From positions 2,016,001 through 2,080,000 of the forward strand of contig CAWETI010000003.1 of assembly GCA_963812015.1 (NCBI GenBank): a stretch of DNA of 64,000 bases, written 5' to 3'. The notes below the pieces were generated by a model. That model did not search any database and was not told the DNA's origin. It worked only from the letters and a program-made list of their open reading frames with translations. The translations under genes were made by a program, and so were the position numbers. Positions 1 to 64,000 of this stretch are shown in pieces (the first letter of the stretch is position 1; the number at the start of each line of letters is the position of its first letter). This stretch comes from an uncultured delta proteobacterium (GTDB taxonomy: Bacteria; Desulfobacterota; Desulfobaccia; Desulfobaccales; 0-14-0-80-60-11).

Positions 1-2
1 AT

Positions 3-1796
3 ATCCCCTATTCCGTCATGGAGGCTTCGGCCGCCGCGGGTGCGGCTGCCAGCGAACTGAGTGACCAACGCTTCACCCTGGTAACCAAAAAGACCTATCC
101 GCCGGAGCGCAATGTGGCCCAGGAACCCCCTCGCATCGGGGTCTTCGTCTGCAACTGCGGCATCAATATCGGCGGGGTCATCCGGGTCCCGGAAGTGGCG
201 GAATATGCCCGCAGCCTGCCGCACGTGGTGCATGTGGAAGAAAACCTGTACACCTGCTCCCAAGATACCCAGGACCGGATGAACGAAATCATCGCCGAAA
301 AGGGTCTGAACCGGGTGGTGGTGGCGGCCTGCTCACCTCGCACCCACGAGGCCCTTTTCCAGGAAACCATGAATAACGCCAGCTTGAACAAGTACCTGTT
401 TGAGATGGCCAATATTCGCAATCAGGACTCCTGGGTGCATGCCCAGGAACCGGACGTGGCCACCGAAAAGGCGAAAGACCTGGTGCGCATGGCCGTAGCC
501 AAAAGCGCTCTCCTCACCCCGCTGAATGAAGTGGAATTGCCCATGACCCAAACCGCCCTGATCGTCGGGGGCGGGGTCGCCGGGATGGCGAGCGCCCTTA
601 ATCTGGCCCGGCAAGGCTATCCCGTGCATTTAGTGGAACAGGGCGGGGTGCTCGGAGGCGCGGCCAGACGACTTTTGAGCACCTATAAGGGCGAAGATGT
701 CAAAACCTTCCTGGCCCGGTTAACTGCTGAAGTCCAGGCTGAGCCCAAAGTGGCGGTGCATCTCCATACGTCCGTGTCCGAGGTGCAAGGCTTTGTGGGT
801 AATTTCAAGACCACGCTCCTCAGCGGGGATGCTTCCGAAATCATCGAGCACGGCGTCGCCATCCTGGCCACCGGCGCCAAAGAGTATAAGCCCCAGGAGT
901 ATCTTTACGGCGAACACCCCGCGGTAGTGACCCAACTGGAGTTGGACGAACTTTTGCAACAGGGGGATGCCCGCCTGGATCAGGCCGAAAATTTCGCGTT
1001 TATTCAATGCGTGGGTTCCCGGGACGAAAACCATCCCTACTGCTCGAAGGTCTGTTGCACCCACTCGGTGAAAGCGGCCCTGGAGTTGAAGCGCCGCCAG
1101 CCGTACGCCAATATCACCATCCTGTACCGGGACATGCGGACGTATGGCCCCCGGGAGGATCTCTATACTGCGGCCCGTGAACAAGGGGTGCGGTTCTCCC
1201 GCTATGCCCGGCAGGACCCACCCGTGGTGACCAGCCAGGATGGCCGTCTGAGCCTGGCATTTTTCGATCCCATCCTGGGTCGCCGTCTGACTATGGACCT
1301 GGACCTGCTTTGTCTGGCGGCAGCCATCGAATCCCACCAGGATCAGAACCTGGCTCAGATGTTCCGAGTACCGCTGGATGGTGACGGCTGGTTTTTGGAA
1401 GCCCACCAGAAGCTGCGGCCGGTGGATTTCGCCAACGACGGCATCTTTCTCTGCGGCATGGCCCATTATCCCAAGCCGCTGGAAGAAAGCATTGCCCAGG
1501 CCCAGGCGGCGGCGGCCCGGGCCGCGACCTTCCTGTCCAAGGACAGCATCAAGGTGAGTGGACTGGTAGCGCGGATTACCCCTGAGTTCTGCTGCGGTTG
1601 CCAGGCCTGCGTCAATGTCTGCCCGTATCAGGCGGTGAGTTTTGACGAATCCCGGGGCGTGGCCATGGTCAATGAAGCCCTCTGCAAAGGCTGCGGCGCC
1701 TGTGCGGCCACCTGCCCGTGCGAGGCCCCGATGCTGATGGGATTCAATAACCGGCAATTATATGCGCAAATCAAGAACGCCTTGTCTTTTTACTGA
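3..1796 (+). CDS. hdrA: Heterodisulfide reductase subunit A-like flavoprotein, 5'-truncated by the window edge
   Basis: Frame is open from base 3 (IPYSVMEASAAA). Motifs: IGVFVCNCGINI, YTCS, VVAACSPRTHE, IVGGGVAG (FAD), QCVGSR...YCSKVCC, FLEAHQKLRPVDF, and a C-terminal 2x[4Fe-4S] ferredoxin. Confidence 0.93.
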   Translation: MPYSVMEASAAAGAAASELSDQRFTLVTKKTYPPERNVAQEPPRIGVFVCNCGINIGGVIRVPEVAEYARSLPHVVHVEENLYTCSQDTQDRMNEIIAEKGLNRVVVAACSPRTHEALFQETMNNASLNKYLFEMANIRNQDSWVHAQEPDVATEKAKDLVRMAVAKSALLTPLNEVELPMTQTALIVGGGVAGMASALNLARQGYPVHLVEQGGVLGGAARRLLSTYKGEDVKTFLARLTAEVQAEPKVAVHLHTSVSEVQGFVGNFKTTLLSGDASEIIEHGVAILATGAKEYKPQEYLYGEHPAVVTQLELDELLQQGDARLDQAENFAFIQCVGSRDENHPYCSKVCCTHSVKAALELKRRQPYANITILYRDMRTYGPREDLYTAAREQGVRFSRYARQDPPVVTSQDGRLSLAFFDPILGRRLTMDLDLLCLAAAIESHQDQNLAQMFRVPLDGDGWFLEAHQKLRPVDFANDGIFLCGMAHYPKPLEESIAQAQAAAARAATFLSKDSIKVSGLVARITPEFCCGCQACVNVCPYQAVSFDESRGVAMVNEALCKGCGACAATCPCEAPMLMGFNNRQLYAQIKNALSFY

Positions 1797-1819
1797 TGCC
1801 ATAGGGAGAACTGAGGGAT

Positions 1820-2329
1820 ATGGAAAATTTTGAGCCAAAGCTTCTGGCTTTCGTGTGCAACTGGTGCGCTTACGGGGCCGCCGATCTGGCCGGCGTCAGC
1901 CGCATGCAGTATCCGGCCAATATTCGGCTGCTGCGGGTCATGTGTTCCGCCACCGTCTCGCCGCATCACATTCTGAGAGCCTTGCAGAGTGGCGCCGATG
2001 GCATCCTGGTGGCCGGGTGACACCTGGGCGACTGCCATTACCTGTACGGTAATCACATGACCCAAAAGCGGATGAGGTTCATGCAAGAATTATTAAAGGT
2101 TGTCGGCCTGGAGGGGAGATTGCGCCTGGAGTGGATTTCTTCGGCCGAAGCCAATAAATTTGTCAAAGTGGTCACCGAGTTCACGGAGCAGATTCGGAAC
2201 CTGGGCCCCAACCCTCTGGCCAAGAGTTATGGACGGCCTTTGGAGGCCCTGGAAATATCTCCGGTGTTGGGCGCCGCGACCGGTCCCAGTTGCGCCTGCG
2301 GTCACGCCGAAGCAGCCGCCCGGGCCTGA
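1820..2329 (+). CDS. mvhD: MvhD-type [2Fe-2S] subunit, selenoprotein (Sec at TGA 2018-2020)
   Basis: ORFs 1820-2020 and 2057-2329 are in one frame. Read-through gives GILVAG-U-HLGDCHYLYGN, matching the MvhD GCHxGDCHY motif. N-terminal FVCNWCAY. RBS GAGG upstream. Confidence 0.93.
2037..2053 (+). promoter_or_regulatory. Putative SECIS hairpin of mvhD
   Basis: ATTACC-TGTAC-GGTAAT perfect 6-bp stem; loop G lies 24 nt after the UGA. Confidence 0.7.
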
Positions 2330-2354
2330 CCACCTGAGATAAAGGGTACCTGAT

Positions 2355-3164
2355 ATGAAGAATAGAGTGCGTGAATGGCTGGACACCGGCAAGGTGGATC
2401 TGTTCCTGGGTTATAAAAATGTCGATGGACATCCCTTGCCCCATGGTTTCGGTAAAGAAAATCTTCAGGAACTGGAGGCATTGATCATCAGTCCGGCTCG
2501 CTATCCCCTGGAAAAGCTGGCGGCCGAAATTCTGGCGATCAAACCGTCCCTCAAGATCGGTATCTTAGGCCGCGACTGCAACCGCCGGGCCCTGAATGTG
2601 CTGGCGGTGCATCAACAAATAACTCCCGGGCAGATTGAGGTCATGGACGTTAACTGCTGCCCTTCCCAACTCCATAAACATGCGGATTGCTCCTCGCTGC
2701 AACCCCGGACCTACGGAGACGTTAAACTGCAATTGGGCCTCGATAACAACATGTCGGTGAACCAATTGAAAGAATACGATCAAGAGACGGTGTTTTCCAA
2801 GTGGATGTATGAATTCGAGAAATGCCTGAAATGTTATGGCTGCCGGGATATTTGCCCGGTGTGTTTTTGTAAGGAATGTTCTTTGGAGCATGGGGATCTC
2901 ATCGCTTCCGGCGGCTTGCCGCCGGAAGTGCCGCTGTTCCATCTGGTCAGGGCGGTGCACATGGCCGGCCGCTGCATCGACTGCGGTTTGTGCGAAGACG
3001 CCTGCCCGGCGGATATACCTTTACGGCTGCTGTATCGCAGCGTGAACGCCATCGTCAAGGACCTGTTCGGCTACGAAACCGGGACTAGCCACGAACAGCC
3101 GCCTTTCAGCCTCCTGGGCGGCAGTCCCCCCCGGGAAGCCGAACCCCACCGGGAAGCAGTATAA
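2355..3164 (+). CDS. 4Fe-4S dicluster protein, FdhB/FrhB-related (formate dehydrogenase beta-like)
   Basis: KCLKCYGCRDICPVCFCKEC and RAVHMAGRCIDCGLCEDACP motifs; lies between mvhD and fdhA. Confidence 0.8.
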   Translation: MKNRVREWLDTGKVDLFLGYKNVDGHPLPHGFGKENLQELEALIISPARYPLEKLAAEILAIKPSLKIGILGRDCNRRALNVLAVHQQITPGQIEVMDVNCCPSQLHKHADCSSLQPRTYGDVKLQLGLDNNMSVNQLKEYDQETVFSKWMYEFEKCLKCYGCRDICPVCFCKECSLEHGDLIASGGLPPEVPLFHLVRAVHMAGRCIDCGLCEDACPADIPLRLLYRSVNAIVKDLFGYETGTSHEQPPFSLLGGSPPREAEPHREAV

Positions 3165-3191
3165 CTCGGTATCGTAGCCGGGAGAAAAACC

Positions 3192-5231
3192 ATGTATAAA
3201 CTTGTTCCTTCGGTATGTTCTTATTGTGGCACGGGCTGCGGAGTGCTCTTCGAAGTGCTGGACGGCCGGCTGCTGAAAACCCTGCCGCTCAAGACCCATC
3301 CCGTGAATCAGGGAAAATTGTGCATCAAGGGCTGGAACCTGCATGAATTCGTCAACAGCGGCATGCGTCTGCAAGCCCCCCTCCTCAAGCTCAACGGACG
3401 CTTTCATGAAGTAACCTGGGACCGGGCCGTGCAATTCGCCGCAGATCAGCTGACGAGCATCATCAATCAATACGGCCCCGAGAGCGTGGGCGTGCTGGTC
3501 TCGGCCAAAATTACCAACGAAGAAAATTATCTGCTCCAGAAATTTGCCCGGGCCGTGGTCGGCACCAACCATGTCGACCACTGCGCCCGCCTCTGACACT
3601 CCTCCACGGTGGTAGGTCTTGCCGCCGCATTTGGGAGTGGGGCCATGACGAACTCCATCGCCGAAATCGAGGACGCCGCCTGTATCTTCATCATCGGCTC
3701 CAACACTTCGGCCTGCCATCCCCTCATCGCCCGCCGGGTATTTCGGGCCAAGGAGAAAGGCGCCAAACTTATCGTGGCCGACCCGCGCTCCATCCAGATG
3801 AGTCGGTTTGCGGATGTTGCGGTAAATCACCGACTGGGCACCGATGTCGCCCTGCTCAATGGCATGATGCATATCATCCTGAAAAACGGCTGGGAAGATC
3901 GGGAATACATCGCCACCCGGACCGAAGGGTTCGAGGAGCTTAAGGAGGCCGTGGCGGCCTATACACCCCAGCGTGTCCAGGAGATTTGCGGGGTTGCCCC
4001 TGACGACCTGGAAAAGATGACCGAGTTGTACGCCACGCGCCGTCCGGCCCCCATCCTCTACACCATGGGGATAACGCAGCACACCACCGGCGTGGACAAC
4101 GTCAAGACCATCTGCAACCTGGCCATGCTCACCGGCAATGTGGGGATTGCCAGCGCCGGCGTCAACCCCTTGCGCGGCCAGAACAACGTTCAGGGCGCCT
4201 GCGATATGGGTGGGTTGCCCAATGTCTTTACCGGGTATCAACCGGTAAGCAACCCCGAGGCTAATGCCAAATTCTCCCAGGCTTGGGGCCGGCCCCTGTC
4301 CGACAAGCCGGGCTATACCCTCCCGGATATGATCAATGCCATGTCCCAGGAAAAACTCAAAGCCCTCTACGTCATCGGCGAGAACCCGAAATTGAGTGAT
4401 CCCGACGCCAACCACCTCAAGCACGCCTTTAATAACCTTGAACTCCTGATCGTGCAGGATCTCTTCCTGTCGGAAACGGCTCAGGGAGCCCACGTGGTTT
4501 TCCCGGCCGCCTCCACCGCGGAAAAAGACGGCACCTACACCAATACCGAGCGCCGTTGTATGCGGATTCGCAAGGCCATCGAGCCGGTGGGCAACTGTCT
4601 CCCCGATTGGGAAATCGTCGGTAAACTTGCCACGGCCATGGGCTATCCCATGAGCTACCGCGGCCCGGAAGAGGTGTTCCAGGAGATGGCGGCCCTGACC
4701 CCGAGCTATGCCGGCATGAGCTATGAACGCCTGGGCATCGATGGGCTGCAGTGGCCTTGCCCCACTGCCGACCACCCCGGCACGACGTTTTTGCACAGGG
4801 ATAGATTCACCCGGGGACTGGGTAAGTTTCATGCGGTGAATTATCAGCAACCGGCCGAGCAGCCGGATGCCGAATATCCCTATTTTTTGACCACCGGCAG
4901 GATGTTCGCCCATTATCACACCGGCACCATGACCCGGGTGTCCCCGGCTCTGGACCGGGAACAGCCCACCGGTTATGTGGAAATCAACCCGAAAGACGCC
5001 GGCAAGCTGAAGGTTCATGAGGGAGACCTGCTGGTTATTTCTTCTCCCCGGGGCCGCATCGAAGTTCCGGCCAAACTTAGTTTGACCGTGAGACCGGGCA
5101 ACCTCTTCCTCCCCATTCATTTCGGTGAGAACCCCCCGAACGTGCTCACCAACTCCGAGGCTTTGGACCCCCTGGCCAAAATACCGGAGTTCAAAGTGAG
5201 CAAGGCCCGGGTGGAAAAATTGATGGAATAA
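3192..5231 (+). CDS. fdhA: Cytoplasmic formate dehydrogenase alpha subunit (Mo/W-bisPGD), selenoprotein (Sec at TGA 3594-3596)
   Basis: Read-through gives [26 protein letters not shown], the FdhF-type active-site motif. Also CSYCGTGC...LCIKG and PLRGQNNVQGACDMG. No Tat signal. Confidence 0.96.
3607..3627 (+). promoter_or_regulatory. SECIS hairpin of fdhA
   Basis: CGGTGGTA-GGTCT-TGCCGCCG stem-loop starting 11 nt after the UGA; the AGGTCT apex resembles the E. coli fdhF SECIS. Confidence 0.8.
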
Positions 5232-5287
5232 ACCCTTAATCTGAAAAGTCGTAGGATTCTCAAACGACTGACGGTCGGCAGGTGGAC

Positions 5288-5303
5288 TGGAGCACTGATT
5301 GCA
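5288..5303 (+). promoter_or_regulatory. Putative sigma54 (-24/-12) promoter for the HdrD/F-like gene
   Basis: TGGAGCACTGATTGCA: GG-N10-GC spacing with TTGCA at -12. Confidence 0.55.
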
Positions 5304-5393
5304 CCTCAGGGGCCGGTGGAATCGACCCGGCTGCCCTGAATAACCCATAACTTGATCGAATTCCATAGGTTATAATTCTAGTTTGGAGGAAAT

Positions 5394-6728
5394 ATGGCAG
5401 AAGAGGCAGCTACAGAAGTGAGAGCAGGCCGGACGCACCGCAAAATCGGCGGCATCTCCCCCGAGATGGCGGACCGCTGTTATGCCTGTGGAACGTGCTC
5501 CGGCGGTTGTCCCGCCACCGGCCTGGTCCCCGGTTGGGACCCCCGGAAGGCGATCCGGGCTATAGTCTTGGGCCTGGAGCAGGAGGTCATCGACTCCAAG
5601 TGGCCCTGGGTTTGCACCCTGTGCGGCCGGTGCCAGTATCAGTGTCCCATGGGCATCCAGTTGCTCAAGACCTTCCGGGCCTGCCGCACCGCCCGGGATC
5701 GGGACAAAGTGCCGGGGCCGATCCACAAGGGCACCATGATGAATCTCCAGCGGGGCAACAACCTGGGGATTCCCCGTAATGACTTTCTGTTTCTCCTGGC
5801 CGAGCTGGGCGTGGAGATGGAAAACGACGAAAACCAACCCTGCCCCGGTTTCTACGTGCCGGTTGACAAAGAAGGGGCCAACGTTATCGTCACCATCAAC
5901 TCCAAAGAGCCCTTCGGCGAGCCCGACGATATGAAATTTTGGTGGCGCATCTTCTATGCCGCCCAGGAAGACTGGACCGTCTCTTCCACCAACTGGGAGG
6001 GGGTTAACTGGGCCCTGTTCTCCGGCGATGACGAGTCCATGAAGGTCCAGGTGGCCCGAATCATCGAGAATGCCCGACGAATTAAGGCAAAAACTATCTT
6101 GTACCCCGAATGAGGGCACGCCTACTATGCAACCCGGTTCGGGTTCGAAAATTGGTTTCCGGAAGTCTACAAAGAATTTAAGGTTGTCAGCGTCATGGAT
6201 CTGCTGGAGGACTACATCAAATCCGGCCGGATCAAGCTGGACGCTACCAAAATTCACCATCCCTATACGGTGCACGACCCGTGCAATTACGTGCGCAAAT
6301 CCCAGATGGCCTTTGGGCAGTCCACTGCTGAACAGTCACGCTGGATCTCCCAGCAGTGCATTGACCCCAGCCTCTTTCGGGAAATGTGCGACGATCCGAT
6401 GAACAACCTGTGCTGCGGCGCCGGCGGCGGCGCCTGGGCCATGCCTTACGAGAAAGAACGCCTGGCTTACGGCAAGATGAAGGCGGACCAGATCAAAGAC
6501 ACCGGGGCCGAGCTGGTCATCGCCCCGTGTCACAACTGCCGGGACCAGATCCTGAAGGATCTTCCCAAAGCCCATGACATGGGCAACTACAAAGAAACCA
6601 TGTACCTCTGGGAACTGGTGTCCCTGTGCCTGGATTATGAGCCCTGGAGCCAGGCAGAAATCGCCAAGGCCCACGCCGCCCGGGACGCCCAGTTTGAGCG
6701 GGACGGCATCGAGTTGGAAGAGGAATAA
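5394..6728 (+). CDS. HdrD/HdrF-like Fe-S oxidoreductase (HdrC-like ferredoxin plus CCG domain), selenoprotein (Sec at TGA 6111-6113)
   Basis: ORFs 5394-6113 and 6195-6728 are in frame. Read-through gives ILYPE-U-GHAYY (ECGH motif). Also CYACGTCSGGCP, CTLCGRCQYQCP, HDPCN, CCGAGGG, PCHNC. RBS GGAGG. Confidence 0.88.
6131..6145 (+). promoter_or_regulatory. Putative SECIS hairpin of the HdrD/F-like gene
   Basis: AACCC-GGTTC-GGGTT stem-loop; loop GG lies 23-24 nt after the UGA. Confidence 0.68.
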
Positions 6729-6767
6729 GGTTTAGCGTCAGCTCAGCCAACCATCCTTGGCTAAACC

Positions 6768-6804
6768 GGGCCCGGCAGAAGAGAATCTGCCGGGCCCCTT
6801 TTTT
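6768..6804 (+). terminator. Rho-independent terminator
   Basis: 12-bp stem GGGCCCGGCAGA/TCTGCCGGGCCC followed by C and six T. Confidence 0.85.
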
Positions 6805-6897
6805 GTATCGGGTTCTCTCCAGACAAGGCAGGTGATCGCGGTGCAGGGCCGGGAGAGGCTGGACAGCGTGCAGAAATTGATAGTTTTTTACAGCCGG

Positions 6898-9744
6898 TTA
6901 TGGGGTTTCGACCCCCGCCAGCAGCGCCACCGGCAGGTGCTGAAAAATCCCGGCCAGGGACAGCGCCGGCTCCAGGCCTTCGTGAGACACCCGGAGAGTG
7001 GCCCGGGTCAAAACGTTTTCCCAGACCTCGGGGGCCCCGACCGGCAGGGGCAATCCCTCTCTCCCCCACACCGTCACCCCCAGGGGCGGGGTACCGGGGG
7101 CCGCCAGCCGGCTGCACAACCGGGGCACCACCGCCAGGACCCAGGCCTCACCCCTTCTCCGGGCAAAGGCGATGATATGCCGGCGGCTGATGCCCCGACT
7201 CATCAGGGGCAGGTAATCGCCTTCCCGGAAGAGCGCCGGTTTGTCCCGGCGGAAATTGAGGGCTTTAGCGGTGACGAAAAGCTTGATGGTCCCATCCTGC
7301 CACCGGGACAGGAGCCTGCCAAAGAGCGCCCCGGGCGCTTTCGTTTCCTGGGATTTCAATTCTTTGAACAGGGCGAGGCGTTTCCGGTAGTCCACCGGCC
7401 GCCGGTTGTCGGGGTCCACCAGGCTAAAGTCCCAGGTTTCCGTGCCTTGATAAAAGTCCGGTTCCCCGGGCGCGGCGATCTTGAGCACCACCTGGGCCAG
7501 GGAATTCAGGGCCCCGTAGTAAGCCACCTGCTCCTGGAACTGTTGAAAATCTTGCAGGAATTGGTTGTCCGCGGCGGGTTCCAGGATGGCGTCCACAAAG
7601 GCCAACAGGGCTTCTTCATGGTCGTGGTTGGTGGCGATCCAGCGGGTATGCACCTTGGCCTCCCGGGCCGCCTTGATCGTATAAGCCTTCAGGCGCGCCT
7701 TGAAACCGGCCTTCTCCTCTTCCGCCAGGGGCCAGGCCCCGACCATGGTCTGATAGAGCAGCATCTCCTCGTTGGGGTCCGGCACCGGCTGCTGGTCTAC
7801 GTCGAGGAGGTGCCGCTGATTTAGGTCGCGCCACCGGGTGAGATGCGCTTCCCACTGCCGGGGCATTTCCGACAGGACGTTGAGGCGCTGGCGCACGTCC
7901 TCGCTGCGCTTGGTATCGTGGGTGGAGGTGGCGTTCAGGGTGCGGGGCCAGTTGGCCTGCCGGTCAAGATTGACGCGATGGAACTCGTCAACCGGCACCG
8001 GCCGCGCCTCGGAGCCCACTTCGTTCAAGGAGGTCAGGCAGTTGTAGACATAGAGGGCGGTGTCCTCCAAACCCTTGGCCATGATGGCTCCGGTGTACTG
8101 CTGCCAGCGCTTGACGAAGCGCAGCCAGTTCCCCCGCTTTTCCTCGGTGAAGGTGGGGAGAAATTGCAGAAAGAGTACCCGGCGGAGAAGGTCATAGGCT
8201 GCGGCGCCGGGGGCCGGGTTCCGCCGCATGGCCTCATTGATGCTGGCATCCAGGTAACGGCCTTCCCGGGGCGGGATGTCGTATTCCCGGATGTAGGTCC
8301 GGTAAATGGGCAGACAGGCGGTCACCTCTTCCAGGGCCTGGACCAGGGCCCGGTGGGAAATATCCTGGCCGTGGCGATCCTGCTCCGCCAGCATATTGAG
8401 CTCCCGCCCCAGTGACTCCACTTCCCCGCCGAACAAGGTTTCGATGCTGAGCTTCTTCTTTTCATAGACGAGATCGGGGAAACTGCCCTGAAAGCCCGTG
8501 AGCCTGGCATAGAGGGAGCCCAGGTCCCGGTGCCCGCTCTCATCCACGAAGACGCCGTTCACCAGATTGAGGAAATCATAGCCGGTGGTGCCGCAGATGG
8601 GCCAGTCTTGGGGCAGGGGCTCGTCCTGGGAGAGAATCTTCTCCACAAAAATGGGGAACCAGGGGTATCCCGCCGCGCCCACTTCCTTGGGAGTGAGGCG
8701 CTCTTTCAACCGCAAGAGATATTCCAGGGGGTCGAACAAGCCGTCGATATGGTCAATCCTCACCCCGGTCACCTTGCCTTCGCCCACCAGCTTGAAGAGC
8801 AAGGCATGGGCAGCCTCAAAGACCCGGGGGTCTTCCACCCGGATACCGATGAGCTCGTTGATGCTGAAAAATCGCCGGTAATTGATAATATCCAGGGTCA
8901 CCTGCCAGAAGGCCAGGCGATACGGCTGCTTGGCCAGGAGGGTATCCAACCGTTCAAAAGAGGCCGGGTCCCCCCGGCGGCCGTTGAATAGGCCAATATT
9001 GGTATCCAGAAACTCCTGGATTTCCGGCGAGTCCTGGTACAGGAGCCACAATCCTTTCTGGAGTTCTTCCTTTTTCCGCAGCCGTTCCTTGAGTTTTACC
9101 GAGCTGGTCAGGGTGCGGGGCGGCAGTTGTTCCAGCAGGATGATCAGGCCTTGGAGGCCGAGGACGGCGGGATGCCGCTCACCCAGTTGCCGTTCCAGGT
9201 CGTCGAGGCGGAAAGTAAGGATGTCCAGGTAAGTCTTGGGGTCCAGGGGGAAGTGATACTCATAAAAGTCAATTCTAAAGCCGTCTTTCCCCAGGCTCAG
9301 GTGGAGGTCCTGGTCTTCCAGGGCCTGGCCGAAAGGTTTTCCCAGGACCGGTAGGAGCACCCGGTCAATGAGGGTGCCTTTGGAGGGGTGCCAGTCAATA
9401 TCAAAAAATACCGCATAGGGAGACTTGGCGCCGTTCTCCAGCACGTCCATCCACCAGGGGTTGGAGGGGTCCATGGCCATGTGATTGGGCACCACGTCCA
9501 GCAACAGCCCCATGCCGTAAGCTTTGAGCTTGAGGACTAAGTGGTCGAAGGCGGCCTTGGAGCCCAACTCGGGGTTGAGTTCCAGAGGGTTGGTGACGGA
9601 GTAGCCATGGAGACTCCCCCGCCGGGCCTTAAACAGGGGGGAGGCATAAAGGGTGGTGATGCCCAGGTCCCTAAGGTAAGGCAACAGTCTCCGGGCCTCG
9701 AGAAAGCCAAAACCCTGGTGAAGTTGGAGGCGGTAGGTGGCCAT
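6898..9744 (-). CDS. treY: Malto-oligosyltrehalose synthase (GH13)
   Basis: ATYRLQ start, GSLHGYSV, DVVPNHM, INYRRFF, RIDHIDGL, MAKGLEDT, LNEVG, STHDTKRSED, SLVDPDNRRPVD. Confidence 0.95.
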   Translation of the reverse strand: MATYRLQLHQGFGFLEARRLLPYLRDLGITTLYASPLFKARRGSLHGYSVTNPLELNPELGSKAAFDHLVLKLKAYGMGLLLDVVPNHMAMDPSNPWWMDVLENGAKSPYAVFFDIDWHPSKGTLIDRVLLPVLGKPFGQALEDQDLHLSLGKDGFRIDFYEYHFPLDPKTYLDILTFRLDDLERQLGERHPAVLGLQGLIILLEQLPPRTLTSSVKLKERLRKKEELQKGLWLLYQDSPEIQEFLDTNIGLFNGRRGDPASFERLDTLLAKQPYRLAFWQVTLDIINYRRFFSINELIGIRVEDPRVFEAAHALLFKLVGEGKVTGVRIDHIDGLFDPLEYLLRLKERLTPKEVGAAGYPWFPIFVEKILSQDEPLPQDWPICGTTGYDFLNLVNGVFVDESGHRDLGSLYARLTGFQGSFPDLVYEKKKLSIETLFGGEVESLGRELNMLAEQDRHGQDISHRALVQALEEVTACLPIYRTYIREYDIPPREGRYLDASINEAMRRNPAPGAAAYDLLRRVLFLQFLPTFTEEKRGNWLRFVKRWQQYTGAIMAKGLEDTALYVYNCLTSLNEVGSEARPVPVDEFHRVNLDRQANWPRTLNATSTHDTKRSEDVRQRLNVLSEMPRQWEAHLTRWRDLNQRHLLDVDQQPVPDPNEEMLLYQTMVGAWPLAEEEKAGFKARLKAYTIKAAREAKVHTRWIATNHDHEEALLAFVDAILEPAADNQFLQDFQQFQEQVAYYGALNSLAQVVLKIAAPGEPDFYQGTETWDFSLVDPDNRRPVDYRKRLALFKELKSQETKAPGALFGRLLSRWQDGTIKLFVTAKALNFRRDKPALFREGDYLPLMSRGISRRHIIAFARRRGEAWVLAVVPRLCSRLAAPGTPPLGVTVWGREGLPLPVGAPEVWENVLTRATLRVSHEGLEPALSLAGIFQHLPVALLAGVETP

Positions 9745-9848
9745 GACCCTCGTTGATCATCATTCCCGGCCCGAAAAAGTCCGATAACGCTATTAGGGAA
9801 ACGGGGGGTAAACCTGCTCCCCATCGCGGGTTCAGGTAGAGCGTTCCC

Positions 9849-11696
9849 TTATTCCGGTGGCGCGGTTGTAAACAGGATCACTGCCTGCGGCGGCAGCGGC
9901 AGGGAGACCTCCCCTTCCGACCGGATGGTGAGGGGGACAGTGCTCCCAGCACCATACCAGCGCTCTTCGCCGCTGTCCAGAATTTTACGCCAGAAACCCG
10001 CCGGCAACGGCAGTTCCAGGGTCACCGGGGATTGGCCGAAGTGAAAGATGGCGCAGACCTCATCCTCCCCGGCCCAACGCCGCACCATGAGGACTTTGGG
10101 CCCCTCGAAACTCGCCACCTCCAGGTCGTCCTTGCTCAAATGGGCCAGGGCCGGGTGCTCTCGCCGCAGCCGGAGGAGCTCCCGATAGTACCCATACAGG
10201 GTCCGGTGTTTGCCCTCATGGCACAGTTCACGGTTGAGGGTGGAGCGCTTAAAAGTCTCCTCCCCCTGGGGGTCGGGGGGCTCCTCCGTCCACCCGAACC
10301 CAGCGAACTCAGCCTTACGGCCGTGCCGCACCGCCTCGATCAGGTCAGGGTCCCCGTGGCTGACGAAATATTGAAAGGGCGCGGTATCCCCGTATTCTTC
10401 CCCCATGAACAGCAAAGGAATAAAGGGAGACAGGAGCACCGCGCCGGCGGCCAGCTTCAGGGCGTCAAACGAGACCAGGCTGCTGAGGCGCTCCCCACCG
10501 AGGCGGTTGCCCACCTGGTCGTGGTTTTGGGCAAAGACCAGGAAGCGGTCGGCCGATAGGTCCCGGCAGGCGGAGCCCCGGCGGCGCTGCCGGTAGCCGG
10601 AATATTCCCCGGTATAGATGAATCCGTCGGTAAAGGCCTTGGCTAGATGCCCCACCTTGCCGTAATCCTGGTAGTAGCCCGTGGTCTCCCCGGTGAGGAG
10701 GTGATGCAGGGCATGGTGGAAGTCGTCGTTCCAGTGGACGTCCAGTCCAAAACCGCCCAACTCCGGAGCGCGGATGAAGCGGGAGTCGTTGAGGTCGGAC
10801 TCCGCCATCAGGTAGATCCGGCGGTTCAGCGTCTCGGCCCGGTCGTGCACCGTCTGGGCCAGGCCGGCCAGGAACGGCTGGGCCGATTGGTCGCTGATGC
10901 GGTCCACGGAATCCAGGCGCAGGGCGTCGATATGGAAGTCGGTGACCCAATGGAGGGCGTTTTCCAAAAAGAAGCGCCGCACCTCTTCGCTGTGGGGACC
11001 GTCAAAGTTGAGGGCTTCTCCCCAGGGGGTGCGCCTGCGGTCGGTGAAGTAGGGCCCGAAATCCCGCAGGTAGTTGCCTTCCGGGCCCAGGTGGTTGTAG
11101 ACCACGTCCAGCAGCACGGCCAGACCCCGGCGATGGCAGGCGTTCACCAGCCGCTTCAGCCCCTGGGGTCCGCCATAGCTCTGCTGCACCGCAAAGGGAT
11201 AAACGCCGTCGTAGCCCCAGTTACGGTTGCCCGGAAACTGGGCCACCGGCATGATTTCCACCGCGGTGAGGCCCAGCTCCTTGAGGTCGTCCAGATGGGG
11301 GATAACCGCGTCAAAGGTGCCGGCGGGGGTGAAGGCGCCCACGTGCAGCTCATAGATGATAAAATCTTTCAGGGACAGGCCGAACCAGCCCTGGTCTTCC
11401 CAGGGAAAGTCGGGGTCCGCCACCTGGGAGGGCCCGTGCACGTCTTCCGGCTGATGCCGGGAGGCCGGGTCTGGACGTTCTGTCTCCCCGTCGAGACGGT
11501 AGAAATAACGGCGGCCCGGCCTGACGCCGTCCACCCGCCCGTAATGATAGCCCCGGGCCCCCGGGGTCAACGGCACGTAACGGTCGCCGGGAGCCAGCAG
11601 ATGCACCTCAACCTTTGCCGCCCGGGGCGCCCAGACCAGAAAATGGCACTGTTCATTGCCCAGGTAAACGGCCCCCAGAGGCGCGGCTGAAGGCAT
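9849..11696 (-). CDS. treZ: Malto-oligosyltrehalose trehalohydrolase (GH13)
   Basis: YELHVGAFT, RNWGYDGV, DVVYNHLGPEGNY, WNDDFHH, QNHDQVGNR, LFMGEEY; adjacent to treY. Confidence 0.95.
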   Translation of the reverse strand: MPSAAPLGAVYLGNEQCHFLVWAPRAAKVEVHLLAPGDRYVPLTPGARGYHYGRVDGVRPGRRYFYRLDGETERPDPASRHQPEDVHGPSQVADPDFPWEDQGWFGLSLKDFIIYELHVGAFTPAGTFDAVIPHLDDLKELGLTAVEIMPVAQFPGNRNWGYDGVYPFAVQQSYGGPQGLKRLVNACHRRGLAVLLDVVYNHLGPEGNYLRDFGPYFTDRRRTPWGEALNFDGPHSEEVRRFFLENALHWVTDFHIDALRLDSVDRISDQSAQPFLAGLAQTVHDRAETLNRRIYLMAESDLNDSRFIRAPELGGFGLDVHWNDDFHHALHHLLTGETTGYYQDYGKVGHLAKAFTDGFIYTGEYSGYRQRRRGSACRDLSADRFLVFAQNHDQVGNRLGGERLSSLVSFDALKLAAGAVLLSPFIPLLFMGEEYGDTAPFQYFVSHGDPDLIEAVRHGRKAEFAGFGWTEEPPDPQGEETFKRSTLNRELCHEGKHRTLYGYYRELLRLRREHPALAHLSKDDLEVASFEGPKVLMVRRWAGEDEVCAIFHFGQSPVTLELPLPAGFWRKILDSGEERWYGAGSTVPLTIRSEGEVSLPLPPQAVILFTTAPPE

Positions 11697-11724
11697 GATC
11701 TTCTCCTTTAGTCCTTTTCCATAA

Positions 11725-11850
11725 GCTATTGCAAAACCGGTTTATGGTGTCACCCTGAGCGCCAGCGAAGGGTCTAGGTTATTGGAAAGAATAGATGCTT
11801 CGTTTCGCTCAGAATGACCAACTGGCGCAAAAAGAGGCTTTGAAATAGGC
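11725..11850. repeat. Palindromic REP/MITE-like element
   Basis: Inner inverted repeat GTCACCCTGAGCGCCAGCGAAGGGTCT...AGATGCTTCGTTTCGCTCAGAATGAC (11749-11818) inside an imperfect outer one, CTATTGCAAAAC / GCTTTGAAATAG. Confidence 0.65.
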
Positions 11851-12174
11851 TCTCTGGTTGATTCAAGCGGCAACCGTCTTATCTTTATGAAATATGCGGG
11901 GCAAGAGGGGGAATCAGGCTCAGGGCACCGGCCTGGTGACTTTCGCAGCAAATCATACGTCAGTCGAATACCCTTCCCCTTGCTTCGGGCCAGCCCGGCT
12001 ATCATCCCCGGCAACCGCGGACATTAATCGACAATAGGGCTTTATCCTGATTGTTACTATAAGTAAGCATTTCTTTTTATTCATCAAGATCATGTAATTA
12101 TTTCGCAGTTCCGATAAAAACTGCCTGCTACCTTGAATCTTGGGTATGGTCATAAAGGCGCCGGGGAGGTATGC

Positions 12175-13158
12175 ATGGGGCAAGAGACCTGGGGCATCGG
12201 GGTTGACCTGGGCGGCACCAAGGTAAAAGTGGCGGTGGTGGACGCCAAAGGCACAATTCACCAGGAACTCCGTCAGCCTACCAACGTTGCCGGTGGGCCG
12301 GATCGCATCATTGCGGATATTGTCGAGATGGTGCGACAGGTATGGAAACAAGGTCCGCCATCTGCCTGCGCCGGATTGGGGGTGGGGGTAGCCGGCCAGA
12401 TCACCCCGGATACGGGGGTGGTCCGGTCCTCTCCCAACCTGAACTGGCGGGAGGTGCCTTTCCGGGACCGGCTCCAGGCGACTGTGAACCTGCCGGTAGT
12501 GGTCACCAACGATGTCCGGGCCGCCACCTGGGGGGAATGGCTCCACGGCTCCGGCCAGGGGGTCGAGGACCTCATCTGCCTGTTTATCGGCACCGGGGTG
12601 GGCGGCGGGGTGGTAAGCGGCGGCCGGATGCTGTCCGGCTGCACCAACACCGCCGGGGAGCTGGGTCACATGACCACGGAGCTCAACGGCCCCCGGTGCA
12701 CCTGCGGCAACCGGGGCTGCCTCGAGGCCCTGGTCGGAGGCTGGGCCATCGCCCGCCGAGTCCGGGAGGCCATCCAGGAGGCCCCCGAGGCCGGGAAGGC
12801 CCTCCTTAAGGCCGCAGGGCTCAAGGAACCGCTGGCCCCCGAAGACGTCACCGCCAAAGTGGTGGCTGACGCCGCCCGAGCCGGCGATCCCCTGGCCCGG
12901 GTTATCGTGGATGAGGTGGCCCGGGCCCTGATCGCCGGCACGGTGAGTCTGGTCAACGCCTTTAACCCCTGCCGCCTGATCCTGGGAGGGGGAGTGATGC
13001 AGGGGCTGCCGGAACTCGTGGACCGCATCGACCGGGGCATCCGCCAATCCGCACTGAAAACCGCCAGTGAGGGGTTGCAGGTCCTGCCGGGCAAGCTGGA
13101 AAACGATGCCGGGGTGGTGGGGGCCGCCACCCTGGCCATCCGGTCTTTCGCCCCTTGA
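12175..13158 (+). CDS. ROK family sugar kinase (glucokinase-like)
   Basis: GVDLGGTK, NDVRAA, GTGVGGG, GELGH, CTCGNRGCLE. RBS GGAGG before ATG 12175. Confidence 0.9.
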   Translation: MGQETWGIGVDLGGTKVKVAVVDAKGTIHQELRQPTNVAGGPDRIIADIVEMVRQVWKQGPPSACAGLGVGVAGQITPDTGVVRSSPNLNWREVPFRDRLQATVNLPVVVTNDVRAATWGEWLHGSGQGVEDLICLFIGTGVGGGVVSGGRMLSGCTNTAGELGHMTTELNGPRCTCGNRGCLEALVGGWAIARRVREAIQEAPEAGKALLKAAGLKEPLAPEDVTAKVVADAARAGDPLARVIVDEVARALIAGTVSLVNAFNPCRLILGGGVMQGLPELVDRIDRGIRQSALKTASEGLQVLPGKLENDAGVVGAATLAIRSFAP

Positions 13159-13414
13159 GGCCAGGCTGCCGGCGGATAATTTATCCTCGATGTGCTACCC
13201 GCGGGCCTTTTCGTGACCGCGCCGGCGAATCCGTTGCCGCCTTTGGCGCAAATCTCAAACCATCAATCCGGACCCGCACCAGTCAGCTTGAAGCCAATAC
13301 TCAGGCCGGCGGAGTCACCCTCCTCCAGGGGGCGCACTGCGCACCGTGGACCAGGATCATGGCGGGCCCGGAGGCCCGCCCCACCAAGAAAGCCGGGACG
13401 AGAGGCCTGAGCGC

Positions 13415-14548
13415 TTAGCTCTGTTCTTCCAACTCCACCTTGAGGGAGAAGAAATCCAGCAGGTCTTTTAAGGTCACCACTCCCACCAGACGGCCGTGGT
13501 CCACCACCATCAGCCGGCTAATCCCGCCTTGGCTCATCATGGCCAGGGCCTTGATGGCGTCGGTCTGGGGGGAAATGGAGTTGTCCGGCGAGCAGGGGTC
13601 GGCCACTTCCCGGATGGTCTCCCGGCTCCACTCCTCCCGGGGAATTTCCTTCACCTGCCGGGTGGTGATGCAGCCCACCAGCTTTTCTCCCGCCATGACC
13701 GGGAACATTTTATAATGATACTTATAGATATAATCTTCCACCAGGTTTTCCACGGTAATGGAGTCCTGCACCGTCACCGGGTTGGCGTTCATGAAGCGGC
13801 TGACCGGTTCCCCCTCCAGGGCCTTGCGGACCAAAAGCTGCTGGTAAGACATCTGGGCGGCATTCCGCAGGAACATGCCGATGAGGAACATCCACACCCC
13901 GCCGATGACATTGCCGCCGATGAACTGTAGGACGCCCAGGAAGATGAGGCCGATGCCGAACGCGGCGCCGATGCTGGAAGAAACCCGGGTGGCCCACCGG
14001 AGGTTGTCTTTGGCGCCCCAGAGGATGGAGCGCAGCACCCGGCCGCCGTCCAGGGGGAAGGCCGGCAGGAGGTTAAAGGCCGCCAGGATGCCGTTGATAT
14101 AGGCGATATAATAGATGACCCCGATAATTGGGGTGCTCCAGCCGACGGACTGCCCCCAGCGGTAGATCAGATAAAATACCGCCCCGATGGCCATACTGGA
14201 CAGAGGACCGACTATGGCCATCATGAATTCGGCTTTGGCGGTGGGGGGCTCATCCCCCATCTCGGCCACCCCGCCGAAAATGAACAGGGTGATGCCCTTC
14301 ATGGGCATGCCGAATTTCCGGGCCACCAGGGAATGGCAGAACTCGTGGGCCACGATGGAAGCAAAGAGGCCCAGGGCCCCCACTACCCCCATAATCCAGT
14401 AGGTCTCCCGGGAGAGCTTCGGATACAGGTAGGGAAAGAGCCCCGCCGCCAAAGACCAGGTGACCAGCACCGCGATGACCAGCCAACTTAAATCGATGCG
14501 AACCTCGAACCCGAGGAGCTTAAACAGTTTCATGCGCTTGCCGAACAT
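13415..14548 (-). CDS. Site-2 (M50) zinc metalloprotease with CBS domain pair
   Basis: HEFCH and NLLPAFPLDGGR motifs, transmembrane segments, C-terminal CBS pair. Confidence 0.92.
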   Translation of the reverse strand: MFGKRMKLFKLLGFEVRIDLSWLVIAVLVTWSLAAGLFPYLYPKLSRETYWIMGVVGALGLFASIVAHEFCHSLVARKFGMPMKGITLFIFGGVAEMGDEPPTAKAEFMMAIVGPLSSMAIGAVFYLIYRWGQSVGWSTPIIGVIYYIAYINGILAAFNLLPAFPLDGGRVLRSILWGAKDNLRWATRVSSSIGAAFGIGLIFLGVLQFIGGNVIGGVWMFLIGMFLRNAAQMSYQQLLVRKALEGEPVSRFMNANPVTVQDSITVENLVEDYIYKYHYKMFPVMAGEKLVGCITTRQVKEIPREEWSRETIREVADPCSPDNSISPQTDAIKALAMMSQGGISRLMVVDHGRLVGVVTLKDLLDFFSLKVELEEQS

Positions 14549-14712
14549 CTCTTATCTCCCCCTTAAACCTGACCTTGCCCCCGGGCGGCCTGAGACTGCC
14601 CCGGGATAGGCCCCGAACTTGTGCCCGATAACGTAAGCATTATCTGAGGAATTGCCAGTATAACCTTTAGGGATTGACCCGGATAAGATGGGGAAAGTGG
14701 ATGGCCTTCACT

Positions 14713-15564
14713 CTATTTCCCGCCGCCGCGCTTGAGCAGCGCCTCCAGTTCCTTCGCTTCCTGCTCCTGGCCCCGGGTTTGGTAGATGCCCAGCAAGAGG
14801 TTGCCGTTGAGCATCGCCTCGGCCTTATCGCCCCGGGCCAGGGCCACCAGGGTCAGGTCCTTGAGGGTGGCGGCAATGCCATCGGTATCCTGGAGGCGGC
14901 GGAATTCCACCAGGGCCTCCTTGAGATACATGGCGGCCCGGTCGTAGTCCGAAATGTCCAGGAAGGTGCGCCCCAGGCGCTCCAGGCGCAGGGCCCGGCC
15001 CCGCCGGTCTTTGGTCCCCGTATCGGCCATGACCGCCTGGTGGTAATAGTTCAGGGCCAGGGTGTAGTCCTTATGGGCCCGGGCCACATCCCCCAGGTGG
15101 GTCAGGGTCAAGGCCAGGAGCGGCCCCGGGGGCAGCAGCCGGGCCTGATCCAGGGCTTCCAGGTAGGTTGACTGCGCCTCCCGGAGGCGGCCCTGGGATT
15201 GATACGCCAGGCCCAGATTGTTCAGGGTCTCGCAGATGGCGGCGGGGTCGTTCAGTTCCCGGTTCACGGCCAGGGCTTCCTGGAAGTGGCGCACCGCCTG
15301 GTCAAGATTTCCCTGGGCCTGGGCGATGGCCCCCAGGTTGTTGAGGTTGGAGGCGGTGCCGGACCTGCGGTCGATGAGACGGTTATAAGCCAGGGCCTGC
15401 TCGAACTTTTCCTGGGCCAGGTTCCAGTGGCTCTGGCGGTAATACTGATACCCCGCCTCATTGAGAGAAATCGCTTCTTGTTTGAGGTCCACGCCGGTCT
15501 TGGCCGGGCCGCCGCAGCCCGCCACGATGATCAGCACCCATAGCCAGCACCACCGGTAGCTCAC
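14713..15564 (-). CDS. Tetratricopeptide-repeat lipoprotein
   Basis: Lipobox VAGC; repeated LNNLG/FQEAL TPR helices; last gene of the Mla-type operon. Confidence 0.8.
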   Translation of the reverse strand: MSYRWCWLWVLIIVAGCGGPAKTGVDLKQEAISLNEAGYQYYRQSHWNLAQEKFEQALAYNRLIDRRSGTASNLNNLGAIAQAQGNLDQAVRHFQEALAVNRELNDPAAICETLNNLGLAYQSQGRLREAQSTYLEALDQARLLPPGPLLALTLTHLGDVARAHKDYTLALNYYHQAVMADTGTKDRRGRALRLERLGRTFLDISDYDRAAMYLKEALVEFRRLQDTDGIAATLKDLTLVALARGDKAEAMLNGNLLLGIYQTRGQEQEAKELEALLKRGGGK

Positions 15565-15566
15565 GT

Positions 15567-16580
15567 CTAATCCTTTCCCGGTTCCGCATCCAACCGGATG
15601 GTATGCTCCTGGATTGGGGGCACGTACCGGCGCAGCAGCCAGGACCGCTGCATCGCCTTAGCCGTCGAGTCAACGTCGCCGAAGGCACCCTCCCCCCGGG
15701 TTACCAACCCCGGCAGGCCCTGCCCGGCCCGGTTCAGGTTCGTGAGGAAACCCTCCAGGTTCTTGGCCATATCCGGCAACCGGGCCGCGGCGTCCTTCAG
15801 GTCGGCGGTGGTCCGGTTGAGGTTGGCAAAGGAGGCCTGGAGCTCGGCCATGGTCTTGATGGCCTGATCCTTAAAGGCCGGGTCGTTCACCAGGGTGCCC
15901 AACAGGCCCTTGCTTTTTCCCAGGTCGTCCACAAATTTCCGCACCTGGGTCATGGTCTCGGCGGTATCCCGGTAGAGGACGGGATCATTCACCAACTGTC
16001 CCAGGCTCCCCTTGCCGGTGTTGACCTTGGAGACAATTTCCTTAAAGGAGGTGACGATTTGGCCGAATTCACTGTCCGGCTCCGACATGCGCCCGGTGAT
16101 GGACACCAGGCTGGTGAGAACTTTTTGCAAATCTTCCAGGCTGGGGGCCGCCCGGGCCAGGAGCAGGGTGATATCCAACGGCTCCACCGAGGCCACGATC
16201 CCTGCCGGCGGTATCTGCGGTTTTTTGCGGGTACCGGTGGTCAGGTCCAGGCTTTTTTCACCCAGCAAGCCCATGAAGCCGATGGTGGACCGGGAATCCT
16301 CGCGAATCCGGTCGCTGTACTTTTTCAACACCTGGAAGGTGACCACGATGTCGCCGTCTGGATTGATGGAGGTATTGAGGACATTGCCCACCGTCACCCC
16401 GGCCATATGGACCTCGGAGCCGGCCTTGAGGCCGCTGACATTCTTGAAGATGGTCCGGTACTCCACGTATTCCTGAAAGAGTCCTTCCTGTTGGGCCACG
16501 ATCAAGGCCATGACGAGGAGGGCCGCCAGGGAGGCTACGACAAAGATGCCGACGATGGTTTCATATCTGCGCGTAATCAT
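15567..16580 (-). CDS. mlaD: MCE/MlaD family protein
   Basis: N-terminal TM helix, VSGLKAGSEVHMAGVTVG, GLLGEK, long helical C-terminus. Confidence 0.88.
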   Translation of the reverse strand: MITRRYETIVGIFVVASLAALLVMALIVAQQEGLFQEYVEYRTIFKNVSGLKAGSEVHMAGVTVGNVLNTSINPDGDIVVTFQVLKKYSDRIREDSRSTIGFMGLLGEKSLDLTTGTRKKPQIPPAGIVASVEPLDITLLLARAAPSLEDLQKVLTSLVSITGRMSEPDSEFGQIVTSFKEIVSKVNTGKGSLGQLVNDPVLYRDTAETMTQVRKFVDDLGKSKGLLGTLVNDPAFKDQAIKTMAELQASFANLNRTTADLKDAAARLPDMAKNLEGFLTNLNRAGQGLPGLVTRGEGAFGDVDSTAKAMQRSWLLRRYVPPIQEHTIRLDAEPGKD

Positions 16581-17407
16581 GGAGTCGTTTTCCCCTGAGG
16601 CTCCCGGTGGAGAAAGCGCAAGACCTCGGGATGGGACGATCGCAAAAATTCCTCATAGGTCCCTTCAAAGACCCACCGGCCTTCGTGGAGCAATACCAGC
16701 CGATCCGCCACCAGTTGGGTGAGGCGCAGGTCATGGGTGACCACGATGGAGGTGACCTCCAATGCCTGCTGGAGGCCCCGGAGCAGGCCACCGATCTCGT
16801 CCCCGGTAATGGGGTCCAGCCCGGAGGTGGGCTCGTCATAGATGATGATCTGGGGGTCCAGGGCCAGGCTGCGGGCCAGGGCGGCGCGGCGCTGCATGCC
16901 ACCGGATAGGGCGGTGGGCTCGAGGCCCTCCACCTCCGCCAGCCCCACCTGGGCCAGTTTCTCCACCACCCGGCGCTCGATCTCGGCTTCACTCCAATCG
17001 GTGTGTTGCACCATGGGGAAGGCGACGTTTTCCCCCACGGTCATGGAATCATACAGCGCCGAGCCCTGGAACAGGTAGCCGGTCTTCAGGCGCAGAGCCC
17101 GCCAATCGGCATCACTGGCAAAATTGGTGATTTCTGTGCCTTCCACGGTAATGCTGCCGGCATCCGGTATATTCAGCCCCACCAGCATGCTGGTCAACAC
17201 GGTCTTGCCCGAGCCGCTGCGGCCCAGGATCACCAGGGTCGCTCCCGGGAAAATATCCAGGTCCACCCCCTCGAGCACGGAGTTATCGCCAAAGGCCTTA
17301 GATATGCCTCGGAAGGATATCAAGGGAACTTGAGACCCCGGTTTCCGGCGGGGGGACTCCTGCGCCTTAGGGCCAGAGGAGTAGCGTAAGTTTGGTAAGA
17401 AAGACAT
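16577..17407 (-). CDS. mlaF: ABC transporter ATP-binding subunit, MlaF type (start uncertain)
   Basis: Walker A GRSGSGKT, FQGSALYDSM, LSGGM, YDEPTSGLDP. Confidence 0.88.
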   Translation of the reverse strand: MSFLPNLRYSSGPKAQESPRRKPGSQVPLISFRGISKAFGDNSVLEGVDLDIFPGATLVILGRSGSGKTVLTSMLVGLNIPDAGSITVEGTEITNFASDADWRALRLKTGYLFQGSALYDSMTVGENVAFPMVQHTDWSEAEIERRVVEKLAQVGLAEVEGLEPTALSGGMQRRAALARSLALDPQIIIYDEPTSGLDPITGDEIGGLLRGLQQALEVTSIVVTHDLRLTQLVADRLVLLHEGRWVFEGTYEEFLRSSHPEVLRFLHREPQGKTTP

Positions 17408-18212
17408 CGGATATCAGGATCAGTAATATCGAGGCCACCACCGAGGTTTTGGTGGCTTGGCCCACGCCAAAGGTCCCATGTTGGGTGTTATAACCATGAA
17501 AGCAAGACACCGTACCGATGATGATCCCAAAGATGGCGGTCTTGCCGATGCCCGGCAGTACATCCCTCAAGGTCAGATACTTGATGGTCAGGGTATAATA
17601 GTAGGTGGGGGTCATGCCCACCTGGGTTACGCCGATGATCATGCCTCCCAGGATGCCGATGAGATCGGCGGCCGTGGTCAGCAGGGGCATGACCAGCATG
17701 CAGGCCAGAATCCGGGTGACCACCAGGTATTTCATGGGGTTGATTGCGGAGACGGTGAGGGCGTCGATCTGGTGGGTGACCCGCATGGAACCCAGTTCCG
17801 CGCCCATTCCGGATCCCCCGCGAGATGCCAGCATTAAGCCGGCGAGCAAGGGGCCCAAGCCGCGCACAAAGGTGAAGGCCACGCTGGTGGCAATGTAATT
17901 GGCTGCGCCAAACAATTTCAAGACATTGAGGCCCTGCATGGCCAGAACCAGGCCCAGCGCAAAGGAGGCCACGGCTACCAGGGAGAAGGATTTCACCCCC
18001 AGGTGGTACATCTGGGCGATGACCTCCCGGACAAACCAGGGCGGGTAGACCAGGCTGCGGCAGCCGTCCAGGAAAAAGAGGAACAACTCCCCCATGTAAT
18101 CGATGAAAGCCAGCGTTTGATGGCCGGCCCGATAAAAAAAGCCCTCTTTCACCAGCCTCACCCCACGAGAACCTGACCAACGGGCAAGAGACGTGCGGGG
18201 CAACCTGACCAC
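17367..18212 (-). CDS. mlaE: MlaE family ABC permease (start uncertain)
   Basis: RGLGPLL, GAELGSMRVTHQIDAL, YLVVTR, GVGQAT. Confidence 0.88.
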   Translation of the reverse strand: MVRLPRTSLARWSGSRGVRLVKEGFFYRAGHQTLAFIDYMGELFLFFLDGCRSLVYPPWFVREVIAQMYHLGVKSFSLVAVASFALGLVLAMQGLNVLKLFGAANYIATSVAFTFVRGLGPLLAGLMLASRGGSGMGAELGSMRVTHQIDALTVSAINPMKYLVVTRILACMLVMPLLTTAADLIGILGGMIIGVTQVGMTPTYYYTLTIKYLTLRDVLPGIGKTAIFGIIIGTVSCFHGYNTQHGTFGVGQATKTSVVASILLILISDVFLTKLTLLLWP

Positions 18213-18328
18213 TCATGCCGCGCCTTTGCTTCCAACTGGCTAAAACTACCTAAAAAACAGGCTTGTGTCAAGGAGAAAGCCCGGGGCCGGCCCGATAACC
18301 GTCCCCTTCCCAGTAGCGGCAGGATGAA

Positions 18329-18383
18329 TCACATTTTCGTAGCTAATTGTTATCATTTTGTTGCTAAATCTACGAAAATGGAA
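18329..18383. promoter_or_regulatory. Inverted-repeat operator array upstream of the NifA-like activator
   Basis: CATTTTCGTAG and CTACGAAAATG form a perfect 11-bp inverted pair; each copy fits CTACA-N4-TGTAG loosely. Confidence 0.5.
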
Positions 18384-18415
18384 TATACAATAGCGATTCA
18401 GCGAGAGGCGGCCCA

Positions 18416-19948
18416 TTGGCCGATAACGAGCCACCTATGAATGACCTTAACCTGCTCTACGAGATCACCGAAACCCTGGGGGCCATGGGCCCCCTGCCCC
18501 GGAGCCTGCAACGGGTACTCCAGATCCTGGCCCAGTCCATGGGGATGCGCCGGGGCACCGTCACCATCCTCAACCCCGAGACCTCGGAATTGCAAATCGA
18601 GGTGGCCCACGGCCTCACTGCCGAAGCCCGACGCCGGGGGCGCTACAAGCTGGGGGAAGGCATCACCGGCCGGGTGGTGGAGACCGGCGAGCCCGCGGTG
18701 GTCCCCCGGGTGAGCCAGGAGCCCTTGTTTTTAAACCGGACCCGCTCCCGGGGCAGCCGGGAGAAAGAAGAACTCTCTTTTTTGTGCGTGCCCATCAAGA
18801 TCAACTACAAGACTATCGGCGCCCTCTCCGTGGACAAGCTCCATCGGGACCTGGACCTGGACCGGGACCTCCGGCTGCTGACCATCATCGCCTCCATCAT
18901 CGCCCAGACGGTCAACAACCTGCTGCTCATCGACCGGGAAAAGGAACGCCTCCAGAATGAAAACCTGCAGCTCAAAGGCGAACTGCAGGAACGTTACCAG
19001 ATGGGCAATATCATCGGTACCTCCGGCCGCATGCGTCAGGTGTTCGAAATGATCGGACGGGTGGCCAAGAGCAACGCCACCATCCTGATCCGGGGCGAAT
19101 CCGGCACCGGCAAGGAGATGGTGGCCTCGGCCCTCCATTACAACAGTCTGAGGGCTGAGAGGCCTTTCATTAAGGTAAACCTGGCCGCTCTGCCGGAAAC
19201 CCTGGTGGAGAGCGAGTTGTTTGGGCACGAACGGGGCGCCTTTACCGGGGCCATGCAGCGCAAGCAAGGACGCTTCGAGCTGGCCCAGGGCGGCACGATT
19301 TTTCTCGATGAAATCGGCGACTTGAGCCTCAATGTGCAACTCAAACTCCTGCGGGTCATCCAGGAGCGGGAGTTCACCCGCCTGGGCGGCACGGCCACCT
19401 TGAAGGCCGATATCCGCCTGTTGGCCGCCACGCACCGGGACCTGGAACAGGCCGTGGCCAATGGCGTCTTCCGGGAAGACCTTTACTACCGCCTCAATGT
19501 CTTTCCCATCTACCTGCCCCCCCTCCGGGAGCGTATGGCCGACATCCCGGCCCTGTCGGAGCACTTCCTGAAAAAGTACGCCGAGGAGCACGGCAAGCCG
19601 GTGAAGCGCCTGTCGGCCCCGGCCCTGGACCTCTTCATGCAATACCCCTGGCCCGGCAACGTCCGGGAACTGGAAAATATCATCGAACGGGCGGTGCTGG
19701 TGTGCGACGAGGACACCATCCTCAGCGTCCATTTACCCCCCACCCTGCAGCGCCAGGAGCCGGGGGGCGACCGCCGGGGCCTGGCCGCCCAGATAGAACA
19801 TCTGGAGCGGGAACTCATCACCGAGGCCCTGCGCCAGACCCGGGGCAACCAGAGCCAGGCGTCCCAAATCCTGGACACCAGCCTCCGCATTCTGGGTTAC
19901 AAGATCAAGCAGTACGGCATCGAAGCCAAACGGTTCCGGGTGACTTAA
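18416..19948 (+). CDS. NifA-like sigma54-dependent activator (GAF-AAA+-HTH)
   Basis: N-terminal GAF (YKLGEGITGRV), GESGTGKE, GAFTGA, FLDEIG, WPGNVREL, Fis-type HTH; directly upstream of glnA. Confidence 0.9.
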   Translation: MADNEPPMNDLNLLYEITETLGAMGPLPRSLQRVLQILAQSMGMRRGTVTILNPETSELQIEVAHGLTAEARRRGRYKLGEGITGRVVETGEPAVVPRVSQEPLFLNRTRSRGSREKEELSFLCVPIKINYKTIGALSVDKLHRDLDLDRDLRLLTIIASIIAQTVNNLLLIDREKERLQNENLQLKGELQERYQMGNIIGTSGRMRQVFEMIGRVAKSNATILIRGESGTGKEMVASALHYNSLRAERPFIKVNLAALPETLVESELFGHERGAFTGAMQRKQGRFELAQGGTIFLDEIGDLSLNVQLKLLRVIQEREFTRLGGTATLKADIRLLAATHRDLEQAVANGVFREDLYYRLNVFPIYLPPLRERMADIPALSEHFLKKYAEEHGKPVKRLSAPALDLFMQYPWPGNVRELENIIERAVLVCDEDTILSVHLPPTLQRQEPGGDRRGLAAQIEHLERELITEALRQTRGNQSQASQILDTSLRILGYKIKQYGIEAKRFRVT

Positions 19949-20221
19949 GGCCGGGAGCGGACCATGTTGGTTCCCGGGGGGGATCGCCCCCGGCAGTTCC
20001 GCCTGGGAAAAGTCCCCTCCGCGCCGAATTTCCCCTGAGCTATCGCCCTCAAGCTTAAGCCTAACCCGGGGAGCGCCTAGCGTACCGGCCCCCCGGCCTC
20101 AACCGCCATCTCCTCCCCGGGGTCTCCAACTGGACCCGCCACCCCCCAGACAAAAACTTCGCTTAATCACTGCTAATCTTACGGAGCTGGCGTTTTGCCG
20201 TCCCTGATTCGGGCGGCACTT

Positions 20222-20267
20222 ATACAAACTTGTCGGGGGTTTTTTCGCCAAAACTACAATAATGTAA
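20222..20267. promoter_or_regulatory. Two putative upstream activator sites for glnA
   Basis: ATACA-AACT-TGTCG (20222) and CTACA-ATAA-TGTAA (20254). Confidence 0.55.
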
Positions 20268-20310
20268 ACATCAGGTTAGTTAACTTTTTGATTTTCCTCA
20301 AAAAACACTC

Positions 20311-20326
20311 TGGTATAATAGTTGCT
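20311..20326 (+). promoter_or_regulatory. Sigma54 (-24/-12) promoter of glnA
   Basis: TGGTATAATAGTTGCT: GG-N10-GC with TTGCT, upstream of the AGGAGG RBS. Confidence 0.75.
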
Positions 20327-20362
20327 ATGAATTAATAAAATTTTCTGTTCAGGAGGAATACC

Positions 20363-21700
20363 GTGCACTGCCAAACCTGCCAAACCGCAGAGGATGTTTT
20401 CCGCATTGTCCGGGATAAAGAAGTCAGTTTTATCCAGATTTGGTTCACCGACATCCTGGGAGTGTTGAAAAGTTTTTCCATTCGCCCTTCCGAACTGGAA
20501 GAGGCCATGACTGAGGGGATGGGATTTGACGGGTCCTCCATTGAGGGATTTGCCCGCATTCAAGAAAGCGACATGATCGCCAAGCCCGACCCCACCACCT
20601 TCCAGATCCTGCCCTGGCGCCCCGAGGAGAAACCCGTGGCCCGGATGTTCTGCGACATCCTACAGCCCGACGGCTCCCCCTACCCGGGCGACCCGCGTTA
20701 TGCCCTGAAGCGCATGCTGGCCAAGGCCGCGGAGAAAGGCTACACCAGTTATCTGGGACCGGAACTGGAATTCTTCTATTTCGCCGACAACACCAGCACC
20801 GAAGTCCTGGACCAGGGCGGCTATTTTGATGCCCCACCCCTGGACATGGCCAACGACCTGAGACGCCACACCATCTTCGGCCTGGAGAGCATGGGCGTGC
20901 GCATCGAGTATAGCCACCATGAAGTGGCGGCCTCCCAGCACGAAATCGACATGCGCTACGACGAAGCCATGCGTATGGCCGACAAGACCATGACCTTGAA
21001 GGCCACGGTAAAGGCCATCGCCATGGTCAACGGGGTCTATGCCACCTTTATGCCCAAGCCCATCTTCGGCATCAATGGCAGCGGCATGCACACCCACCAG
21101 TCCCTGTTCCTGGGCAACAAGAATGCTTTCCACGACGCCAATGACCAATACAACCTGTCGGCCACCGGCAAGAGCTACATCGCCGGCCTGCTGAAACATG
21201 CCCGGGAGATCACCGGCATCTGCAGCCAGTGGGTCAACTCCTACAAGCGGTTGGTGCCCGGTTACGAAGCCCCGGTGTATGTCGCCTGGTCCCGGCGGAA
21301 CCGTTCCGCCCTGGTGCGGGTGCCCATGTACAAGCCCGGCAAAGAAGCCGCCACCCGTTGCGAGTACCGCGCCCCCGATCCGGCCTGCAACCCCTACCTG
21401 GCCTTCACGGTGATGCTGGCCGCCGGACTCAAGGGCATCGAGAATAATTATGTGCTGCCCGAGCCGGTGGAAGTGGACATTTACCATCTGTCCCAAGCCG
21501 AACGCCAGAAGCTGAAGATCCAGGAGTTGCCCGGCAGCCTCATCGAAGCCGTCAACGAAGTGGAAAAGAGCGCCGTGGTCAAAGAAGCCCTGGGCGACCA
21601 TATCTTCAACAAGTTCATAGAAAACAAAAAGATCGAGTGGGACGCTTTCCGGATGCACGTGAGCGACTTCGAGATCGAGCGTTATCTGCCGATTATGTAA
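20363..21700 (+). CDS. glnA: Glutamine synthetase type I
   Basis: FDGSSIEGF, HHEVA, ATFMPKP, NGSGMHTHQS, NSYKRLVPGYEAP, NRSALVR, EYRAPD. Confidence 0.97.
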   Translation: MHCQTCQTAEDVFRIVRDKEVSFIQIWFTDILGVLKSFSIRPSELEEAMTEGMGFDGSSIEGFARIQESDMIAKPDPTTFQILPWRPEEKPVARMFCDILQPDGSPYPGDPRYALKRMLAKAAEKGYTSYLGPELEFFYFADNTSTEVLDQGGYFDAPPLDMANDLRRHTIFGLESMGVRIEYSHHEVAASQHEIDMRYDEAMRMADKTMTLKATVKAIAMVNGVYATFMPKPIFGINGSGMHTHQSLFLGNKNAFHDANDQYNLSATGKSYIAGLLKHAREITGICSQWVNSYKRLVPGYEAPVYVAWSRRNRSALVRVPMYKPGKEAATRCEYRAPDPACNPYLAFTVMLAAGLKGIENNYVLPEPVEVDIYHLSQAERQKLKIQELPGSLIEAVNEVEKSAVVKEALGDHIFNKFIENKKIEWDAFRMHVSDFEIERYLPIM

Positions 21701-21803
21701 CCGTCGCTTCATTGCCCGGCGACACTACAGATCGATAGATTAATCCAGTAGGCTGCGAGGAGGGTTTCCTCCTCCAGCCTACTTGTGCGCCCAGACGATT
21801 TTG

Positions 21804-21846
21804 CTACATTCTTGTAGTTTTATGGCATCAGATAACATATTTGCAG
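21804..21846. promoter_or_regulatory. Two putative activator sites upstream of amtB
   Basis: Perfect palindrome CTACA-TTCT-TGTAG (21804) and TAACA-TATT-TGCAG (21833). Confidence 0.55.
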
Positions 21847-22105
21847 TTTGCGGGAGGAATGGCATGAGGGGGCTTTTAACTCTGGCGGCATCGCCCGGCG
21901 GTCGGCGGGCCGCACGTTGGTCCTGTTGATGACCCCGCCCCTGACCTTTCTTCTCTGGCCGGCAACACGAGCAATCGCTAACCTCATCCACTAGGCGATG
22001 GGAGGTTTCCTTCTTCCAGCCCACTGGCGCGCCTAAACGCTTTTATTACAAACCTGTGGTTTTGTAACATCCGATAACAAATTTGGAGTTTGAAGGAGGA
22101 ATGAC

Positions 22106-23332
22106 ATGGGGGGGGCTCTTAACTCTGGCGACACCGCCTGGCTGTTGGTGTGCTGCTCGTTGGTCCTGATGATGACCCCGGCCCTGGCCCTCTTTTACGG
22201 AGGGATGGTGCGCCGGAAAAACCTGCTGTCCACCTTGACCCTGAGCTACATCTTTATGGCCCTGGCCGGAGTCCAGTGGGTCCTGTACGGCTACTCCCTG
22301 GCCTTCGGGACCGATATCGGGGGCTTGATCGGGGGGCTCAACTTTTTAGGGCTGCACGGCGTTGGGGCCCTGCCCAACCCTGATTATGCCAAAACCATCC
22401 CCCAGGGACTCTTCGCCGCCTTCCAGATGATGTTCGCGGTGATCACCCCGGCCCTGATCACCGGCGCCTTTGTGGAACGGGTGCGCTTCAAGTCCTTTTT
22501 GCTCTTCAGCCTGATCTGGATGACCCTGGTGTATGACCCCCTGGCCCACTGGGTCTGGGGCAAGGGCGGCTGGCTGGGCGCCCTGGGCGTCCTGGATTTC
22601 GCCGGCGGCACCGTGGTGCACATCGCCGCGGGCTACTCGGCCCTGGCGTTTGCCATGGTCATCGGCCCCCGGAAGGGTTTCGGCAAGATCCCCATGGAAC
22701 CCCACAATATCGCCTACACCGTTTTAGGAGCCGGGCTCCTGTGGGTGGGGTGGTTCGGGTTTAACGCCGGCAGCGCCCTGGCGGCCAACGGCGTGGCGGT
22801 CAACGCCCTCCTCACCACCAACACCTCCGCCGCGACCGCGGCCCTGGTGTGGATGGTGCTCAGCTGGCTGGATGGCCGCCCCAGCACCTTGGGTATAGCC
22901 ACCGGCATGGTGGTGGGCCTGGCGGCGGTGACCCCGGCGGCGGGTTTCGTTTCCCCCATGGCGGCCTGCTTCATCGGCGCCGTGGCCGCTCCCATCTGCT
23001 ATTATGCTATCCGGTTCCGGCAAAACCGCAACCTGGATGAGTCTATGGACGTCTGGGCCTGCCACGGCATGGCCAGCACCTGGGGCATGATCGCCACCGG
23101 GCTGTTTGCCACGGTGGAACTGAATAGCGCCGGGGCCAACGGCCTGTTCTACGGCAATCCCAAGCAACTGGGGCTCCAGTTCCTGGCGGTGGTGGTCACC
23201 ATGGCCTTCACCTTCGTGGTCACTTACGTGGTGGCCAAAGTGCTGGACATGAGTATCGGTCTGCGGGTCACCACCATGGAAGAAGAGGTGGGTCTGGACA
23301 TCAGCGCCCACGGTGAGAGATCGTACTCTTGA
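22106..23332 (+). CDS. amtB: Ammonium transporter
   Basis: GDTAW, FYGGMVR, FQMMFA, DFAGGTVVH, WFGFNAGS, final GLDISAHGE. Confidence 0.96.
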   Translation: MGGALNSGDTAWLLVCCSLVLMMTPALALFYGGMVRRKNLLSTLTLSYIFMALAGVQWVLYGYSLAFGTDIGGLIGGLNFLGLHGVGALPNPDYAKTIPQGLFAAFQMMFAVITPALITGAFVERVRFKSFLLFSLIWMTLVYDPLAHWVWGKGGWLGALGVLDFAGGTVVHIAAGYSALAFAMVIGPRKGFGKIPMEPHNIAYTVLGAGLLWVGWFGFNAGSALAANGVAVNALLTTNTSAATAALVWMVLSWLDGRPSTLGIATGMVVGLAAVTPAAGFVSPMAACFIGAVAAPICYYAIRFRQNRNLDESMDVWACHGMASTWGMIATGLFATVELNSAGANGLFYGNPKQLGLQFLAVVVTMAFTFVVTYVVAKVLDMSIGLRVTTMEEEVGLDISAHGERSYS

Positions 23333-23335
23333 TTC

Positions 23336-23406
23336 AACCGCCGATGAACGCGGCTAGACGCCGATCAAGATGAGTAAGACTCTCCATCGGCGTTTATCTG
23401 CGGCTA
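23336..23406. repeat. Short palindromic repeat between amtB and glnK
   Basis: AACCGCCGATGAACGCGGCTAGACGCCGAT ... ATCGGCGTTTATCTGCGGCT; 10-bp unit structure with an inverted copy. Confidence 0.55.
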
Positions 23407-23419
23407 AGAGGTTTTTGCC

Positions 23420-23806
23420 ATGCTAAAGAAAATCGAAGCCATTATTCGGGAAGACAAGCTCAACGATGTCAAGGAGGCCCTCCGGGAGATCGGCATCGTC
23501 GGCCTGAACGTCTTTGAAATCCGCGGCCACGGCCGCCAGGGCGGCATCACCCTGGTGGGCCGCTCCGGCAGCTACCAGGTAGATATGCTCATCAAGATTC
23601 AGCTCAACATCATTCTGAGCGAGGATAACCTGGAAGAGACCATCGAGACCATCCTCGACGCCGCCTCCACCGGCGAAACCGGGGACGGGCTTATCTTTGT
23701 GTTCCCGGTGGAGGAGGCCATCCGCATCCGCACCCGGGAACGGGGCCACGAAGCGGTGATGTACCCCGGGGATATCGACGAGCGCAAGCATCGCGACAAG
23801 ACTTAG
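23420..23806 (+). CDS. glnK: P-II nitrogen regulatory protein
   Basis: KKIEAIIR, GHGRQGG, TGETGDGLIF, IRIRT; follows amtB. Confidence 0.92.
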   Translation: MLKKIEAIIREDKLNDVKEALREIGIVGLNVFEIRGHGRQGGITLVGRSGSYQVDMLIKIQLNIILSEDNLEETIETILDAASTGETGDGLIFVFPVEEAIRIRTRERGHEAVMYPGDIDERKHRDKT

Positions 23807-23872
23807 GCCGCCGGGGGAATACCTGCAATTAATCACGGCGGGGATTCGCTTAATTTGTTGCAAGGAGCATAG

Positions 23873-23900
23873 TTGAATGACATAATATTTAATTTAGAAT
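23873..23900 (+). promoter_or_regulatory. Putative sigma70 promoter of the mvhD-like/glutamate synthase cluster
   Basis: TTGAAT-16 bp-TAGAAT in an AT-rich patch. Confidence 0.45.
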
Positions 23901-23987
23901 AATTTTTGTTTAGAGGCTGGAGGGGCCCTTTCCCTGGCCTCACCAATCCAGGGCCGGCCCTGGCCGGCCTTTTGAGGCAGACCATCT

Positions 23988-24407
23988 ATGGCAACGGAAG
24001 TGGTAGTCTTCGCCTGTCAGCAAGCCGTTCCGAACCCGGATTTTCTGAGAACCCAGTGGGGCAAGGAGAATATCCGGCTCCAGGTCCTTCCCGAACCCTG
24101 CAGCAGCAAGATCGAGGCCTTTCAGTTGCTCCGGACCCTGGCTACCCCCGCGGACTTGGTGTGGGTCATCGGCTGCGCCGAAGACCTCTGCCGCTATAAC
24201 GAAGGCAGCCACCGCCTGGGGAACCGCATCGCCTACACCCAGCGCTACCTGGAAGAGGTCGGGATGGACCCCGCCCGGGTGGGGCGCTCGGTGGTGGTTC
24301 CCGGGGACGCCCCTGGTTTGGCCGCGGTGGTGGCCGAAATCAAGGCAAAAGCCGAGGCCCTGGGACCCAGCCCGCTAAAAATATCGGGGAAAAAGGTAAA
24401 AAATTAA
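23988..24407 (+). CDS. Divergent MvhD/FlpD-family iron-sulfur protein
   Basis: VVVFAC, PCSSKI, ADLVWVIGC...CRYNEG, LEEVGMDPARV all match the MvhD pattern. Confidence 0.78.
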   Translation: MATEVVVFACQQAVPNPDFLRTQWGKENIRLQVLPEPCSSKIEAFQLLRTLATPADLVWVIGCAEDLCRYNEGSHRLGNRIAYTQRYLEEVGMDPARVGRSVVVPGDAPGLAAVVAEIKAKAEALGPSPLKISGKKVKN

Positions 24408-24492
24408 AACGGGGCAAGCCGGGGTAAAAGGCGAATGCCTGCTTTCCTCTTCGCCTTTTCCCCCTTTCGCCGTTTTCGCCGTTTTCGCCTTT
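24408..24492. repeat. Short-period purine/pyrimidine inverted tandem repeat
   Basis: GGGGCAAGCCGGGGTAAAAGGCGAA followed by TTCGCC(G/T)TT units; a similar element lies at about 56190-56260. Confidence 0.5.
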
Positions 24493-24516
24493 AAGGAATT
24501 TAATTCGGAGGAAGTT

Positions 24517-25935
24517 TTGCCAGAAAAATATCACATTCCGGTGCGTCGGGTGCCGCCCCGCTTCTCGCCCCCGGCCAAGACCACCATCATCGATTGGAAT
24601 GAAGGCTGCTTGCGGTGCGAGCGTTGCGTCAAACAGATCTGCCCGGTGGACGCTTACAAGAAACGGGATTTCGACCGGCGGCAGTTCGTCGACACCATTG
24701 ACGAGATGTGCCGGAGCTGCTACCGGTGTGTCCAGGGCTGCCCCCGGGAACTGGTCTTCAAGGCCCTGAACCCCCAGTACCGCCGTTTAGGCGACGACTA
24801 CTACACGCCGGAGATCATCGGCACCACCTGGTACCAGGCGGAGACCGGCAAGATCCCGGTTTCCGGCGCCGGCTACGGCGGCGTGTTCGCCGGCGAGGGC
24901 TTCGACTCCCTGTGGACCGACATGTCGGAGATCGTTCGGCCCACCCGGGACGGCATTCACGGCCGGGAGTACATCAGCACCTCCATTGACCTGGGCCGCA
25001 AGCCCATGTTTCTGGTCTTTGATGATCAGGGAGGTCTCCTGTTCGAGTCGCCGCCCCTCCTGGAACTCCCCTTGCCGGTAATCCTGGCGGAGCCGCCGGT
25101 GGGGGCGGACCCTGAACGGCTGCGGCAGATTCTCGCCGCCACGGCCCAAACCCTGGGCACCGTGGCGATCATCGCCCGGGACCGCATCTCTGCCGACCTC
25201 CTGGACGCCGCGGCCTCTCTGGTGCCGCTGTTCCCGGCCGGCAACCTGGACCTGGATGACCCACTCCTGTCCAAGGTCAGGGCCCTGTCCCTCACGGACC
25301 ACCCCAAGGTCATCAGCCAGATGGAAGCCGTCAAAAAGCGCCATCCCCACCTGATCGTCTGGATCAGGGTGCCCGCCGACCACCGGGCCTCGGATCGGGT
25401 GGCGGCCCTGGCGGTGGCGGGGGCGGAAGTCATCCACCTGGCGGCCACCGAAAAGGCCCGGGGGCTGGGCGACGCCGCCGACCTCCATCTTAAAGATTTG
25501 ATCCGCCGCGCCCACCTGAAACTTGTGGAGCACCAGCTCAGGGACGCGGTCACCCTCCTGGCCAGCGGCGGCATCGCCCTGGCGGAACACGTGGCCAAGG
25601 CCATCATCTGCGGGGCTGACGGCATCATCGCCGACATCCCTCTGCTCCTGTCCCTGGAGTGCCGCCTCTGCCGGGATTGCCAGAGCGGCGAGAAAAACCC
25701 CTGCCCCATTGAGCTGGAAAACCTCAACGTCAAGCGGGGGTCTCAGCGCATGGTGAACCTGGTGGGGGCCTGGAACAACCAGCTCTTGGAGATCCTGGGC
25801 GCCATGGGCATGCGGGAGGTGCGGCGTCTGAGGGGCGAAGTAGGCCGGGCCATGTTCAAGGAAGACCTGGATAAGGAGATCTTTGCGCCCCTGTTTGCCC
25901 GCCCCGAAGGAGAGACCCGGCGGGTAGGGGAATGA
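24517..25935 (+). CDS. Glutamate synthase FMN-domain-related protein with N-terminal ferredoxin; catalytic motifs degenerate
   Basis: WYQAETGKIPVSGAG, GFD, ASGGI, AKAIICGADG, CRLCRDC and MGMREVRRLRG are present. MSFGS, GEGG and QGAKPG are absent. Confidence 0.75.
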   Translation: MPEKYHIPVRRVPPRFSPPAKTTIIDWNEGCLRCERCVKQICPVDAYKKRDFDRRQFVDTIDEMCRSCYRCVQGCPRELVFKALNPQYRRLGDDYYTPEIIGTTWYQAETGKIPVSGAGYGGVFAGEGFDSLWTDMSEIVRPTRDGIHGREYISTSIDLGRKPMFLVFDDQGGLLFESPPLLELPLPVILAEPPVGADPERLRQILAATAQTLGTVAIIARDRISADLLDAAASLVPLFPAGNLDLDDPLLSKVRALSLTDHPKVISQMEAVKKRHPHLIVWIRVPADHRASDRVAALAVAGAEVIHLAATEKARGLGDAADLHLKDLIRRAHLKLVEHQLRDAVTLLASGGIALAEHVAKAIICGADGIIADIPLLLSLECRLCRDCQSGEKNPCPIELENLNVKRGSQRMVNLVGAWNNQLLEILGAMGMREVRRLRGEVGRAMFKEDLDKEIFAPLFARPEGETRRVGE

Positions 25936-25973
25936 AGAGATTGACTCATAATTGCGAGGTGAAATTTAGGATA

Positions 25974-26048
25974 AAATCCCCCTAAATCCCCCTTTAAGCA
26001 AGGTGGACTTTGAGCAACTCCCTCCTTTGCTAAAGGGGGGGGATTTTT
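25974..26048. repeat. C-rich/G-rich palindromic intergenic repeat
   Basis: AAATCCCCCTAAATCCCCCTTTAAGCAAGG ... CCTTTGCTAAAGGGGGGGGATTTT. Confidence 0.5.
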
Positions 26049-26100
26049 CGACTTCCCTGAATAATGGTTAGGGAAATATTAGCTTAGGATTGATTTCGAT

Positions 26101-27654
26101 ATGGCACAACCAAAGAAAGTAATTTCCATCGAGTCCTGGGCCCCGGGCCAACCCTGGGAGCCTGTCCTCACCCCGTCCCGATTTAAGAATGCTTTGAGCA
26201 AGCACCGGGTCTATCGCGACGAAGGCAAGTGCATCAAGTGCGGCCGCTGCGTCGAGGTCTGCCCCTATGGGGTCCACGCCAAGGCCGGGAATTACCTGCG
26301 CCGCCCCAAGAGCTACCGGTGCCTGGGCACGGTTTGCCAGAACAACGATTTTTACTGTGTCAAACAGTGCCCGGTCCAGGCCCTCCGGGTCAGCATCCAC
26401 CCGGTTTACAGCACGTTGGGCGACAGCCGCTGGACCCCGGACCTGCTCTTGAGCAACTGGTGGCAGGCGGAAACCGGCGCCCTGTCCTACATCGACCTGG
26501 ACTACCGGCTGGGTGGCTCCGGCGGCGGCTTCGATAAGCTGCGCTTCCTGTTTCCCAAGGCCCGGCCCGACTTCCAGTTGAGCCACGCCGACATCTCCCT
26601 GGATGTGGAAATCAACCGCCGGGGGGACGGCCGGCCTCAGATCAAGCTGTCGGTGCCCTGGTACGGCGGCGGCATGTCCTTCGGGTCGGTTTCCATCAAC
26701 ACCATCCTGTCCCGGATCCGGGCCGCGGTCCGCTTCAACACCATGGTGAGCACCGGGGAAGGCGGCTACCCTGAGGCGCTTTACCCCTATGACCATAACA
26801 TGGTCACCCAGGTGGCCACCGGACTCTTCGGGGTCCGGGAGGAAACCATCCAGCGGGTGCGGATGGTGGAATTCAAATATGCCCAGGGAGCCAAACCCGG
26901 CCTGGGCGGCCACCTCCTGGGGGACAAAGTCACTCCCTCGGTGGCCCGCATGCGGGAATCGGTGCCGGGCAGCGCCCTGTTTTCGCCCTTCCCCTTCCAC
27001 AGCGTCTACTCGGTGGAAGACCACAAGAAGCACATCGACTGGATCAAGGAGATCAATCCCAGGGCCCTGGTGTCCGTGAAGGTCTCCACCCCCACCGACG
27101 TGGATATGGTGGCCGTGGGCAGCTACTACGCCGGCGCCCACGTGGTGCAGTTGGACGGCAGCTACGGCGGCACCGGCGCCGCCCCGGACATCGCCAAGAA
27201 GAACATCGCCATGCCGGTGGAGTATGCCATTCCCAAGGTGCATCAGTTCCTCCGGGCCGAAGGCATCCGAGAACACGTCACCCTGGTCGCCTCCGGCGGT
27301 ATCCGTAACGCCTACGACATCGCCAAGGCCATCGCCCTGGGGGCTGACGCGGTCCAGATTGGCACCGCCGACCTGGTGGCCCTGGAATGCCTGCGCTGCC
27401 ACAACTGCGAGAGCGGCCGGGGCTGCGCCCGGGGCATCGCCACCACTGATGCGGAACTGGTGGACCTGATGACCGTCCAGTGGGGGGCCGATCGCATCAG
27501 CAACCTGTACTATGCCTGGAGCTGGCAATTGAAGGAAATCCTGCGCCGCCTGGGCCTCAGAAGCATCCGGGAGCTGGTGGGCCGCACCGACACTTTGGCC
27601 CACCTGGACTACTTCGACCGCCCGGTGGACGACGATTTGCGGCGGGGGGCGTAG
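26101..27654 (+). CDS. Glutamate synthase FMN-binding subunit (split type) with N-terminal ferredoxin
   Basis: MSFGS, TGEGG, QVATGLFG, EFKYAQGAKPGLGGHL, DGSYGGTGAAP, ASGGIR, CLRCHNCESGRGCARGIAT. Confidence 0.9.
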   Translation: MAQPKKVISIESWAPGQPWEPVLTPSRFKNALSKHRVYRDEGKCIKCGRCVEVCPYGVHAKAGNYLRRPKSYRCLGTVCQNNDFYCVKQCPVQALRVSIHPVYSTLGDSRWTPDLLLSNWWQAETGALSYIDLDYRLGGSGGGFDKLRFLFPKARPDFQLSHADISLDVEINRRGDGRPQIKLSVPWYGGGMSFGSVSINTILSRIRAAVRFNTMVSTGEGGYPEALYPYDHNMVTQVATGLFGVREETIQRVRMVEFKYAQGAKPGLGGHLLGDKVTPSVARMRESVPGSALFSPFPFHSVYSVEDHKKHIDWIKEINPRALVSVKVSTPTDVDMVAVGSYYAGAHVVQLDGSYGGTGAAPDIAKKNIAMPVEYAIPKVHQFLRAEGIREHVTLVASGGIRNAYDIAKAIALGADAVQIGTADLVALECLRCHNCESGRGCARGIATTDAELVDLMTVQWGADRISNLYYAWSWQLKEILRRLGLRSIRELVGRTDTLAHLDYFDRPVDDDLRRGA

Positions 27655-27664
27655 TAACGCGGCT

Positions 27665-27722
27665 GTAGGGGCGGACCCATGTGTCCGCCCGCATCAGGGC
27701 GCACACGCAGGTGCGCCCCTAC
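27665..27722. repeat. GTAG-type REP doublet
   Basis: GTAGGGGCGGACCCATGTGTCCGCCC...GGGCGCACACGCAGGTGCGCCCCTAC. Confidence 0.8.
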
Positions 27723-27743
27723 ATAAAAACATTGAGGATATAG

Positions 27744-30380
27744 ATGAAGTCTAACATCAATTTCAATAACCACTCGGGTCTCCAACTGCTGGACACCCGC
27801 CGGGACTTTACCTCGCCCTATCCCTCGGGCCGGGTGTATAAGGCCGATGAAGAAGGCGGCTGCGGGGTCACCGGCTTTGCCGCCAGTGTCCCGGTGGCCG
27901 GCCGCCACATCTTTCAGCCCTCGGTGCAGATGCACAACCGGGGCAACGGCAAAGGCGGCGGTATTGCCGCGGTGGGCCTGGATGCTGACACCCTGGGGGT
28001 CTCCCAGAAAATGCTGGATGATGATTACCTGATCCAGATCGCCTATCTGGACGCGGAGGTCCGGCCCACGGTGGAAGCCAGGTTCATCACCGATGTCTTC
28101 GTGGTGGATCATGCCCGGCACCAACCCACTATCGACGACTGGCGGGACTTGCCGGGTTTGATGGTCAAACCCCCGGAGGTCTGGCAATACTTTGTGCGGG
28201 TGAAGCCCCAGGTGCTGCAGCACTTCATCCAGCAACACAAGCTCTATGAGGTGCCCTGGCGCAAGGTGGAAGACGAATTCGTCGCCCAGACCTGCTACAA
28301 GCTGAACGAGGCCTATTACGCCTCCCTGGGCGAGAAGAAGGCCTTTGTGCTCTCCCAGGGGCGCAATATCATGATCCTCAAGATCGTGGGCTACGCCGAA
28401 GAGGCCGCCCTCTACTATCAACTCCTGGACTTCAAGGCCCACATCTGGATCGCCCATCAGCGCTACCCCACCCGGGGAAGGGTGTGGCACCCCGGCGGGG
28501 CCCACCCCTTCGCCGCCCTCAACACCGCCCTGGTGCACAACGGCGACTTCGCCAACTACTTTTCGGTGAGCGAATACCTGAGCCAGCGCCATTTTTATCC
28601 CCAGTTTCTCACGGACACCGAGGTGGCGGTCTTGACCTTCGACCTGTGGCACCGGCTCTACGGCTACCCCATGGAGTACGTCATCGAGTCCATGGCCCCC
28701 ACCACGGAGCGGGACTTCGACCTCCTGGACCCGGAGCGCCGGCAGATTTACCGCCATCTCCAGACCACCAACATCCACGGCTCCCCGGATGGCCCCTGGT
28801 TCTTCATCATCGCCCGCACCGATCCCGACCGGAACCGCTTTGAGCTCATCGGCATCACCGACACTTCCATGCTCCGGCCCCAGGTCTTTGCCCTGCAAGA
28901 CGGCGAGGTGCAGATCGGCCTGATCTGTTCCGAAAAGCAGGCCATCGACGCCACCCTGCAAAGCCTGGCGGCGGAGGACCCCCGGTTCTGTCCCGTGGCC
29001 GACCTCTATTGGAACGCCCGGGGGGGCAGCGCCACCGACGGCGGCTCCTTCATCTTTTCCCTGGAAGCCAACAACGGCAAGCGGGTCCTCTCCTGCCACG
29101 ACAAGTTCGGCAAGCCCAAAACCGTACCCTGGCACCAGCGGCCCTGGGACGGCACCCGGCTGGAAATTACCGTCAGCGAAGAATCGGAAATAACCCGGAT
29201 CATCAAATCCCACCTGGAGGACGCCAGCGGCCAAAAACTCTTCCAGTGGGTCAAAGGACACGTCCCCATCTGGTCTTATGCCGGTTTTCGAGAAGCCCTG
29301 GAGGTGACCGCGGCCTTGGCCAAAGCCAGCGATGGTCCCAAGGCCGCAGCCCTCAACGGCCTGACCCTGGTTTTGGACTGGCGCTACGATCCGGGGGACA
29401 AGAAGCGGAGCCATTTGCAGCAGCTGCTCATGGAGAGCCTGACCGGGATCTTTCAGGCGACCCCCCCCGTGGGCGACCCCCATCCCAGCCGCTACCGCTG
29501 GGTCGATTGGGAGACCCGGGACCGCCTTACGTCCCCGCCCCGGAAGGATGCGGTGCTGGTCCTGGATGCCGCCGGCTTTCCTCCGGAAGGGGATAGCTGC
29601 GATGCCCGCTTCCTGTGCCGGGCCTTTGAGTTGGGGTGGAGACAGTTCCTCATTTACGGCTACAAGGGCCAACGCTTCCTGGGCTGCGGCTTCGGGGCCG
29701 ACACCGATGAGGTCCGCATCGACGCCTATGGCAGCACCGGCGACTACCTGGCCTCGGGGATCGACGGCATGTCCCTCTATATCCACGGCAACGCCCAAGA
29801 CCAGTTGGGCCAGATCATGAAGCGGGGCAAGTTGGTGGTTTACGGCGACGTGGGCCAGACCTTCATGTACGGCGCCAAGGGCGGTGATGTCTACGTCATG
29901 GGCAATGCCGCCGGCCGGCCTTTCATCAACGCGGTGGGCCGCCCCCGGGCGGTGATCAACGGCACCGCCCTGGACTTCCTGGCCGAATCCTTCATGGCCG
30001 GCAACCCCCATGCCGGGGGCGGTTTTATCATCGTCAACGGTCTGGAGTTCGACACCCGGGGGCGCATCCGCCCCCAGCGCACCCCCTATCCCGGCGGCAA
30101 CCTCTTTTCCCTGGCCTCGGGGGGCGCCCTTTACATGCGGGACCCTTACCGCCAGGTGGTGGAGGAGCAGTTGAACGGCGGCGAGATCGTGCCACTGACG
30201 GCCGCGGATTGGGACCTCATCCTGCCCTACCTCCAGGAAAACGAGCGGCTCTTCGGCATCTCCATCGAAGAAGACCTGCTCACCGTGGAAGGGCGCCTGC
30301 AGGCCCCGGATCAGGTTTACCGCAAGGTCCAGTCCGTCAAGCTGGCGGTCCTCACCCAGGTGGAGGACTCCTGGGAATAG
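27744..30380 (+). CDS. Glutamate synthase subunit: class II glutamine amidotransferase fused to GXGXG (GltB C-terminal) domain
   Basis: EEGGCGVTG (Ntn Cys), MHNRG, AHQRYPT, GAHPF, VHNGD, TDTEV; C-terminal GQRFLG, GDYLASG, GDVGQTFMYGAKGG repeats. Confidence 0.9.
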   Translation: MKSNINFNNHSGLQLLDTRRDFTSPYPSGRVYKADEEGGCGVTGFAASVPVAGRHIFQPSVQMHNRGNGKGGGIAAVGLDADTLGVSQKMLDDDYLIQIAYLDAEVRPTVEARFITDVFVVDHARHQPTIDDWRDLPGLMVKPPEVWQYFVRVKPQVLQHFIQQHKLYEVPWRKVEDEFVAQTCYKLNEAYYASLGEKKAFVLSQGRNIMILKIVGYAEEAALYYQLLDFKAHIWIAHQRYPTRGRVWHPGGAHPFAALNTALVHNGDFANYFSVSEYLSQRHFYPQFLTDTEVAVLTFDLWHRLYGYPMEYVIESMAPTTERDFDLLDPERRQIYRHLQTTNIHGSPDGPWFFIIARTDPDRNRFELIGITDTSMLRPQVFALQDGEVQIGLICSEKQAIDATLQSLAAEDPRFCPVADLYWNARGGSATDGGSFIFSLEANNGKRVLSCHDKFGKPKTVPWHQRPWDGTRLEITVSEESEITRIIKSHLEDASGQKLFQWVKGHVPIWSYAGFREALEVTAALAKASDGPKAAALNGLTLVLDWRYDPGDKKRSHLQQLLMESLTGIFQATPPVGDPHPSRYRWVDWETRDRLTSPPRKDAVLVLDAAGFPPEGDSCDARFLCRAFELGWRQFLIYGYKGQRFLGCGFGADTDEVRIDAYGSTGDYLASGIDGMSLYIHGNAQDQLGQIMKRGKLVVYGDVGQTFMYGAKGGDVYVMGNAAGRPFINAVGRPRAVINGTALDFLAESFMAGNPHAGGGFIIVNGLEFDTRGRIRPQRTPYPGGNLFSLASGGALYMRDPYRQVVEEQLNGGEIVPLTAADWDLILPYLQENERLFGISIEEDLLTVEGRLQAPDQVYRKVQSVKLAVLTQVEDSWE

Positions 30381-30483
30381 AAAAGCCTCACGCCAAGACG
30401 CCAAGAAAGGGCGGACCGGTGGGTCCGTCCTTCTAATGTGGCGCAGTCGCCTTCGCCTGCGCCAGACCACATTATTTAAAGAA

Positions 30484-30945
30484 ATGAAAAAATTTTTTTA
30501 TTTTATTATTATTGTTTTGATTGTGCATATCTTTGCATTACATACTGAGGGTTTTGATGTATTCAAGGAGTATGAGAAAGTAATTTGGATTAATCAACCC
30601 AAACAGGTTGGGATAGCCTACGAGGGAGGTAAAAAGCTTTTTGAATTCCCAATAGTAACTGGCGATGATGAAACTACAACTGACCCAGGAATATATGTTG
30701 TAAAATTAAAGGAAGATAATTACTATTCACACAAATACGACACGCCAATGCCTTATTCAATATTCTTCGATCTTAAAGAGCGAAAGGCGATTCATGAAGG
30801 CGAAGTGCCTCCGCCTGCTTTAAGAAAAGAATTAGCAACTCACGGATGTATCCATGTTGAACAGCCATATATCCACATGTTGTATGATTGGGCCGATGAA
30901 GAAAATACAGTTGTAGTAATTAGCGGATGGAGAACAGGTGATTAA
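30484..30945 (+). CDS. L,D-transpeptidase (YkuD) family protein, AT-rich
   Basis: Signal peptide, FPIVTG, MPYSIFF, AIH...THGCI catalytic His/Cys motif; DNA visibly AT-rich. Confidence 0.82.
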   Translation: MKKFFYFIIIVLIVHIFALHTEGFDVFKEYEKVIWINQPKQVGIAYEGGKKLFEFPIVTGDDETTTDPGIYVVKLKEDNYYSHKYDTPMPYSIFFDLKERKAIHEGEVPPPALRKELATHGCIHVEQPYIHMLYDWADEENTVVVISGWRTGD

Positions 30946-31271
30946 TTCACGTCAATTTATCTAGGTATTGTTCTTTTTGATGGAGAGAAATTATAGTAAA
31001 TAGCTTTTTAAAAGAATGATATAAATTTCAATAAAATGTGAAGTTAATAAAGCATAAGAAAGCTTTGCTCGGTGCCACATTCATTGCCACAATCTTTCAA
31101 TTAATAAAAATCAAATAGTAGCAAACATGGTTTCCATAATGGAACCTTCTTTCCGTGGGGTGATTCCCCAGTCTCTTGATTGAAGCAACCAAGCAAATCG
31201 AAAAATAGCTGTTCATTATTCACTTAAGGCTCCACCCCCCTCTCCCCTGCCCCCACCCCCCAAATTTCCCC

Positions 31272-31317
31272 TTGACAGCGCTATCAAGTTTGACTAATCT
31301 TGTGAAAAAATTAACAA
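31272..31317 (+). promoter_or_regulatory. Sigma70 promoter followed by a Rex-like operator
   Basis: TTGACA-17 bp-TAATCT, then TTGTGAA-AAAA-TTAACAA at 31300-31317. Confidence 0.68.
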
Positions 31318-31327
31318 GAGGTGGGTT

Positions 31328-32296
31328 ATGCTCTTTCCCGTGTCCGGCGTGGAAGTCAACCCGTTCATTCCGCCTCTCATCGCCCTGCTCGTCTCCACCT
31401 TCACCTCCATGGGCGGGGTCTCCGGGGCCTTCCTGTTGCTGCCCTTCCAGGTATCCATCCTCAACTTCACCAGCCCGGCGGTTTCTCCCACCAACCTGGT
31501 CTTCAACATCGTGGCCATCCCTTCCGGCGTCTACCGCTTCATCCGGGAGGGCCGGATGAACTGGCCGGTGACCTGGGTGGTGATCCTGGGGACCCTGCCG
31601 GGCATCTTCGCGGGGGCCTTCATCCGGGTTAACTGGATGCTGGACCCCAAAAATTTCAAGCTCTTCGTGGGCTGTGTGCTGCTGTATATCGGCCTGCGCC
31701 TGCTCTATGAGCAGACCCCCCGGGCCAAGCGCAAGAAGGGCAAGATTTTGGAGTTCGAGGCCCGGGTGCAGGAGCGCCTCAAAAAGGTCCTGGCGGAATC
31801 GGGCCATACCACCGGCCGGGGTCTGCCCGCGGCCGCCCGGGTCAAGACCGTGAACTGGAGTTTAAGAAGGGTCAGCTATGAGTTTTTAGGGGAGACCTTC
31901 ACCTTCAACGCTCCGGCCCTGTTCATCCTGGCCCTGGTGGTGGGGCTCATCGGCGGCACCTACGGCATCGGCGGCGGGGCCATCATCGCCCCCTTCCTGG
32001 CGGCCATCTTCGAGTTGCCCATCTACACCATCGCCGGCGCGGCCCTGATGGGGACCTTCCTCACCTCGGTGGCCGGGGTGGGGTTTTACTCCGTGATCGC
32101 GCCCTTCTACCCCAATATCGGGCCGGTGGCCCCGGACTGGGCCCTGGGGGCGTTGTTCGGGATCGGCGGGTTCTGCGGCATGTACATCGGGGCCCGCATC
32201 CAGAAGTTCTTCTCGGGCAAGGTCATCCGCATCGGCCTGGGCATCGTCATCTCGGGCCTGGCCCTGCGCTACATCGTGGGGTTCTTGATGAGTTGA
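31328..32296 (+). CDS. Sulfite exporter TauE/SafE family membrane protein
   Basis: GGVSGAFLLLP and YGIGGGAII repeats, multiple TM helices, RBS GAGGT. Confidence 0.85.
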   Translation: MLFPVSGVEVNPFIPPLIALLVSTFTSMGGVSGAFLLLPFQVSILNFTSPAVSPTNLVFNIVAIPSGVYRFIREGRMNWPVTWVVILGTLPGIFAGAFIRVNWMLDPKNFKLFVGCVLLYIGLRLLYEQTPRAKRKKGKILEFEARVQERLKKVLAESGHTTGRGLPAAARVKTVNWSLRRVSYEFLGETFTFNAPALFILALVVGLIGGTYGIGGGAIIAPFLAAIFELPIYTIAGAALMGTFLTSVAGVGFYSVIAPFYPNIGPVAPDWALGALFGIGGFCGMYIGARIQKFFSGKVIRIGLGIVISGLALRYIVGFLMS

Positions 32297-32464
32297 GCCT
32301 GAGCAGGTGGGGCTGTCCGCTGGAGGGGATAGGCGGGCCCCCCTAATAATTTTCCCTTGATCCGGCATGGGTTTCAATCTATCGGAACTGCCGGATTTCT
32401 CGCGGTACTCCGAATGACCCCTTTAAAACCCATAATTCCCGAAAACTGCACCCCGAAAACCGTC

Positions 32465-32977
32465 TTACCTCGCCCCTTCATGGCGCAGCAGCCAGAACTT
32501 GCGGTCCAAGCCCGAACTGTAGCCCCCCAGGGCGCCGTCGGCATTGATAACCCGGTGGCAGGGGATAATAATCGGGAGGGGGTTGACGGCGTTGGCCTGG
32601 CCCACGGCCCGGAAGGCCTTGGGGCTGCCCACCCGGCGGGCCAGTTCCCGGTAAGAGATGGTGGTCCCATAGGGAACTTTGCGGAGTTCCTGCCACACCC
32701 GGAGTTGGAAGGGGGTGCCGTGCAGATCCAGGCTGAAGGAAGTAAAATCGGGGGAGTGGCCGTCGAAATAGGCGGCCAGCTTCAGCCGGACGGCTTCCAT
32801 AAAGAGTCGCAGGTGGGGTGGGGGAGAACCTGGCGCCGCGGCGGAAGATGATCCTTCCCCGGCAAATTCCAAGGCGGTAAGGCCACGGTCCGAAAAAGAA
32901 AGCCGCAGCGGCCCCACAGGGGTTGCCGCCAGGTAAAAAACCCATTCCTTGGCCTGGTTCGGCGATTTTTTCCTCAT
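32465..32977 (-). CDS. ogt: Methylated-DNA--protein-cysteine methyltransferase
   Basis: GTPFQLRVW, RAVGQAN, NPLPIIIPCHRV. Confidence 0.93.
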   Translation of the reverse strand: MRKKSPNQAKEWVFYLAATPVGPLRLSFSDRGLTALEFAGEGSSSAAAPGSPPPHLRLFMEAVRLKLAAYFDGHSPDFTSFSLDLHGTPFQLRVWQELRKVPYGTTISYRELARRVGSPKAFRAVGQANAVNPLPIIIPCHRVINADGALGGYSSGLDRKFWLLRHEGAR

Positions 32978-33031
32978 CTGATCCTCCTATGGCTTACCCC
33001 AGCACCGGCGTAAGCTGGCGTAGCTTTTTCT

Positions 33032-33102
33032 TAAGGGGTTGGGGATGGGGGTTTTGGGGGAAGGGGCCTCTTACGAAAAAGCCCCTAGCCCCTTCCCCCA
33101 AC
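33032..33102. repeat. Dispersed repeat family of about 70-95 bp, copy A
   Basis: Closely similar to the reverse complement of 49189-49263 and similar to 62668-62761. Confidence 0.8.
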
Positions 33103-33104
33103 AA

Positions 33105-35639
33105 CTACAACCTCCCCAAACACTTTTTCAGCCGCCAGCGCCGCCACCAGCGCAGCAGGGAATGGGGCGGCGGCTGGGACTTGGTCTGTTGCCACTTCGG
33201 GTTGAACGGCAGGTCCAACACGTGCAGGGTGGGGTGCCCCGTCTTGGCCAGGCGGGCCCGGCAAGAGGCGCAGTAGGTGACCAGGTCCCGGGTGGCCTCG
33301 GACAGGCGGAACTCCGTCATTTTCTTGGCAAGCATTGGCGCCACCGCGGGCACCATGCCCCCGGAGCCGCAGCAGATGCTGCGCTCCCGGTTGTGGTCCA
33401 TCTCCTCCACGGTGTGGCCCAGGTCCCTGACCAGGCGGCGCACCGCCTCATGAATCTGGGGGGCCTGGCGGGCGCCGCAGGCATCTTGTATGTTAAAGAT
33501 TGCCGCCGCAGTGCTTGAAGCTCCGTCGGGCAGACCCACCTCGTTCAGCACCTCGTAGATCGTCCGGGTTTTGAACTCCGGGAGAAACTCCGTCAGCATC
33601 TGGTAACAATGGGTGCAGGCCACGATGATTTCCCGGGCCCCCAACTTCGCCATCTCCCCGGCCACATTCCGGATGACCCGGAGCATCACGTCCGTCTCCC
33701 CCATGAAATAGCTGGGGGCGCCGCAGCAGTTGAGCATGATCCCCGTATCCGGCAGCCTCCGGCGCACATACGCGTAGACCGCTTTCACCACTTCGGTGGC
33801 GTGACCCGCCAGGGAGCAGCCCGGGAAGAAAACCCGGGCCGCCTTGCCGGTGGCCGGGTCCGGCCGGCTCAAGGCAAAGGTGGGGGAAGCGCCCCACTTG
33901 ACGTAGTTCTGGATGCCCTTATGGGGAGGCAACGGCCCCTGGCCCCGGGCCACCAGGGCTTCCCGGGTCGCCAGGCAAGGCTGGCCGGCGTGGAGGTCTT
34001 TGGGGCAGACCGCCTGGCAGAGCCCGCAGTAATGGCAGGAATAGGGGATCAGGGGATCAGCCAGGCCTCGCTCCGCCAGGAGATGGACCAACTCTTTTTC
34101 CGTGTGGGGAAACTGGTGCACATAGTGCTGGAGAAAGGTACAATTGGTAACGCACCGGGAGCAGGCGCAACTCAGGCAGCGATGAGCTTCGGTCCGGGCC
34201 GCAGCTTCGGTAAAACCCAGTTCCACTTCGGCGTCCGGTTGGGCCGTCCGGGCCCCCAGGCCGAGATCAGGCATGGCCTGGCGGGAGGTGACGGCGGCGC
34301 CACTGGTATCCACGATGAGATTGGTGGTGCGGCTGACCAGGGGGGGTGGGGCTACGGGCCAGGGCTCTCCGGAGAGGGAGCAGTGGATGGCCAGGGCGGC
34401 CCGGCGGCCGGCGGCAAAGGCCTCCACCGCACTCTTCGGCCCGGAGACCAGATCGCCGCCCGCAAAAACTCCCGGAATTTTGGTCTTCAGCGTTTCCGGG
34501 TCCGCCTCCAGCCGGAAGATGGTCGCGGTGTCAAAGGCCAGGCCGGGTCCGAAAAAGCTAAAGTCCGCAGTCTGGCCCACCGCGGGGATCAGGAAGTCCA
34601 CCTCCAGGGTGAACTCGGAGCCGGGGAGCGGCACCGGGCAACAACGGCCTCGCGCGTCGAGGTCTCCCAATTCGGTCTTTTGGGCCACCAAACCCCGAAC
34701 CCGGCCATCCCCCAGGAGGCGCACCGGCTGAGTGAGGAAATGGAACTGAATGCCTTCCCGGCGGGCCTCCTCCACCTCCGCGGCCAGGGCCGGCATGAGG
34801 TCAAGGGTGCGGCGGTAGAGGACATGCACTATTTCGGCCCCGGCCCGCCAGGCGGCGCGGGCCGCGTCCACTGCGGCGTTGCCGCCCCCGATGACGGCCA
34901 CCCGGCGGCCCACCTCCGGCGGCGTCCCGACATTGACGGCCTTTAAGAAACTGATCCCGTCCATCACCCCGGCCAGGTCTTCCCCGGGAATCTGAAGACT
35001 GAGGCTCTTGTGGCTTCCCAGGGCCAGGAAGACCGCGGCAAAATCCCGGCGTAGGTCTTCCAGGTGGACATCCCGGCCCAGCCGGGTGCGGAGCTTAACG
35101 AGCGCCCCCAACTTTTCCACCACGCTCACCTCCCGGGCCAGGACCTCCCGGGGCAGGCGATACGGTGGAATGTAGATGCCCAGAGCCCCGCCCAGAAATG
35201 GTTCCGCCTCGAAGAGGGTGACGGGGTAGCCGAAGCGGCGCAGGTCATAAGCGGCCATGAGCCCCGCCGGGCCGCCGCCCACCACCGCGATACGCTGCGG
35301 CCGGTCCGGCCCCGGAGTGACGTTGAGGACGGCGCCGGGGTCCAGATCTGCCAAGCAGCGTTTGAGGCCGGCGATGGCAATGGGCTGGTCCAGGGAGTTG
35401 CGGGTGCAGGCCGCCTCACAGGGATGGGTGCAGATGCGGCCCAGGATGCCGGGAAAGGGGCAGCGCTCCAGAACCACGGCCAGGGCCGCGGCCAGGTCGC
35501 CTTGCTGCATAAACCGAAGTTTCTCCCGCACCCGGATGTCTAAAGGGCAGGCGGCCTGGCAGGGGGGCGGCTCCTCGCCGATGCACTCTGATAGGATCTT
35601 GTCGGACCAGTTGACCTTCGGATTGTCTTTATTGATCAT
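33105..35639 (-). CDS. GltD/SudA-like FAD/NAD(P) oxidoreductase fused to a ferredoxin and CCG (HdrD/GlpC-like) domains
   Basis: PCQAACP, GRICTHPCE, VGGGPAG, IGGGNAAVD, FAGGD, EAHRCL; then CHYCGLCQAVCP, FPGC, CCG, DACG, CCGSGG, TYCASC. Confidence 0.85.
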   Translation of the reverse strand: MINKDNPKVNWSDKILSECIGEEPPPCQAACPLDIRVREKLRFMQQGDLAAALAVVLERCPFPGILGRICTHPCEAACTRNSLDQPIAIAGLKRCLADLDPGAVLNVTPGPDRPQRIAVVGGGPAGLMAAYDLRRFGYPVTLFEAEPFLGGALGIYIPPYRLPREVLAREVSVVEKLGALVKLRTRLGRDVHLEDLRRDFAAVFLALGSHKSLSLQIPGEDLAGVMDGISFLKAVNVGTPPEVGRRVAVIGGGNAAVDAARAAWRAGAEIVHVLYRRTLDLMPALAAEVEEARREGIQFHFLTQPVRLLGDGRVRGLVAQKTELGDLDARGRCCPVPLPGSEFTLEVDFLIPAVGQTADFSFFGPGLAFDTATIFRLEADPETLKTKIPGVFAGGDLVSGPKSAVEAFAAGRRAALAIHCSLSGEPWPVAPPPLVSRTTNLIVDTSGAAVTSRQAMPDLGLGARTAQPDAEVELGFTEAAARTEAHRCLSCACSRCVTNCTFLQHYVHQFPHTEKELVHLLAERGLADPLIPYSCHYCGLCQAVCPKDLHAGQPCLATREALVARGQGPLPPHKGIQNYVKWGASPTFALSRPDPATGKAARVFFPGCSLAGHATEVVKAVYAYVRRRLPDTGIMLNCCGAPSYFMGETDVMLRVIRNVAGEMAKLGAREIIVACTHCYQMLTEFLPEFKTRTIYEVLNEVGLPDGASSTAAAIFNIQDACGARQAPQIHEAVRRLVRDLGHTVEEMDHNRERSICCGSGGMVPAVAPMLAKKMTEFRLSEATRDLVTYCASCRARLAKTGHPTLHVLDLPFNPKWQQTKSQPPPHSLLRWWRRWRLKKCLGRL

Positions 35640-35741
35640 TTGATCGGGTTTTAAATGGCCGGGCGATTTTATGAAAGCAACTCGCCCCGGGCAGCATGGG
35701 GCAAGGCAGCGCGAAGGCCATCACGATGTGGGGAGACAGGC

Positions 35742-36308
35742 TCACTCAGGGCGCCGGTTTTCTTTTGCAAAAATCTGGGTAGCGTAAAGCGCTTTGCTCT
35801 GGGCCGCCACCCCCACCCCCATATGGGTAAAGTTGGGGTCGAGCACATTCCTGCGGTGTCCCGGAGAAGTCATCCAGCCGTCTACGATGAGACGGGCCTG
35901 AGTCTTGACGTCGACGGAATAATCAAACCTGTTGCCCATGTAAATATTCTCACCAACCCGGGACATGGTCCTGAAAGACGCCGGCTCTTCCTCCTGCACA
36001 CGGTCTTTAAAGGTTTTTCCCTCAGGACTCGTGTGGCTGAAGTAGTTGTTTTTGAGCATGTCGTCACTTTTATGCTGAGCCATGACCGCCAAGCTAGTAT
36101 CCCAATCAACGGGGGGCAGGCCATTTTTCCGCCGTGCCTCGTTAGTAAGCTTAAAGATGAGCCGTTCCAAGCCTTTAGGATGCTGGATGCCACTTGCCCT
36201 GGACAAAGCCCCCGATTTGGTTCTTACCTGTCCCCAAGCCAAGGGCAGATGGAACAAGGCCACCAAAACCACCGCCAGGGCCGCAATCCATTTCATGTTG
36301 GACTTCAT
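35742..36308 (-). CDS. Secreted CAP (SCP-like) domain protein
   Basis: Signal peptide, TNEARRKNGL, FSHTSP, GENI, WMTSPGHRRN; RBS GGAGG. Confidence 0.88.
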   Translation of the reverse strand: MKSNMKWIAALAVVLVALFHLPLAWGQVRTKSGALSRASGIQHPKGLERLIFKLTNEARRKNGLPPVDWDTSLAVMAQHKSDDMLKNNYFSHTSPEGKTFKDRVQEEEPASFRTMSRVGENIYMGNRFDYSVDVKTQARLIVDGWMTSPGHRRNVLDPNFTHMGVGVAAQSKALYATQIFAKENRRPE

Positions 36309-36517
36309 CCGGGACCTCCCCGCCAAAGGTCTAAGCTCCTATTTTGAATTATACCTTCATCAAGGTCTTCCATAAAGAGTTTTGGCTGAGGTCCGGGTGC
36401 AAGCCGAATGACGCGCCGCGGCATATGCCGGAGGGAGGAACAACGACGGGTCAGCAGGCATGCCAGGGAAACCGCAGGCTTCCTGGATTTGGCACGGTCG
36501 CCTTCCCGAAACGAACG

Positions 36518-36565
36518 TGGGGGAGGACGGGTCCATTGCAACCGAGATGGCCCCATCCTCCCCCA
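36518..36565 (-). terminator. Hairpin after the molybdoenzyme operon, probable terminator
   Basis: TGGGGGAGGACGGGTCCAT / ATGGCCCCATCCTCCCCCA inverted repeat; T-tract is weak. Confidence 0.5.
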
Positions 36566-36583
36566 AAAACCTTAGCACGTATT

Positions 36584-39500
36584 TCAGAGCTTGACAAACT
36601 CCTGGGCGCGCTGTTCCCGGGCGCAGGCGGAACAGAGGCGGCGCAGCACCTGCTTGCCCATTACCGTGTCGCTGTGAGAACTGACATATCCCAGGTAGCG
36701 AGCCGGCGGCAGGGGGTTGCCGCAGCCCTGGCACCTGTGGACTTCCAGTTCATTCAAAACCGTGCCGCAAAGACGGACTTCCCGGTGGTCCGGGCCTTCG
36801 ATATAGTCGATGGCGCCGGTGGGGCAAGTCAGGGCGCAGGCGCCGCAGGCAATGCAGCGTTCCTGGGCCCGCCCATAATCGCTGAGCATCCGTTCGGTGG
36901 TGCTGATCTGGGTGAATTTCAAGGCATAGACCTGCATCGTATCCCGGCAAACCCGCTCGCAGGCCCCGCAGCGGATACAGATGTCACAACGGAGACAGCG
37001 TTGGGCCTCTTTTTGGGCCTGCTCCGGGGTGTAGTCCAGTTCCACCCGGTCGAAATTGGTGCGGCGCTGCTCCATGTCCAGAAAGGGCGTGGGCACCCGG
37101 TGATTGCTGATTTTGGTCTCCGCCGGGATGGCCAGAAACGGCACTCTCCGGCGTTTCTGGGTGGTGACGGTGGGGGGCAAACCGGCAGCCCCGGTCAGGT
37201 AATAGTCAATATCCAGGGCCCCCTGTTTGCCCGCGGCAATGGCCTCCACCGCGGTGGCGGGGCCAGTCACCGCGTCGCCGCCCGCGAATATGTCCGTGAC
37301 GTTGGTCCGGGTGTTCCCCCGATCGGTGATGATGGTGCACCAGGGGCTGGTATTGACCGGTGGGGCGGGGAAGGGACAGAGGTCGGGCTGTTGGCCGATG
37401 GCGGTGATCACCGCCTCCACATCCAGGCGGAAGTTGCTGTCCGGAATGCTGATGGGGCGACGGCGGCCGCTGGCGTCGGGCCGGCCCAACTCGGCCTGGA
37501 GACATTCCAAGTACCGGACCTGACCGGGTTCGCCCCCGACCTTGATGGGCACCGTGAGGAAATGGATCTGGACCCCTTCCTCCAGGGCCTGTTCCACTTC
37601 TTCGGGATGGGCCGGCATCTCTTTTCGGGTCCGGCGGTAGGACACGTGGACTTCTTTGCAGCCCAGGCGGACACAGGTGCGGGCCGCGTCCATGGCGGCG
37701 TTGCCGCCCCCGATGATCACCACTTGGTCAAAGGGCCGTCGCTTGTCCCCCAGGTTCACTTTCCTGAGGAAGGTGATGACGTCAAAGACCTGGGGAAAGT
37801 CGTCTTCCCCCTCGATCTTTAGCTTGTAGCCCAGGTGGGCCCCGATTCCCAGGAAAAAGGCTTCAAAGCCCTGGCTCCGCAATTCGTCCAGGGTGACGTC
37901 GGTCCCCACGGTAACCCCGGTTTTGATCTCCACCCCCAGGGAGCGGATGAGCTCGATTTCCTTGCGCACCACCTCCCGGGGCAGGCGATATTCGGGGATA
38001 CCGGCCACAAAAAGGCCCCCGGCCTCGGGCATGGCTTCAAAAATGGTCACCTGGTAGCCCTTCAGGGCCAGGTAATGGGCGCAGGCCATCCCGGCGGGGC
38101 CCGAGCCGATGATGGCGACCTTGCGGCCATTGGCCGGGCCCGGTTTGAGGGGCAGATATTCGCCGTGGCGGGTGGCATAGTCGGCCACAAAGGCCTTGAG
38201 GTACTTGATGTTTAGAGGTTCGTCCAGGTGGCCCCGGACGCAGGCCCGTTCGCAGGGGTGCGGGCAGATAAGACCACAGACCCAGGGGAAGGGGTTGTCC
38301 TGGCGAATCACCTCCAGGGCCTCGACGAAGCGCCCCTGCCCCACCAGGGCCATGTAGCTGGGGATGTCGATGCCCGCAGGGCAGGCCATATGGCAAGGGG
38401 CAGGCAGAAGCTTGGCGCAGACCCGGGCCGGACAGTTTTTGTTGTCCGTGTGCATCCGGTATTCATCCGGGAAATATTGGAGGGAGGTGAGAATGGGGTT
38501 GACCGCCTGGCGCCCCAGGTGGCAGGAACCCTTGAGCCTCAAGCGCTCGCAGACCGTCTTCAGCTCCTCCAGGGTGTCCCCGGTGGCTTCGCCTCCGGCG
38601 ATTTCGGCCAGCAAATCCCGGATACGGATGAGGAACTGATGGCAGGTGGGGCATTGGGCCCCGGGTTGATCCAGGAGAAAGTCGATCTGCTGGCGCACCA
38701 GGGAGACGATGCAATCCTTCTCATCCAGGACCTGAATGGTTCCCAGAGCCAGGGAGGCCCCCAGTTCCCGGAAGGTCTCGTGGCCCAGGGCCACCTGGAG
38801 GAAATTGGGGGGAAAGACGCCGCCCAGGGTGCCGCCCACCAGGATGGCCTTGGGGGTCCGGCCGTGGCGGAAGCCCCCGCCCACCCCGTTGATCACATCA
38901 CCCAGGGTGGTGGACAGGGGCACCTCCACAAACCCGGGCTGCTCCACCGCCCCCATGAGGCGGAAGATCATGGTGCCAGGGGCGCAGGAAATCCCCAGTT
39001 TCCGGAACCAGGAGACCGGGGTCTGGGCGATGAAGGGTAAAGCGGCGATGGTCCCCAGCCCGTGGAACAGAAAGGTGGGGTTGGGGTACTTTTTCCAAAA
39101 GGACGTCGGCAGGGTGGTGTGGAGGTACTGGCTGAACAGGTCCTCATCTTCCACCAAAAAGCGGGGTTCGCTGGCGACGATCTCCAGATGGACGGGCTTA
39201 TGGACCGGAGGCAGGATGTTGCTCTGGAGCAGCTTATCCCAACAATAGCGTAAGCGTTCCCGGGCCAGGGTGGCCTCGGCGGGCAGATAGACGATCACCG
39301 CCTCGGCCTGGAGGGTGTTGACCGCCAGCAGGATGCCCTCGATCACCTGGTGGGGCACGCCTTCCAGCAACAGCATCTCGGCGGTGGCCTGGGGATAAGG
39401 CGGCGCGGCGTTTACCACCAGGATGGGACGCTGGTTTTCCACCCGCAGCTCACACCAGGTGGGGCCGAAGGCCGTGCTGGTGGTTCGGGAAAATTCACAG

Positions 39501-39979
39501 AACCCCGCGGCCACCACTTTCTGGAGGAAGGAGTCAAACCCCTGGCTGTAAAAGGATCGGAGGGCTTTGTAGCCGTCGTAATCCTGGTATTCTTCCAGGC
39601 ACTGGGGGTCGATCTTGCCCAACAGCTCGGAAACGTGCATCTTCTGGGTTTCAAAGTAGGCCTCATAATCCTTGCCCACCACCCAGCGCCGGACGGGCCG
39701 GTGTTCGTCCAGGTGGCTCTGGATGATCCGGGGGACCATGTCGGGGGTGACCAGTTCGTACAGGCTGGAGGCGCCTTCATAGCGCATCTCCACCATGACG
39801 TCCCGGCCCTCGATGCCCCGCCAACCCACCAGTTGGACATCCAGGGGGCCCAGCTCATCGAAAGCCCGCTGTTTCAAGGTATCGATGAAGGCCTGGCGCA
39901 CGGCTTCGGCCTCTTCGATGGCTTTGCCGGGGAAGGTGAAGATATTCACCTGGAGCAGAGGGTATTGGCTGGCGATCAT
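36584..39979 (-). CDS. Fusion protein: degenerate HydB/NuoF-like module, GltD/SudA-like FAD/NAD(P)H module, ferredoxins
   Basis: N-terminal half follows the HydB scaffold (IDP...GYKAL, LEGVPHQVIEG, VEVP, NPILTSL, CPARVC). C-terminal half has PCHMACP, IGSGPAG, IGGGNAAMD, FAGGD and Cx2Cx2Cx3C clusters. Confidence 0.85.
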   Translation of the reverse strand: MIASQYPLLQVNIFTFPGKAIEEAEAVRQAFIDTLKQRAFDELGPLDVQLVGWRGIEGRDVMVEMRYEGASSLYELVTPDMVPRIIQSHLDEHRPVRRWVVGKDYEAYFETQKMHVSELLGKIDPQCLEEYQDYDGYKALRSFYSQGFDSFLQKVVAAGFCEFSRTTSTAFGPTWCELRVENQRPILVVNAAPPYPQATAEMLLLEGVPHQVIEGILLAVNTLQAEAVIVYLPAEATLARERLRYCWDKLLQSNILPPVHKPVHLEIVASEPRFLVEDEDLFSQYLHTTLPTSFWKKYPNPTFLFHGLGTIAALPFIAQTPVSWFRKLGISCAPGTMIFRLMGAVEQPGFVEVPLSTTLGDVINGVGGGFRHGRTPKAILVGGTLGGVFPPNFLQVALGHETFRELGASLALGTIQVLDEKDCIVSLVRQQIDFLLDQPGAQCPTCHQFLIRIRDLLAEIAGGEATGDTLEELKTVCERLRLKGSCHLGRQAVNPILTSLQYFPDEYRMHTDNKNCPARVCAKLLPAPCHMACPAGIDIPSYMALVGQGRFVEALEVIRQDNPFPWVCGLICPHPCERACVRGHLDEPLNIKYLKAFVADYATRHGEYLPLKPGPANGRKVAIIGSGPAGMACAHYLALKGYQVTIFEAMPEAGGLFVAGIPEYRLPREVVRKEIELIRSLGVEIKTGVTVGTDVTLDELRSQGFEAFFLGIGAHLGYKLKIEGEDDFPQVFDVITFLRKVNLGDKRRPFDQVVIIGGGNAAMDAARTCVRLGCKEVHVSYRRTRKEMPAHPEEVEQALEEGVQIHFLTVPIKVGGEPGQVRYLECLQAELGRPDASGRRRPISIPDSNFRLDVEAVITAIGQQPDLCPFPAPPVNTSPWCTIITDRGNTRTNVTDIFAGGDAVTGPATAVEAIAAGKQGALDIDYYLTGAAGLPPTVTTQKRRRVPFLAIPAETKISNHRVPTPFLDMEQRRTNFDRVELDYTPEQAQKEAQRCLRCDICIRCGACERVCRDTMQVYALKFTQISTTERMLSDYGRAQERCIACGACALTCPTGAIDYIEGPDHREVRLCGTVLNELEVHRCQGCGNPLPPARYLGYVSSHSDTVMGKQVLRRLCSACAREQRAQEFVKL

Positions 39980-39991
39980 CGGCAGAATCTC

Positions 39992-40516
39992 CTAGCGGGC
40001 GCTGACCACGGTGTCCAGCTCAAAAGCCACGGCCTTGGCGAGGCGTTCCCGGCGGGTGGTATCCAGCTGGTCGGCCACGCCGAAGTGGAGGCAGTGGGTG
40101 ACGCACTTGGCCACGCAGGCCGGCTTCAGCCCCTGGTCGATGCGGTCCATGCAGTAATCGCACTTGACGACCTTGCCGAGCTGGGGCTGCCATTGGGGCG
40201 CGCCCCAAGGACAGGCGGAGATGCAGCTTTTGCACCCCACGCAGAGGGACTGCTCCACATAGACAATGCCATCTTTGGGGCGCTTGCGCATGGCCCCCGT
40301 GGGGCAAACGGGCACGCACCAGGGATCGGAGCAATGAAAGCACGGCATAAACACAAAACCCATCCGGGGCACGCCCCCCACCATCTTGGGGCCGACGGAG
40401 ATAATCTGTCCCAGCCGGGGACCCGGGGGGAGGCCCTTGTTACTCTTGCAATGCACTTCACAGCTCAAACAGCCGATGCATCGCTTCTGGTCCTGCAACA
40501 GGTAGTATTGACTCAT
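39992..40516 (-). CDS. 4x[4Fe-4S] electron-transfer subunit (PsrB/PhsB/DmsB-like)
   Basis: CIGCLSCEVHC, CFHCSDPWCVPVCP, CVGCKSCISACP, KCDYC...PACVAKC. Confidence 0.9.
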   Translation of the reverse strand: MSQYYLLQDQKRCIGCLSCEVHCKSNKGLPPGPRLGQIISVGPKMVGGVPRMGFVFMPCFHCSDPWCVPVCPTGAMRKRPKDGIVYVEQSLCVGCKSCISACPWGAPQWQPQLGKVVKCDYCMDRIDQGLKPACVAKCVTHCLHFGVADQLDTTRRERLAKAVAFELDTVVSAR

Positions 40517-40586
40517 CTATTCCTCCACAAAACTCGATCACGCCCGCGGCAGATTCGGGAACCGCCCCAGGCCTGCCGGGTCGAGA

Positions 40587-42680
40587 CTATTTCAGGCGCC
40601 GCACCTGCACCAGGGTATTATCAAACGCCGGGCTGCCGCCCACCGGGTCCGAGACGTTTTCCTGGAGCAGGGCGTCGGAGGCTCCTTTCAGATAGCAGCG
40701 GGTTTGGACCGGCACGGTTTTGCCAAACCCATGGAGCATGAAGACCGCTTCAGGGTGAATCATGTCCGTCACCTTGGCCTTGATTCGGGAGGCGGCCAGC
40801 GGGGAGATGACCTCCACCTCCTCACCGTCTTTGATGCCCAGGCGGCCCGCGGCCTCGCTATTGATCCACAGGAAGTTTTCCGGCACCAGCTCATTCAAGT
40901 AAATGTTGTTCTGGGTGGACATGTGGGTGTGCACCGCACTGCGGCCCACCAGGAGCTTGAAATCGCCGTTGCCGTTACCGGATCGGATTACCGGGATGTA
41001 GGGCGGGAAGGACTGAAAGCCGGCGCTCTCCAGGAGCGGGCTGACCAGCTCGAACTTTCCTGACGGGGTCTTGAACTTGATGCCTTTTTCCCGGTCCCAC
41101 AGGAGGGTCTGCTCGGTCAAGGCCACAAAGCCCTTGGCGTCGAAATCCTCGATCTTCACTTCCAGATCCCGGAGCTGGAAATTCCAGATGTCCTCAAGGG
41201 TTTCATAGGGGAAGTAGCGGCCCAGGTCCAGGCGCTGGGCCAGTTGCTTGAGGATCAGCCAGGCGGGACGGGTGTCATAGCGGGGGCTCACCGCCGGCCG
41301 GCGCATGTAGAGCTGGGGTTTTAGCCCCGGCACCAGCTGGATGGAATCGCCCCGCTCCAGGTAGATGGATTCCGGCAGGATGACGTCGGAGTACCAGGCG
41401 ATTTCACTGAAGTTGACGTCGATGGTGACGATGAGGTCGAGCTTGTCCAGGGCCTTCCGGGTGGTGGCGCTGCCGGGAATGGACTGGAGCGGCTCGAACC
41501 GGTTGATGATCAAGGCCTTGATGGGATAAGGGTCTTCATTCAAGATGGCATGGGGCAGCATCTGGGGATTGCCGTGGGAGGCGTCGGCCACGGGAAACTT
41601 TTCGAGCCCGGAGCCGTCAAAGCGCGGCGCCTTGATCTTGGGAAACTCCTGTTCCACATACTTCCGGATATCCCCCCGGCCTGCCTCCTTGGGGCCTTTC
41701 TTGAAAAAAAGCCCGCCCTTGGCTTCGATACTGCCCATCAGGGCATTGAGGATAATCAGGGAGCGCCGGAAATAGACTTCGTTGGGATGGTGCGACCCCC
41801 GGTAGCCGTAGTGGAAGACCACGGCAGGCTTGGCCGCGGCGGCTTCCCGGGCCAGGCTGACGATCTCGGCGGCCGGAATGCCCGTTTCCGCCTCGGCCCA
41901 TTCCGGGGTGTAGGGTTCGATGAAGGCCTGGAGCTCCTTAAGGCCTTTGACCCAGCGGCGGACGTAGGGGGCGTCGTGGAGCTTCTCTTTCAGGATGGTG
42001 TGGATCAGGGCGTAGTTGAGGGCCAGGTCGGTGCCGGGGCGGATCATCAGGTAACGGTCGGCCTTGGTGGCGGTAATGCTCACCCGGGGGTCGATATAGA
42101 CGAGCTTGGCCCCCTTTTCCATGGCGTTCAGCAGGTTGTTGATGCCCTTGATCTCCAGGGATTCGAAGAGGTTGCGGCCGTACATGACAATATAGCGGGT
42201 GTTGGCGTAATCCACCCCCACCTGGGCGTCGGTGTAGCCGGTGAGACTCCGGAAAGCGGTGTTCACCGAGCCTTTACACAGGGCGTCGTGGGTAAAATGG
42301 TTGGGGGAGCCGATGGCCTTCATGAAGGTCTTGCTGATGTGGGTATTCAGATTGGTGCGCTCCCCGAAGACCAGGCTCTGGGCGCCGTGCTGCTTAATGA
42401 TGTCCTTGAGTCTGTCGCCTACGTAATCCAGGGCTTCAGTCCAGGTGGCCTGGCGCCATTGTCCGGCCCCTCGGGGGCCGGTGCGGATCATGGGGTACTG
42501 GGGCCTTTCTGCGTCGTGGAGCAGGGCCAGTCCCGCGGAGCCTTTGGCGCACAGGGCCCCCTCGATGCCCGGCACGTGGGGGTTGCCTTCGATCCACTTC
42601 ACGTCGTCATTTTCCACCAGGACCCGGATGGGACAGCGCACCGTGCACATGAAGCAGATGCTGTAGACTTCTTTTGCCAT
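40587..42680 (-). CDS. Molybdopterin oxidoreductase catalytic subunit, PsrA/PhsA-like, no Tat signal
   Basis: Starts directly at SICFMCTVRC...LCAKG; GSPNHFTHDALC (Cys ligand), IRPGTDLAL, SDVILP, TPSGKFEL. RBS GAGGAAGG before ATG 42680. Confidence 0.85.
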   Translation of the reverse strand: MAKEVYSICFMCTVRCPIRVLVENDDVKWIEGNPHVPGIEGALCAKGSAGLALLHDAERPQYPMIRTGPRGAGQWRQATWTEALDYVGDRLKDIIKQHGAQSLVFGERTNLNTHISKTFMKAIGSPNHFTHDALCKGSVNTAFRSLTGYTDAQVGVDYANTRYIVMYGRNLFESLEIKGINNLLNAMEKGAKLVYIDPRVSITATKADRYLMIRPGTDLALNYALIHTILKEKLHDAPYVRRWVKGLKELQAFIEPYTPEWAEAETGIPAAEIVSLAREAAAAKPAVVFHYGYRGSHHPNEVYFRRSLIILNALMGSIEAKGGLFFKKGPKEAGRGDIRKYVEQEFPKIKAPRFDGSGLEKFPVADASHGNPQMLPHAILNEDPYPIKALIINRFEPLQSIPGSATTRKALDKLDLIVTIDVNFSEIAWYSDVILPESIYLERGDSIQLVPGLKPQLYMRRPAVSPRYDTRPAWLILKQLAQRLDLGRYFPYETLEDIWNFQLRDLEVKIEDFDAKGFVALTEQTLLWDREKGIKFKTPSGKFELVSPLLESAGFQSFPPYIPVIRSGNGNGDFKLLVGRSAVHTHMSTQNNIYLNELVPENFLWINSEAAGRLGIKDGEEVEVISPLAASRIKAKVTDMIHPEAVFMLHGFGKTVPVQTRCYLKGASDALLQENVSDPVGGSPAFDNTLVQVRRLK

Positions 42681-42759
42681 ATCTGGACCTTCCTCTGTGT
42701 TATTCAACCTTAATTACATATTAACCTTTTATCGTTTATATATAAATAGGTTCCCATAA

Positions 42760-43377
42760 TTATCGGTCTTTGGCGACTGTGCCGACCGATATTGCAGCCG
42801 GCGAGATTCCGGGTGGTTTGGCCAAGGTTTCCACCGCCTTAACCGGACGATCGTCAACATCCGGGAGTTTTTTGGTCCCGCGGAAATACGGCAGTTTATG
42901 TTTCAGCCGCTTAAACAGGATATACGCCGGGATATACAACAGGACAAAAATCCCGATATAGCCCACGGAAAAACCGATGAACGGCAGGGGGAACGCCATC
43001 TCCAGAAAGCGGTACTGCATCCAGCCCAAGGCGAAGAAGATGGGCCAAAAAAACGTTGCCGACAGAGCTAGTTGCATGAAGAAAGACTTGCCGAAGGCCT
43101 CATTGGCCACCTTGTTAGCGGCCTCATAGGCTGGCCTATTTCCCGCCTTGAGGGCCTCCATGGACAAATCCTGATATCTCTTGGCTTCGCCGGCTACCTC
43201 CTCGAAGTTTCTCCGCACCATAAGCGAGGCCAGAAAGGAGGTGAACTCCCCCACCAGCAGGGAGAGAACCGCCAGGGCCAGGGTGCCCAGGAGAAAATTC
43301 ACCGCCGCGGAACCTGAGAGCCGGTAAAACCAGATCAGGTAAGGATCCAGCCAGAGGTAAAGGGGATGCATTTCCAT
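42760..43377 (-). CDS. Hypothetical membrane protein
   Basis: Three to four hydrophobic segments; lies between tauE and the molybdoenzyme on the same strand. Confidence 0.7.
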   Translation of the reverse strand: MEMHPLYLWLDPYLIWFYRLSGSAAVNFLLGTLALAVLSLLVGEFTSFLASLMVRRNFEEVAGEAKRYQDLSMEALKAGNRPAYEAANKVANEAFGKSFFMQLALSATFFWPIFFALGWMQYRFLEMAFPLPFIGFSVGYIGIFVLLYIPAYILFKRLKHKLPYFRGTKKLPDVDDRPVKAVETLAKPPGISPAAISVGTVAKDR

Positions 43378-43443
43378 ATCTTTCGCGCCGGTAAGGAGGG
43401 GCGCCAGGGCCCGCCCCTCCGACCTTGCCTCTCGTGTTTTAGA

Positions 43444-44610
43444 TTACAAGCCTGGGAAGATGGATTTTCCCATAAACCCCTTGGTGAGATAACCGATACC
43501 GACGTAAATCGCCAGAACCACGAAGATGCGCTTCAGCCAGACCTCTGGGATCTTCTTGGAAGTTAACGGGCCAAGGACGGAGCCGATGGCGATGCCGATG
43601 AGTTCGGTGCTGATCAAGATAAAATCTACGGAAACCTGCTGGACCACCATCATGTTGAAGATGTTGACGATCATGCCCACCAGCACCGCCAGGGCCGAAG
43701 TGCCGGCCACGATGAACATGGGCAGCCCGGCCACCGAGGTCAGGAAGGGTACGTAGAGGAAGCCGCCGCCCACCCCGATGAAGGCCGAGATGCCGTTGAT
43801 GATGAACCCCCCCAGGAGGGGATAGAGGGGATTGAAGGAAAATTCCTGGCCGTAAAAGGTAAAGGCGATCTTGCTGACTCCCCAATGGGTGACCTGGACG
43901 CCGCAGGCCTGGGCCCCGGTCTCATCCACGGCGCACTTGCGGATGTGGATGTCCTCAAAGGCCTTGGCCGCGGCCTTGGCCGCTTTCTTCTTGGCCTGTC
44001 CCGCGGGGGTGGTTTCATAAAAGAGCACGAAGGCCACAGCAAAGACGATAATGCCAAAGAAACCCACATAGAGGCTGACATCCATTTTGCCCACCGTCAA
44101 CAGGGGGACTAGGTAGCCGGCCAGGATGCCGCCGACAGCCAGACACAGGCCCAAAGGCAGCACCAAACGGCCCATGCGATAGTAGGTAAAGGAAGAGATC
44201 AACGCCGACAGTCCCACCAGGTACTGGTTCGAAGTTCGGATGGAGTCGGTAAGCAGCTTATTCAGACTGGGACTAGATTTTTTAAAGGTAGCGGCATAAT
44301 CCGACAGCCCGAAGACCGAGATATGCCCCACCCCGGCCATGATGCCGCCAAAGGCGCCAACCGAAGAAAAAATCCAACCCACCCAGATGCCCCACAGGAT
44401 GTAAAACAGCCAGAAATGATGGGGCGCGCCGGGAATCCCCATGAACCCCTTGGGCATGTCGGGATGGATCATGCCGGGGCCGGTGCCCACGGGGGTCTTG
44501 GCAATGGCATCTTCCAGCTTGCCGGCCCAAGACGGTTCCACCAGGACCAGGGTGGTCACCACGGCCAGGGCGGCCAGGAAAAAGATGATGAGTACAGGTT
44601 TGTTCCGCAT
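43444..44610 (-). CDS. Sulfite exporter TauE/SafE family protein with N-terminal extension
   Basis: SSVGAFGGIMAG and FIGVGGGFLYVP repeats, VAGTS; RBS AGGAGG before MRNKP. Confidence 0.85.
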   Translation of the reverse strand: MRNKPVLIIFFLAALAVVTTLVLVEPSWAGKLEDAIAKTPVGTGPGMIHPDMPKGFMGIPGAPHHFWLFYILWGIWVGWIFSSVGAFGGIMAGVGHISVFGLSDYAATFKKSSPSLNKLLTDSIRTSNQYLVGLSALISSFTYYRMGRLVLPLGLCLAVGGILAGYLVPLLTVGKMDVSLYVGFFGIIVFAVAFVLFYETTPAGQAKKKAAKAAAKAFEDIHIRKCAVDETGAQACGVQVTHWGVSKIAFTFYGQEFSFNPLYPLLGGFIINGISAFIGVGGGFLYVPFLTSVAGLPMFIVAGTSALAVLVGMIVNIFNMMVVQQVSVDFILISTELIGIAIGSVLGPLTSKKIPEVWLKRIFVVLAIYVGIGYLTKGFMGKSIFPGL

Positions 44611-44743
44611 GAAATCCTCCTGCATGAAGAATATGGTCAAGTGCGCCGGCACCTGGCCGGGATAATGATTTTTACCGGCTTTTTCGCCAAGCATCGCCCT
44701 GACCCCTGGCGCGCCAAGCCTGACTTAATAGATTGCAAAGATG

Positions 44744-44759
44744 AGCAAATAGTATGCCA
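44744..44759 (-). promoter_or_regulatory. Sigma54 promoter of the tauE-molybdoenzyme operon
   Basis: Minus strand TGGCATACTATTTGCT, a near-consensus -24/-12 element. Confidence 0.85.
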
Positions 44760-45058
44760 ACTATTGCCATTGTATTATTTACAACTTTTAATAACCTTCC
44801 AGGAAGATAATCATGCCTTCACTGATCACTGGATGCCCCCAACCCGAAGGGGGCAGACGGGAACCCCGCGCCATAACGTGCGCCGCCTCAGTCTTTTCAG
44901 GGCATATCTAAAGATTTAAGGAGGTAGTTAAGGCCCGTTCAGGCCAACTTTTTCCCGGGAACCAGAACCTTACCAAGGAGCAGCTTATAAGCGATTGATC
45001 ACATCTAGTTTGAATCATTATTTTTTTTTAAAATGCCTCAATTTTCTTGGCGGCGCAA

Positions 45059-45111
45059 CGTTAATCGTTTATGCTTAACACACGTAAGCTCGTTAACGGT
45101 TAACCCTTAAC
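45059..45111. promoter_or_regulatory. Heptamer array (NNTTAAC), putative activator binding sites
   Basis: CGTTAAT-CGTTTAT-GCTTAAC (45059) and CGTTAAC-GGTTAAC-CCTTAAC (45091). Confidence 0.55.
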
Positions 45112-45223
45112 CCGGGAAACGTCTTCCCCTTCCGGGGCTGAGCCGGCCAAGATGCAGGGAGGCAGTTACCGTCCAGGCTGATTTCACCCGATCACGGGTC
45201 CATCATGCTCCAAGGAGACGATT

Positions 45224-46738
45224 TTGAAAGGAAAAGCCAATCGAGACAAGCAGGATGTTCCCGAGGCCCTGTTTGAAGAAGGCCAAGAGTACTTCTGGAA
45301 GACCGTTATTGACACCATGATGGACGGCTTGGTGCTGGTGGACGTGGAGGGGGTGATCCTGTCCGTCAACCAGGCCATGGAGCAGATTACCGGCTACAGC
45401 CGGGAGGAGCTCATCGGCCAACCCTGCACCATCCTCAAGTGCCATGCCTGCCTGGATTCGGTGGTCTTGGGCCGGCGAAAAGAATGCGAGCTGTTCCGGC
45501 GGGGGCATGTCCGGCGGCGCAAGTGCATGCTGGAAAAAAAGGACGGCACGCCCCTGCCGGTGCTGAAAAACGCCGCCATCCTCAAGGACAGCAACGGCAA
45601 GGTGGTGGCCGGGGTGGAGAACTTCACCGACCTCAGCGAGGTAGAGGCCAAGGAACGGGTCATCTCACATCTGCGCCGCTCACTCAGCCGAGAGGACAGC
45701 ACCTTCGATCCGCCGGTCCAGTCCCCGGATATGATGCAGCTGTTCATCTCCCGCCTGCGCCAGGAACTCAACAAAGAGGACGGCTTTCACGGCCTTATCG
45801 GCACCTCGCCGGTCATGCTGCAACTGTGCACCCTCATCTCCAGCGCCGCCCAATCCGAGGCCCCGGTGGTGATCTATGGGGAGTCCGGCACCGGCAAAGA
45901 ACTGGTGGCCGCGGCCATCCACCGCCTCAGTCCCCGGCACCAGGGGCCCTTCATCAAGGTGAACAGCGCCGCCCTGAATGAATCCTTACTGGAGAGCGAG
46001 CTCTTCGGCCACGTCAAAGGCGCCTTCACCGGGGCCGACCGCACCCGGGTGGGGCGCTTCGAGGCCGCCAGCGGGGGGGACATCTTCCTGGACGAGGTGG
46101 GGGACCTGCCCATGGCCACCCAGGCCAAGCTCCTCCGGGTGCTTCAGGAAAAGGTCATTGAAAAAGTGGGGGACCACGCCCCCATCCCGGTGAATGTCCG
46201 GATCATCACCGCCACCAACAAGGACCTTCACCGGCTCATGGCCCTGGGCAGGTTCCGGGAAGACCTCTACTACCGGATCGGCGTCATTCCCATTCACTTG
46301 CCGCCCTTAAGGGAACGGCGGGAGGATATCCCCCTGCTGGTCAAGGCCTTCATCTACCGGGCCCGGCGCCAGACCCGCAAACCTCTCACCGGCATCAGCG
46401 ATGAGGCCCTGGACCTGATCACCAGCCATGATTGGCCCGGCAACGTCCGGGAGCTCATCAATGTCATCGAGTACGCCTTTGTCCTGTGTAACGAAGGGGC
46501 CATTCAGCCGGAACATCTCCCGGCCACGTTTCATCAGAAGGCTGCGCCGCCGCTCCGGGAACGCCGCCTGGGCCGGTTAGGGCGGGCGACGGACGAGCGC
46601 CAGCGGCTGATCGATGCGGTTAACCAGGCCGGGGGCAAGAAGAGCGAGGCCGCCCGCCTCCTGGGCATCAGCCGGGTGACCCTGTGGAAGCTCCTCAAGG
46701 TCCACGACATCCAGGTGGACAAGATTATCCGCGGTTAA
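45224..46738 (+). CDS. PAS-domain sigma54-dependent activator
   Basis: PAS with a Cys cluster, GESGTGKE, GAFTGA, WPGNVREL, HTH; divergent from the sigma54 promoter at 44744-44759. Confidence 0.92.
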   Translation: MKGKANRDKQDVPEALFEEGQEYFWKTVIDTMMDGLVLVDVEGVILSVNQAMEQITGYSREELIGQPCTILKCHACLDSVVLGRRKECELFRRGHVRRRKCMLEKKDGTPLPVLKNAAILKDSNGKVVAGVENFTDLSEVEAKERVISHLRRSLSREDSTFDPPVQSPDMMQLFISRLRQELNKEDGFHGLIGTSPVMLQLCTLISSAAQSEAPVVIYGESGTGKELVAAAIHRLSPRHQGPFIKVNSAALNESLLESELFGHVKGAFTGADRTRVGRFEAASGGDIFLDEVGDLPMATQAKLLRVLQEKVIEKVGDHAPIPVNVRIITATNKDLHRLMALGRFREDLYYRIGVIPIHLPPLRERREDIPLLVKAFIYRARRQTRKPLTGISDEALDLITSHDWPGNVRELINVIEYAFVLCNEGAIQPEHLPATFHQKAAPPLRERRLGRLGRATDERQRLIDAVNQAGGKKSEAARLLGISRVTLWKLLKVHDIQVDKIIRG

Positions 46739-46803
46739 CGCCTGGCGGGATCCGGGAGGAATTTTCATAAATCCCGCCGCGCCACTCACCTGGCGCATCA
46801 ATC

Positions 46804-46831
46804 GGCAGGGCCAATCCGGCCCTGCCTTTTT
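46804..46831 (+). terminator. Rho-independent terminator
   Basis: GGCAGGGCC-AATCC-GGCCCTGCC-TTTTT. Confidence 0.75.
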
Positions 46832-46870
46832 CATCCGGCCGGGCCCCCCCTGGCGCGGCCAGTCCCGAAG

Positions 46871-47578
46871 TTAAAGTTCCACCGGCTCCCTGGCTTTAGC
46901 CTTCAGCCTTTTATAGATCACCGGGACGAGACTCACGATGAGCACCAGGATCACCCCGATGATCACTCCCCGGGAAAGGTTGCCGTGGATGAGGTCCAGG
47001 AGGTTGCTGGAGAAATACACGAAGGCAATGGTGGAGGGCAGCATCGCGACGAAGGTGGCGGCCAGATACGGCCAGAATGCGATCCGGGTGAGCCCGAAAG
47101 CGTAATTCAACAGGGAGAAGGAGAAAACCGGGATGAGCCGGGTGAAGGCCACGATCTTCCAGCCATGCCGGGCCACTTTGTCATCCAGGGACATCAACCG
47201 GGTGCCGGCCAGCTTCCCGGTCACCCAGTCCCGGGCCAGGTAGCGGGCCACCAGAAAGACCAGCCCCGCGCCGAAGGTGGCGCCAAACGCCGTATAAACC
47301 ACCCCCCAAACGGGGCCGAAGAGCACCCCGCCGGCCAGGGTGATGGGAAGCCCGGGGAGGAAAAGCGGCCCCACGGTCCACACCGCCAGGTAGATCAGGG
47401 GCAGCAGGACCGGATACGCGGCGCCGAACCGGCGCAGCCGCTCCTGATCCAGGTACTGCTCCAGGTGAAAATACTGCATGGCCACCACCGCTCCGATCAA
47501 TAACAGGAAGATGAGCGGGCGGATGACGGCCGCCTTTTTCCGGCTCGCCGGAGAATTTTCCCTGTGAAGATGTGTCAT
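46871..47578 (-). CDS. TVP38/TMEM64 (DedA/VTT) membrane protein
   Basis: LPGLPITLAGGVLFG, RLIPVF, LNYAFGLT. Confidence 0.9.
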   Translation of the reverse strand: MTHLHRENSPASRKKAAVIRPLIFLLLIGAVVAMQYFHLEQYLDQERLRRFGAAYPVLLPLIYLAVWTVGPLFLPGLPITLAGGVLFGPVWGVVYTAFGATFGAGLVFLVARYLARDWVTGKLAGTRLMSLDDKVARHGWKIVAFTRLIPVFSFSLLNYAFGLTRIAFWPYLAATFVAMLPSTIAFVYFSSNLLDLIHGNLSRGVIIGVILVLIVSLVPVIYKRLKAKAREPVEL

Positions 47579-47705
47579 GCAGCTCTCCTGAAGTTATCTT
47601 AACCCAGGCGGATCGTCAGCCCAAACGGGATACCATGCGCGGGGTCTAATGTTACTTCCCAGATATATCTTTCAAAAATATTTTCCCCATGTTTGAGAGG
47701 TTTTC

Positions 47706-47733
47706 GTGGGGGCGGTTCGCGAACCGCCCCTAC
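47706..47733. repeat. GTAG-type REP palindrome
   Basis: GTGGGGGCGGTTCGCGAACCGCCCCTAC; core repeated at 49284 and 62631. Confidence 0.8.
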
Positions 47734-47790
47734 AACAGCCTCCGGGAATGGAAGCCGGCAACTGCTGAAAGATACTCCCGAGACATGACA

Positions 47791-48489
47791 CTATCGCCCC
47801 GACTCCGGTTGGTTGGGACCCTGGCGCCCGAGCAACCGGCGGGCCTCCTGAAAGCTGCGCCATCCCGGCTCCGGCTCCCGGCGGGGCCGACGTAGGAAGG
47901 CCAGCAGATCGGCAGAGGTGTCGATGTCAGTCCAGGGGGGGAGTAGGTGGACCCTGAGCCCCAACTGCCGGGCCAACCGGAGGGTGTCCGTGAGGACCGT
48001 GCCGCTGGACCAGGCCGGCCCCTGGAACAAGCGGGGCTGAGGCTCACTGAGGCCCACCAGATAGTACCCGCCGTCGGGGCAAGGCCCCAGCGCCACCTCG
48101 GCCCGCCCGGCCGCCAGGACCTCTCTGGCCTCCGACACCACTGCGGCCGCCAGGTCCGGGACGTCGCTACCCCTGAGCAGTACGGGGCCAAAACCGCCGG
48201 CAAAACCCCGGGCGAAGGCCCGGGCCATGCGCTCCCCCAAATCCGCCCCCTCCTGGGAGAAGAGGTCCGCGCCTGGGAAGGCCTGGCTCCGAAAAAAGTC
48301 CCGGGACCCGGGGGGACTAAAAGCCAGGGCCAGGCGGACTACCGGCACCCGGGCCATTTCTTCCAGGATATCCTGAAGAAAACTGTGATACAGTTGCGCG
48401 ACCTCCTCCGGGGAGAGCGGCGGGCTGAGACGGGTTTTCACCCGCCCCGGGCGGGGTTCCTTGGCAAAAATGATGAGCAGGGCGGTCAT
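47791..48489 (-). CDS. Arsenosugar-cluster glycosyltransferase-like protein (TIGR04282/DUF2064 type)
   Basis: IFAKEPRPGRVKTRL, QEGADLGERM, GSDVP, LGPCPDGGYYLVG, DIDT. Start placed at MTALL. Confidence 0.85.
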   Translation of the reverse strand: MTALLIIFAKEPRPGRVKTRLSPPLSPEEVAQLYHSFLQDILEEMARVPVVRLALAFSPPGSRDFFRSQAFPGADLFSQEGADLGERMARAFARGFAGGFGPVLLRGSDVPDLAAAVVSEAREVLAAGRAEVALGPCPDGGYYLVGLSEPQPRLFQGPAWSSGTVLTDTLRLARQLGLRVHLLPPWTDIDTSADLLAFLRRPRREPEPGWRSFQEARRLLGRQGPNQPESGR

Positions 48490-48492
48490 ACG

Positions 48493-49206
48493 GTGCGCGA
48501 CACCAAACGGAAGCCGGACATAAGCATCATCCTGCCGATTCTCAATGAGGCCCCCATTCTGGCCGAGACCCTGTCCGGCCTGCCCCGGTCTCCCGACCTG
48601 GAAATTATCCTGGTGGACGGCGACAGCACCGACGCCACCCGGGAAGTGGCGGCCGGCTTCCCTCACGTTCGCTGGCTTATCGCTCCCCGGGGCCGGGGGG
48701 CCCAAATGAACGCCGGGGCCCGGATGGCCCGGGGAGACCTTTTCGTATTTCTGCACATCGACACCGTTCTGACCCCGGACCATGTAGCCGCTCTGCGCCG
48801 GGCCGCCGCCGACCCCGCAGTCGGCGCCGGAGCCTTTGCCCTTCGCCTGACGCCGCCAACCCCCTTCCTCAAGTTTATCGCCTGGGGGGCAAACTGGCGC
48901 TGCCGCCTCTTGCGCCTGCCCTATGGGGACCAAGCCATTTTCGTGCGCCGGGACCTGTTCTTCGCCCTGGGCGGTTTTGCCCACCGCCGCCCAGAAGACC
49001 TGGACCTGGTGATCCGGCTACGACGGCTCACCCGGCTCCGCCTCTTGAGGCCGCCGGTTTCGAGCTCCGGGCGCCAATGGCTGCAACAGGGCAACCTCCG
49101 GACCTCTGGCTCCCACTGGGTCTTCCTGATCCACCACCTGGCCGAACGCCTCCTCACCCGCCGCTGGCCCGTGATGGGTGAGTTGTGTGTTGGGGGAAGG
49201 GGCTAA
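48493..49206 (+). CDS. Arsenosugar-cluster GT2 glycosyltransferase (TIGR04283 type), start approximate
   Basis: ISIILPILNEA, VDGDSTD, GRGAQMNAGA, FLHID, PYGDQAIF, EDLD, SSGR. Confidence 0.85.
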   Translation: MRDTKRKPDISIILPILNEAPILAETLSGLPRSPDLEIILVDGDSTDATREVAAGFPHVRWLIAPRGRGAQMNAGARMARGDLFVFLHIDTVLTPDHVAALRRAAADPAVGAGAFALRLTPPTPFLKFIAWGANWRCRLLRLPYGDQAIFVRRDLFFALGGFAHRRPEDLDLVIRLRRLTRLRLLRPPVSSSGRQWLQQGNLRTSGSHWVFLIHHLAERLLTRRWPVMGELCVGGRG

Positions 49207-49263
49207 GGCCTTTTCGTAAGTGGCCCCTACCCCTTCCCCCAAACCCCCTTCCGCAACCCCTTA
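49189..49263. repeat. Dispersed repeat family, copy B
   Basis: Reverse-complement match to 33032-33102; overlaps the stop codon of the GT2 gene. Confidence 0.8.
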
Positions 49264-49283
49264 CAGGGGGCTGGGAGGGGGGT

Positions 49284-49311
49284 GTAGGGGCGGTTCGCGA
49301 ACCGCCCCTAC
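49284..49311. repeat. GTAG-type REP palindrome
   Basis: GTAGGGGCGGTTCGCGAACCGCCCCTAC, a perfect 28-bp palindrome. Confidence 0.85.
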
Positions 49312-49340
49312 GTCCCCGGCCCCGCAATTTTCTACTTCCT

Positions 49341-50303
49341 TCACTCATTGGCCAGGCAGCCGCCGCAGGAGGAGCCGTGGCCTGCGGTGCAGCCGTAGCA
49401 GTGGTCCCCCAGGTGGATAGGCCGGGTGGCCAGGGTGGGGAGGTCGAAGTCCCCGATAGTCCGGGGCAGGCCCGACAGCAGGGGCAAATCCATGGCCTGG
49501 TTGAAGTCGCAGTCGTAGAGGCGGCCGTCCCAGGCGACGCTGATCAGGGTGCGGCACATCAGGCCGGTCACCGTGGCCGGGTTGAAGCCGGAAATGAGCT
49601 TCCCGATATAACGGCCATAATTCCTGGACCGCTCCAAAAATTCCTTAAAGCGCCCGATGGGCATGTTGAGCAGGGTCAAAAGCTGGTGAAAGCGAATATC
49701 GTAGCGATCCGCCAGCTCCCGGCGGAACTGCGCTTCCAGAGCCCCCTGCTCCGGCGGGAAGTAGGCGCCGGCGGGGTTGTACATCAGGTTCAGTTTGAGG
49801 TCCGAGTCCGTTTCCCCGTAGCCCGCCCGATTGAGACGGCGCAAGGCTTCCAGGCTCTTCTGAAACACCCCGGGGCCCCGGAGGCGGTCCACTAGGTCCT
49901 CCTGGTAATAAGGCAGAGAGCAGACCAGCTCCACACCGTGCTCCCGGTAAAACGCCGGCAGATGCTCTTTGCCGGGCTCCAGAAGGATGGTCAGATTGCA
50001 GCGGGTCAGGATATGGGCGCCCACTTGATCAAGGCGCTCCACCAGGTATTCGTAATGGGGATTGAGTTCCGGGGCCCCGCCGGTGAGATCGACGGCGGGG
50101 ATGGACCAACGCTCCACCACCCGGATGACCTCCTCGATGGTATCCCGTTCCATCTGTTCCGGGCGGGTGGGTCCGGCCAGGAGGTGGCAATGCTTGCACG
50201 ACTGGTTACAGCGCCACCCCAGGTTGACCTGCAAGGTGCTGACGCTCTCGGCCTTCAGGTGGGGATAACCCAGATGCTCCAGCTTGCGGGCAAAGGGCAG
50301 CAT
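49341..50303 (-). CDS. arsS: Radical SAM protein, ArsS (arsenosugar biosynthesis) type
   Basis: TLQVNLG..CNQSCKHC, DLTGGAPELN, SLPYY, NMPIGRF, LYDCDFNQ, HCYGCTAGHGSSCGG. Confidence 0.88.
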   Translation of the reverse strand: MLPFARKLEHLGYPHLKAESVSTLQVNLGWRCNQSCKHCHLLAGPTRPEQMERDTIEEVIRVVERWSIPAVDLTGGAPELNPHYEYLVERLDQVGAHILTRCNLTILLEPGKEHLPAFYREHGVELVCSLPYYQEDLVDRLRGPGVFQKSLEALRRLNRAGYGETDSDLKLNLMYNPAGAYFPPEQGALEAQFRRELADRYDIRFHQLLTLLNMPIGRFKEFLERSRNYGRYIGKLISGFNPATVTGLMCRTLISVAWDGRLYDCDFNQAMDLPLLSGLPRTIGDFDLPTLATRPIHLGDHCYGCTAGHGSSCGGCLANE

Positions 50304-50312
50304 GGGTTTGCC

Positions 50313-50645
50313 CTACACGGTGATCTTGGCGGCGGCGTTGTGGGCCTGGATGCCATGAATCAGGGTGGCCCCGCCCCGGATGGCCGCGGCCACGTGAATG
50401 GCCTCGGTCATCTCCTCCATATTGGAGCCGGCTTCCAGGGACCCCCGGGTATAGGCGTCGATGCAGTAGGGGCACTGGACCGCGTGGGCCACCGCCAGGG
50501 CGATGAGGGCCTTTTCCCGGGTCGTCAAGGCCCCGGCGCTCATGACCCCCTGGTAGTAGTTCATGAAGATATCATAGAGATCGGGGCGATATTTGCCGAT
50601 CTCGTCAAATCTTTCCAGGTCATTCTCTTCGTAGTAGTGCGACAT
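50313..50645 (-). CDS. AhpD/CMD-family peroxidase-like protein associated with arsS
   Basis: GALTTREKALIALAVAHAVQCPYCIDAY; RBS AGGAGG. Confidence 0.88.
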   Translation of the reverse strand: MSHYYEENDLERFDEIGKYRPDLYDIFMNYYQGVMSAGALTTREKALIALAVAHAVQCPYCIDAYTRGSLEAGSNMEEMTEAIHVAAAIRGGATLIHGIQAHNAAAKITV

Positions 50646-50872
50646 CCGGCCTCCTGGGGATGAACCGGAGGCGGCCCGGGAGCCGGCTGATTCCCGCCGG
50701 CCTCCCGTCCTTACCTCTCAGTTCCGGGAATGGCAGGCTGGCGCCGGATGACCCCGGTCGTGCCTGCCTCGTGGGGCGAAAGGGGTGAACTCGATGGCTC
50801 ACAACCCCGGAAGGGAAAAGCTCGCTCCAGGTTAAACCTGGGCGATGCCTCCGGGCCTCATACCGTCTTCTT

Positions 50873-50929
50873 GAAGGGGCGCACCCATGGGTGTGACCAA
50901 AGTGGGCGGACACGCGGGTCCGCTCCTGC
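50873..50929. repeat. Degenerate REP doublet
   Basis: Resembles the reverse complement of 27665-27722. Confidence 0.6.
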
Positions 50930-51009
50930 AGTTTGTCGTTTTTTAGGGGAAACTGGTCCAAGAGGGCCCGGGACCCTTCCGGGCCCTCTCAGTCCGGTGG
51001 CAATCTCAG

Positions 51010-52077
51010 CTAAAACCGGGTAAAGCCGGTGAAGCGATACATGTCGCCCATCAACTCCTCGTATTCGCCCTTGAGCTTCTGATAGAGGCGGGCGTTTTCC
51101 ATGGCCAGGGCCGCCTGCTCCGCCAGGGAGGAGATAAAGGTAATTTCGTCCTCACTGAAATCCCGAGGGTCGCTGGTGTAAATGCGCATGACCCCGATGA
51201 TGTTGCCCTTGAGGTTGATGGGCACCGAGAGGATGGACTTGATGCCTTCTTCCGACGACTCCTTGGGGTAGGTGGCCCGGGGGTCGCTGTCCACGTCGTA
51301 GATGGAAACCGCCTTGCCCATCATGGAGTCGGTGATGGATTTGTCGGTCCCCACCGGGCCCTTGTTGATATAGCGGTCGCTCAGGCCGTAGGAGGCTACG
51401 AGTTCCATCTGCTGGCGTTTCTCGTCCAGCAGGCGCACCCCGGCCCCCTTGATGTCCAGGGCGGTGGTGACGGTCTTCACCAGGAGGTTAAGGACCTTCT
51501 TCACGTCCAGGGCTGAGTTGACCGCCTTGGAGACCTCCAACAGGCCTTTGAGGAAATTGAGTTCCTTGGTGCGGGTTTCATACATTATGGCGTTGCTAAT
51601 GGCCTGGGCCCCCAGTTCCGCCACGGAGCAGGCGAAATCCACTTCCTCCATGGTAAACTCCCGGGGCTCCGCGGTCACCAGGCGCATGACGCCGATGACC
51701 TTGCCCTTGGCCACCATGGGGACGGCCACCATGGTGGCGATCCCTTCTTCTTTGGCATCCTGGGGATACTGCATGCGGGGGTCGTTGACCGCGTCGAAAA
51801 GAGCCACCGGACGCCCGCTCAAGGCCTCGGTGATACTCTTGTCCAGGTCCACGGGACCCTTCTTGAGATACTTATCGCTCAGCCCATGGGCCGCGGCCAG
51901 CTCCAGCCGGTTGGTTTTGGGATTGACCAGCCGAATGGTAGCCCCTTTCAGGTTCATGACCTCGGTGATTTGCCGCACGATGTGGTCCAGCACTTCGTCC
52001 ACTGACAGGGTGGAGCTCAGGACCTTACTGATCTCCTGAAAACTCCGGAGATACATCCGTTCTTTAAAAGCCGTCAT
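51010..52077 (-). CDS. Tandem GAF-GAF domain protein with no output domain
   Basis: Two internally homologous halves (GLSDKYLKKGPV / GLSDRYINKGPV; DPR..YP....EEGI); ends LAMENARLY plus a short coil. Confidence 0.85.
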   Translation of the reverse strand: MTAFKERMYLRSFQEISKVLSSTLSVDEVLDHIVRQITEVMNLKGATIRLVNPKTNRLELAAAHGLSDKYLKKGPVDLDKSITEALSGRPVALFDAVNDPRMQYPQDAKEEGIATMVAVPMVAKGKVIGVMRLVTAEPREFTMEEVDFACSVAELGAQAISNAIMYETRTKELNFLKGLLEVSKAVNSALDVKKVLNLLVKTVTTALDIKGAGVRLLDEKRQQMELVASYGLSDRYINKGPVGTDKSITDSMMGKAVSIYDVDSDPRATYPKESSEEGIKSILSVPINLKGNIIGVMRIYTSDPRDFSEDEITFISSLAEQAALAMENARLYQKLKGEYEELMGDMYRFTGFTRF

Positions 52078-52348
52078 CGCCGCCCCTCCCTTGTGTATGC
52101 TTGGTCGCTTGCGGGGAATCTTGGTTCGTAGAGAAGAAAACCCGATAGGTTATGGTTAACCATTTTCCCGGCATGCGGCAAGGTTGCCGATAAGAGTTTC
52201 TTTACCGCGCAGAATTATATCATTTTTTGGGTCCCGGGGAAACCTTTTAAGCGGGCTGAGGCGCGGATCGCCTGCGGCCGGTGGACCTTTCCTCCCCAGG
52301 GCTCAGGAATATTTTTCCTCAGAATCAGTTTGTGGTATAAACGCAGCC

Positions 52349-53881
52349 ATGGAATTCATCCCCCTGCACTTCGGTGACCGCCTGACGGTGATCAATCCCC
52401 GGGGGACCATCGGGGTGGTGACTTTGTGGTCGAAGGTGGAATACGTGGTTGAACGGTTCCGCCAGGCCGGGGTGGACCTGGACCCGGCCACCAGCCCCAT
52501 CGCGGTCTTCGGAAACTTATACGGCAACGGCCTCCGGGAGATGCTGCGGAATCTGTTGTACAACCCGCAGATTCGGGTGCTCTTAATTTGTGGCTATAAT
52601 CGTTCGGGCTCCATGCAGGAGTTAATCAGCTTCTTTGATCTGGGTTTGGAACCAGTAGAGGGTTCCCTGGTAACATACCGAAGTCCTTTAGCTGGCTTGA
52701 TAGTCGCTCCGGCCCGCATTGCCCAGACCAGCCGTATCATTGATAACTTGGTTAGCCCAGAGCTTTTTTCCCCGTTACAGCCACCACTTATTCAATTCGT
52801 AGGAGACCCCCAGGAACAAGAAACTTCAACAATTTTAATCAAGGATTTTTTTGCAAGGTTTAATCCAGAGCCCTTTCCAGGGATTGCACGTGTGGAAGTG
52901 CCATTGCCGGAAGTTGAGCTGGACTACTTTCCCAGTAACCCCCGAACTCATCAGATTTCACGAGATAAGCCTTTGGATGCCTGGATAGAATTATTGTATA
53001 TATTGAGCCGTTTCGGCCATAGAGTCACAGTAAGGAAAGGGGATCGCCTCGAGCTGCAAAACGTTAAGGTTGTAGTAGGAAAGCCAGAGTTTGAGGAGAA
53101 AAGACTCCAAAAATTCTCCTTTGATCTCGTAAAACTTAAGAAATACCAGAAAGACATCGTTCGAAGCAAAATAAGGCCTGATAAACCATCGTTAAAAGGG
53201 CAAACCAGACTTCCTCATTGGGTTCAGCTCAGGCCCGACGAGACTTATAATTATAGTGAAAGATTGAGAACACATTTCGGAATGGATGGCTTAGAAGCTT
53301 GTATGACCCATCTTAGGAAGGATTCGGAAGACCGTAAGGCATACTTCACGTTGTGGGATAATACAAAAGATCTCAAGGCTCCCTCTGGGCATCCATGTTT
53401 TGTTTCATTATTTTTCCGGAAATTTGAAAAACGATTGACTTTAACGGCTACATTTCGCACACATAATGCTCTCGATGGCTGGCTGATCAATTTCTATGGG
53501 TTGATGGCAATTCAAAATTGGGTATCAAAAAGGGTAAATCTTCCTTCTGGTGCTATTACCGTAATCAGTCATTCCATAAGTTTGGACCCCAAGGAACTGG
53601 ACAGGGCTATGATCTTCATAAGCCAGCGCTCCCGCAAGGTATTTCGCATGGACCCCATGGGTTACTTCCGGGTCACCCTGGACGGCAATAATATCCTGGT
53701 GGAGCACCGCTTCGAAGACGTCACCCTGAAGGAGTACCGGGGCAAGACCGCGGTATCCCTGCAGCACCAGATTGCCCGGGATGTGGCCGTCTCGGATGTC
53801 AACCACGCCATCTACCTGGGGCGCCAACTGGCCAAGGCCGAGATGGCCCTGAAGGGCGGCCAGGAGTTCGTGCAGGATTAA
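52349..53881 (+). CDS. Thymidylate-synthase-like protein with N-terminal MtrA-like and C-terminal DUF4346-like domains
   Basis: N-terminus VVTLWS...GNLYG..G...RNLLYNPQIR.L.ICG; centre YS.RLR, PCF, ATFRTHN, WLINFYGL, SHS; C-terminus DPMGYF...HAIYLGRQLAKAE. Confidence 0.75.
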   Translation: MEFIPLHFGDRLTVINPRGTIGVVTLWSKVEYVVERFRQAGVDLDPATSPIAVFGNLYGNGLREMLRNLLYNPQIRVLLICGYNRSGSMQELISFFDLGLEPVEGSLVTYRSPLAGLIVAPARIAQTSRIIDNLVSPELFSPLQPPLIQFVGDPQEQETSTILIKDFFARFNPEPFPGIARVEVPLPEVELDYFPSNPRTHQISRDKPLDAWIELLYILSRFGHRVTVRKGDRLELQNVKVVVGKPEFEEKRLQKFSFDLVKLKKYQKDIVRSKIRPDKPSLKGQTRLPHWVQLRPDETYNYSERLRTHFGMDGLEACMTHLRKDSEDRKAYFTLWDNTKDLKAPSGHPCFVSLFFRKFEKRLTLTATFRTHNALDGWLINFYGLMAIQNWVSKRVNLPSGAITVISHSISLDPKELDRAMIFISQRSRKVFRMDPMGYFRVTLDGNNILVEHRFEDVTLKEYRGKTAVSLQHQIARDVAVSDVNHAIYLGRQLAKAEMALKGGQEFVQD

Positions 53882-53885
53882 GAGA

Positions 53886-54491
53886 TTGTGCCTGGCCGAA
53901 TCCACCATGTCACCCGCCGATAAACTCCAAAGCAGATTTTTCCACTATATGGTGGAGCATAACCGGCCCCAGATGGATGGGTTTAAGAGATGGGACTTCC
54001 AGCCGGGCATGCTGTTTCAGGCCTTAAAAAAATGGTGGGGGGATCAGGGCGCCAGATATACGAGGCATGAAGGCTTAGACTTATACCATTATGCAGATGC
54101 CAACGGGGCGCTCAAGACGGTGGACCAGCATACCAGGATACCGGCGGCGTTTGCCGGTGAGATCGTCAAAATCGAGCCTGATTTTCTCGGAAAATCCATC
54201 TATATCCGCCATGACATCTTCTCTGCCGGCGGCAGACAGCTTATTTCGATTTATGGCCACACCGTCCCCCGGGAGTTCCTCGAAGCCGGGCAAAAAGTCG
54301 CCGCAGGTGAGATCATTGGGCGCATATCGGCATTTCCTGACAAAAAAACCACCCTGGTGCCACACCTGCATATTACTTTTGCCTGGGTGCCGGTCTGGGT
54401 CACCCTCAGCCGGCTCGACTGGAAAAACCTGGGTAATGATCCCGGGATAACGCTCATTGATCCGCTCCCGGTGCTATCGAACTTTGCCTGA
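53886..54491 (+). CDS. M23 family metallopeptidase-like protein (start may be ATG 53907)
   Basis: HEGLD, G.IV, YGH, GQKVAAGEIIG, PHLH. Confidence 0.78.
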   Translation: MCLAESTMSPADKLQSRFFHYMVEHNRPQMDGFKRWDFQPGMLFQALKKWWGDQGARYTRHEGLDLYHYADANGALKTVDQHTRIPAAFAGEIVKIEPDFLGKSIYIRHDIFSAGGRQLISIYGHTVPREFLEAGQKVAAGEIIGRISAFPDKKTTLVPHLHITFAWVPVWVTLSRLDWKNLGNDPGITLIDPLPVLSNFA

Positions 54492-55263
54492 AGATGGGCT
54501 GGTGGTTTGGCCCGACAATTACCTGAGGAAAAACGCCATTTGGAAAGATATCGCCCATAATAACCTCATCCTCATCGGCACGGTGCACGGCGATCCTCAA
54601 GGGTATGAGCGGGCCCGGGCCTTGCTTGACTCCCTCAGGCCGGACCTGGTCACCGTGGAGATCAGCCCCTTTTCTTTGCGCTACCGCCAACGGTATGGGG
54701 CCGGCTGGCAGCGGCAACTGGCGCAATCCCTGGCCCTGGCCGAACTGCCCGCCGACGCGGCGCGCCATCTGGCCATCCAACGCCTCACGGCCCAGGTGGC
54801 CCTGCCCTTCGAGGTCAAGGCGGCCCGGGATTACCACCGGCGAGTTGGGGTGCCCTGGCGTCCCCTGGACCTGGGTTTTTTGTCCCGGCGGCACCTGCCC
54901 CGGTATGGGCCGGAACTCCTGAGCCCGGCTAATCTCAAGGCCTTGCTCACCACCCCGGACGGCCCCCTGGAGGAGTACGTAGTTGCGGAGTTCCGCCGGG
55001 CCAGGCTGGCCCTGGTGCAATCCCCCCGACGATTCCTCTCTCCCGGCGTCTCCGAAACTTTGCGACGGGAACGGTTCATAGGCCGCCGCCTTCGCCAACT
55101 GGCCTCCAAGCATCCCCGGGTGGTGCACCTGGGGGGCTGGGAGCACTTGGTGGACTGGCAGGACTCCCCGGGACTATGGCGGGCTCTGGCGGATCTATCG
55201 CCTGGCCGGGTGCTCCTGGATGAGGCGGACCGGGCCCTGGACTTCTCAAGTGAACGCAATTGA
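54457..55263 (+). CDS. Hypothetical protein with a TraB/GumN-like N-terminal motif (start uncertain)
   Basis: LILIGTVHGDP...RPDLVTVE and late VVHLGGWEH; host-like codon usage from about 54560. Confidence 0.6.
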   Translation: MIRSRCYRTLPEDGLVVWPDNYLRKNAIWKDIAHNNLILIGTVHGDPQGYERARALLDSLRPDLVTVEISPFSLRYRQRYGAGWQRQLAQSLALAELPADAARHLAIQRLTAQVALPFEVKAARDYHRRVGVPWRPLDLGFLSRRHLPRYGPELLSPANLKALLTTPDGPLEEYVVAEFRRARLALVQSPRRFLSPGVSETLRRERFIGRRLRQLASKHPRVVHLGGWEHLVDWQDSPGLWRALADLSPGRVLLDEADRALDFSSERN

Positions 55264-55521
55264 TGTAGCAACTGTTCCGAGAAGTTCAAGGTGCAAGGTG
55301 CAAAGTCAAGAGCAAGGGCAGGCATAAACTTTTCATTAGGTGCGGGGGGCCACAGGCCCAGGCTGGAATGATCGCCGGTATGGCCAATCACCTGTTTATC
55401 CTTACGATTTGGCGAAGTATTTTCCCCCGCCCAAATTAAGTGCTTGAGTTAATAGAGGAATAAAGGGTAAACTCTCCCCCGGGTAGAAACTAATATTTTC
55501 CGTGCATCGGAAGAGGACGAT

Positions 55522-56190
55522 ATGGATATCCGCCCCCTTACCTTGCCGGTGGGGCCGGATCGCATGATCCGGGCAGTCCTGGGGGTGCCCCCCACCGTCA
55601 CCATGGACGCGGTCCTGGTCCTGGCCCACGGGGCCAACAACAACATGGACCAGCCCCTCATCAAAGGGCTGCATGAACTTCTGGCCCGGGCCGGGCTGGT
55701 CACGGTGCGGTTCAATTTTCCCTATGCCGAATCCGGCCGCAAGCATCCCGACCCGGACGACGCCTTGGAAGGGGTCTTCCGCCTGGTCCTGGAATATGTG
55801 GCGCAGATGGACGAATTCAAGGGCCTGGCCCTCTACCTCGGCGGCAAATCCATGGGAGCCCGCCTGGCCGCCCAAATCGTGGCCAAAGACGTGGGCGCCA
55901 GCGGCCTGGTTTTCCTGGGGTATCCGCTCCACCCCCCGGGCAGGCCGGAAAAACTGCGGGATCAACCTCTGTATCAACTACCCTGCCCGGCGCTGTTTAT
56001 CGAAGGGACCCGGGACCCCTTCTGCCAGATGGACCTGCTGGGAAAAGTACTGGGGCAGATGCCGGTCCGGAGCGATCTCCACGTCATCCCCGGGGTGGGC
56101 CATTCCTTTGAATCGGGTGGACACACGCTGGCCCCGGAGATCCTGCCGCTGATCACCCGGGTGATCCTGGGATGGCTGGATAGTTTATAA
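55522..56190 (+). CDS. Alpha/beta hydrolase (KANL3/Tex30-like)
   Basis: LAHGA, RFNFPY, GGKSMG, GYPLHPPG, GTRDPF, GHS. Confidence 0.88.
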   Translation: MDIRPLTLPVGPDRMIRAVLGVPPTVTMDAVLVLAHGANNNMDQPLIKGLHELLARAGLVTVRFNFPYAESGRKHPDPDDALEGVFRLVLEYVAQMDEFKGLALYLGGKSMGARLAAQIVAKDVGASGLVFLGYPLHPPGRPEKLRDQPLYQLPCPALFIEGTRDPFCQMDLLGKVLGQMPVRSDLHVIPGVGHSFESGGHTLAPEILPLITRVILGWLDSL

Positions 56191-56310
56191 AAATGGGAGG
56201 CGAAGAGGGAAAGAGCGATAGTTTTAATTTCTGACCTTTTCCCCTTTTTTCCCGGTTTGATTTGCCGAGAGCGGTGGATTCTCTCTAATGATTGTACAGG
56301 CTGAGTTATC

Positions 56311-57678
56311 ATGAGCATTATCCTTGTCGTGGACGACGACGCGCCCACCCGGGAAGCGTTGGCGGGCGGATTGAAGAAGTTGGGCCATGAGATCCACGTG
56401 GCCGGCACCGGGGCCGCGGCCCTGGACGAAGTCCGGCGCCACGCCGTGGACCTGGCCATCATCGACCTGAAGCTCCCGGATATGGAGGGCACCGAACTCT
56501 TCGGGGCCCTGCGCATCCTCCGGCCTGAGACCATCGCCATCATGATCTCCGGCGCCGCCACCGTGGACGAGGCCGTGTCCGCCCTGAAACGGGGGATTTA
56601 CGACTTCATCACCAAAGACTTCCGCATGGCGGACCTGCGCAAGGTGGTGAGCAAGGCCCTGGAGACTCAGCAGCTCCTGGTGGAAAACCAGCGGTTGCGG
56701 GACGCCCTCCGGGACCGGGGTCCCACCGGCCGCATTATCGGCCGGGGGCCGGCCATCCTCAAAGTCCTCCACCTCATCGACCAGGTGGCGCCCATGAAGA
56801 GCTCCGTGCTTATCGAAGGTGAGTCGGGAGTGGGCAAGGAGCTCATTGCCGAAGCCATTCACCACCAGAGCCCCCGGCGGCCCAAACCCCTGGTCAAGCT
56901 GAACTGCGCCGCCCTGCCGGAAGGACTCATCGAATCGGAACTCTTCGGCCATGAGAAAGGCGCCTTCACCGGAGCCATCCAGCAGCGCAAAGGCCGCTTC
57001 GAACTGGCCGACGGGGGGACCATCTTCCTGGACGAAATCAGCGAGATGCCGCCCGCCACCCAGGTGAAGCTGTTGCGGGTGCTCCAGGAAGGGGAATTTG
57101 AACGGGTGGGAGGGACCCAGACCCTGAAGGCGGACGTCCGGGTGATTGCCGCCACCAACCGGAACCTGGAAGAAGAGGTGGCCGAAGGGCGCTTCCGCAA
57201 AGACCTGTTCTACCGGCTTAACGTCATCCATATGATTATGCCGCCCCTGCGGGACCGGGTGGAGGACATCCCCCTGCTAGCCTTGCATTTTCTCGACAAG
57301 TTCTGCCTGGAAAACCGGCGGCCCCCCATGGGCTTCAGCCCCGACGCCATGCTGGCCCTGAAGAGCCATGCCTGGCCGGGAAACGTCCGGGAATTGCAGA
57401 ACGTGGTGGAACGGGCGGTGGCCCTGTGCACCAGCAACATGGTGGAGTTCGAGGACCTGCCGGACGAGATCCGCCGGCATTCCCCGGAAGACGACAAGAT
57501 CGTCCTGCCGGTGGGGTCTTCCATGGAGGAAATCGAACGCCAGGCCATCCACCAAACCCTGAAGAAGACCGGGGGCGATAAGGAACTGACCGCCCGCCTC
57601 CTGGGCATCGGCCTGGCCACCCTGTATCGCCGCCTCAAGGAGATGGAGCCTAAAGAAGTGGCGCCGGAGGAAACCTGA
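56311..57678 (+). CDS. NtrC/AtoC-family sigma54 response regulator
   Basis: Receiver ILVVDDD...DLKLP, GESGVGKE, GAFTGA, WPGNVREL, HTH. Confidence 0.93.
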   Translation: MSIILVVDDDAPTREALAGGLKKLGHEIHVAGTGAAALDEVRRHAVDLAIIDLKLPDMEGTELFGALRILRPETIAIMISGAATVDEAVSALKRGIYDFITKDFRMADLRKVVSKALETQQLLVENQRLRDALRDRGPTGRIIGRGPAILKVLHLIDQVAPMKSSVLIEGESGVGKELIAEAIHHQSPRRPKPLVKLNCAALPEGLIESELFGHEKGAFTGAIQQRKGRFELADGGTIFLDEISEMPPATQVKLLRVLQEGEFERVGGTQTLKADVRVIAATNRNLEEEVAEGRFRKDLFYRLNVIHMIMPPLRDRVEDIPLLALHFLDKFCLENRRPPMGFSPDAMLALKSHAWPGNVRELQNVVERAVALCTSNMVEFEDLPDEIRRHSPEDDKIVLPVGSSMEEIERQAIHQTLKKTGGDKELTARLLGIGLATLYRRLKEMEPKEVAPEET

Positions 57679-57679
57679 G

Positions 57680-58558
57680 ATGGCATGGTTGAACTTCCTG
57701 GACCTGAAGTCTTTGCCGGTCAAAGAAGCCGAGGCGGTAGTTCTGCCCATTCCCTATGAAGCCACCACCACGTATGGGTCCGGGACCCGGGAAGGCCCCG
57801 AGGCCATCCTGGCCGCGTCCCGCCAGGTGGAGATGTGGGACGAAGACTATAACTGGGACCCCGCGGCGGCCATCCGCCTGGCCACCGCCGCCCCCATCCA
57901 CCCGGAGGTGGCGGGCCCCCAGGCCATGGTGGAGAAAATCAAGCGGATCGTGCAGCCCTGGATATCCCAGGGCAAGCTGATCTGCTCCCTGGGGGGTGAA
58001 CACACCATCACCGTGGCCCTGCTCCAGGCCATGCAGACCCGTTACCCGGACCTGACGGTGGTGGCCCTGGACGCCCACGCCGACATGCGGGAGAGCTACG
58101 ACGGCAGCAAACTCTCCCATGCCTGCGTCATGCGCCGCGCCTATGAGTTGGGCCGGCCCCTCACCCTCCTGGGGGTGCGCAGCTACTCCCAGGAAGAATA
58201 CCAACTCCTGCGGGTGGCGCCGCGCTTCAAGATGTTCAAGGCGAAAGAGCTCCACACCCCGGAAGGCTGGCAGGCGGCTCTAGATCACCTCAAGGGTATC
58301 GCGGGGCCGGTGTATCTGTCCATCGACTTAGACGCCCTGGACCCCGGCATCATGCCCGGGGTGGGCACCCCGGAACCGGGCGGTCTTTCGTATAGCCAGG
58401 TGCTGACCATTATGGAAACCCTGGCCCTCCGCGGTCCCATCATCGGCCTGGACCTGGTGGAACTGGCCCCCATCCCGGGACATAAGGTGAGCCAATTCAC
58501 CGCGGCCCGGCTGCTGTATAAAGCGTTGGGGTATATTTATCAATCTCGGAAGAAATAA
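57680..58558 (+). CDS. speB: Agmatinase
   Basis: GGEHT, DAHAD, SHAC, SIDLDALDP, GTPEPGG, DLVEL. Confidence 0.92.
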   Translation: MAWLNFLDLKSLPVKEAEAVVLPIPYEATTTYGSGTREGPEAILAASRQVEMWDEDYNWDPAAAIRLATAAPIHPEVAGPQAMVEKIKRIVQPWISQGKLICSLGGEHTITVALLQAMQTRYPDLTVVALDAHADMRESYDGSKLSHACVMRRAYELGRPLTLLGVRSYSQEEYQLLRVAPRFKMFKAKELHTPEGWQAALDHLKGIAGPVYLSIDLDALDPGIMPGVGTPEPGGLSYSQVLTIMETLALRGPIIGLDLVELAPIPGHKVSQFTAARLLYKALGYIYQSRKK

Positions 58559-58597
58559 TGTTTTCGGTTCAGAATGTTCGGAATTGGAGGGAAAGCA

Positions 58598-60046
58598 ATG
58601 ACAACCAAGAAAAGCAATCCAGATAGCAACCGAACTGCGAAGAAAACACCTTCACCTGAAAATAAAAAAACATCCACAAAAACTACTAAAAAGGCCACAC
58701 CAGACAAGAGGACACCAACCTCTGACAAGGCAGCCCCAGAGAAGCCAGAGAAAAAAATTGGGTTACAGTTAAACTGGAACCGTGCAATTCATATTGATAC
58801 AAGCATAGATGAAACATTACTAAAGACACTTACTCCATCCATATTGAACCTCAATCAAGAAAGCACAGACCCAATCACGATCGGCATTGATAGTCCTGGA
58901 GGTAGTATCGCAGCCATGCAGTCCCTTTTCGGTTTATTGAAGGCACCCGACCAAGATGGTAATAGGACACAAATATATACCGTATCAACTAATAGGACAT
59001 ATAGTGCTGCTGCCAGTTTGCTCGCTTTTGGAGATTACTCAGTGGCATATCCGCATTCGAAAATTCTCTATCATGATTTGCGCTATTCTGGTATCGAGGA
59101 TGTGACGCCTTCGAAGGCATTACGAACGGCTCGCGAATTAGAAAGAGGTAATATAGAGTTTTCACTGGACCTTGCGAACCAAGTTTGTTGGCGCTTCATT
59201 TGGGTCTATTTGTCTCTAAAAAAGAATTTTGCAATTGATAGAAAACGCTATACTGATTTTGCAAAAAAACAAGACGAAGCTTTTGCAGATGCATTACCAT
59301 CAGACGAAAATCGCACTATTGACATAGTTGGATTTTCTTTATCTTTATTTCGTAAACTATCTAATCCTATTGGTAATGAAATTGCTATAGGAGCGTTACA
59401 TCTTCTCAACAAATGGATGCAAATTGATAAGATCGAGAGGCGACTATTCATTGATAAGGAAGGTAAAGGCGAAACTACGGACTTGATAAAGGGAATTAAT
59501 GATCTAGTAACCGGGATTCGAGCCATGGATTCAAGCAGTCAAGAGTCAGCGCAGTCCCCTGAGCCTACTCAGATTGATGGCCTGAGCGAATCTGCCCGGA
59601 CGGAAATAAAGCTTTTGTTTGAAGTGATCGCAAGACGCTTCGCGACCGAGGGTCATCTTAACCTCAGTTCGGATGTCTTTGATAGTATCATGGAAGAATT
59701 TGCTTTTATAAAAGATATCAATAGCAAAAAACATGTGGATGCTATTACTGATTTGATGATTGATCACGACCATATATTTTTTGGGCGTTCAATTGCCGCA
59801 GAACTAAAGAATGCAAAAGGCGATACTGAGCGTCGTGGGATACTCGATCCCGTATATCCCCAGGCTCGAATGTTTTGGTTTTATATTGTTTCGATCTGTA
59901 GATGTTTATGCATTGGAGAGCACAGGCTTACACCATACGATGCTCAGTTACTTGGTCTTGTAGATGAGGTGTTAGGCGGCGGCTTTATTGAAAGTAGGCG
60001 GGAATGGAGAAAAAAGCAACCAGATTATGTTCAAACCAGGGATTAA
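58598..60046 (+). CDS. AT-rich ClpP-superfamily serine protease-like protein with a large insertion
   Basis: ITIGIDSPGGS, YSAAA, ILYH in the first third; LTPYDAQLLGLVDEV near the C-terminus; RBS GGAGG before ATG 58598. Confidence 0.72.
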   Translation: MTTKKSNPDSNRTAKKTPSPENKKTSTKTTKKATPDKRTPTSDKAAPEKPEKKIGLQLNWNRAIHIDTSIDETLLKTLTPSILNLNQESTDPITIGIDSPGGSIAAMQSLFGLLKAPDQDGNRTQIYTVSTNRTYSAAASLLAFGDYSVAYPHSKILYHDLRYSGIEDVTPSKALRTARELERGNIEFSLDLANQVCWRFIWVYLSLKKNFAIDRKRYTDFAKKQDEAFADALPSDENRTIDIVGFSLSLFRKLSNPIGNEIAIGALHLLNKWMQIDKIERRLFIDKEGKGETTDLIKGINDLVTGIRAMDSSSQESAQSPEPTQIDGLSESARTEIKLLFEVIARRFATEGHLNLSSDVFDSIMEEFAFIKDINSKKHVDAITDLMIDHDHIFFGRSIAAELKNAKGDTERRGILDPVYPQARMFWFYIVSICRCLCIGEHRLTPYDAQLLGLVDEVLGGGFIESRREWRKKQPDYVQTRD

Positions 60047-60067
60047 TGTTAAGATAGGAAATAGAGA

Positions 60068-61147
60068 ATGCGCAGAAAACACGAAGACTTCCATGACGGG
60101 GCCCAGGATGGCTTGACTCCCCTGGAGCCCCTGGATGTGAATGACATTCAGGATTTTGACGAGTTGCTGGCAGCCATGGGCCGCACCGCGTTTGGCGGCC
60201 GCAGTCTGGGAGAGGCCGCCGAGGTCTTGACCCAGATGGTGCGGGACCCGGAGTGCACCATGGTCGGCACCTTTTCCGGGGCCATGAGCGTCGCCAAGAT
60301 GGGCCTCATGATCTGCGAGATGATCGACCGGGGTTGGCTCCAGGTGATCATTACCACCGGGGCCCTCATCGCCCACGGCTTCATCGAGACCCTGGGCCGG
60401 GTGCACTATAAATACCCGGAGCAGGTGCCGGACCGGCAACTCTTCCAGCAGGGCTACAACCGCATCTATGACACCCTGGAGATGGAAGCCAACCTGGATT
60501 ATGCCGAAGACGTGTTCCGGGCCGTGTTGGAGAGGTTAGACCCTGAGGAGACCTGGTCCTCCGCCAGCCTCTGCCGGGAGTTGGGGAAGTATCTGGCGGA
60601 ACAGAGCGACAACCCCGGAATCTTGCGATCCGCCTATCTGAAGGGGGTGCCGGTATTCATCCCGGCCTTCACCGATTCGGAATTGGGTTTGGACCTGGCG
60701 GGGTTCATGGTGCGGCGGGCTTTGGCGGCCGGCCAGAACATCGGCGAGGCCCTGGGGTCCCTTTCCCTGAAATTCAATCCCTTTCTGGACCTGGGCGCTT
60801 ATGCGCAAAAGGCCCTGGCGGCCCCGAAACTGGGAATTTTTACCGTGGGCGGAGGCGTCCCCCGGAACTGGGCCCAGCAGGTGGCGCCCTATCTGGAACT
60901 GCTGCATAGCCGCCTGAACCTGGATCTACCGGAAGTGCGATTTCACTATGGCGTGCGGCTCTGTCCGGAGCCGGCCCATTGGGGGGGGCTGAGCGGCTGC
61001 ACCTTCAAGGAGGGGGTCTCCTGGGGCAAATTTGTCTCCCCGGAGGATGGCGGCCGTTACGCCGAGGTGCTGTGCGACGCCACCATCGCCTGGCCCCTCC
61101 TCCTGAAGGGCGTCAGCCAGCGTCTTGCCAAAGCGCCACCGGCTTAA
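60068..61147 (+). CDS. Deoxyhypusine synthase-like protein (probable homospermidine synthesis)
   Basis: TAFGGR, SGAM, TGALIAH, NRIYD, PAFTDSELG, GGGVPRNW, GGLSGCT..EGVSWGK, DATIAWP. Confidence 0.9.
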   Translation: MRRKHEDFHDGAQDGLTPLEPLDVNDIQDFDELLAAMGRTAFGGRSLGEAAEVLTQMVRDPECTMVGTFSGAMSVAKMGLMICEMIDRGWLQVIITTGALIAHGFIETLGRVHYKYPEQVPDRQLFQQGYNRIYDTLEMEANLDYAEDVFRAVLERLDPEETWSSASLCRELGKYLAEQSDNPGILRSAYLKGVPVFIPAFTDSELGLDLAGFMVRRALAAGQNIGEALGSLSLKFNPFLDLGAYAQKALAAPKLGIFTVGGGVPRNWAQQVAPYLELLHSRLNLDLPEVRFHYGVRLCPEPAHWGGLSGCTFKEGVSWGKFVSPEDGGRYAEVLCDATIAWPLLLKGVSQRLAKAPPA

Positions 61148-61167
61148 GCAAAACCCGATACGATCCC

Positions 61168-61293
61168 TCAGGACATACTGGTACCCAGGATCGCGATGCC
61201 GGCGATGACCGCGATGACGATCAGCGCCACCCATATCGCCAGTCTCTCGATGTTGATCCGGGAGCCGCCCTGCAAATACTTTGCGTAGTCCAT
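61168..61293 (-). CDS. 41-aa single-TM small protein, Flp pilin-like
   Basis: MDYAKYLQGGSRINIERLAIWVALIVIAVIAGIAILGTSMS; RBS GAGGG; too short for the ORF track. Confidence 0.6.
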   Translation of the reverse strand: MDYAKYLQGGSRINIERLAIWVALIVIAVIAGIAILGTSMS

Positions 61294-61678
61294 GGCCCAC
61301 CCTCTTGGTGTGGTTTTCCTTTTCCCTCACCATAGTGCCGTCGCTTGAGCCTGACAATAAGGATTTCCCTGATTTTGTAGGGCAAGAATCCTGAATTTTT
61401 CCCAGGGCTTCAAGAGATGGGCCGGCGCGCTTAACCTCGAAATCTCAGGAAAAGCCATCGCCGGGGGCAGGGGGCAAACAGCTGCACGAGGCGCAACTGC
61501 AGAGTTTTTCTTCCTTGATGGTGTGGTAGTAGGATAGGCGCAAGGCCTGGCGGCGCAGGTCGGTCATAATGAGCGGTTAGCCGTCAGCTTTCAGCAAAAA
61601 CCTCGAGGTGGTGAAGTGCAGGGTGCTCACGGCTCAGCTTGCCGGTCTCGATCAACTGCTGGGGATGAGGTCGGCAGA

Positions 61679-62437
61679 TTATTTCCCTCCCGGAAAAATA
61701 AACTTTTTCAGCCGGTCGAAATATGTCCTGCCCCCCACCACATAGGTGTCATTGTGGTGGGCCCCGGGGATGATGTAGAGATCCTTGGGGGAGTTGGCCG
61801 CGGCAAAAAGGCGCCGGCCCATGGCCACGGGGATGATCTCGTCGTCGGCGCCGTGGATGATGAGCACCGGCACCTTAACTTGATCAATTTTGCCCAGGTT
61901 GTCATAGGGGACCCGGGGGCGCCAGTCGAACAGAAAGGGGGCGAGCATTTTGGCCATGCCCGAGGAGTTGGTGAAGGCCGACTCCAGGATCAACCCCCGG
62001 CAGGGCTTTTGTATGGCCAGGTCCGTGGCCAGGGCGGTGCCCAGGGAGCGGCCGAACAGGATGATCTCTGCTGCCGGTATTTGCCGGGTCTCGGCCACGC
62101 AGCGGTAGGCCGCGGCCGCATCCCTGAAGGTGCCCTCCCGGCTGATGCGACCCTGGGAGCGGCCGTACTCCCGGTAGTCGAAAATAAAGACCTGGACCCC
62201 CACCAGATCATGGAGCAGTTTGATATTTTCCAGGCGGTGGCTGATGTTGCCGGCGTTGCCGTGGAACCACACGAAAACCGGGGCCCCGGCCCGGGGCACA
62301 AACCAGCCGTGGAGCTTCACGCCGTCGGCGGACTCAAAGAAAACGTCCTCGTATGTTAGGCCGAAATCCGCTGGGGTGCCGACGAGGACAGGGTCGGGGA
62401 AAAAGACGATCCCCTTTTCGGAAAACTCCAGGATCAT
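61679..62437 (-). CDS. Alpha/beta hydrolase (ABHD13/Bem46-like)
   Basis: FHGNAGN, FDYREYG, GRSLG, HGADDEII, HND. Confidence 0.9.
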   Translation of the reverse strand: MILEFSEKGIVFFPDPVLVGTPADFGLTYEDVFFESADGVKLHGWFVPRAGAPVFVWFHGNAGNISHRLENIKLLHDLVGVQVFIFDYREYGRSQGRISREGTFRDAAAAYRCVAETRQIPAAEIILFGRSLGTALATDLAIQKPCRGLILESAFTNSSGMAKMLAPFLFDWRPRVPYDNLGKIDQVKVPVLIIHGADDEIIPVAMGRRLFAAANSPKDLYIIPGAHHNDTYVVGGRTYFDRLKKFIFPGGK

Positions 62438-62630
62438 GGCGGTCTCGTGTGCTCGACGCGGGGTTACTGCCCGGCTGCCCCGGGCCGGGTCAGGCTGAGC
62501 CTGCTGCATATTCTTTGGAATTGTGGAGGATAATACCAGGTTGCACGCTAAAAGTAACTCCTGGTAACGCAGGCTGGAGCCGGCGCCGGCGAGAGGCCCG
62601 GCCACCGGGAAAAACCGCCCCATTGGACTC

Positions 62631-62761
62631 TAGGGGCGGTTCGCGAACCGCCCCTCCATAAAAAATATAAGGGATTGGGAGAGTTCTTTGTAAGGGTAAG
62701 GGCAGGGGCCGCCCTTACGGAAAATACGAAATACGAAAAGCCCTTGGCCCCCTCTCCCAAC
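62631..62761. repeat. GTAG-type REP (62631-62655) plus dispersed repeat copy C (62668-62761)
   Basis: TAGGGGCGGTTCGCGAACCGCCCCT followed by a sequence similar to 33032-33102, with an internal AAATACG duplication. Confidence 0.7.
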
Positions 62762-62771
62762 TCCACTTATC

Positions 62772-63449
62772 TCACGGCTTGCAGCTCCGGCAGGGGCTAT
62801 AGCCCAGGAGGTAGGCCTCTTTCAGCGACGTGAAGCGCACCCGGTTGGCCGAGGCCATCTGGGCGCCCTGGGGACACTTGGGCCGGTGCAGACGCAAGGT
62901 AGTGCGGTTTCCCAGGTAGGAAGGCTCATCCTGCTTGAGCAGTTTCTGCCACACCCCCCGCTGGGCCTCGATGGCCTCCCGTTGGGCCGCCAGCAGGTCC
63001 TCCCGGTAGCGCAGGTTGGGAGCAATGAAATAGACCCGGGCCAGGCCCCGCCGCACCAGCTCGGCGTTCACCAGGGTGCGGTCCGGCAGCCTAAGGTAGG
63101 CCAGGAGGCGCCCGTAGTGATCATAGCGCACCTGGTCGTACTCCAGGCTGATCATGCGGTTGAGGGTCAGGTCGGTGAGAACCGCTTTGGCCTGGTGGGC
63201 CAGGAAATCCGCCGGCTGCCCGTCCCGCTCCATCTCCGGGGCATCGATACCCAGCACCCGAACCTTGATGGCGCCCACCAGCACCAGGGTGTCCCCGTCA
63301 ATGACCCGCACCACCATAGCTTCCTGAGGCGGCCGGAAGCGTTCCTCCCCGCAGGCGCCCAGCAGCAGACTGCACGCGGCCAGGAGCATCAGGTTAGAAA
63401 TTAAGGCTCGCCACCACGGGGAGGTTTTCCTGTTTGAGTCTTGCCGCAA
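62772..63449 (-). CDS. Thermonuclease (SNase) family lipoprotein with C-terminal Ada-like metal-binding domain (start may be 63389)
   Basis: LLGAC lipobox, [30 protein letters not shown]...PCRSC. Confidence 0.88.
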
Positions 63450-63999
63450 AGTAGGGAATGGTCTCCTTCAGACCGGCTTCCAGGGGCACGGTGGGCTGCC
63501 AGTCCAGCAACTCCCGGGCCCGGGTGATGTCAGGGCGACGCCGCCCCGGATCGTCCGGCGGTAGGGGCCGGTGGATAATGGCCGCCTGGGTGTTGATCAA
63601 ACTCAGGACCTTTTGGGCCACTTCCATGATGGTGTATTCCCCGGGGTTGCCCAGGTTGACGGGATCGGACACGCCGTCTCGATTCATCAGGCGGATCAGC
63701 CCTTCCACCAGGTCGGACACATAGCAGAACGACCGGGTCTGCTGCCCTTCCCCATAGATGGTGATGTCTTTCCCGGTGAGGGCCTGAACGATGAAATTGC
63801 TGATCACCCGGCCGTCTTCCAGGGCCATCCGGGGACCGAAGGTGTTGAAGATCCGGGCGATCCGGGTGTCCACCCCATTCTGGCGGTGATAGTCCATCAT
63901 CAGGGTTTCCGCCACCCGTTTGCCTTCATCATAGCAACTCCGTATACCGATGGGGTTGACGTTTCCCCAATAGCCCTCCGGCTGGGGATGAACCTGGGG
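63394..63999 (-). CDS. UDP-glucuronate decarboxylase (NAD-dependent epimerase/dehydratase), 5'-truncated by the window edge
   Basis: Frame is open to the edge: [62 protein letters not shown]. Confidence 0.92.
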
Positions 64000-64000
64000 G

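Follow-up and report, generated by a model that had tools for sequence, protein, structure and literature searches.

A Tat-less PhsAB operon of a Desulfobaccales-type sulfate reducer encodes a flavoprotein as candidate NADPH-linked electron-input partner

Cytoplasmic PhsAB enzymes that lack both a Tat signal and PhsC have already been reported in proteomic studies of Dissulfuribacter and Desulfolithobacter (PMC13490349, PMC9751629), and the locus analysed here is to that extent not the undescribed system that the original prediction took it to be. What was not found described in the literature searched is an electron-input flavoprotein partner of such enzymes, and the passages of PMC4911364, PMC9324843 and PMC8528874 likewise contain no flavoprotein-linked PhsAB. 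In Dissulfuribacter thermophilus (DITHS69_2028/2027) and Desulfolithobacter dissulfuricans (GF1_30490/30500 and GF1_10120/10130), as in the operon described here, PhsA/PhsB of about 700 aa are encoded without PhsC. The Dissulfuribacter pair, stated to be Tat-less and cytoplasmic and proposed to cleave thiosulfate, increases by 2.5-3.5 log2 during thiosulfate disproportionation, together with TauE and a co-occurring membrane protein; the Desulfolithobacter PhsAB is not a major thiosulfate-induced protein. Additionally, phsAB mutants of D. alaskensis show reduced fitness on thiosulfate, and DsrAB itself is able to reduce this compound. The proteomic work puts forward cytoplasmic PhsAB without PhsC as a candidate for the initial step of thiosulfate disproportionation and raises the question of its electron source: the donor is left open, with Apr-derived electrons proposed, whereas the operon described here contains a flavoprotein gene. 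Behind GF1_30490-30500 lie NuoA/NuoB genes instead.

Other described relatives differ more widely. Respiratory PsrABC (T. thermophilus 2vpw, Wolinella) and PhsABC (Salmonella) share with the operon the catalytic fold, the Cys Mo ligand and the four-cluster B subunit, but they are periplasmic and quinol-linked via a membrane subunit, whereas the operon combines the lack of Tat and of NrfD or cytochrome b with a soluble flavoprotein. PsrAB of Thermodesulfovibrio N1, encoded with NuoABCDHIJKLMN, also consists of A and B subunits without an anchor of their own and uses an alternative electron module, which is membrane-bound and Complex-I-like there and a predicted soluble NADPH flavoprotein here. 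The MOLY cluster (MolyABC) has an extracellular location and a TorD-type chaperone, MolyC; the operon has no Tat signal and no TorD-type gene.

Six ORFs of the system were found in the window (the whole stretch of DNA analysed, 64,000 nt) from the ORF list and Pfam/NCBIfam assignments (Table 1). Gene order, promoter and divergent PAS activator were as originally predicted, domains included: a sigma54 site is followed by tauE, a small membrane protein, a PhsA/PsrA-like subunit, PhsB and the 1131-aa flavoprotein. The operon also proved to contain no NrfD/PsrC or cytochrome b anchor gene. In a 93-locus comparison, such genes lie near 1/80 Tat-less loci vs 11/13 Tat-clade loci. The predicted cytoplasmic location agrees with the absence of Tat and of predicted transmembrane segments in PhsA, PhsB and the flavoprotein.

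Table 1. Features of the operon and its control region in window coordinates
Feature	Position	Strand	Basis
Flavoprotein residues 526-1131, NfnA/GltD/DsrL-like FAD-NADP(H) module	36584..38404	-	Pfam, NCBIfam, structure match
Flavoprotein residues 1-525, BfuB/NuoF fold	38405..39979	-	Sequence, structure and motif comparison
PhsB/DmsB-like 4x[4Fe-4S] subunit, 174 aa	39992..40516	-	Pfam, NCBIfam
Tat-less PhsA/PsrA-like Mo/W-bisPGD catalytic subunit, 697 aa	40587..42680	-	Pfam, NCBIfam, structure match
205-aa membrane protein, about 3 TM helices	42760..43377	-	Weak Pfam match, fold match
TauE/SafE-family transporter	43444..44610 (longest ORF from 44694)	-	PF01925, E 1.7e-18
Sigma54 -24/-12 promoter element, TGGCATACTATTTGC	44759-44745	-	Strict-pattern match
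GTTAA/TTAAC direct and inverted repeat block	45057..45113	.	Conserved
Divergent sigma54 activator, PAS + AAA+ + HTH	45224..46738	+	Pfam
Terminator-like hairpin 3' of the activator	46804..46826	+	Consensus match only

Our preferred reading, to which we give a probability of about one half, is that the operon encodes a sigma54-controlled, NADPH-fed module that cleaves thiosulfate in the cytoplasm of a DsrAB-bearing Desulfobaccales-type sulfate reducer. The Cys-rich PAS activator would turn the operon on, and TauE with its EMC3/TMCO1-like partner would move a sulfur oxyanion, either thiosulfate inwards or sulfite outwards. NADPH would be oxidised at the FAD of the flavoprotein, from which single electrons would pass through the NfnA-type and C-terminal Fe-S clusters to the four PhsB clusters and on to the PhsA Mo-bisPGD, where thiosulfate would be reductively cleaved to sulfide and sulfite, the latter being passed on to DsrAB. 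The flavoprotein would thereby replace the quinol-oxidising PhsC, its BfuB-like N-terminal half, with FMN/NADH chemistry gone, serving as a scaffold or docking part.

The promoter element TGGCATACTATTTGC is the sole strict sigma54 pattern match in the window, with 23 such matches genome-wide, and a search for a sigma70 promoter in front of the operon gave none. A similar -24/-12 site points to tauE in 14/19 related loci; from shuffled sequences, one would expect about 0.01 per locus. The activator is present at 17/19 close loci bearing tauE, and its PAS domain contains five Cys (C68, C73, C76, C88 and C101), all of which are kept in 14 of 17 activators (one of the 14 consisting of two split hits), while two activators keep four and one keeps three. 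The GTTAA/TTAAC block, the best-conserved intergenic part in 9/9 aligned sequences, is probably the upstream binding site of this activator. Terminator-like consensus matches, including that 3' of the activator, number 18 in the region vs 12.4 in shuffles. Metatranscriptome contigs (four runs, 85% likeness) cover the operon and flanking control genes alike, and none spans the operon. An arsenosugar-biosynthesis gene set (TIGR04167, TIGR04169, TIGR04282, TIGR04283) lies just past the activator. Downstream of the operon there is a gene for a 'dicluster near Sec'-like flavoprotein. VTT and glycosyltransferase neighbours occur at 13-15 close Desulfobaccales-type loci and the dicluster gene at 8, with none in L065-L124; a functional tie to the arsenosugar genes was rejected, since neighbours limited to close loci indicate local synteny.

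The TauE protein matches PF01925 with 67.6 bits vs a gathering score of 32.6 and probably starts at 44610, giving 388 aa, in line with relatives of about 387 aa. Its subfamily is present at 36/80 Tat-less loci and 0/13 Tat-clade loci, any TauE being found at 47/80 Tat-less loci. The 205-aa membrane protein is encoded at the same 36 loci as the subfamily (36/36), a linkage that points to a partner of TauE rather than of the reductase. On modelling, this protein (PF01956 E 9e-4, below cut-off; Atlas lead 0.88; model pLDDT 81) looks EMC3/TMCO1 (Oxa1-superfamily)-like, a group whose fold is TM1-coiled coil-TM2-TM3: its top fold match is 7tut_8 (Z 9.7, rmsd 5.1, 138 aligned) and EMC3 itself (6ww7_C) gives Z 7.8, rmsd 7.8 and 130 aligned, these being the longest alignments among the top matches, with Z values within the chance range for helical proteins. 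A role as quinone anchor was rejected, as the protein has no conserved His and tracks TauE.

The catalytic subunit contains an N-terminal [4Fe-4S] motif, with Cys135 as predicted Mo ligand. Because only about 11 codons precede the Met at 42680 in a stop-to-stop frame of 708 codons, a Tat peptide would not fit, which bears out the original assignment as Tat-less. Its Psr/Phs type was likewise upheld: the closest solved relative is T. thermophilus PsrA (2vpw, E 7.6e-114, 384.8 bits; the next match has 181), and the top NCBIfam model is PhsA NF012032, at 586.5 bits under the curated cut-off of 694, followed by FdhA (256.5), ArrA (170.2) and TtrA (75.4). Judged by these model and structure-match scores, PsrA/PhsA come closer to the protein than do Ttr, Arr, Dms, Fdh or Nar. 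The Mo-ligand Cys aligns with PsrA Cys173, which we take to be the Mo ligand there, and Cys is the Mo ligand listed for the PsrA/PhsA/SrrA family. In PhsB, the 16 cluster-motif Cys are invariant across 21 sequences. In a tree built with FastTree without characterised reference enzymes and midpoint rooted, the catalytic subunit falls within a monophyletic Tat-less clade with support 1.0; L114 and L115, Tat-negative by regular expression, bear twin-Arg-like or long leaders, group with the Tat clade and were counted there. A profile of the Tat-less clade recovers named proteins of Dissulfurimicrobium hydrothermale (45% identity to the catalytic subunit) and Thermodesulfatator, and we infer that the published Tat-less PhsA belong to one clade with the operon's. 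The active-site motifs of the subclades differ, however: most of the 46 loci in the operon's own subclade have HDALCKGS-type surroundings of the Mo ligand, and a sister Tat-less group (29 loci, 38-51% identity) has an HDxxCxRN-type motif. Because the proteomically studied enzymes probably sit in the sister group, the thiosulfate evidence carries over only indirectly.

Thiosulfate is our best guess at the substrate. The same cytoplasmic NADPH-linked design might instead serve detoxification or redox balance by reducing another sulfur species, such as polysulfide, a persulfide (organic or bound to protein), tetrathionate or trithionate. This would agree with the best solved relative being a polysulfide reductase, with a family that includes polysulfide, sulfur and selenite reductases as well, with the subclade-specific motifs and with a Cys-rich PAS domain that could sense sulfane sulfur. 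We nevertheless consider it unlikely, as the proteomic and fitness data on anchor-less or Tat-less PhsAB favour thiosulfate, the TtrA score is far under that of PhsA and TauE-type oxyanion carriers are linked at 47/80 loci.

Both halves of the flavoprotein find their best sequence and fold matches in the Nfn-Bfu/StnABC transhydrogenases (9bov, 9n5u, 8oh5), with which it shares a Lys-ligated cluster beside FAD and the B2 ligands. Unlike in these enzymes, a single chain holds both the B-like and the A-like part, the link is to a Mo-enzyme, no bfuC (C1 cluster subunit) was found among the operon's ORFs, and the losses comprise the FMN/NADH motifs, B5 and one of the B1 ligands. The BfuB fold is complete in the N-terminal half (TM-score 0.73-0.85 to BfuB/NfnB chains), which also retains three of the four B1 Cys and is devoid of FMN/NADH motifs and of the N-terminal B5 Cys. 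GRGGxGF, NADExxP and the full B1 motif occur in 0/79 partner flavoproteins vs 4/4 intact fusion controls. Three B1 Cys are kept in 56-58/60 long forms, leaving room for an altered B1 cluster in them, and the B2 (Zn-site) ligands C423, H510, C516 and C521 (3 Cys + His) are invariant in 83/83 aligned sequences. That the NuoF-like half is a decaying pseudogene was rejected, given a dN/dS of 0.13-0.33 over residues 1-415, indicative of purifying selection.

The C-terminal half carries YRR at 781-783, cluster ligands of the 3 Cys + Lys type (C533, C572, C576 and K595), a 2x[4Fe-4S] domain and, at the C-terminus, a group of Cys (1071, 1083, 1086, 1116 and 1119). YRR, a sign in DsrL-2 and NfnB that NADP(H) is used, is found in 60/60 long, 13/13 short and 3/6 roughly 1000-aa forms. 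Lys595 is kept in 59/60 long forms, and its cluster matches the non-bifurcating FAD branch of NfnA. Because the FMN/NADH motifs are lost and the YRR motif is present, the donor is likely NADPH rather than NADH, used without Bfu-type bifurcation; an N-terminal half devoid of FMN/NADH chemistry would make the protein a plain NADPH:acceptor oxidoreductase. Thus, of the NAD(P)H module originally predicted, the pyridine-nucleotide partner stands, but there are no grounds for taking the NuoF-like half as an NADH/FMN site, and the evidence points to NADPH only. DsrL has the same order of ferredoxin, FAD/NADP, linker and 2x[4Fe-4S] parts and, in DsrL-2, YRR; the flavoprotein differs in lying outside any dsr operon, in having Lys for Glu as cluster ligand and PhsAB as partner, and in its added N-terminal BfuB-derived and C-terminal Cys parts.

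Complex prediction weakly supports an association of PhsB with flavoprotein residues 416-1131: the score was 0.57 vs 0.00 for the best control (no less than 59% of the contacts in common and a partner pLDDT of 78 or more; one of three runs gave 0.00), at a mark that 116/157 solved and 2/215 mismatched pairs reach, those at or below 0.60 comprising 18 solved pairs and both mismatches. AegA-type fusions join like domains, and a pass by likeness is possible. In E. coli, AegA/YgfT with FdhF likewise combine a four-cluster ferredoxin with a GltD-like module serving a MopB-family enzyme, and PhsB and the flavoprotein are both hit by the AegA model. AegA, however, is a fusion connected with formate and urate metabolism, whereas in the operon the genes are separate and the catalytic subunit is of Psr/Phs type.

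The thiosulfate couple has a potential of about -400 mV. That of NADPH in cells is about -380 mV, and the two couples are near equilibrium, which counts against the thiosulfate model. This proximity would also suit an oxidative or reversible module making NADPH from a sulfur intermediate, e.g., in disproportionation or acetate oxidation, as would an obligate sulfur disproportionator within the Tat-less clade and the operation of DsrL-type flavoproteins in both directions. Such a role appears improbable: SoeA, the cytoplasmic sulfite oxidase, belongs with bacterial SreA to a family of their own, the NADP-specific DsrL-2 accompanies reductive DsrAB, and the proteomic models assign PhsAB to the reductive step. 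A low-potential second input would ease the thermodynamics, and the flavoprotein could in principle be a confurcating module (NADH with NADPH, or NADPH with ferredoxin) whose BfuB-like half still works, either with an altered flavin or cluster site or with BfuC provided in trans, as the retained fold, purifying selection, three B1 Cys and B2 ligands would permit. We regard this, too, as improbable, considering the motif losses in all 79 partners, the absence of bfuC from the operon and orthologues of roughly 720 aa that lack most of the N-terminal half yet hold the same operon position; moreover, the B2 site of the Bfu family holds Zn in most structures and is dispensable for bifurcation.

In support of the preferred thiosulfate-cleaving module, the operon is conserved across Desulfobacterota, mostly in dsrA carriers. 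The host genome carries DsrAB, and dsrA scores over cut-off in 60/66 cluster genomes vs 201/401 in the background, kin not being independent. Orthologous flavoproteins occur in 59/401 sampled phylum genomes; of the 59 full-length orthologues, 45 lie within 10 kb of a Tat-less phsA, 11 have one elsewhere in the same genome, and the remaining 3 belong to genomes 61-67% complete with no such phsA listed. Conversely, 8/41 top-tier phsA have no listed flavoprotein within 10 kb. By locus, the flavoprotein is found at 55/80 Tat-less and 0/13 Tat-clade loci; related Tat-less PhsAB have shorter versions of it or a Complex-I-like module (7/80 loci). A cytoplasmic selenium or arsenic oxyanion reductase for detoxification, rather than a sulfur enzyme, is very improbable: SrrA is in the same family and the arsenosugar and dicluster genes lie nearby, but those neighbours are confined to close Desulfobaccales-type loci like ordinary synteny, the ArrA score is far under that of PhsA and the dsrA link is strong.

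The operon thus offers a testable electron source for one large subclade, the co-encoded NADPH flavoprotein, with the Complex-I-like module as an alternative source in other lineages. With flavoprotein orthologues in 59/401 sampled phylum genomes, it may be relevant to how thiosulfate is turned over in anoxic sediments. The graded decay of the BfuB part in the family, through forms of about 1130, 1000, 720 and 650 aa with the B2 ligands kept last, bears on the recycling of bifurcating modules. A broader reading, which we hold only tentatively and consider rather doubtful, is that Tat-less PhsAB is a cytoplasmic catalytic head with interchangeable electron plugs, the commonest being an undescribed NADPH flavoprotein derived from Bfu by stepwise loss of the bifurcation site, whose selected pseudo-BfuB half would have acquired a new job, either docking ferredoxin or BfuC for low-potential electrons or redox gating. 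If this were true, the TauE carrier would have a dedicated Oxa1-like partner, and the flavoprotein would be the missing electron entry for step one of thiosulfate reduction and disproportionation in many Desulfobacterota, with no proton-motive force spent.

The six genes claimed by the original prediction are all present as stated (open reading frame and domain searches; see table), and the operon is real, conserved and coherent. Its catalytic subunit, predicted to lack a Tat peptide, has a stop-to-stop frame of 708 codons, so none is hidden upstream of its start, and the predicted sigma54 promoter before tauE corresponds to the window's sole match to a strict pattern that occurs 23 times genome-wide. 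At 14 of 19 related loci a similar element is oriented towards tauE, where ~0.01 per locus would be expected. The nearest named relatives are Desulfobaccales MAGs, and the source genome carries dsrA.

Features of the operon and its genome (window positions; C3, contig coordinates of the source genome G000)
Feature	Position	Strand	Remark
tauE	43444-44610	minus	operon gene
205-aa membrane protein		minus	operon gene after tauE
Molybdopterin catalytic subunit (PhsA), 697 aa	start 42680	minus	operon gene
Four-cluster subunit (PhsB), 174 aa		minus	operon gene
Flavoprotein, 1131 aa		minus	operon gene
PAS-sigma54 activator			divergent from operon; domain search
Sigma54 element	44759-44745		before tauE
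GTTAA/TTAAC repeat block	45057-45113		kept in 9/9 aligned intergenic regions
Second TauE, other subfamily	31328-32296	opposite to operon	~4 kb downstream of operon
Second GltD-like flavoprotein, CCG domains	33105-35639		downstream of CAP-domain gene
Arsenosugar-biosynthesis-type genes	46871-50645		beyond activator
MopB-family match, one in-frame TGA	~3186-4655 (G000:C3:2019186-2020655)		probably selenocysteine formate dehydrogenase
Second Tat-less PhsA-like paralogue	G000:C3:97435-99507 (L124:8421-10526)		47% identity; no PhsB alongside
Activator paralogue, all five PAS Cys	C3:111447-112814		~12 kb from second PhsA paralogue

The 205-aa membrane protein occurs in precisely the 36 loci that carry this TauE subfamily and gives weak signals for the EMC3/TMCO1 group from Pfam, Atlas and a fold match (chain 7tut_8, TMCO1). 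It is read as a TauE partner; a role as quinone anchor was rejected, since its alignment contains no conserved His and it co-occurs exactly with the TauE subfamily. The activator is found at 17 of 19 close loci and retains five PAS cysteines in 14 of these 17, which suggests a sensor of metal or sulfane sulfur. Elsewhere in the genome, the second PhsA paralogue is flanked on either side by a binding-protein gene of the PBP superfamily and precedes ABC permease/ATPase-like ORFs that we take to be of the tungstate/molybdate type, and there are three further TGA-type MopB matches. Within the window, the arsenosugar-type genes (ArsS TIGR04167, TIGR04169, TIGR04282, TIGR04283 and a VTT protein) share their order with close relatives only, and the second GltD-like flavoprotein, which scores 522 against the cut-off of 530 for NF045663 ("dicluster near Sec"), occupies the same place in eight close loci.

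The top solved-structure relative of the catalytic subunit is Thermus thermophilus PsrA (E 7.6e-114), with alignment of the Cys presumed to be the Mo ligand, and its top curated model is PhsA, far over ArrA and TtrA yet under the PhsA cut-off. Matches at E 1e-100 occur in 135 of 401 genomes of the phylum. In a midpoint-rooted FastTree of 147 uncharacterised sequences, the Tat-less Desulfobacterota proteins, including that of the window, form a clade (support 1.0) separate from the Tat-bearing proteins, among which a few leaderless ones also sit. A profile of the Tat-less clade retrieves named proteins from Dissulfurimicrobium hydrothermale, Thermodesulfatator and Desulfospira.

Gene neighbourhoods were compared at 60 loci hand-picked over the score range and 33 of the 34 loci of a relatives search (one unrelated match was excluded). 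In this non-random set of 80 Tat-less and 13 Tat-clade loci, the flavoprotein is present at 55/80 and 0/13, respectively, and NrfD or cytochrome b at 1/80 versus 11/13. A NuoB/NuoD module occurs at seven Tat-less loci (L090, L092, L095, L096, L103, L106, L121), in most of which a NuoABCDHI-like run directly follows phsA, a Complex-I-like variant already in print for Thermodesulfovibrio. Neither partner exceeds threshold at 18 Tat-less loci, some at contig ends and one the stand-alone second phsA copy of the source genome. Phylum-wide, 59 flavoproteins score above ~590 bits, weaker GltD-like paralogues being left out: 45 have a phsA of the Tat-less tier within 10 kb and 11 have one elsewhere in the genome, compared with a chance expectation of ~15/59 for sharing a genome, kin not being independent. 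This tier was set by score, Tat being inspected in the fetched loci only. The remaining three belong to 61-67% complete genomes with no listed phsA of that tier. Additionally, 60 of the 66 genomes bearing the cluster have a dsrA above cut-off, versus 201/401 overall.

The flavoprotein is a fusion of two halves. Residues 526-1131 share the GltD/NfnA/DsrL plan, with FAD, a 2x[4Fe-4S] domain and, towards the C-terminus, a group of cysteines; the cluster ligands C533, C572, C576 and K595 align to those of the A7 cluster (3Cys+Lys) in NfnA, which is non-bifurcating. The YRR motif, described for DsrL-2 and NfnB as a mark of NADP(H) use, is found in 60/60 long, 13/13 short and 3/6 ~1000-aa forms. At L089:10901-17218 and L091:1400-7592, two tandem ~1000-aa paralogues follow phsAB, one with YRR, the other with CLE at the same position, so that they may form a heterodimer or serve as an NADPH/NADH pair; the NuoF halves of both are degenerate. 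Loci with ~720-aa forms (L010, L011, L012, L024, L027, L028, L030, L075, L077, L084, L104) frequently also encode a [2Fe-2S]+2x[4Fe-4S] protein of 255 aa that is similar to the NuoG/HydA N-terminus, and most a CBS-domain protein; possibly these are an additional electron branch and a nucleotide-sensing regulator. At four related loci (L018-L021), URO-D-like (methyltransferase-type) and corrinoid-protein genes lie downstream of the flavoprotein.

In residues 1-525 the fold is still that of BfuB/NuoF, with TM-scores reaching 0.85 against BfuB chains. The glycine-rich FMN loop, NADExxP and complete B1 motif were found in 0/79 partner proteins and in 4/4 intact fusions, and the N-terminal B5 Cys are absent from the 15 long forms displayed. 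Because 56-58 of the 60 long forms still have three of the four B1 cysteines, an altered cluster is possible. The only N-half residues invariant over 83 sequences are C423, H510, C516 and C521, the B2 site, which is Zn-bound in most Bfu structures and dispensable for bifurcation. The ~720-aa orthologues start just upstream of C423, and some ~650-aa forms lack the whole N-half. This half is under purifying selection (dN/dS over eight pairs, 0.13-0.33 for residues 1-415 versus 0.09-0.24 for the C-half).

Complex prediction lends weak support to binding of PhsB by residues 416-1131, with a score of 0.57 where the best control reached 0.00 (individual runs, 0.64, 0.00 and 0.57; shared contacts at least 59%; partner pLDDT at least 78). 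The mark was attained by 116/157 solved and 2/215 mismatched pairs, of which 18 solved and both mismatched pairs scored at most 0.60, and the score may derive partly from likeness to AegA-type fusions.

Family placement and the dsrA linkage favor NADPH-driven thiosulfate cleavage, to which we assign a probability of about one half: NADPH would reduce the FAD of the flavoprotein, whose clusters would pass electrons through PhsB to the Mo site, where thiosulfate would be cleaved into sulfide and sulfite, the latter for DsrAB. Against this reading, the reaction would lie near equilibrium, because the potential is ~-400 mV for thiosulfate and ~-380 mV for NADPH. Active-site motifs also differ between the window's subclade and its sister Tat-less group, the PhsA/PsrA family is described as also holding polysulfide and selenite reductases, and in Desulfolithobacter PhsAB is reported to be no major thiosulfate protein. 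In support of thiosulfate cleavage, a Tat-less PhsAB-like pair is reported to rise on thiosulfate in Dissulfuribacter along with a TauE and a co-occurring membrane protein, and phsAB mutants of D. alaskensis (PhsA with or without Tat) to show a mild fitness defect on it.

NAD(P)H-dependent polysulfide/thiosulfate reduction in Thermotoga is not known to involve a Mo enzyme. The reductase responsible is cytoplasmic (PMC9431562). The original prediction of an undescribed system was too strong, since Tat-less cytoplasmic PhsAB is already published (PMC13490349, PMC9751629), the latter giving PhsA of 701 and 705 aa and NuoA adjoining PhsAB-1. In the open literature, compared in part (including PMC12998232, PMC4215793, PMC6378623, PMC9304861, PMC11829005, PMC12018979, PMC7596348, PMC10100899, PMC5165239, PMC4911364, PMC9324843, PMC8528874 and PMC8097209), neither PhsAB paired with this flavoprotein nor a degenerate BfuB half was found, and subscription papers or supplements may describe either. 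What this adds is the identification of a probable electron-input partner with an NADPH signature, a pseudo-BfuB half under selection and the Complex-I-like swap in relatives.
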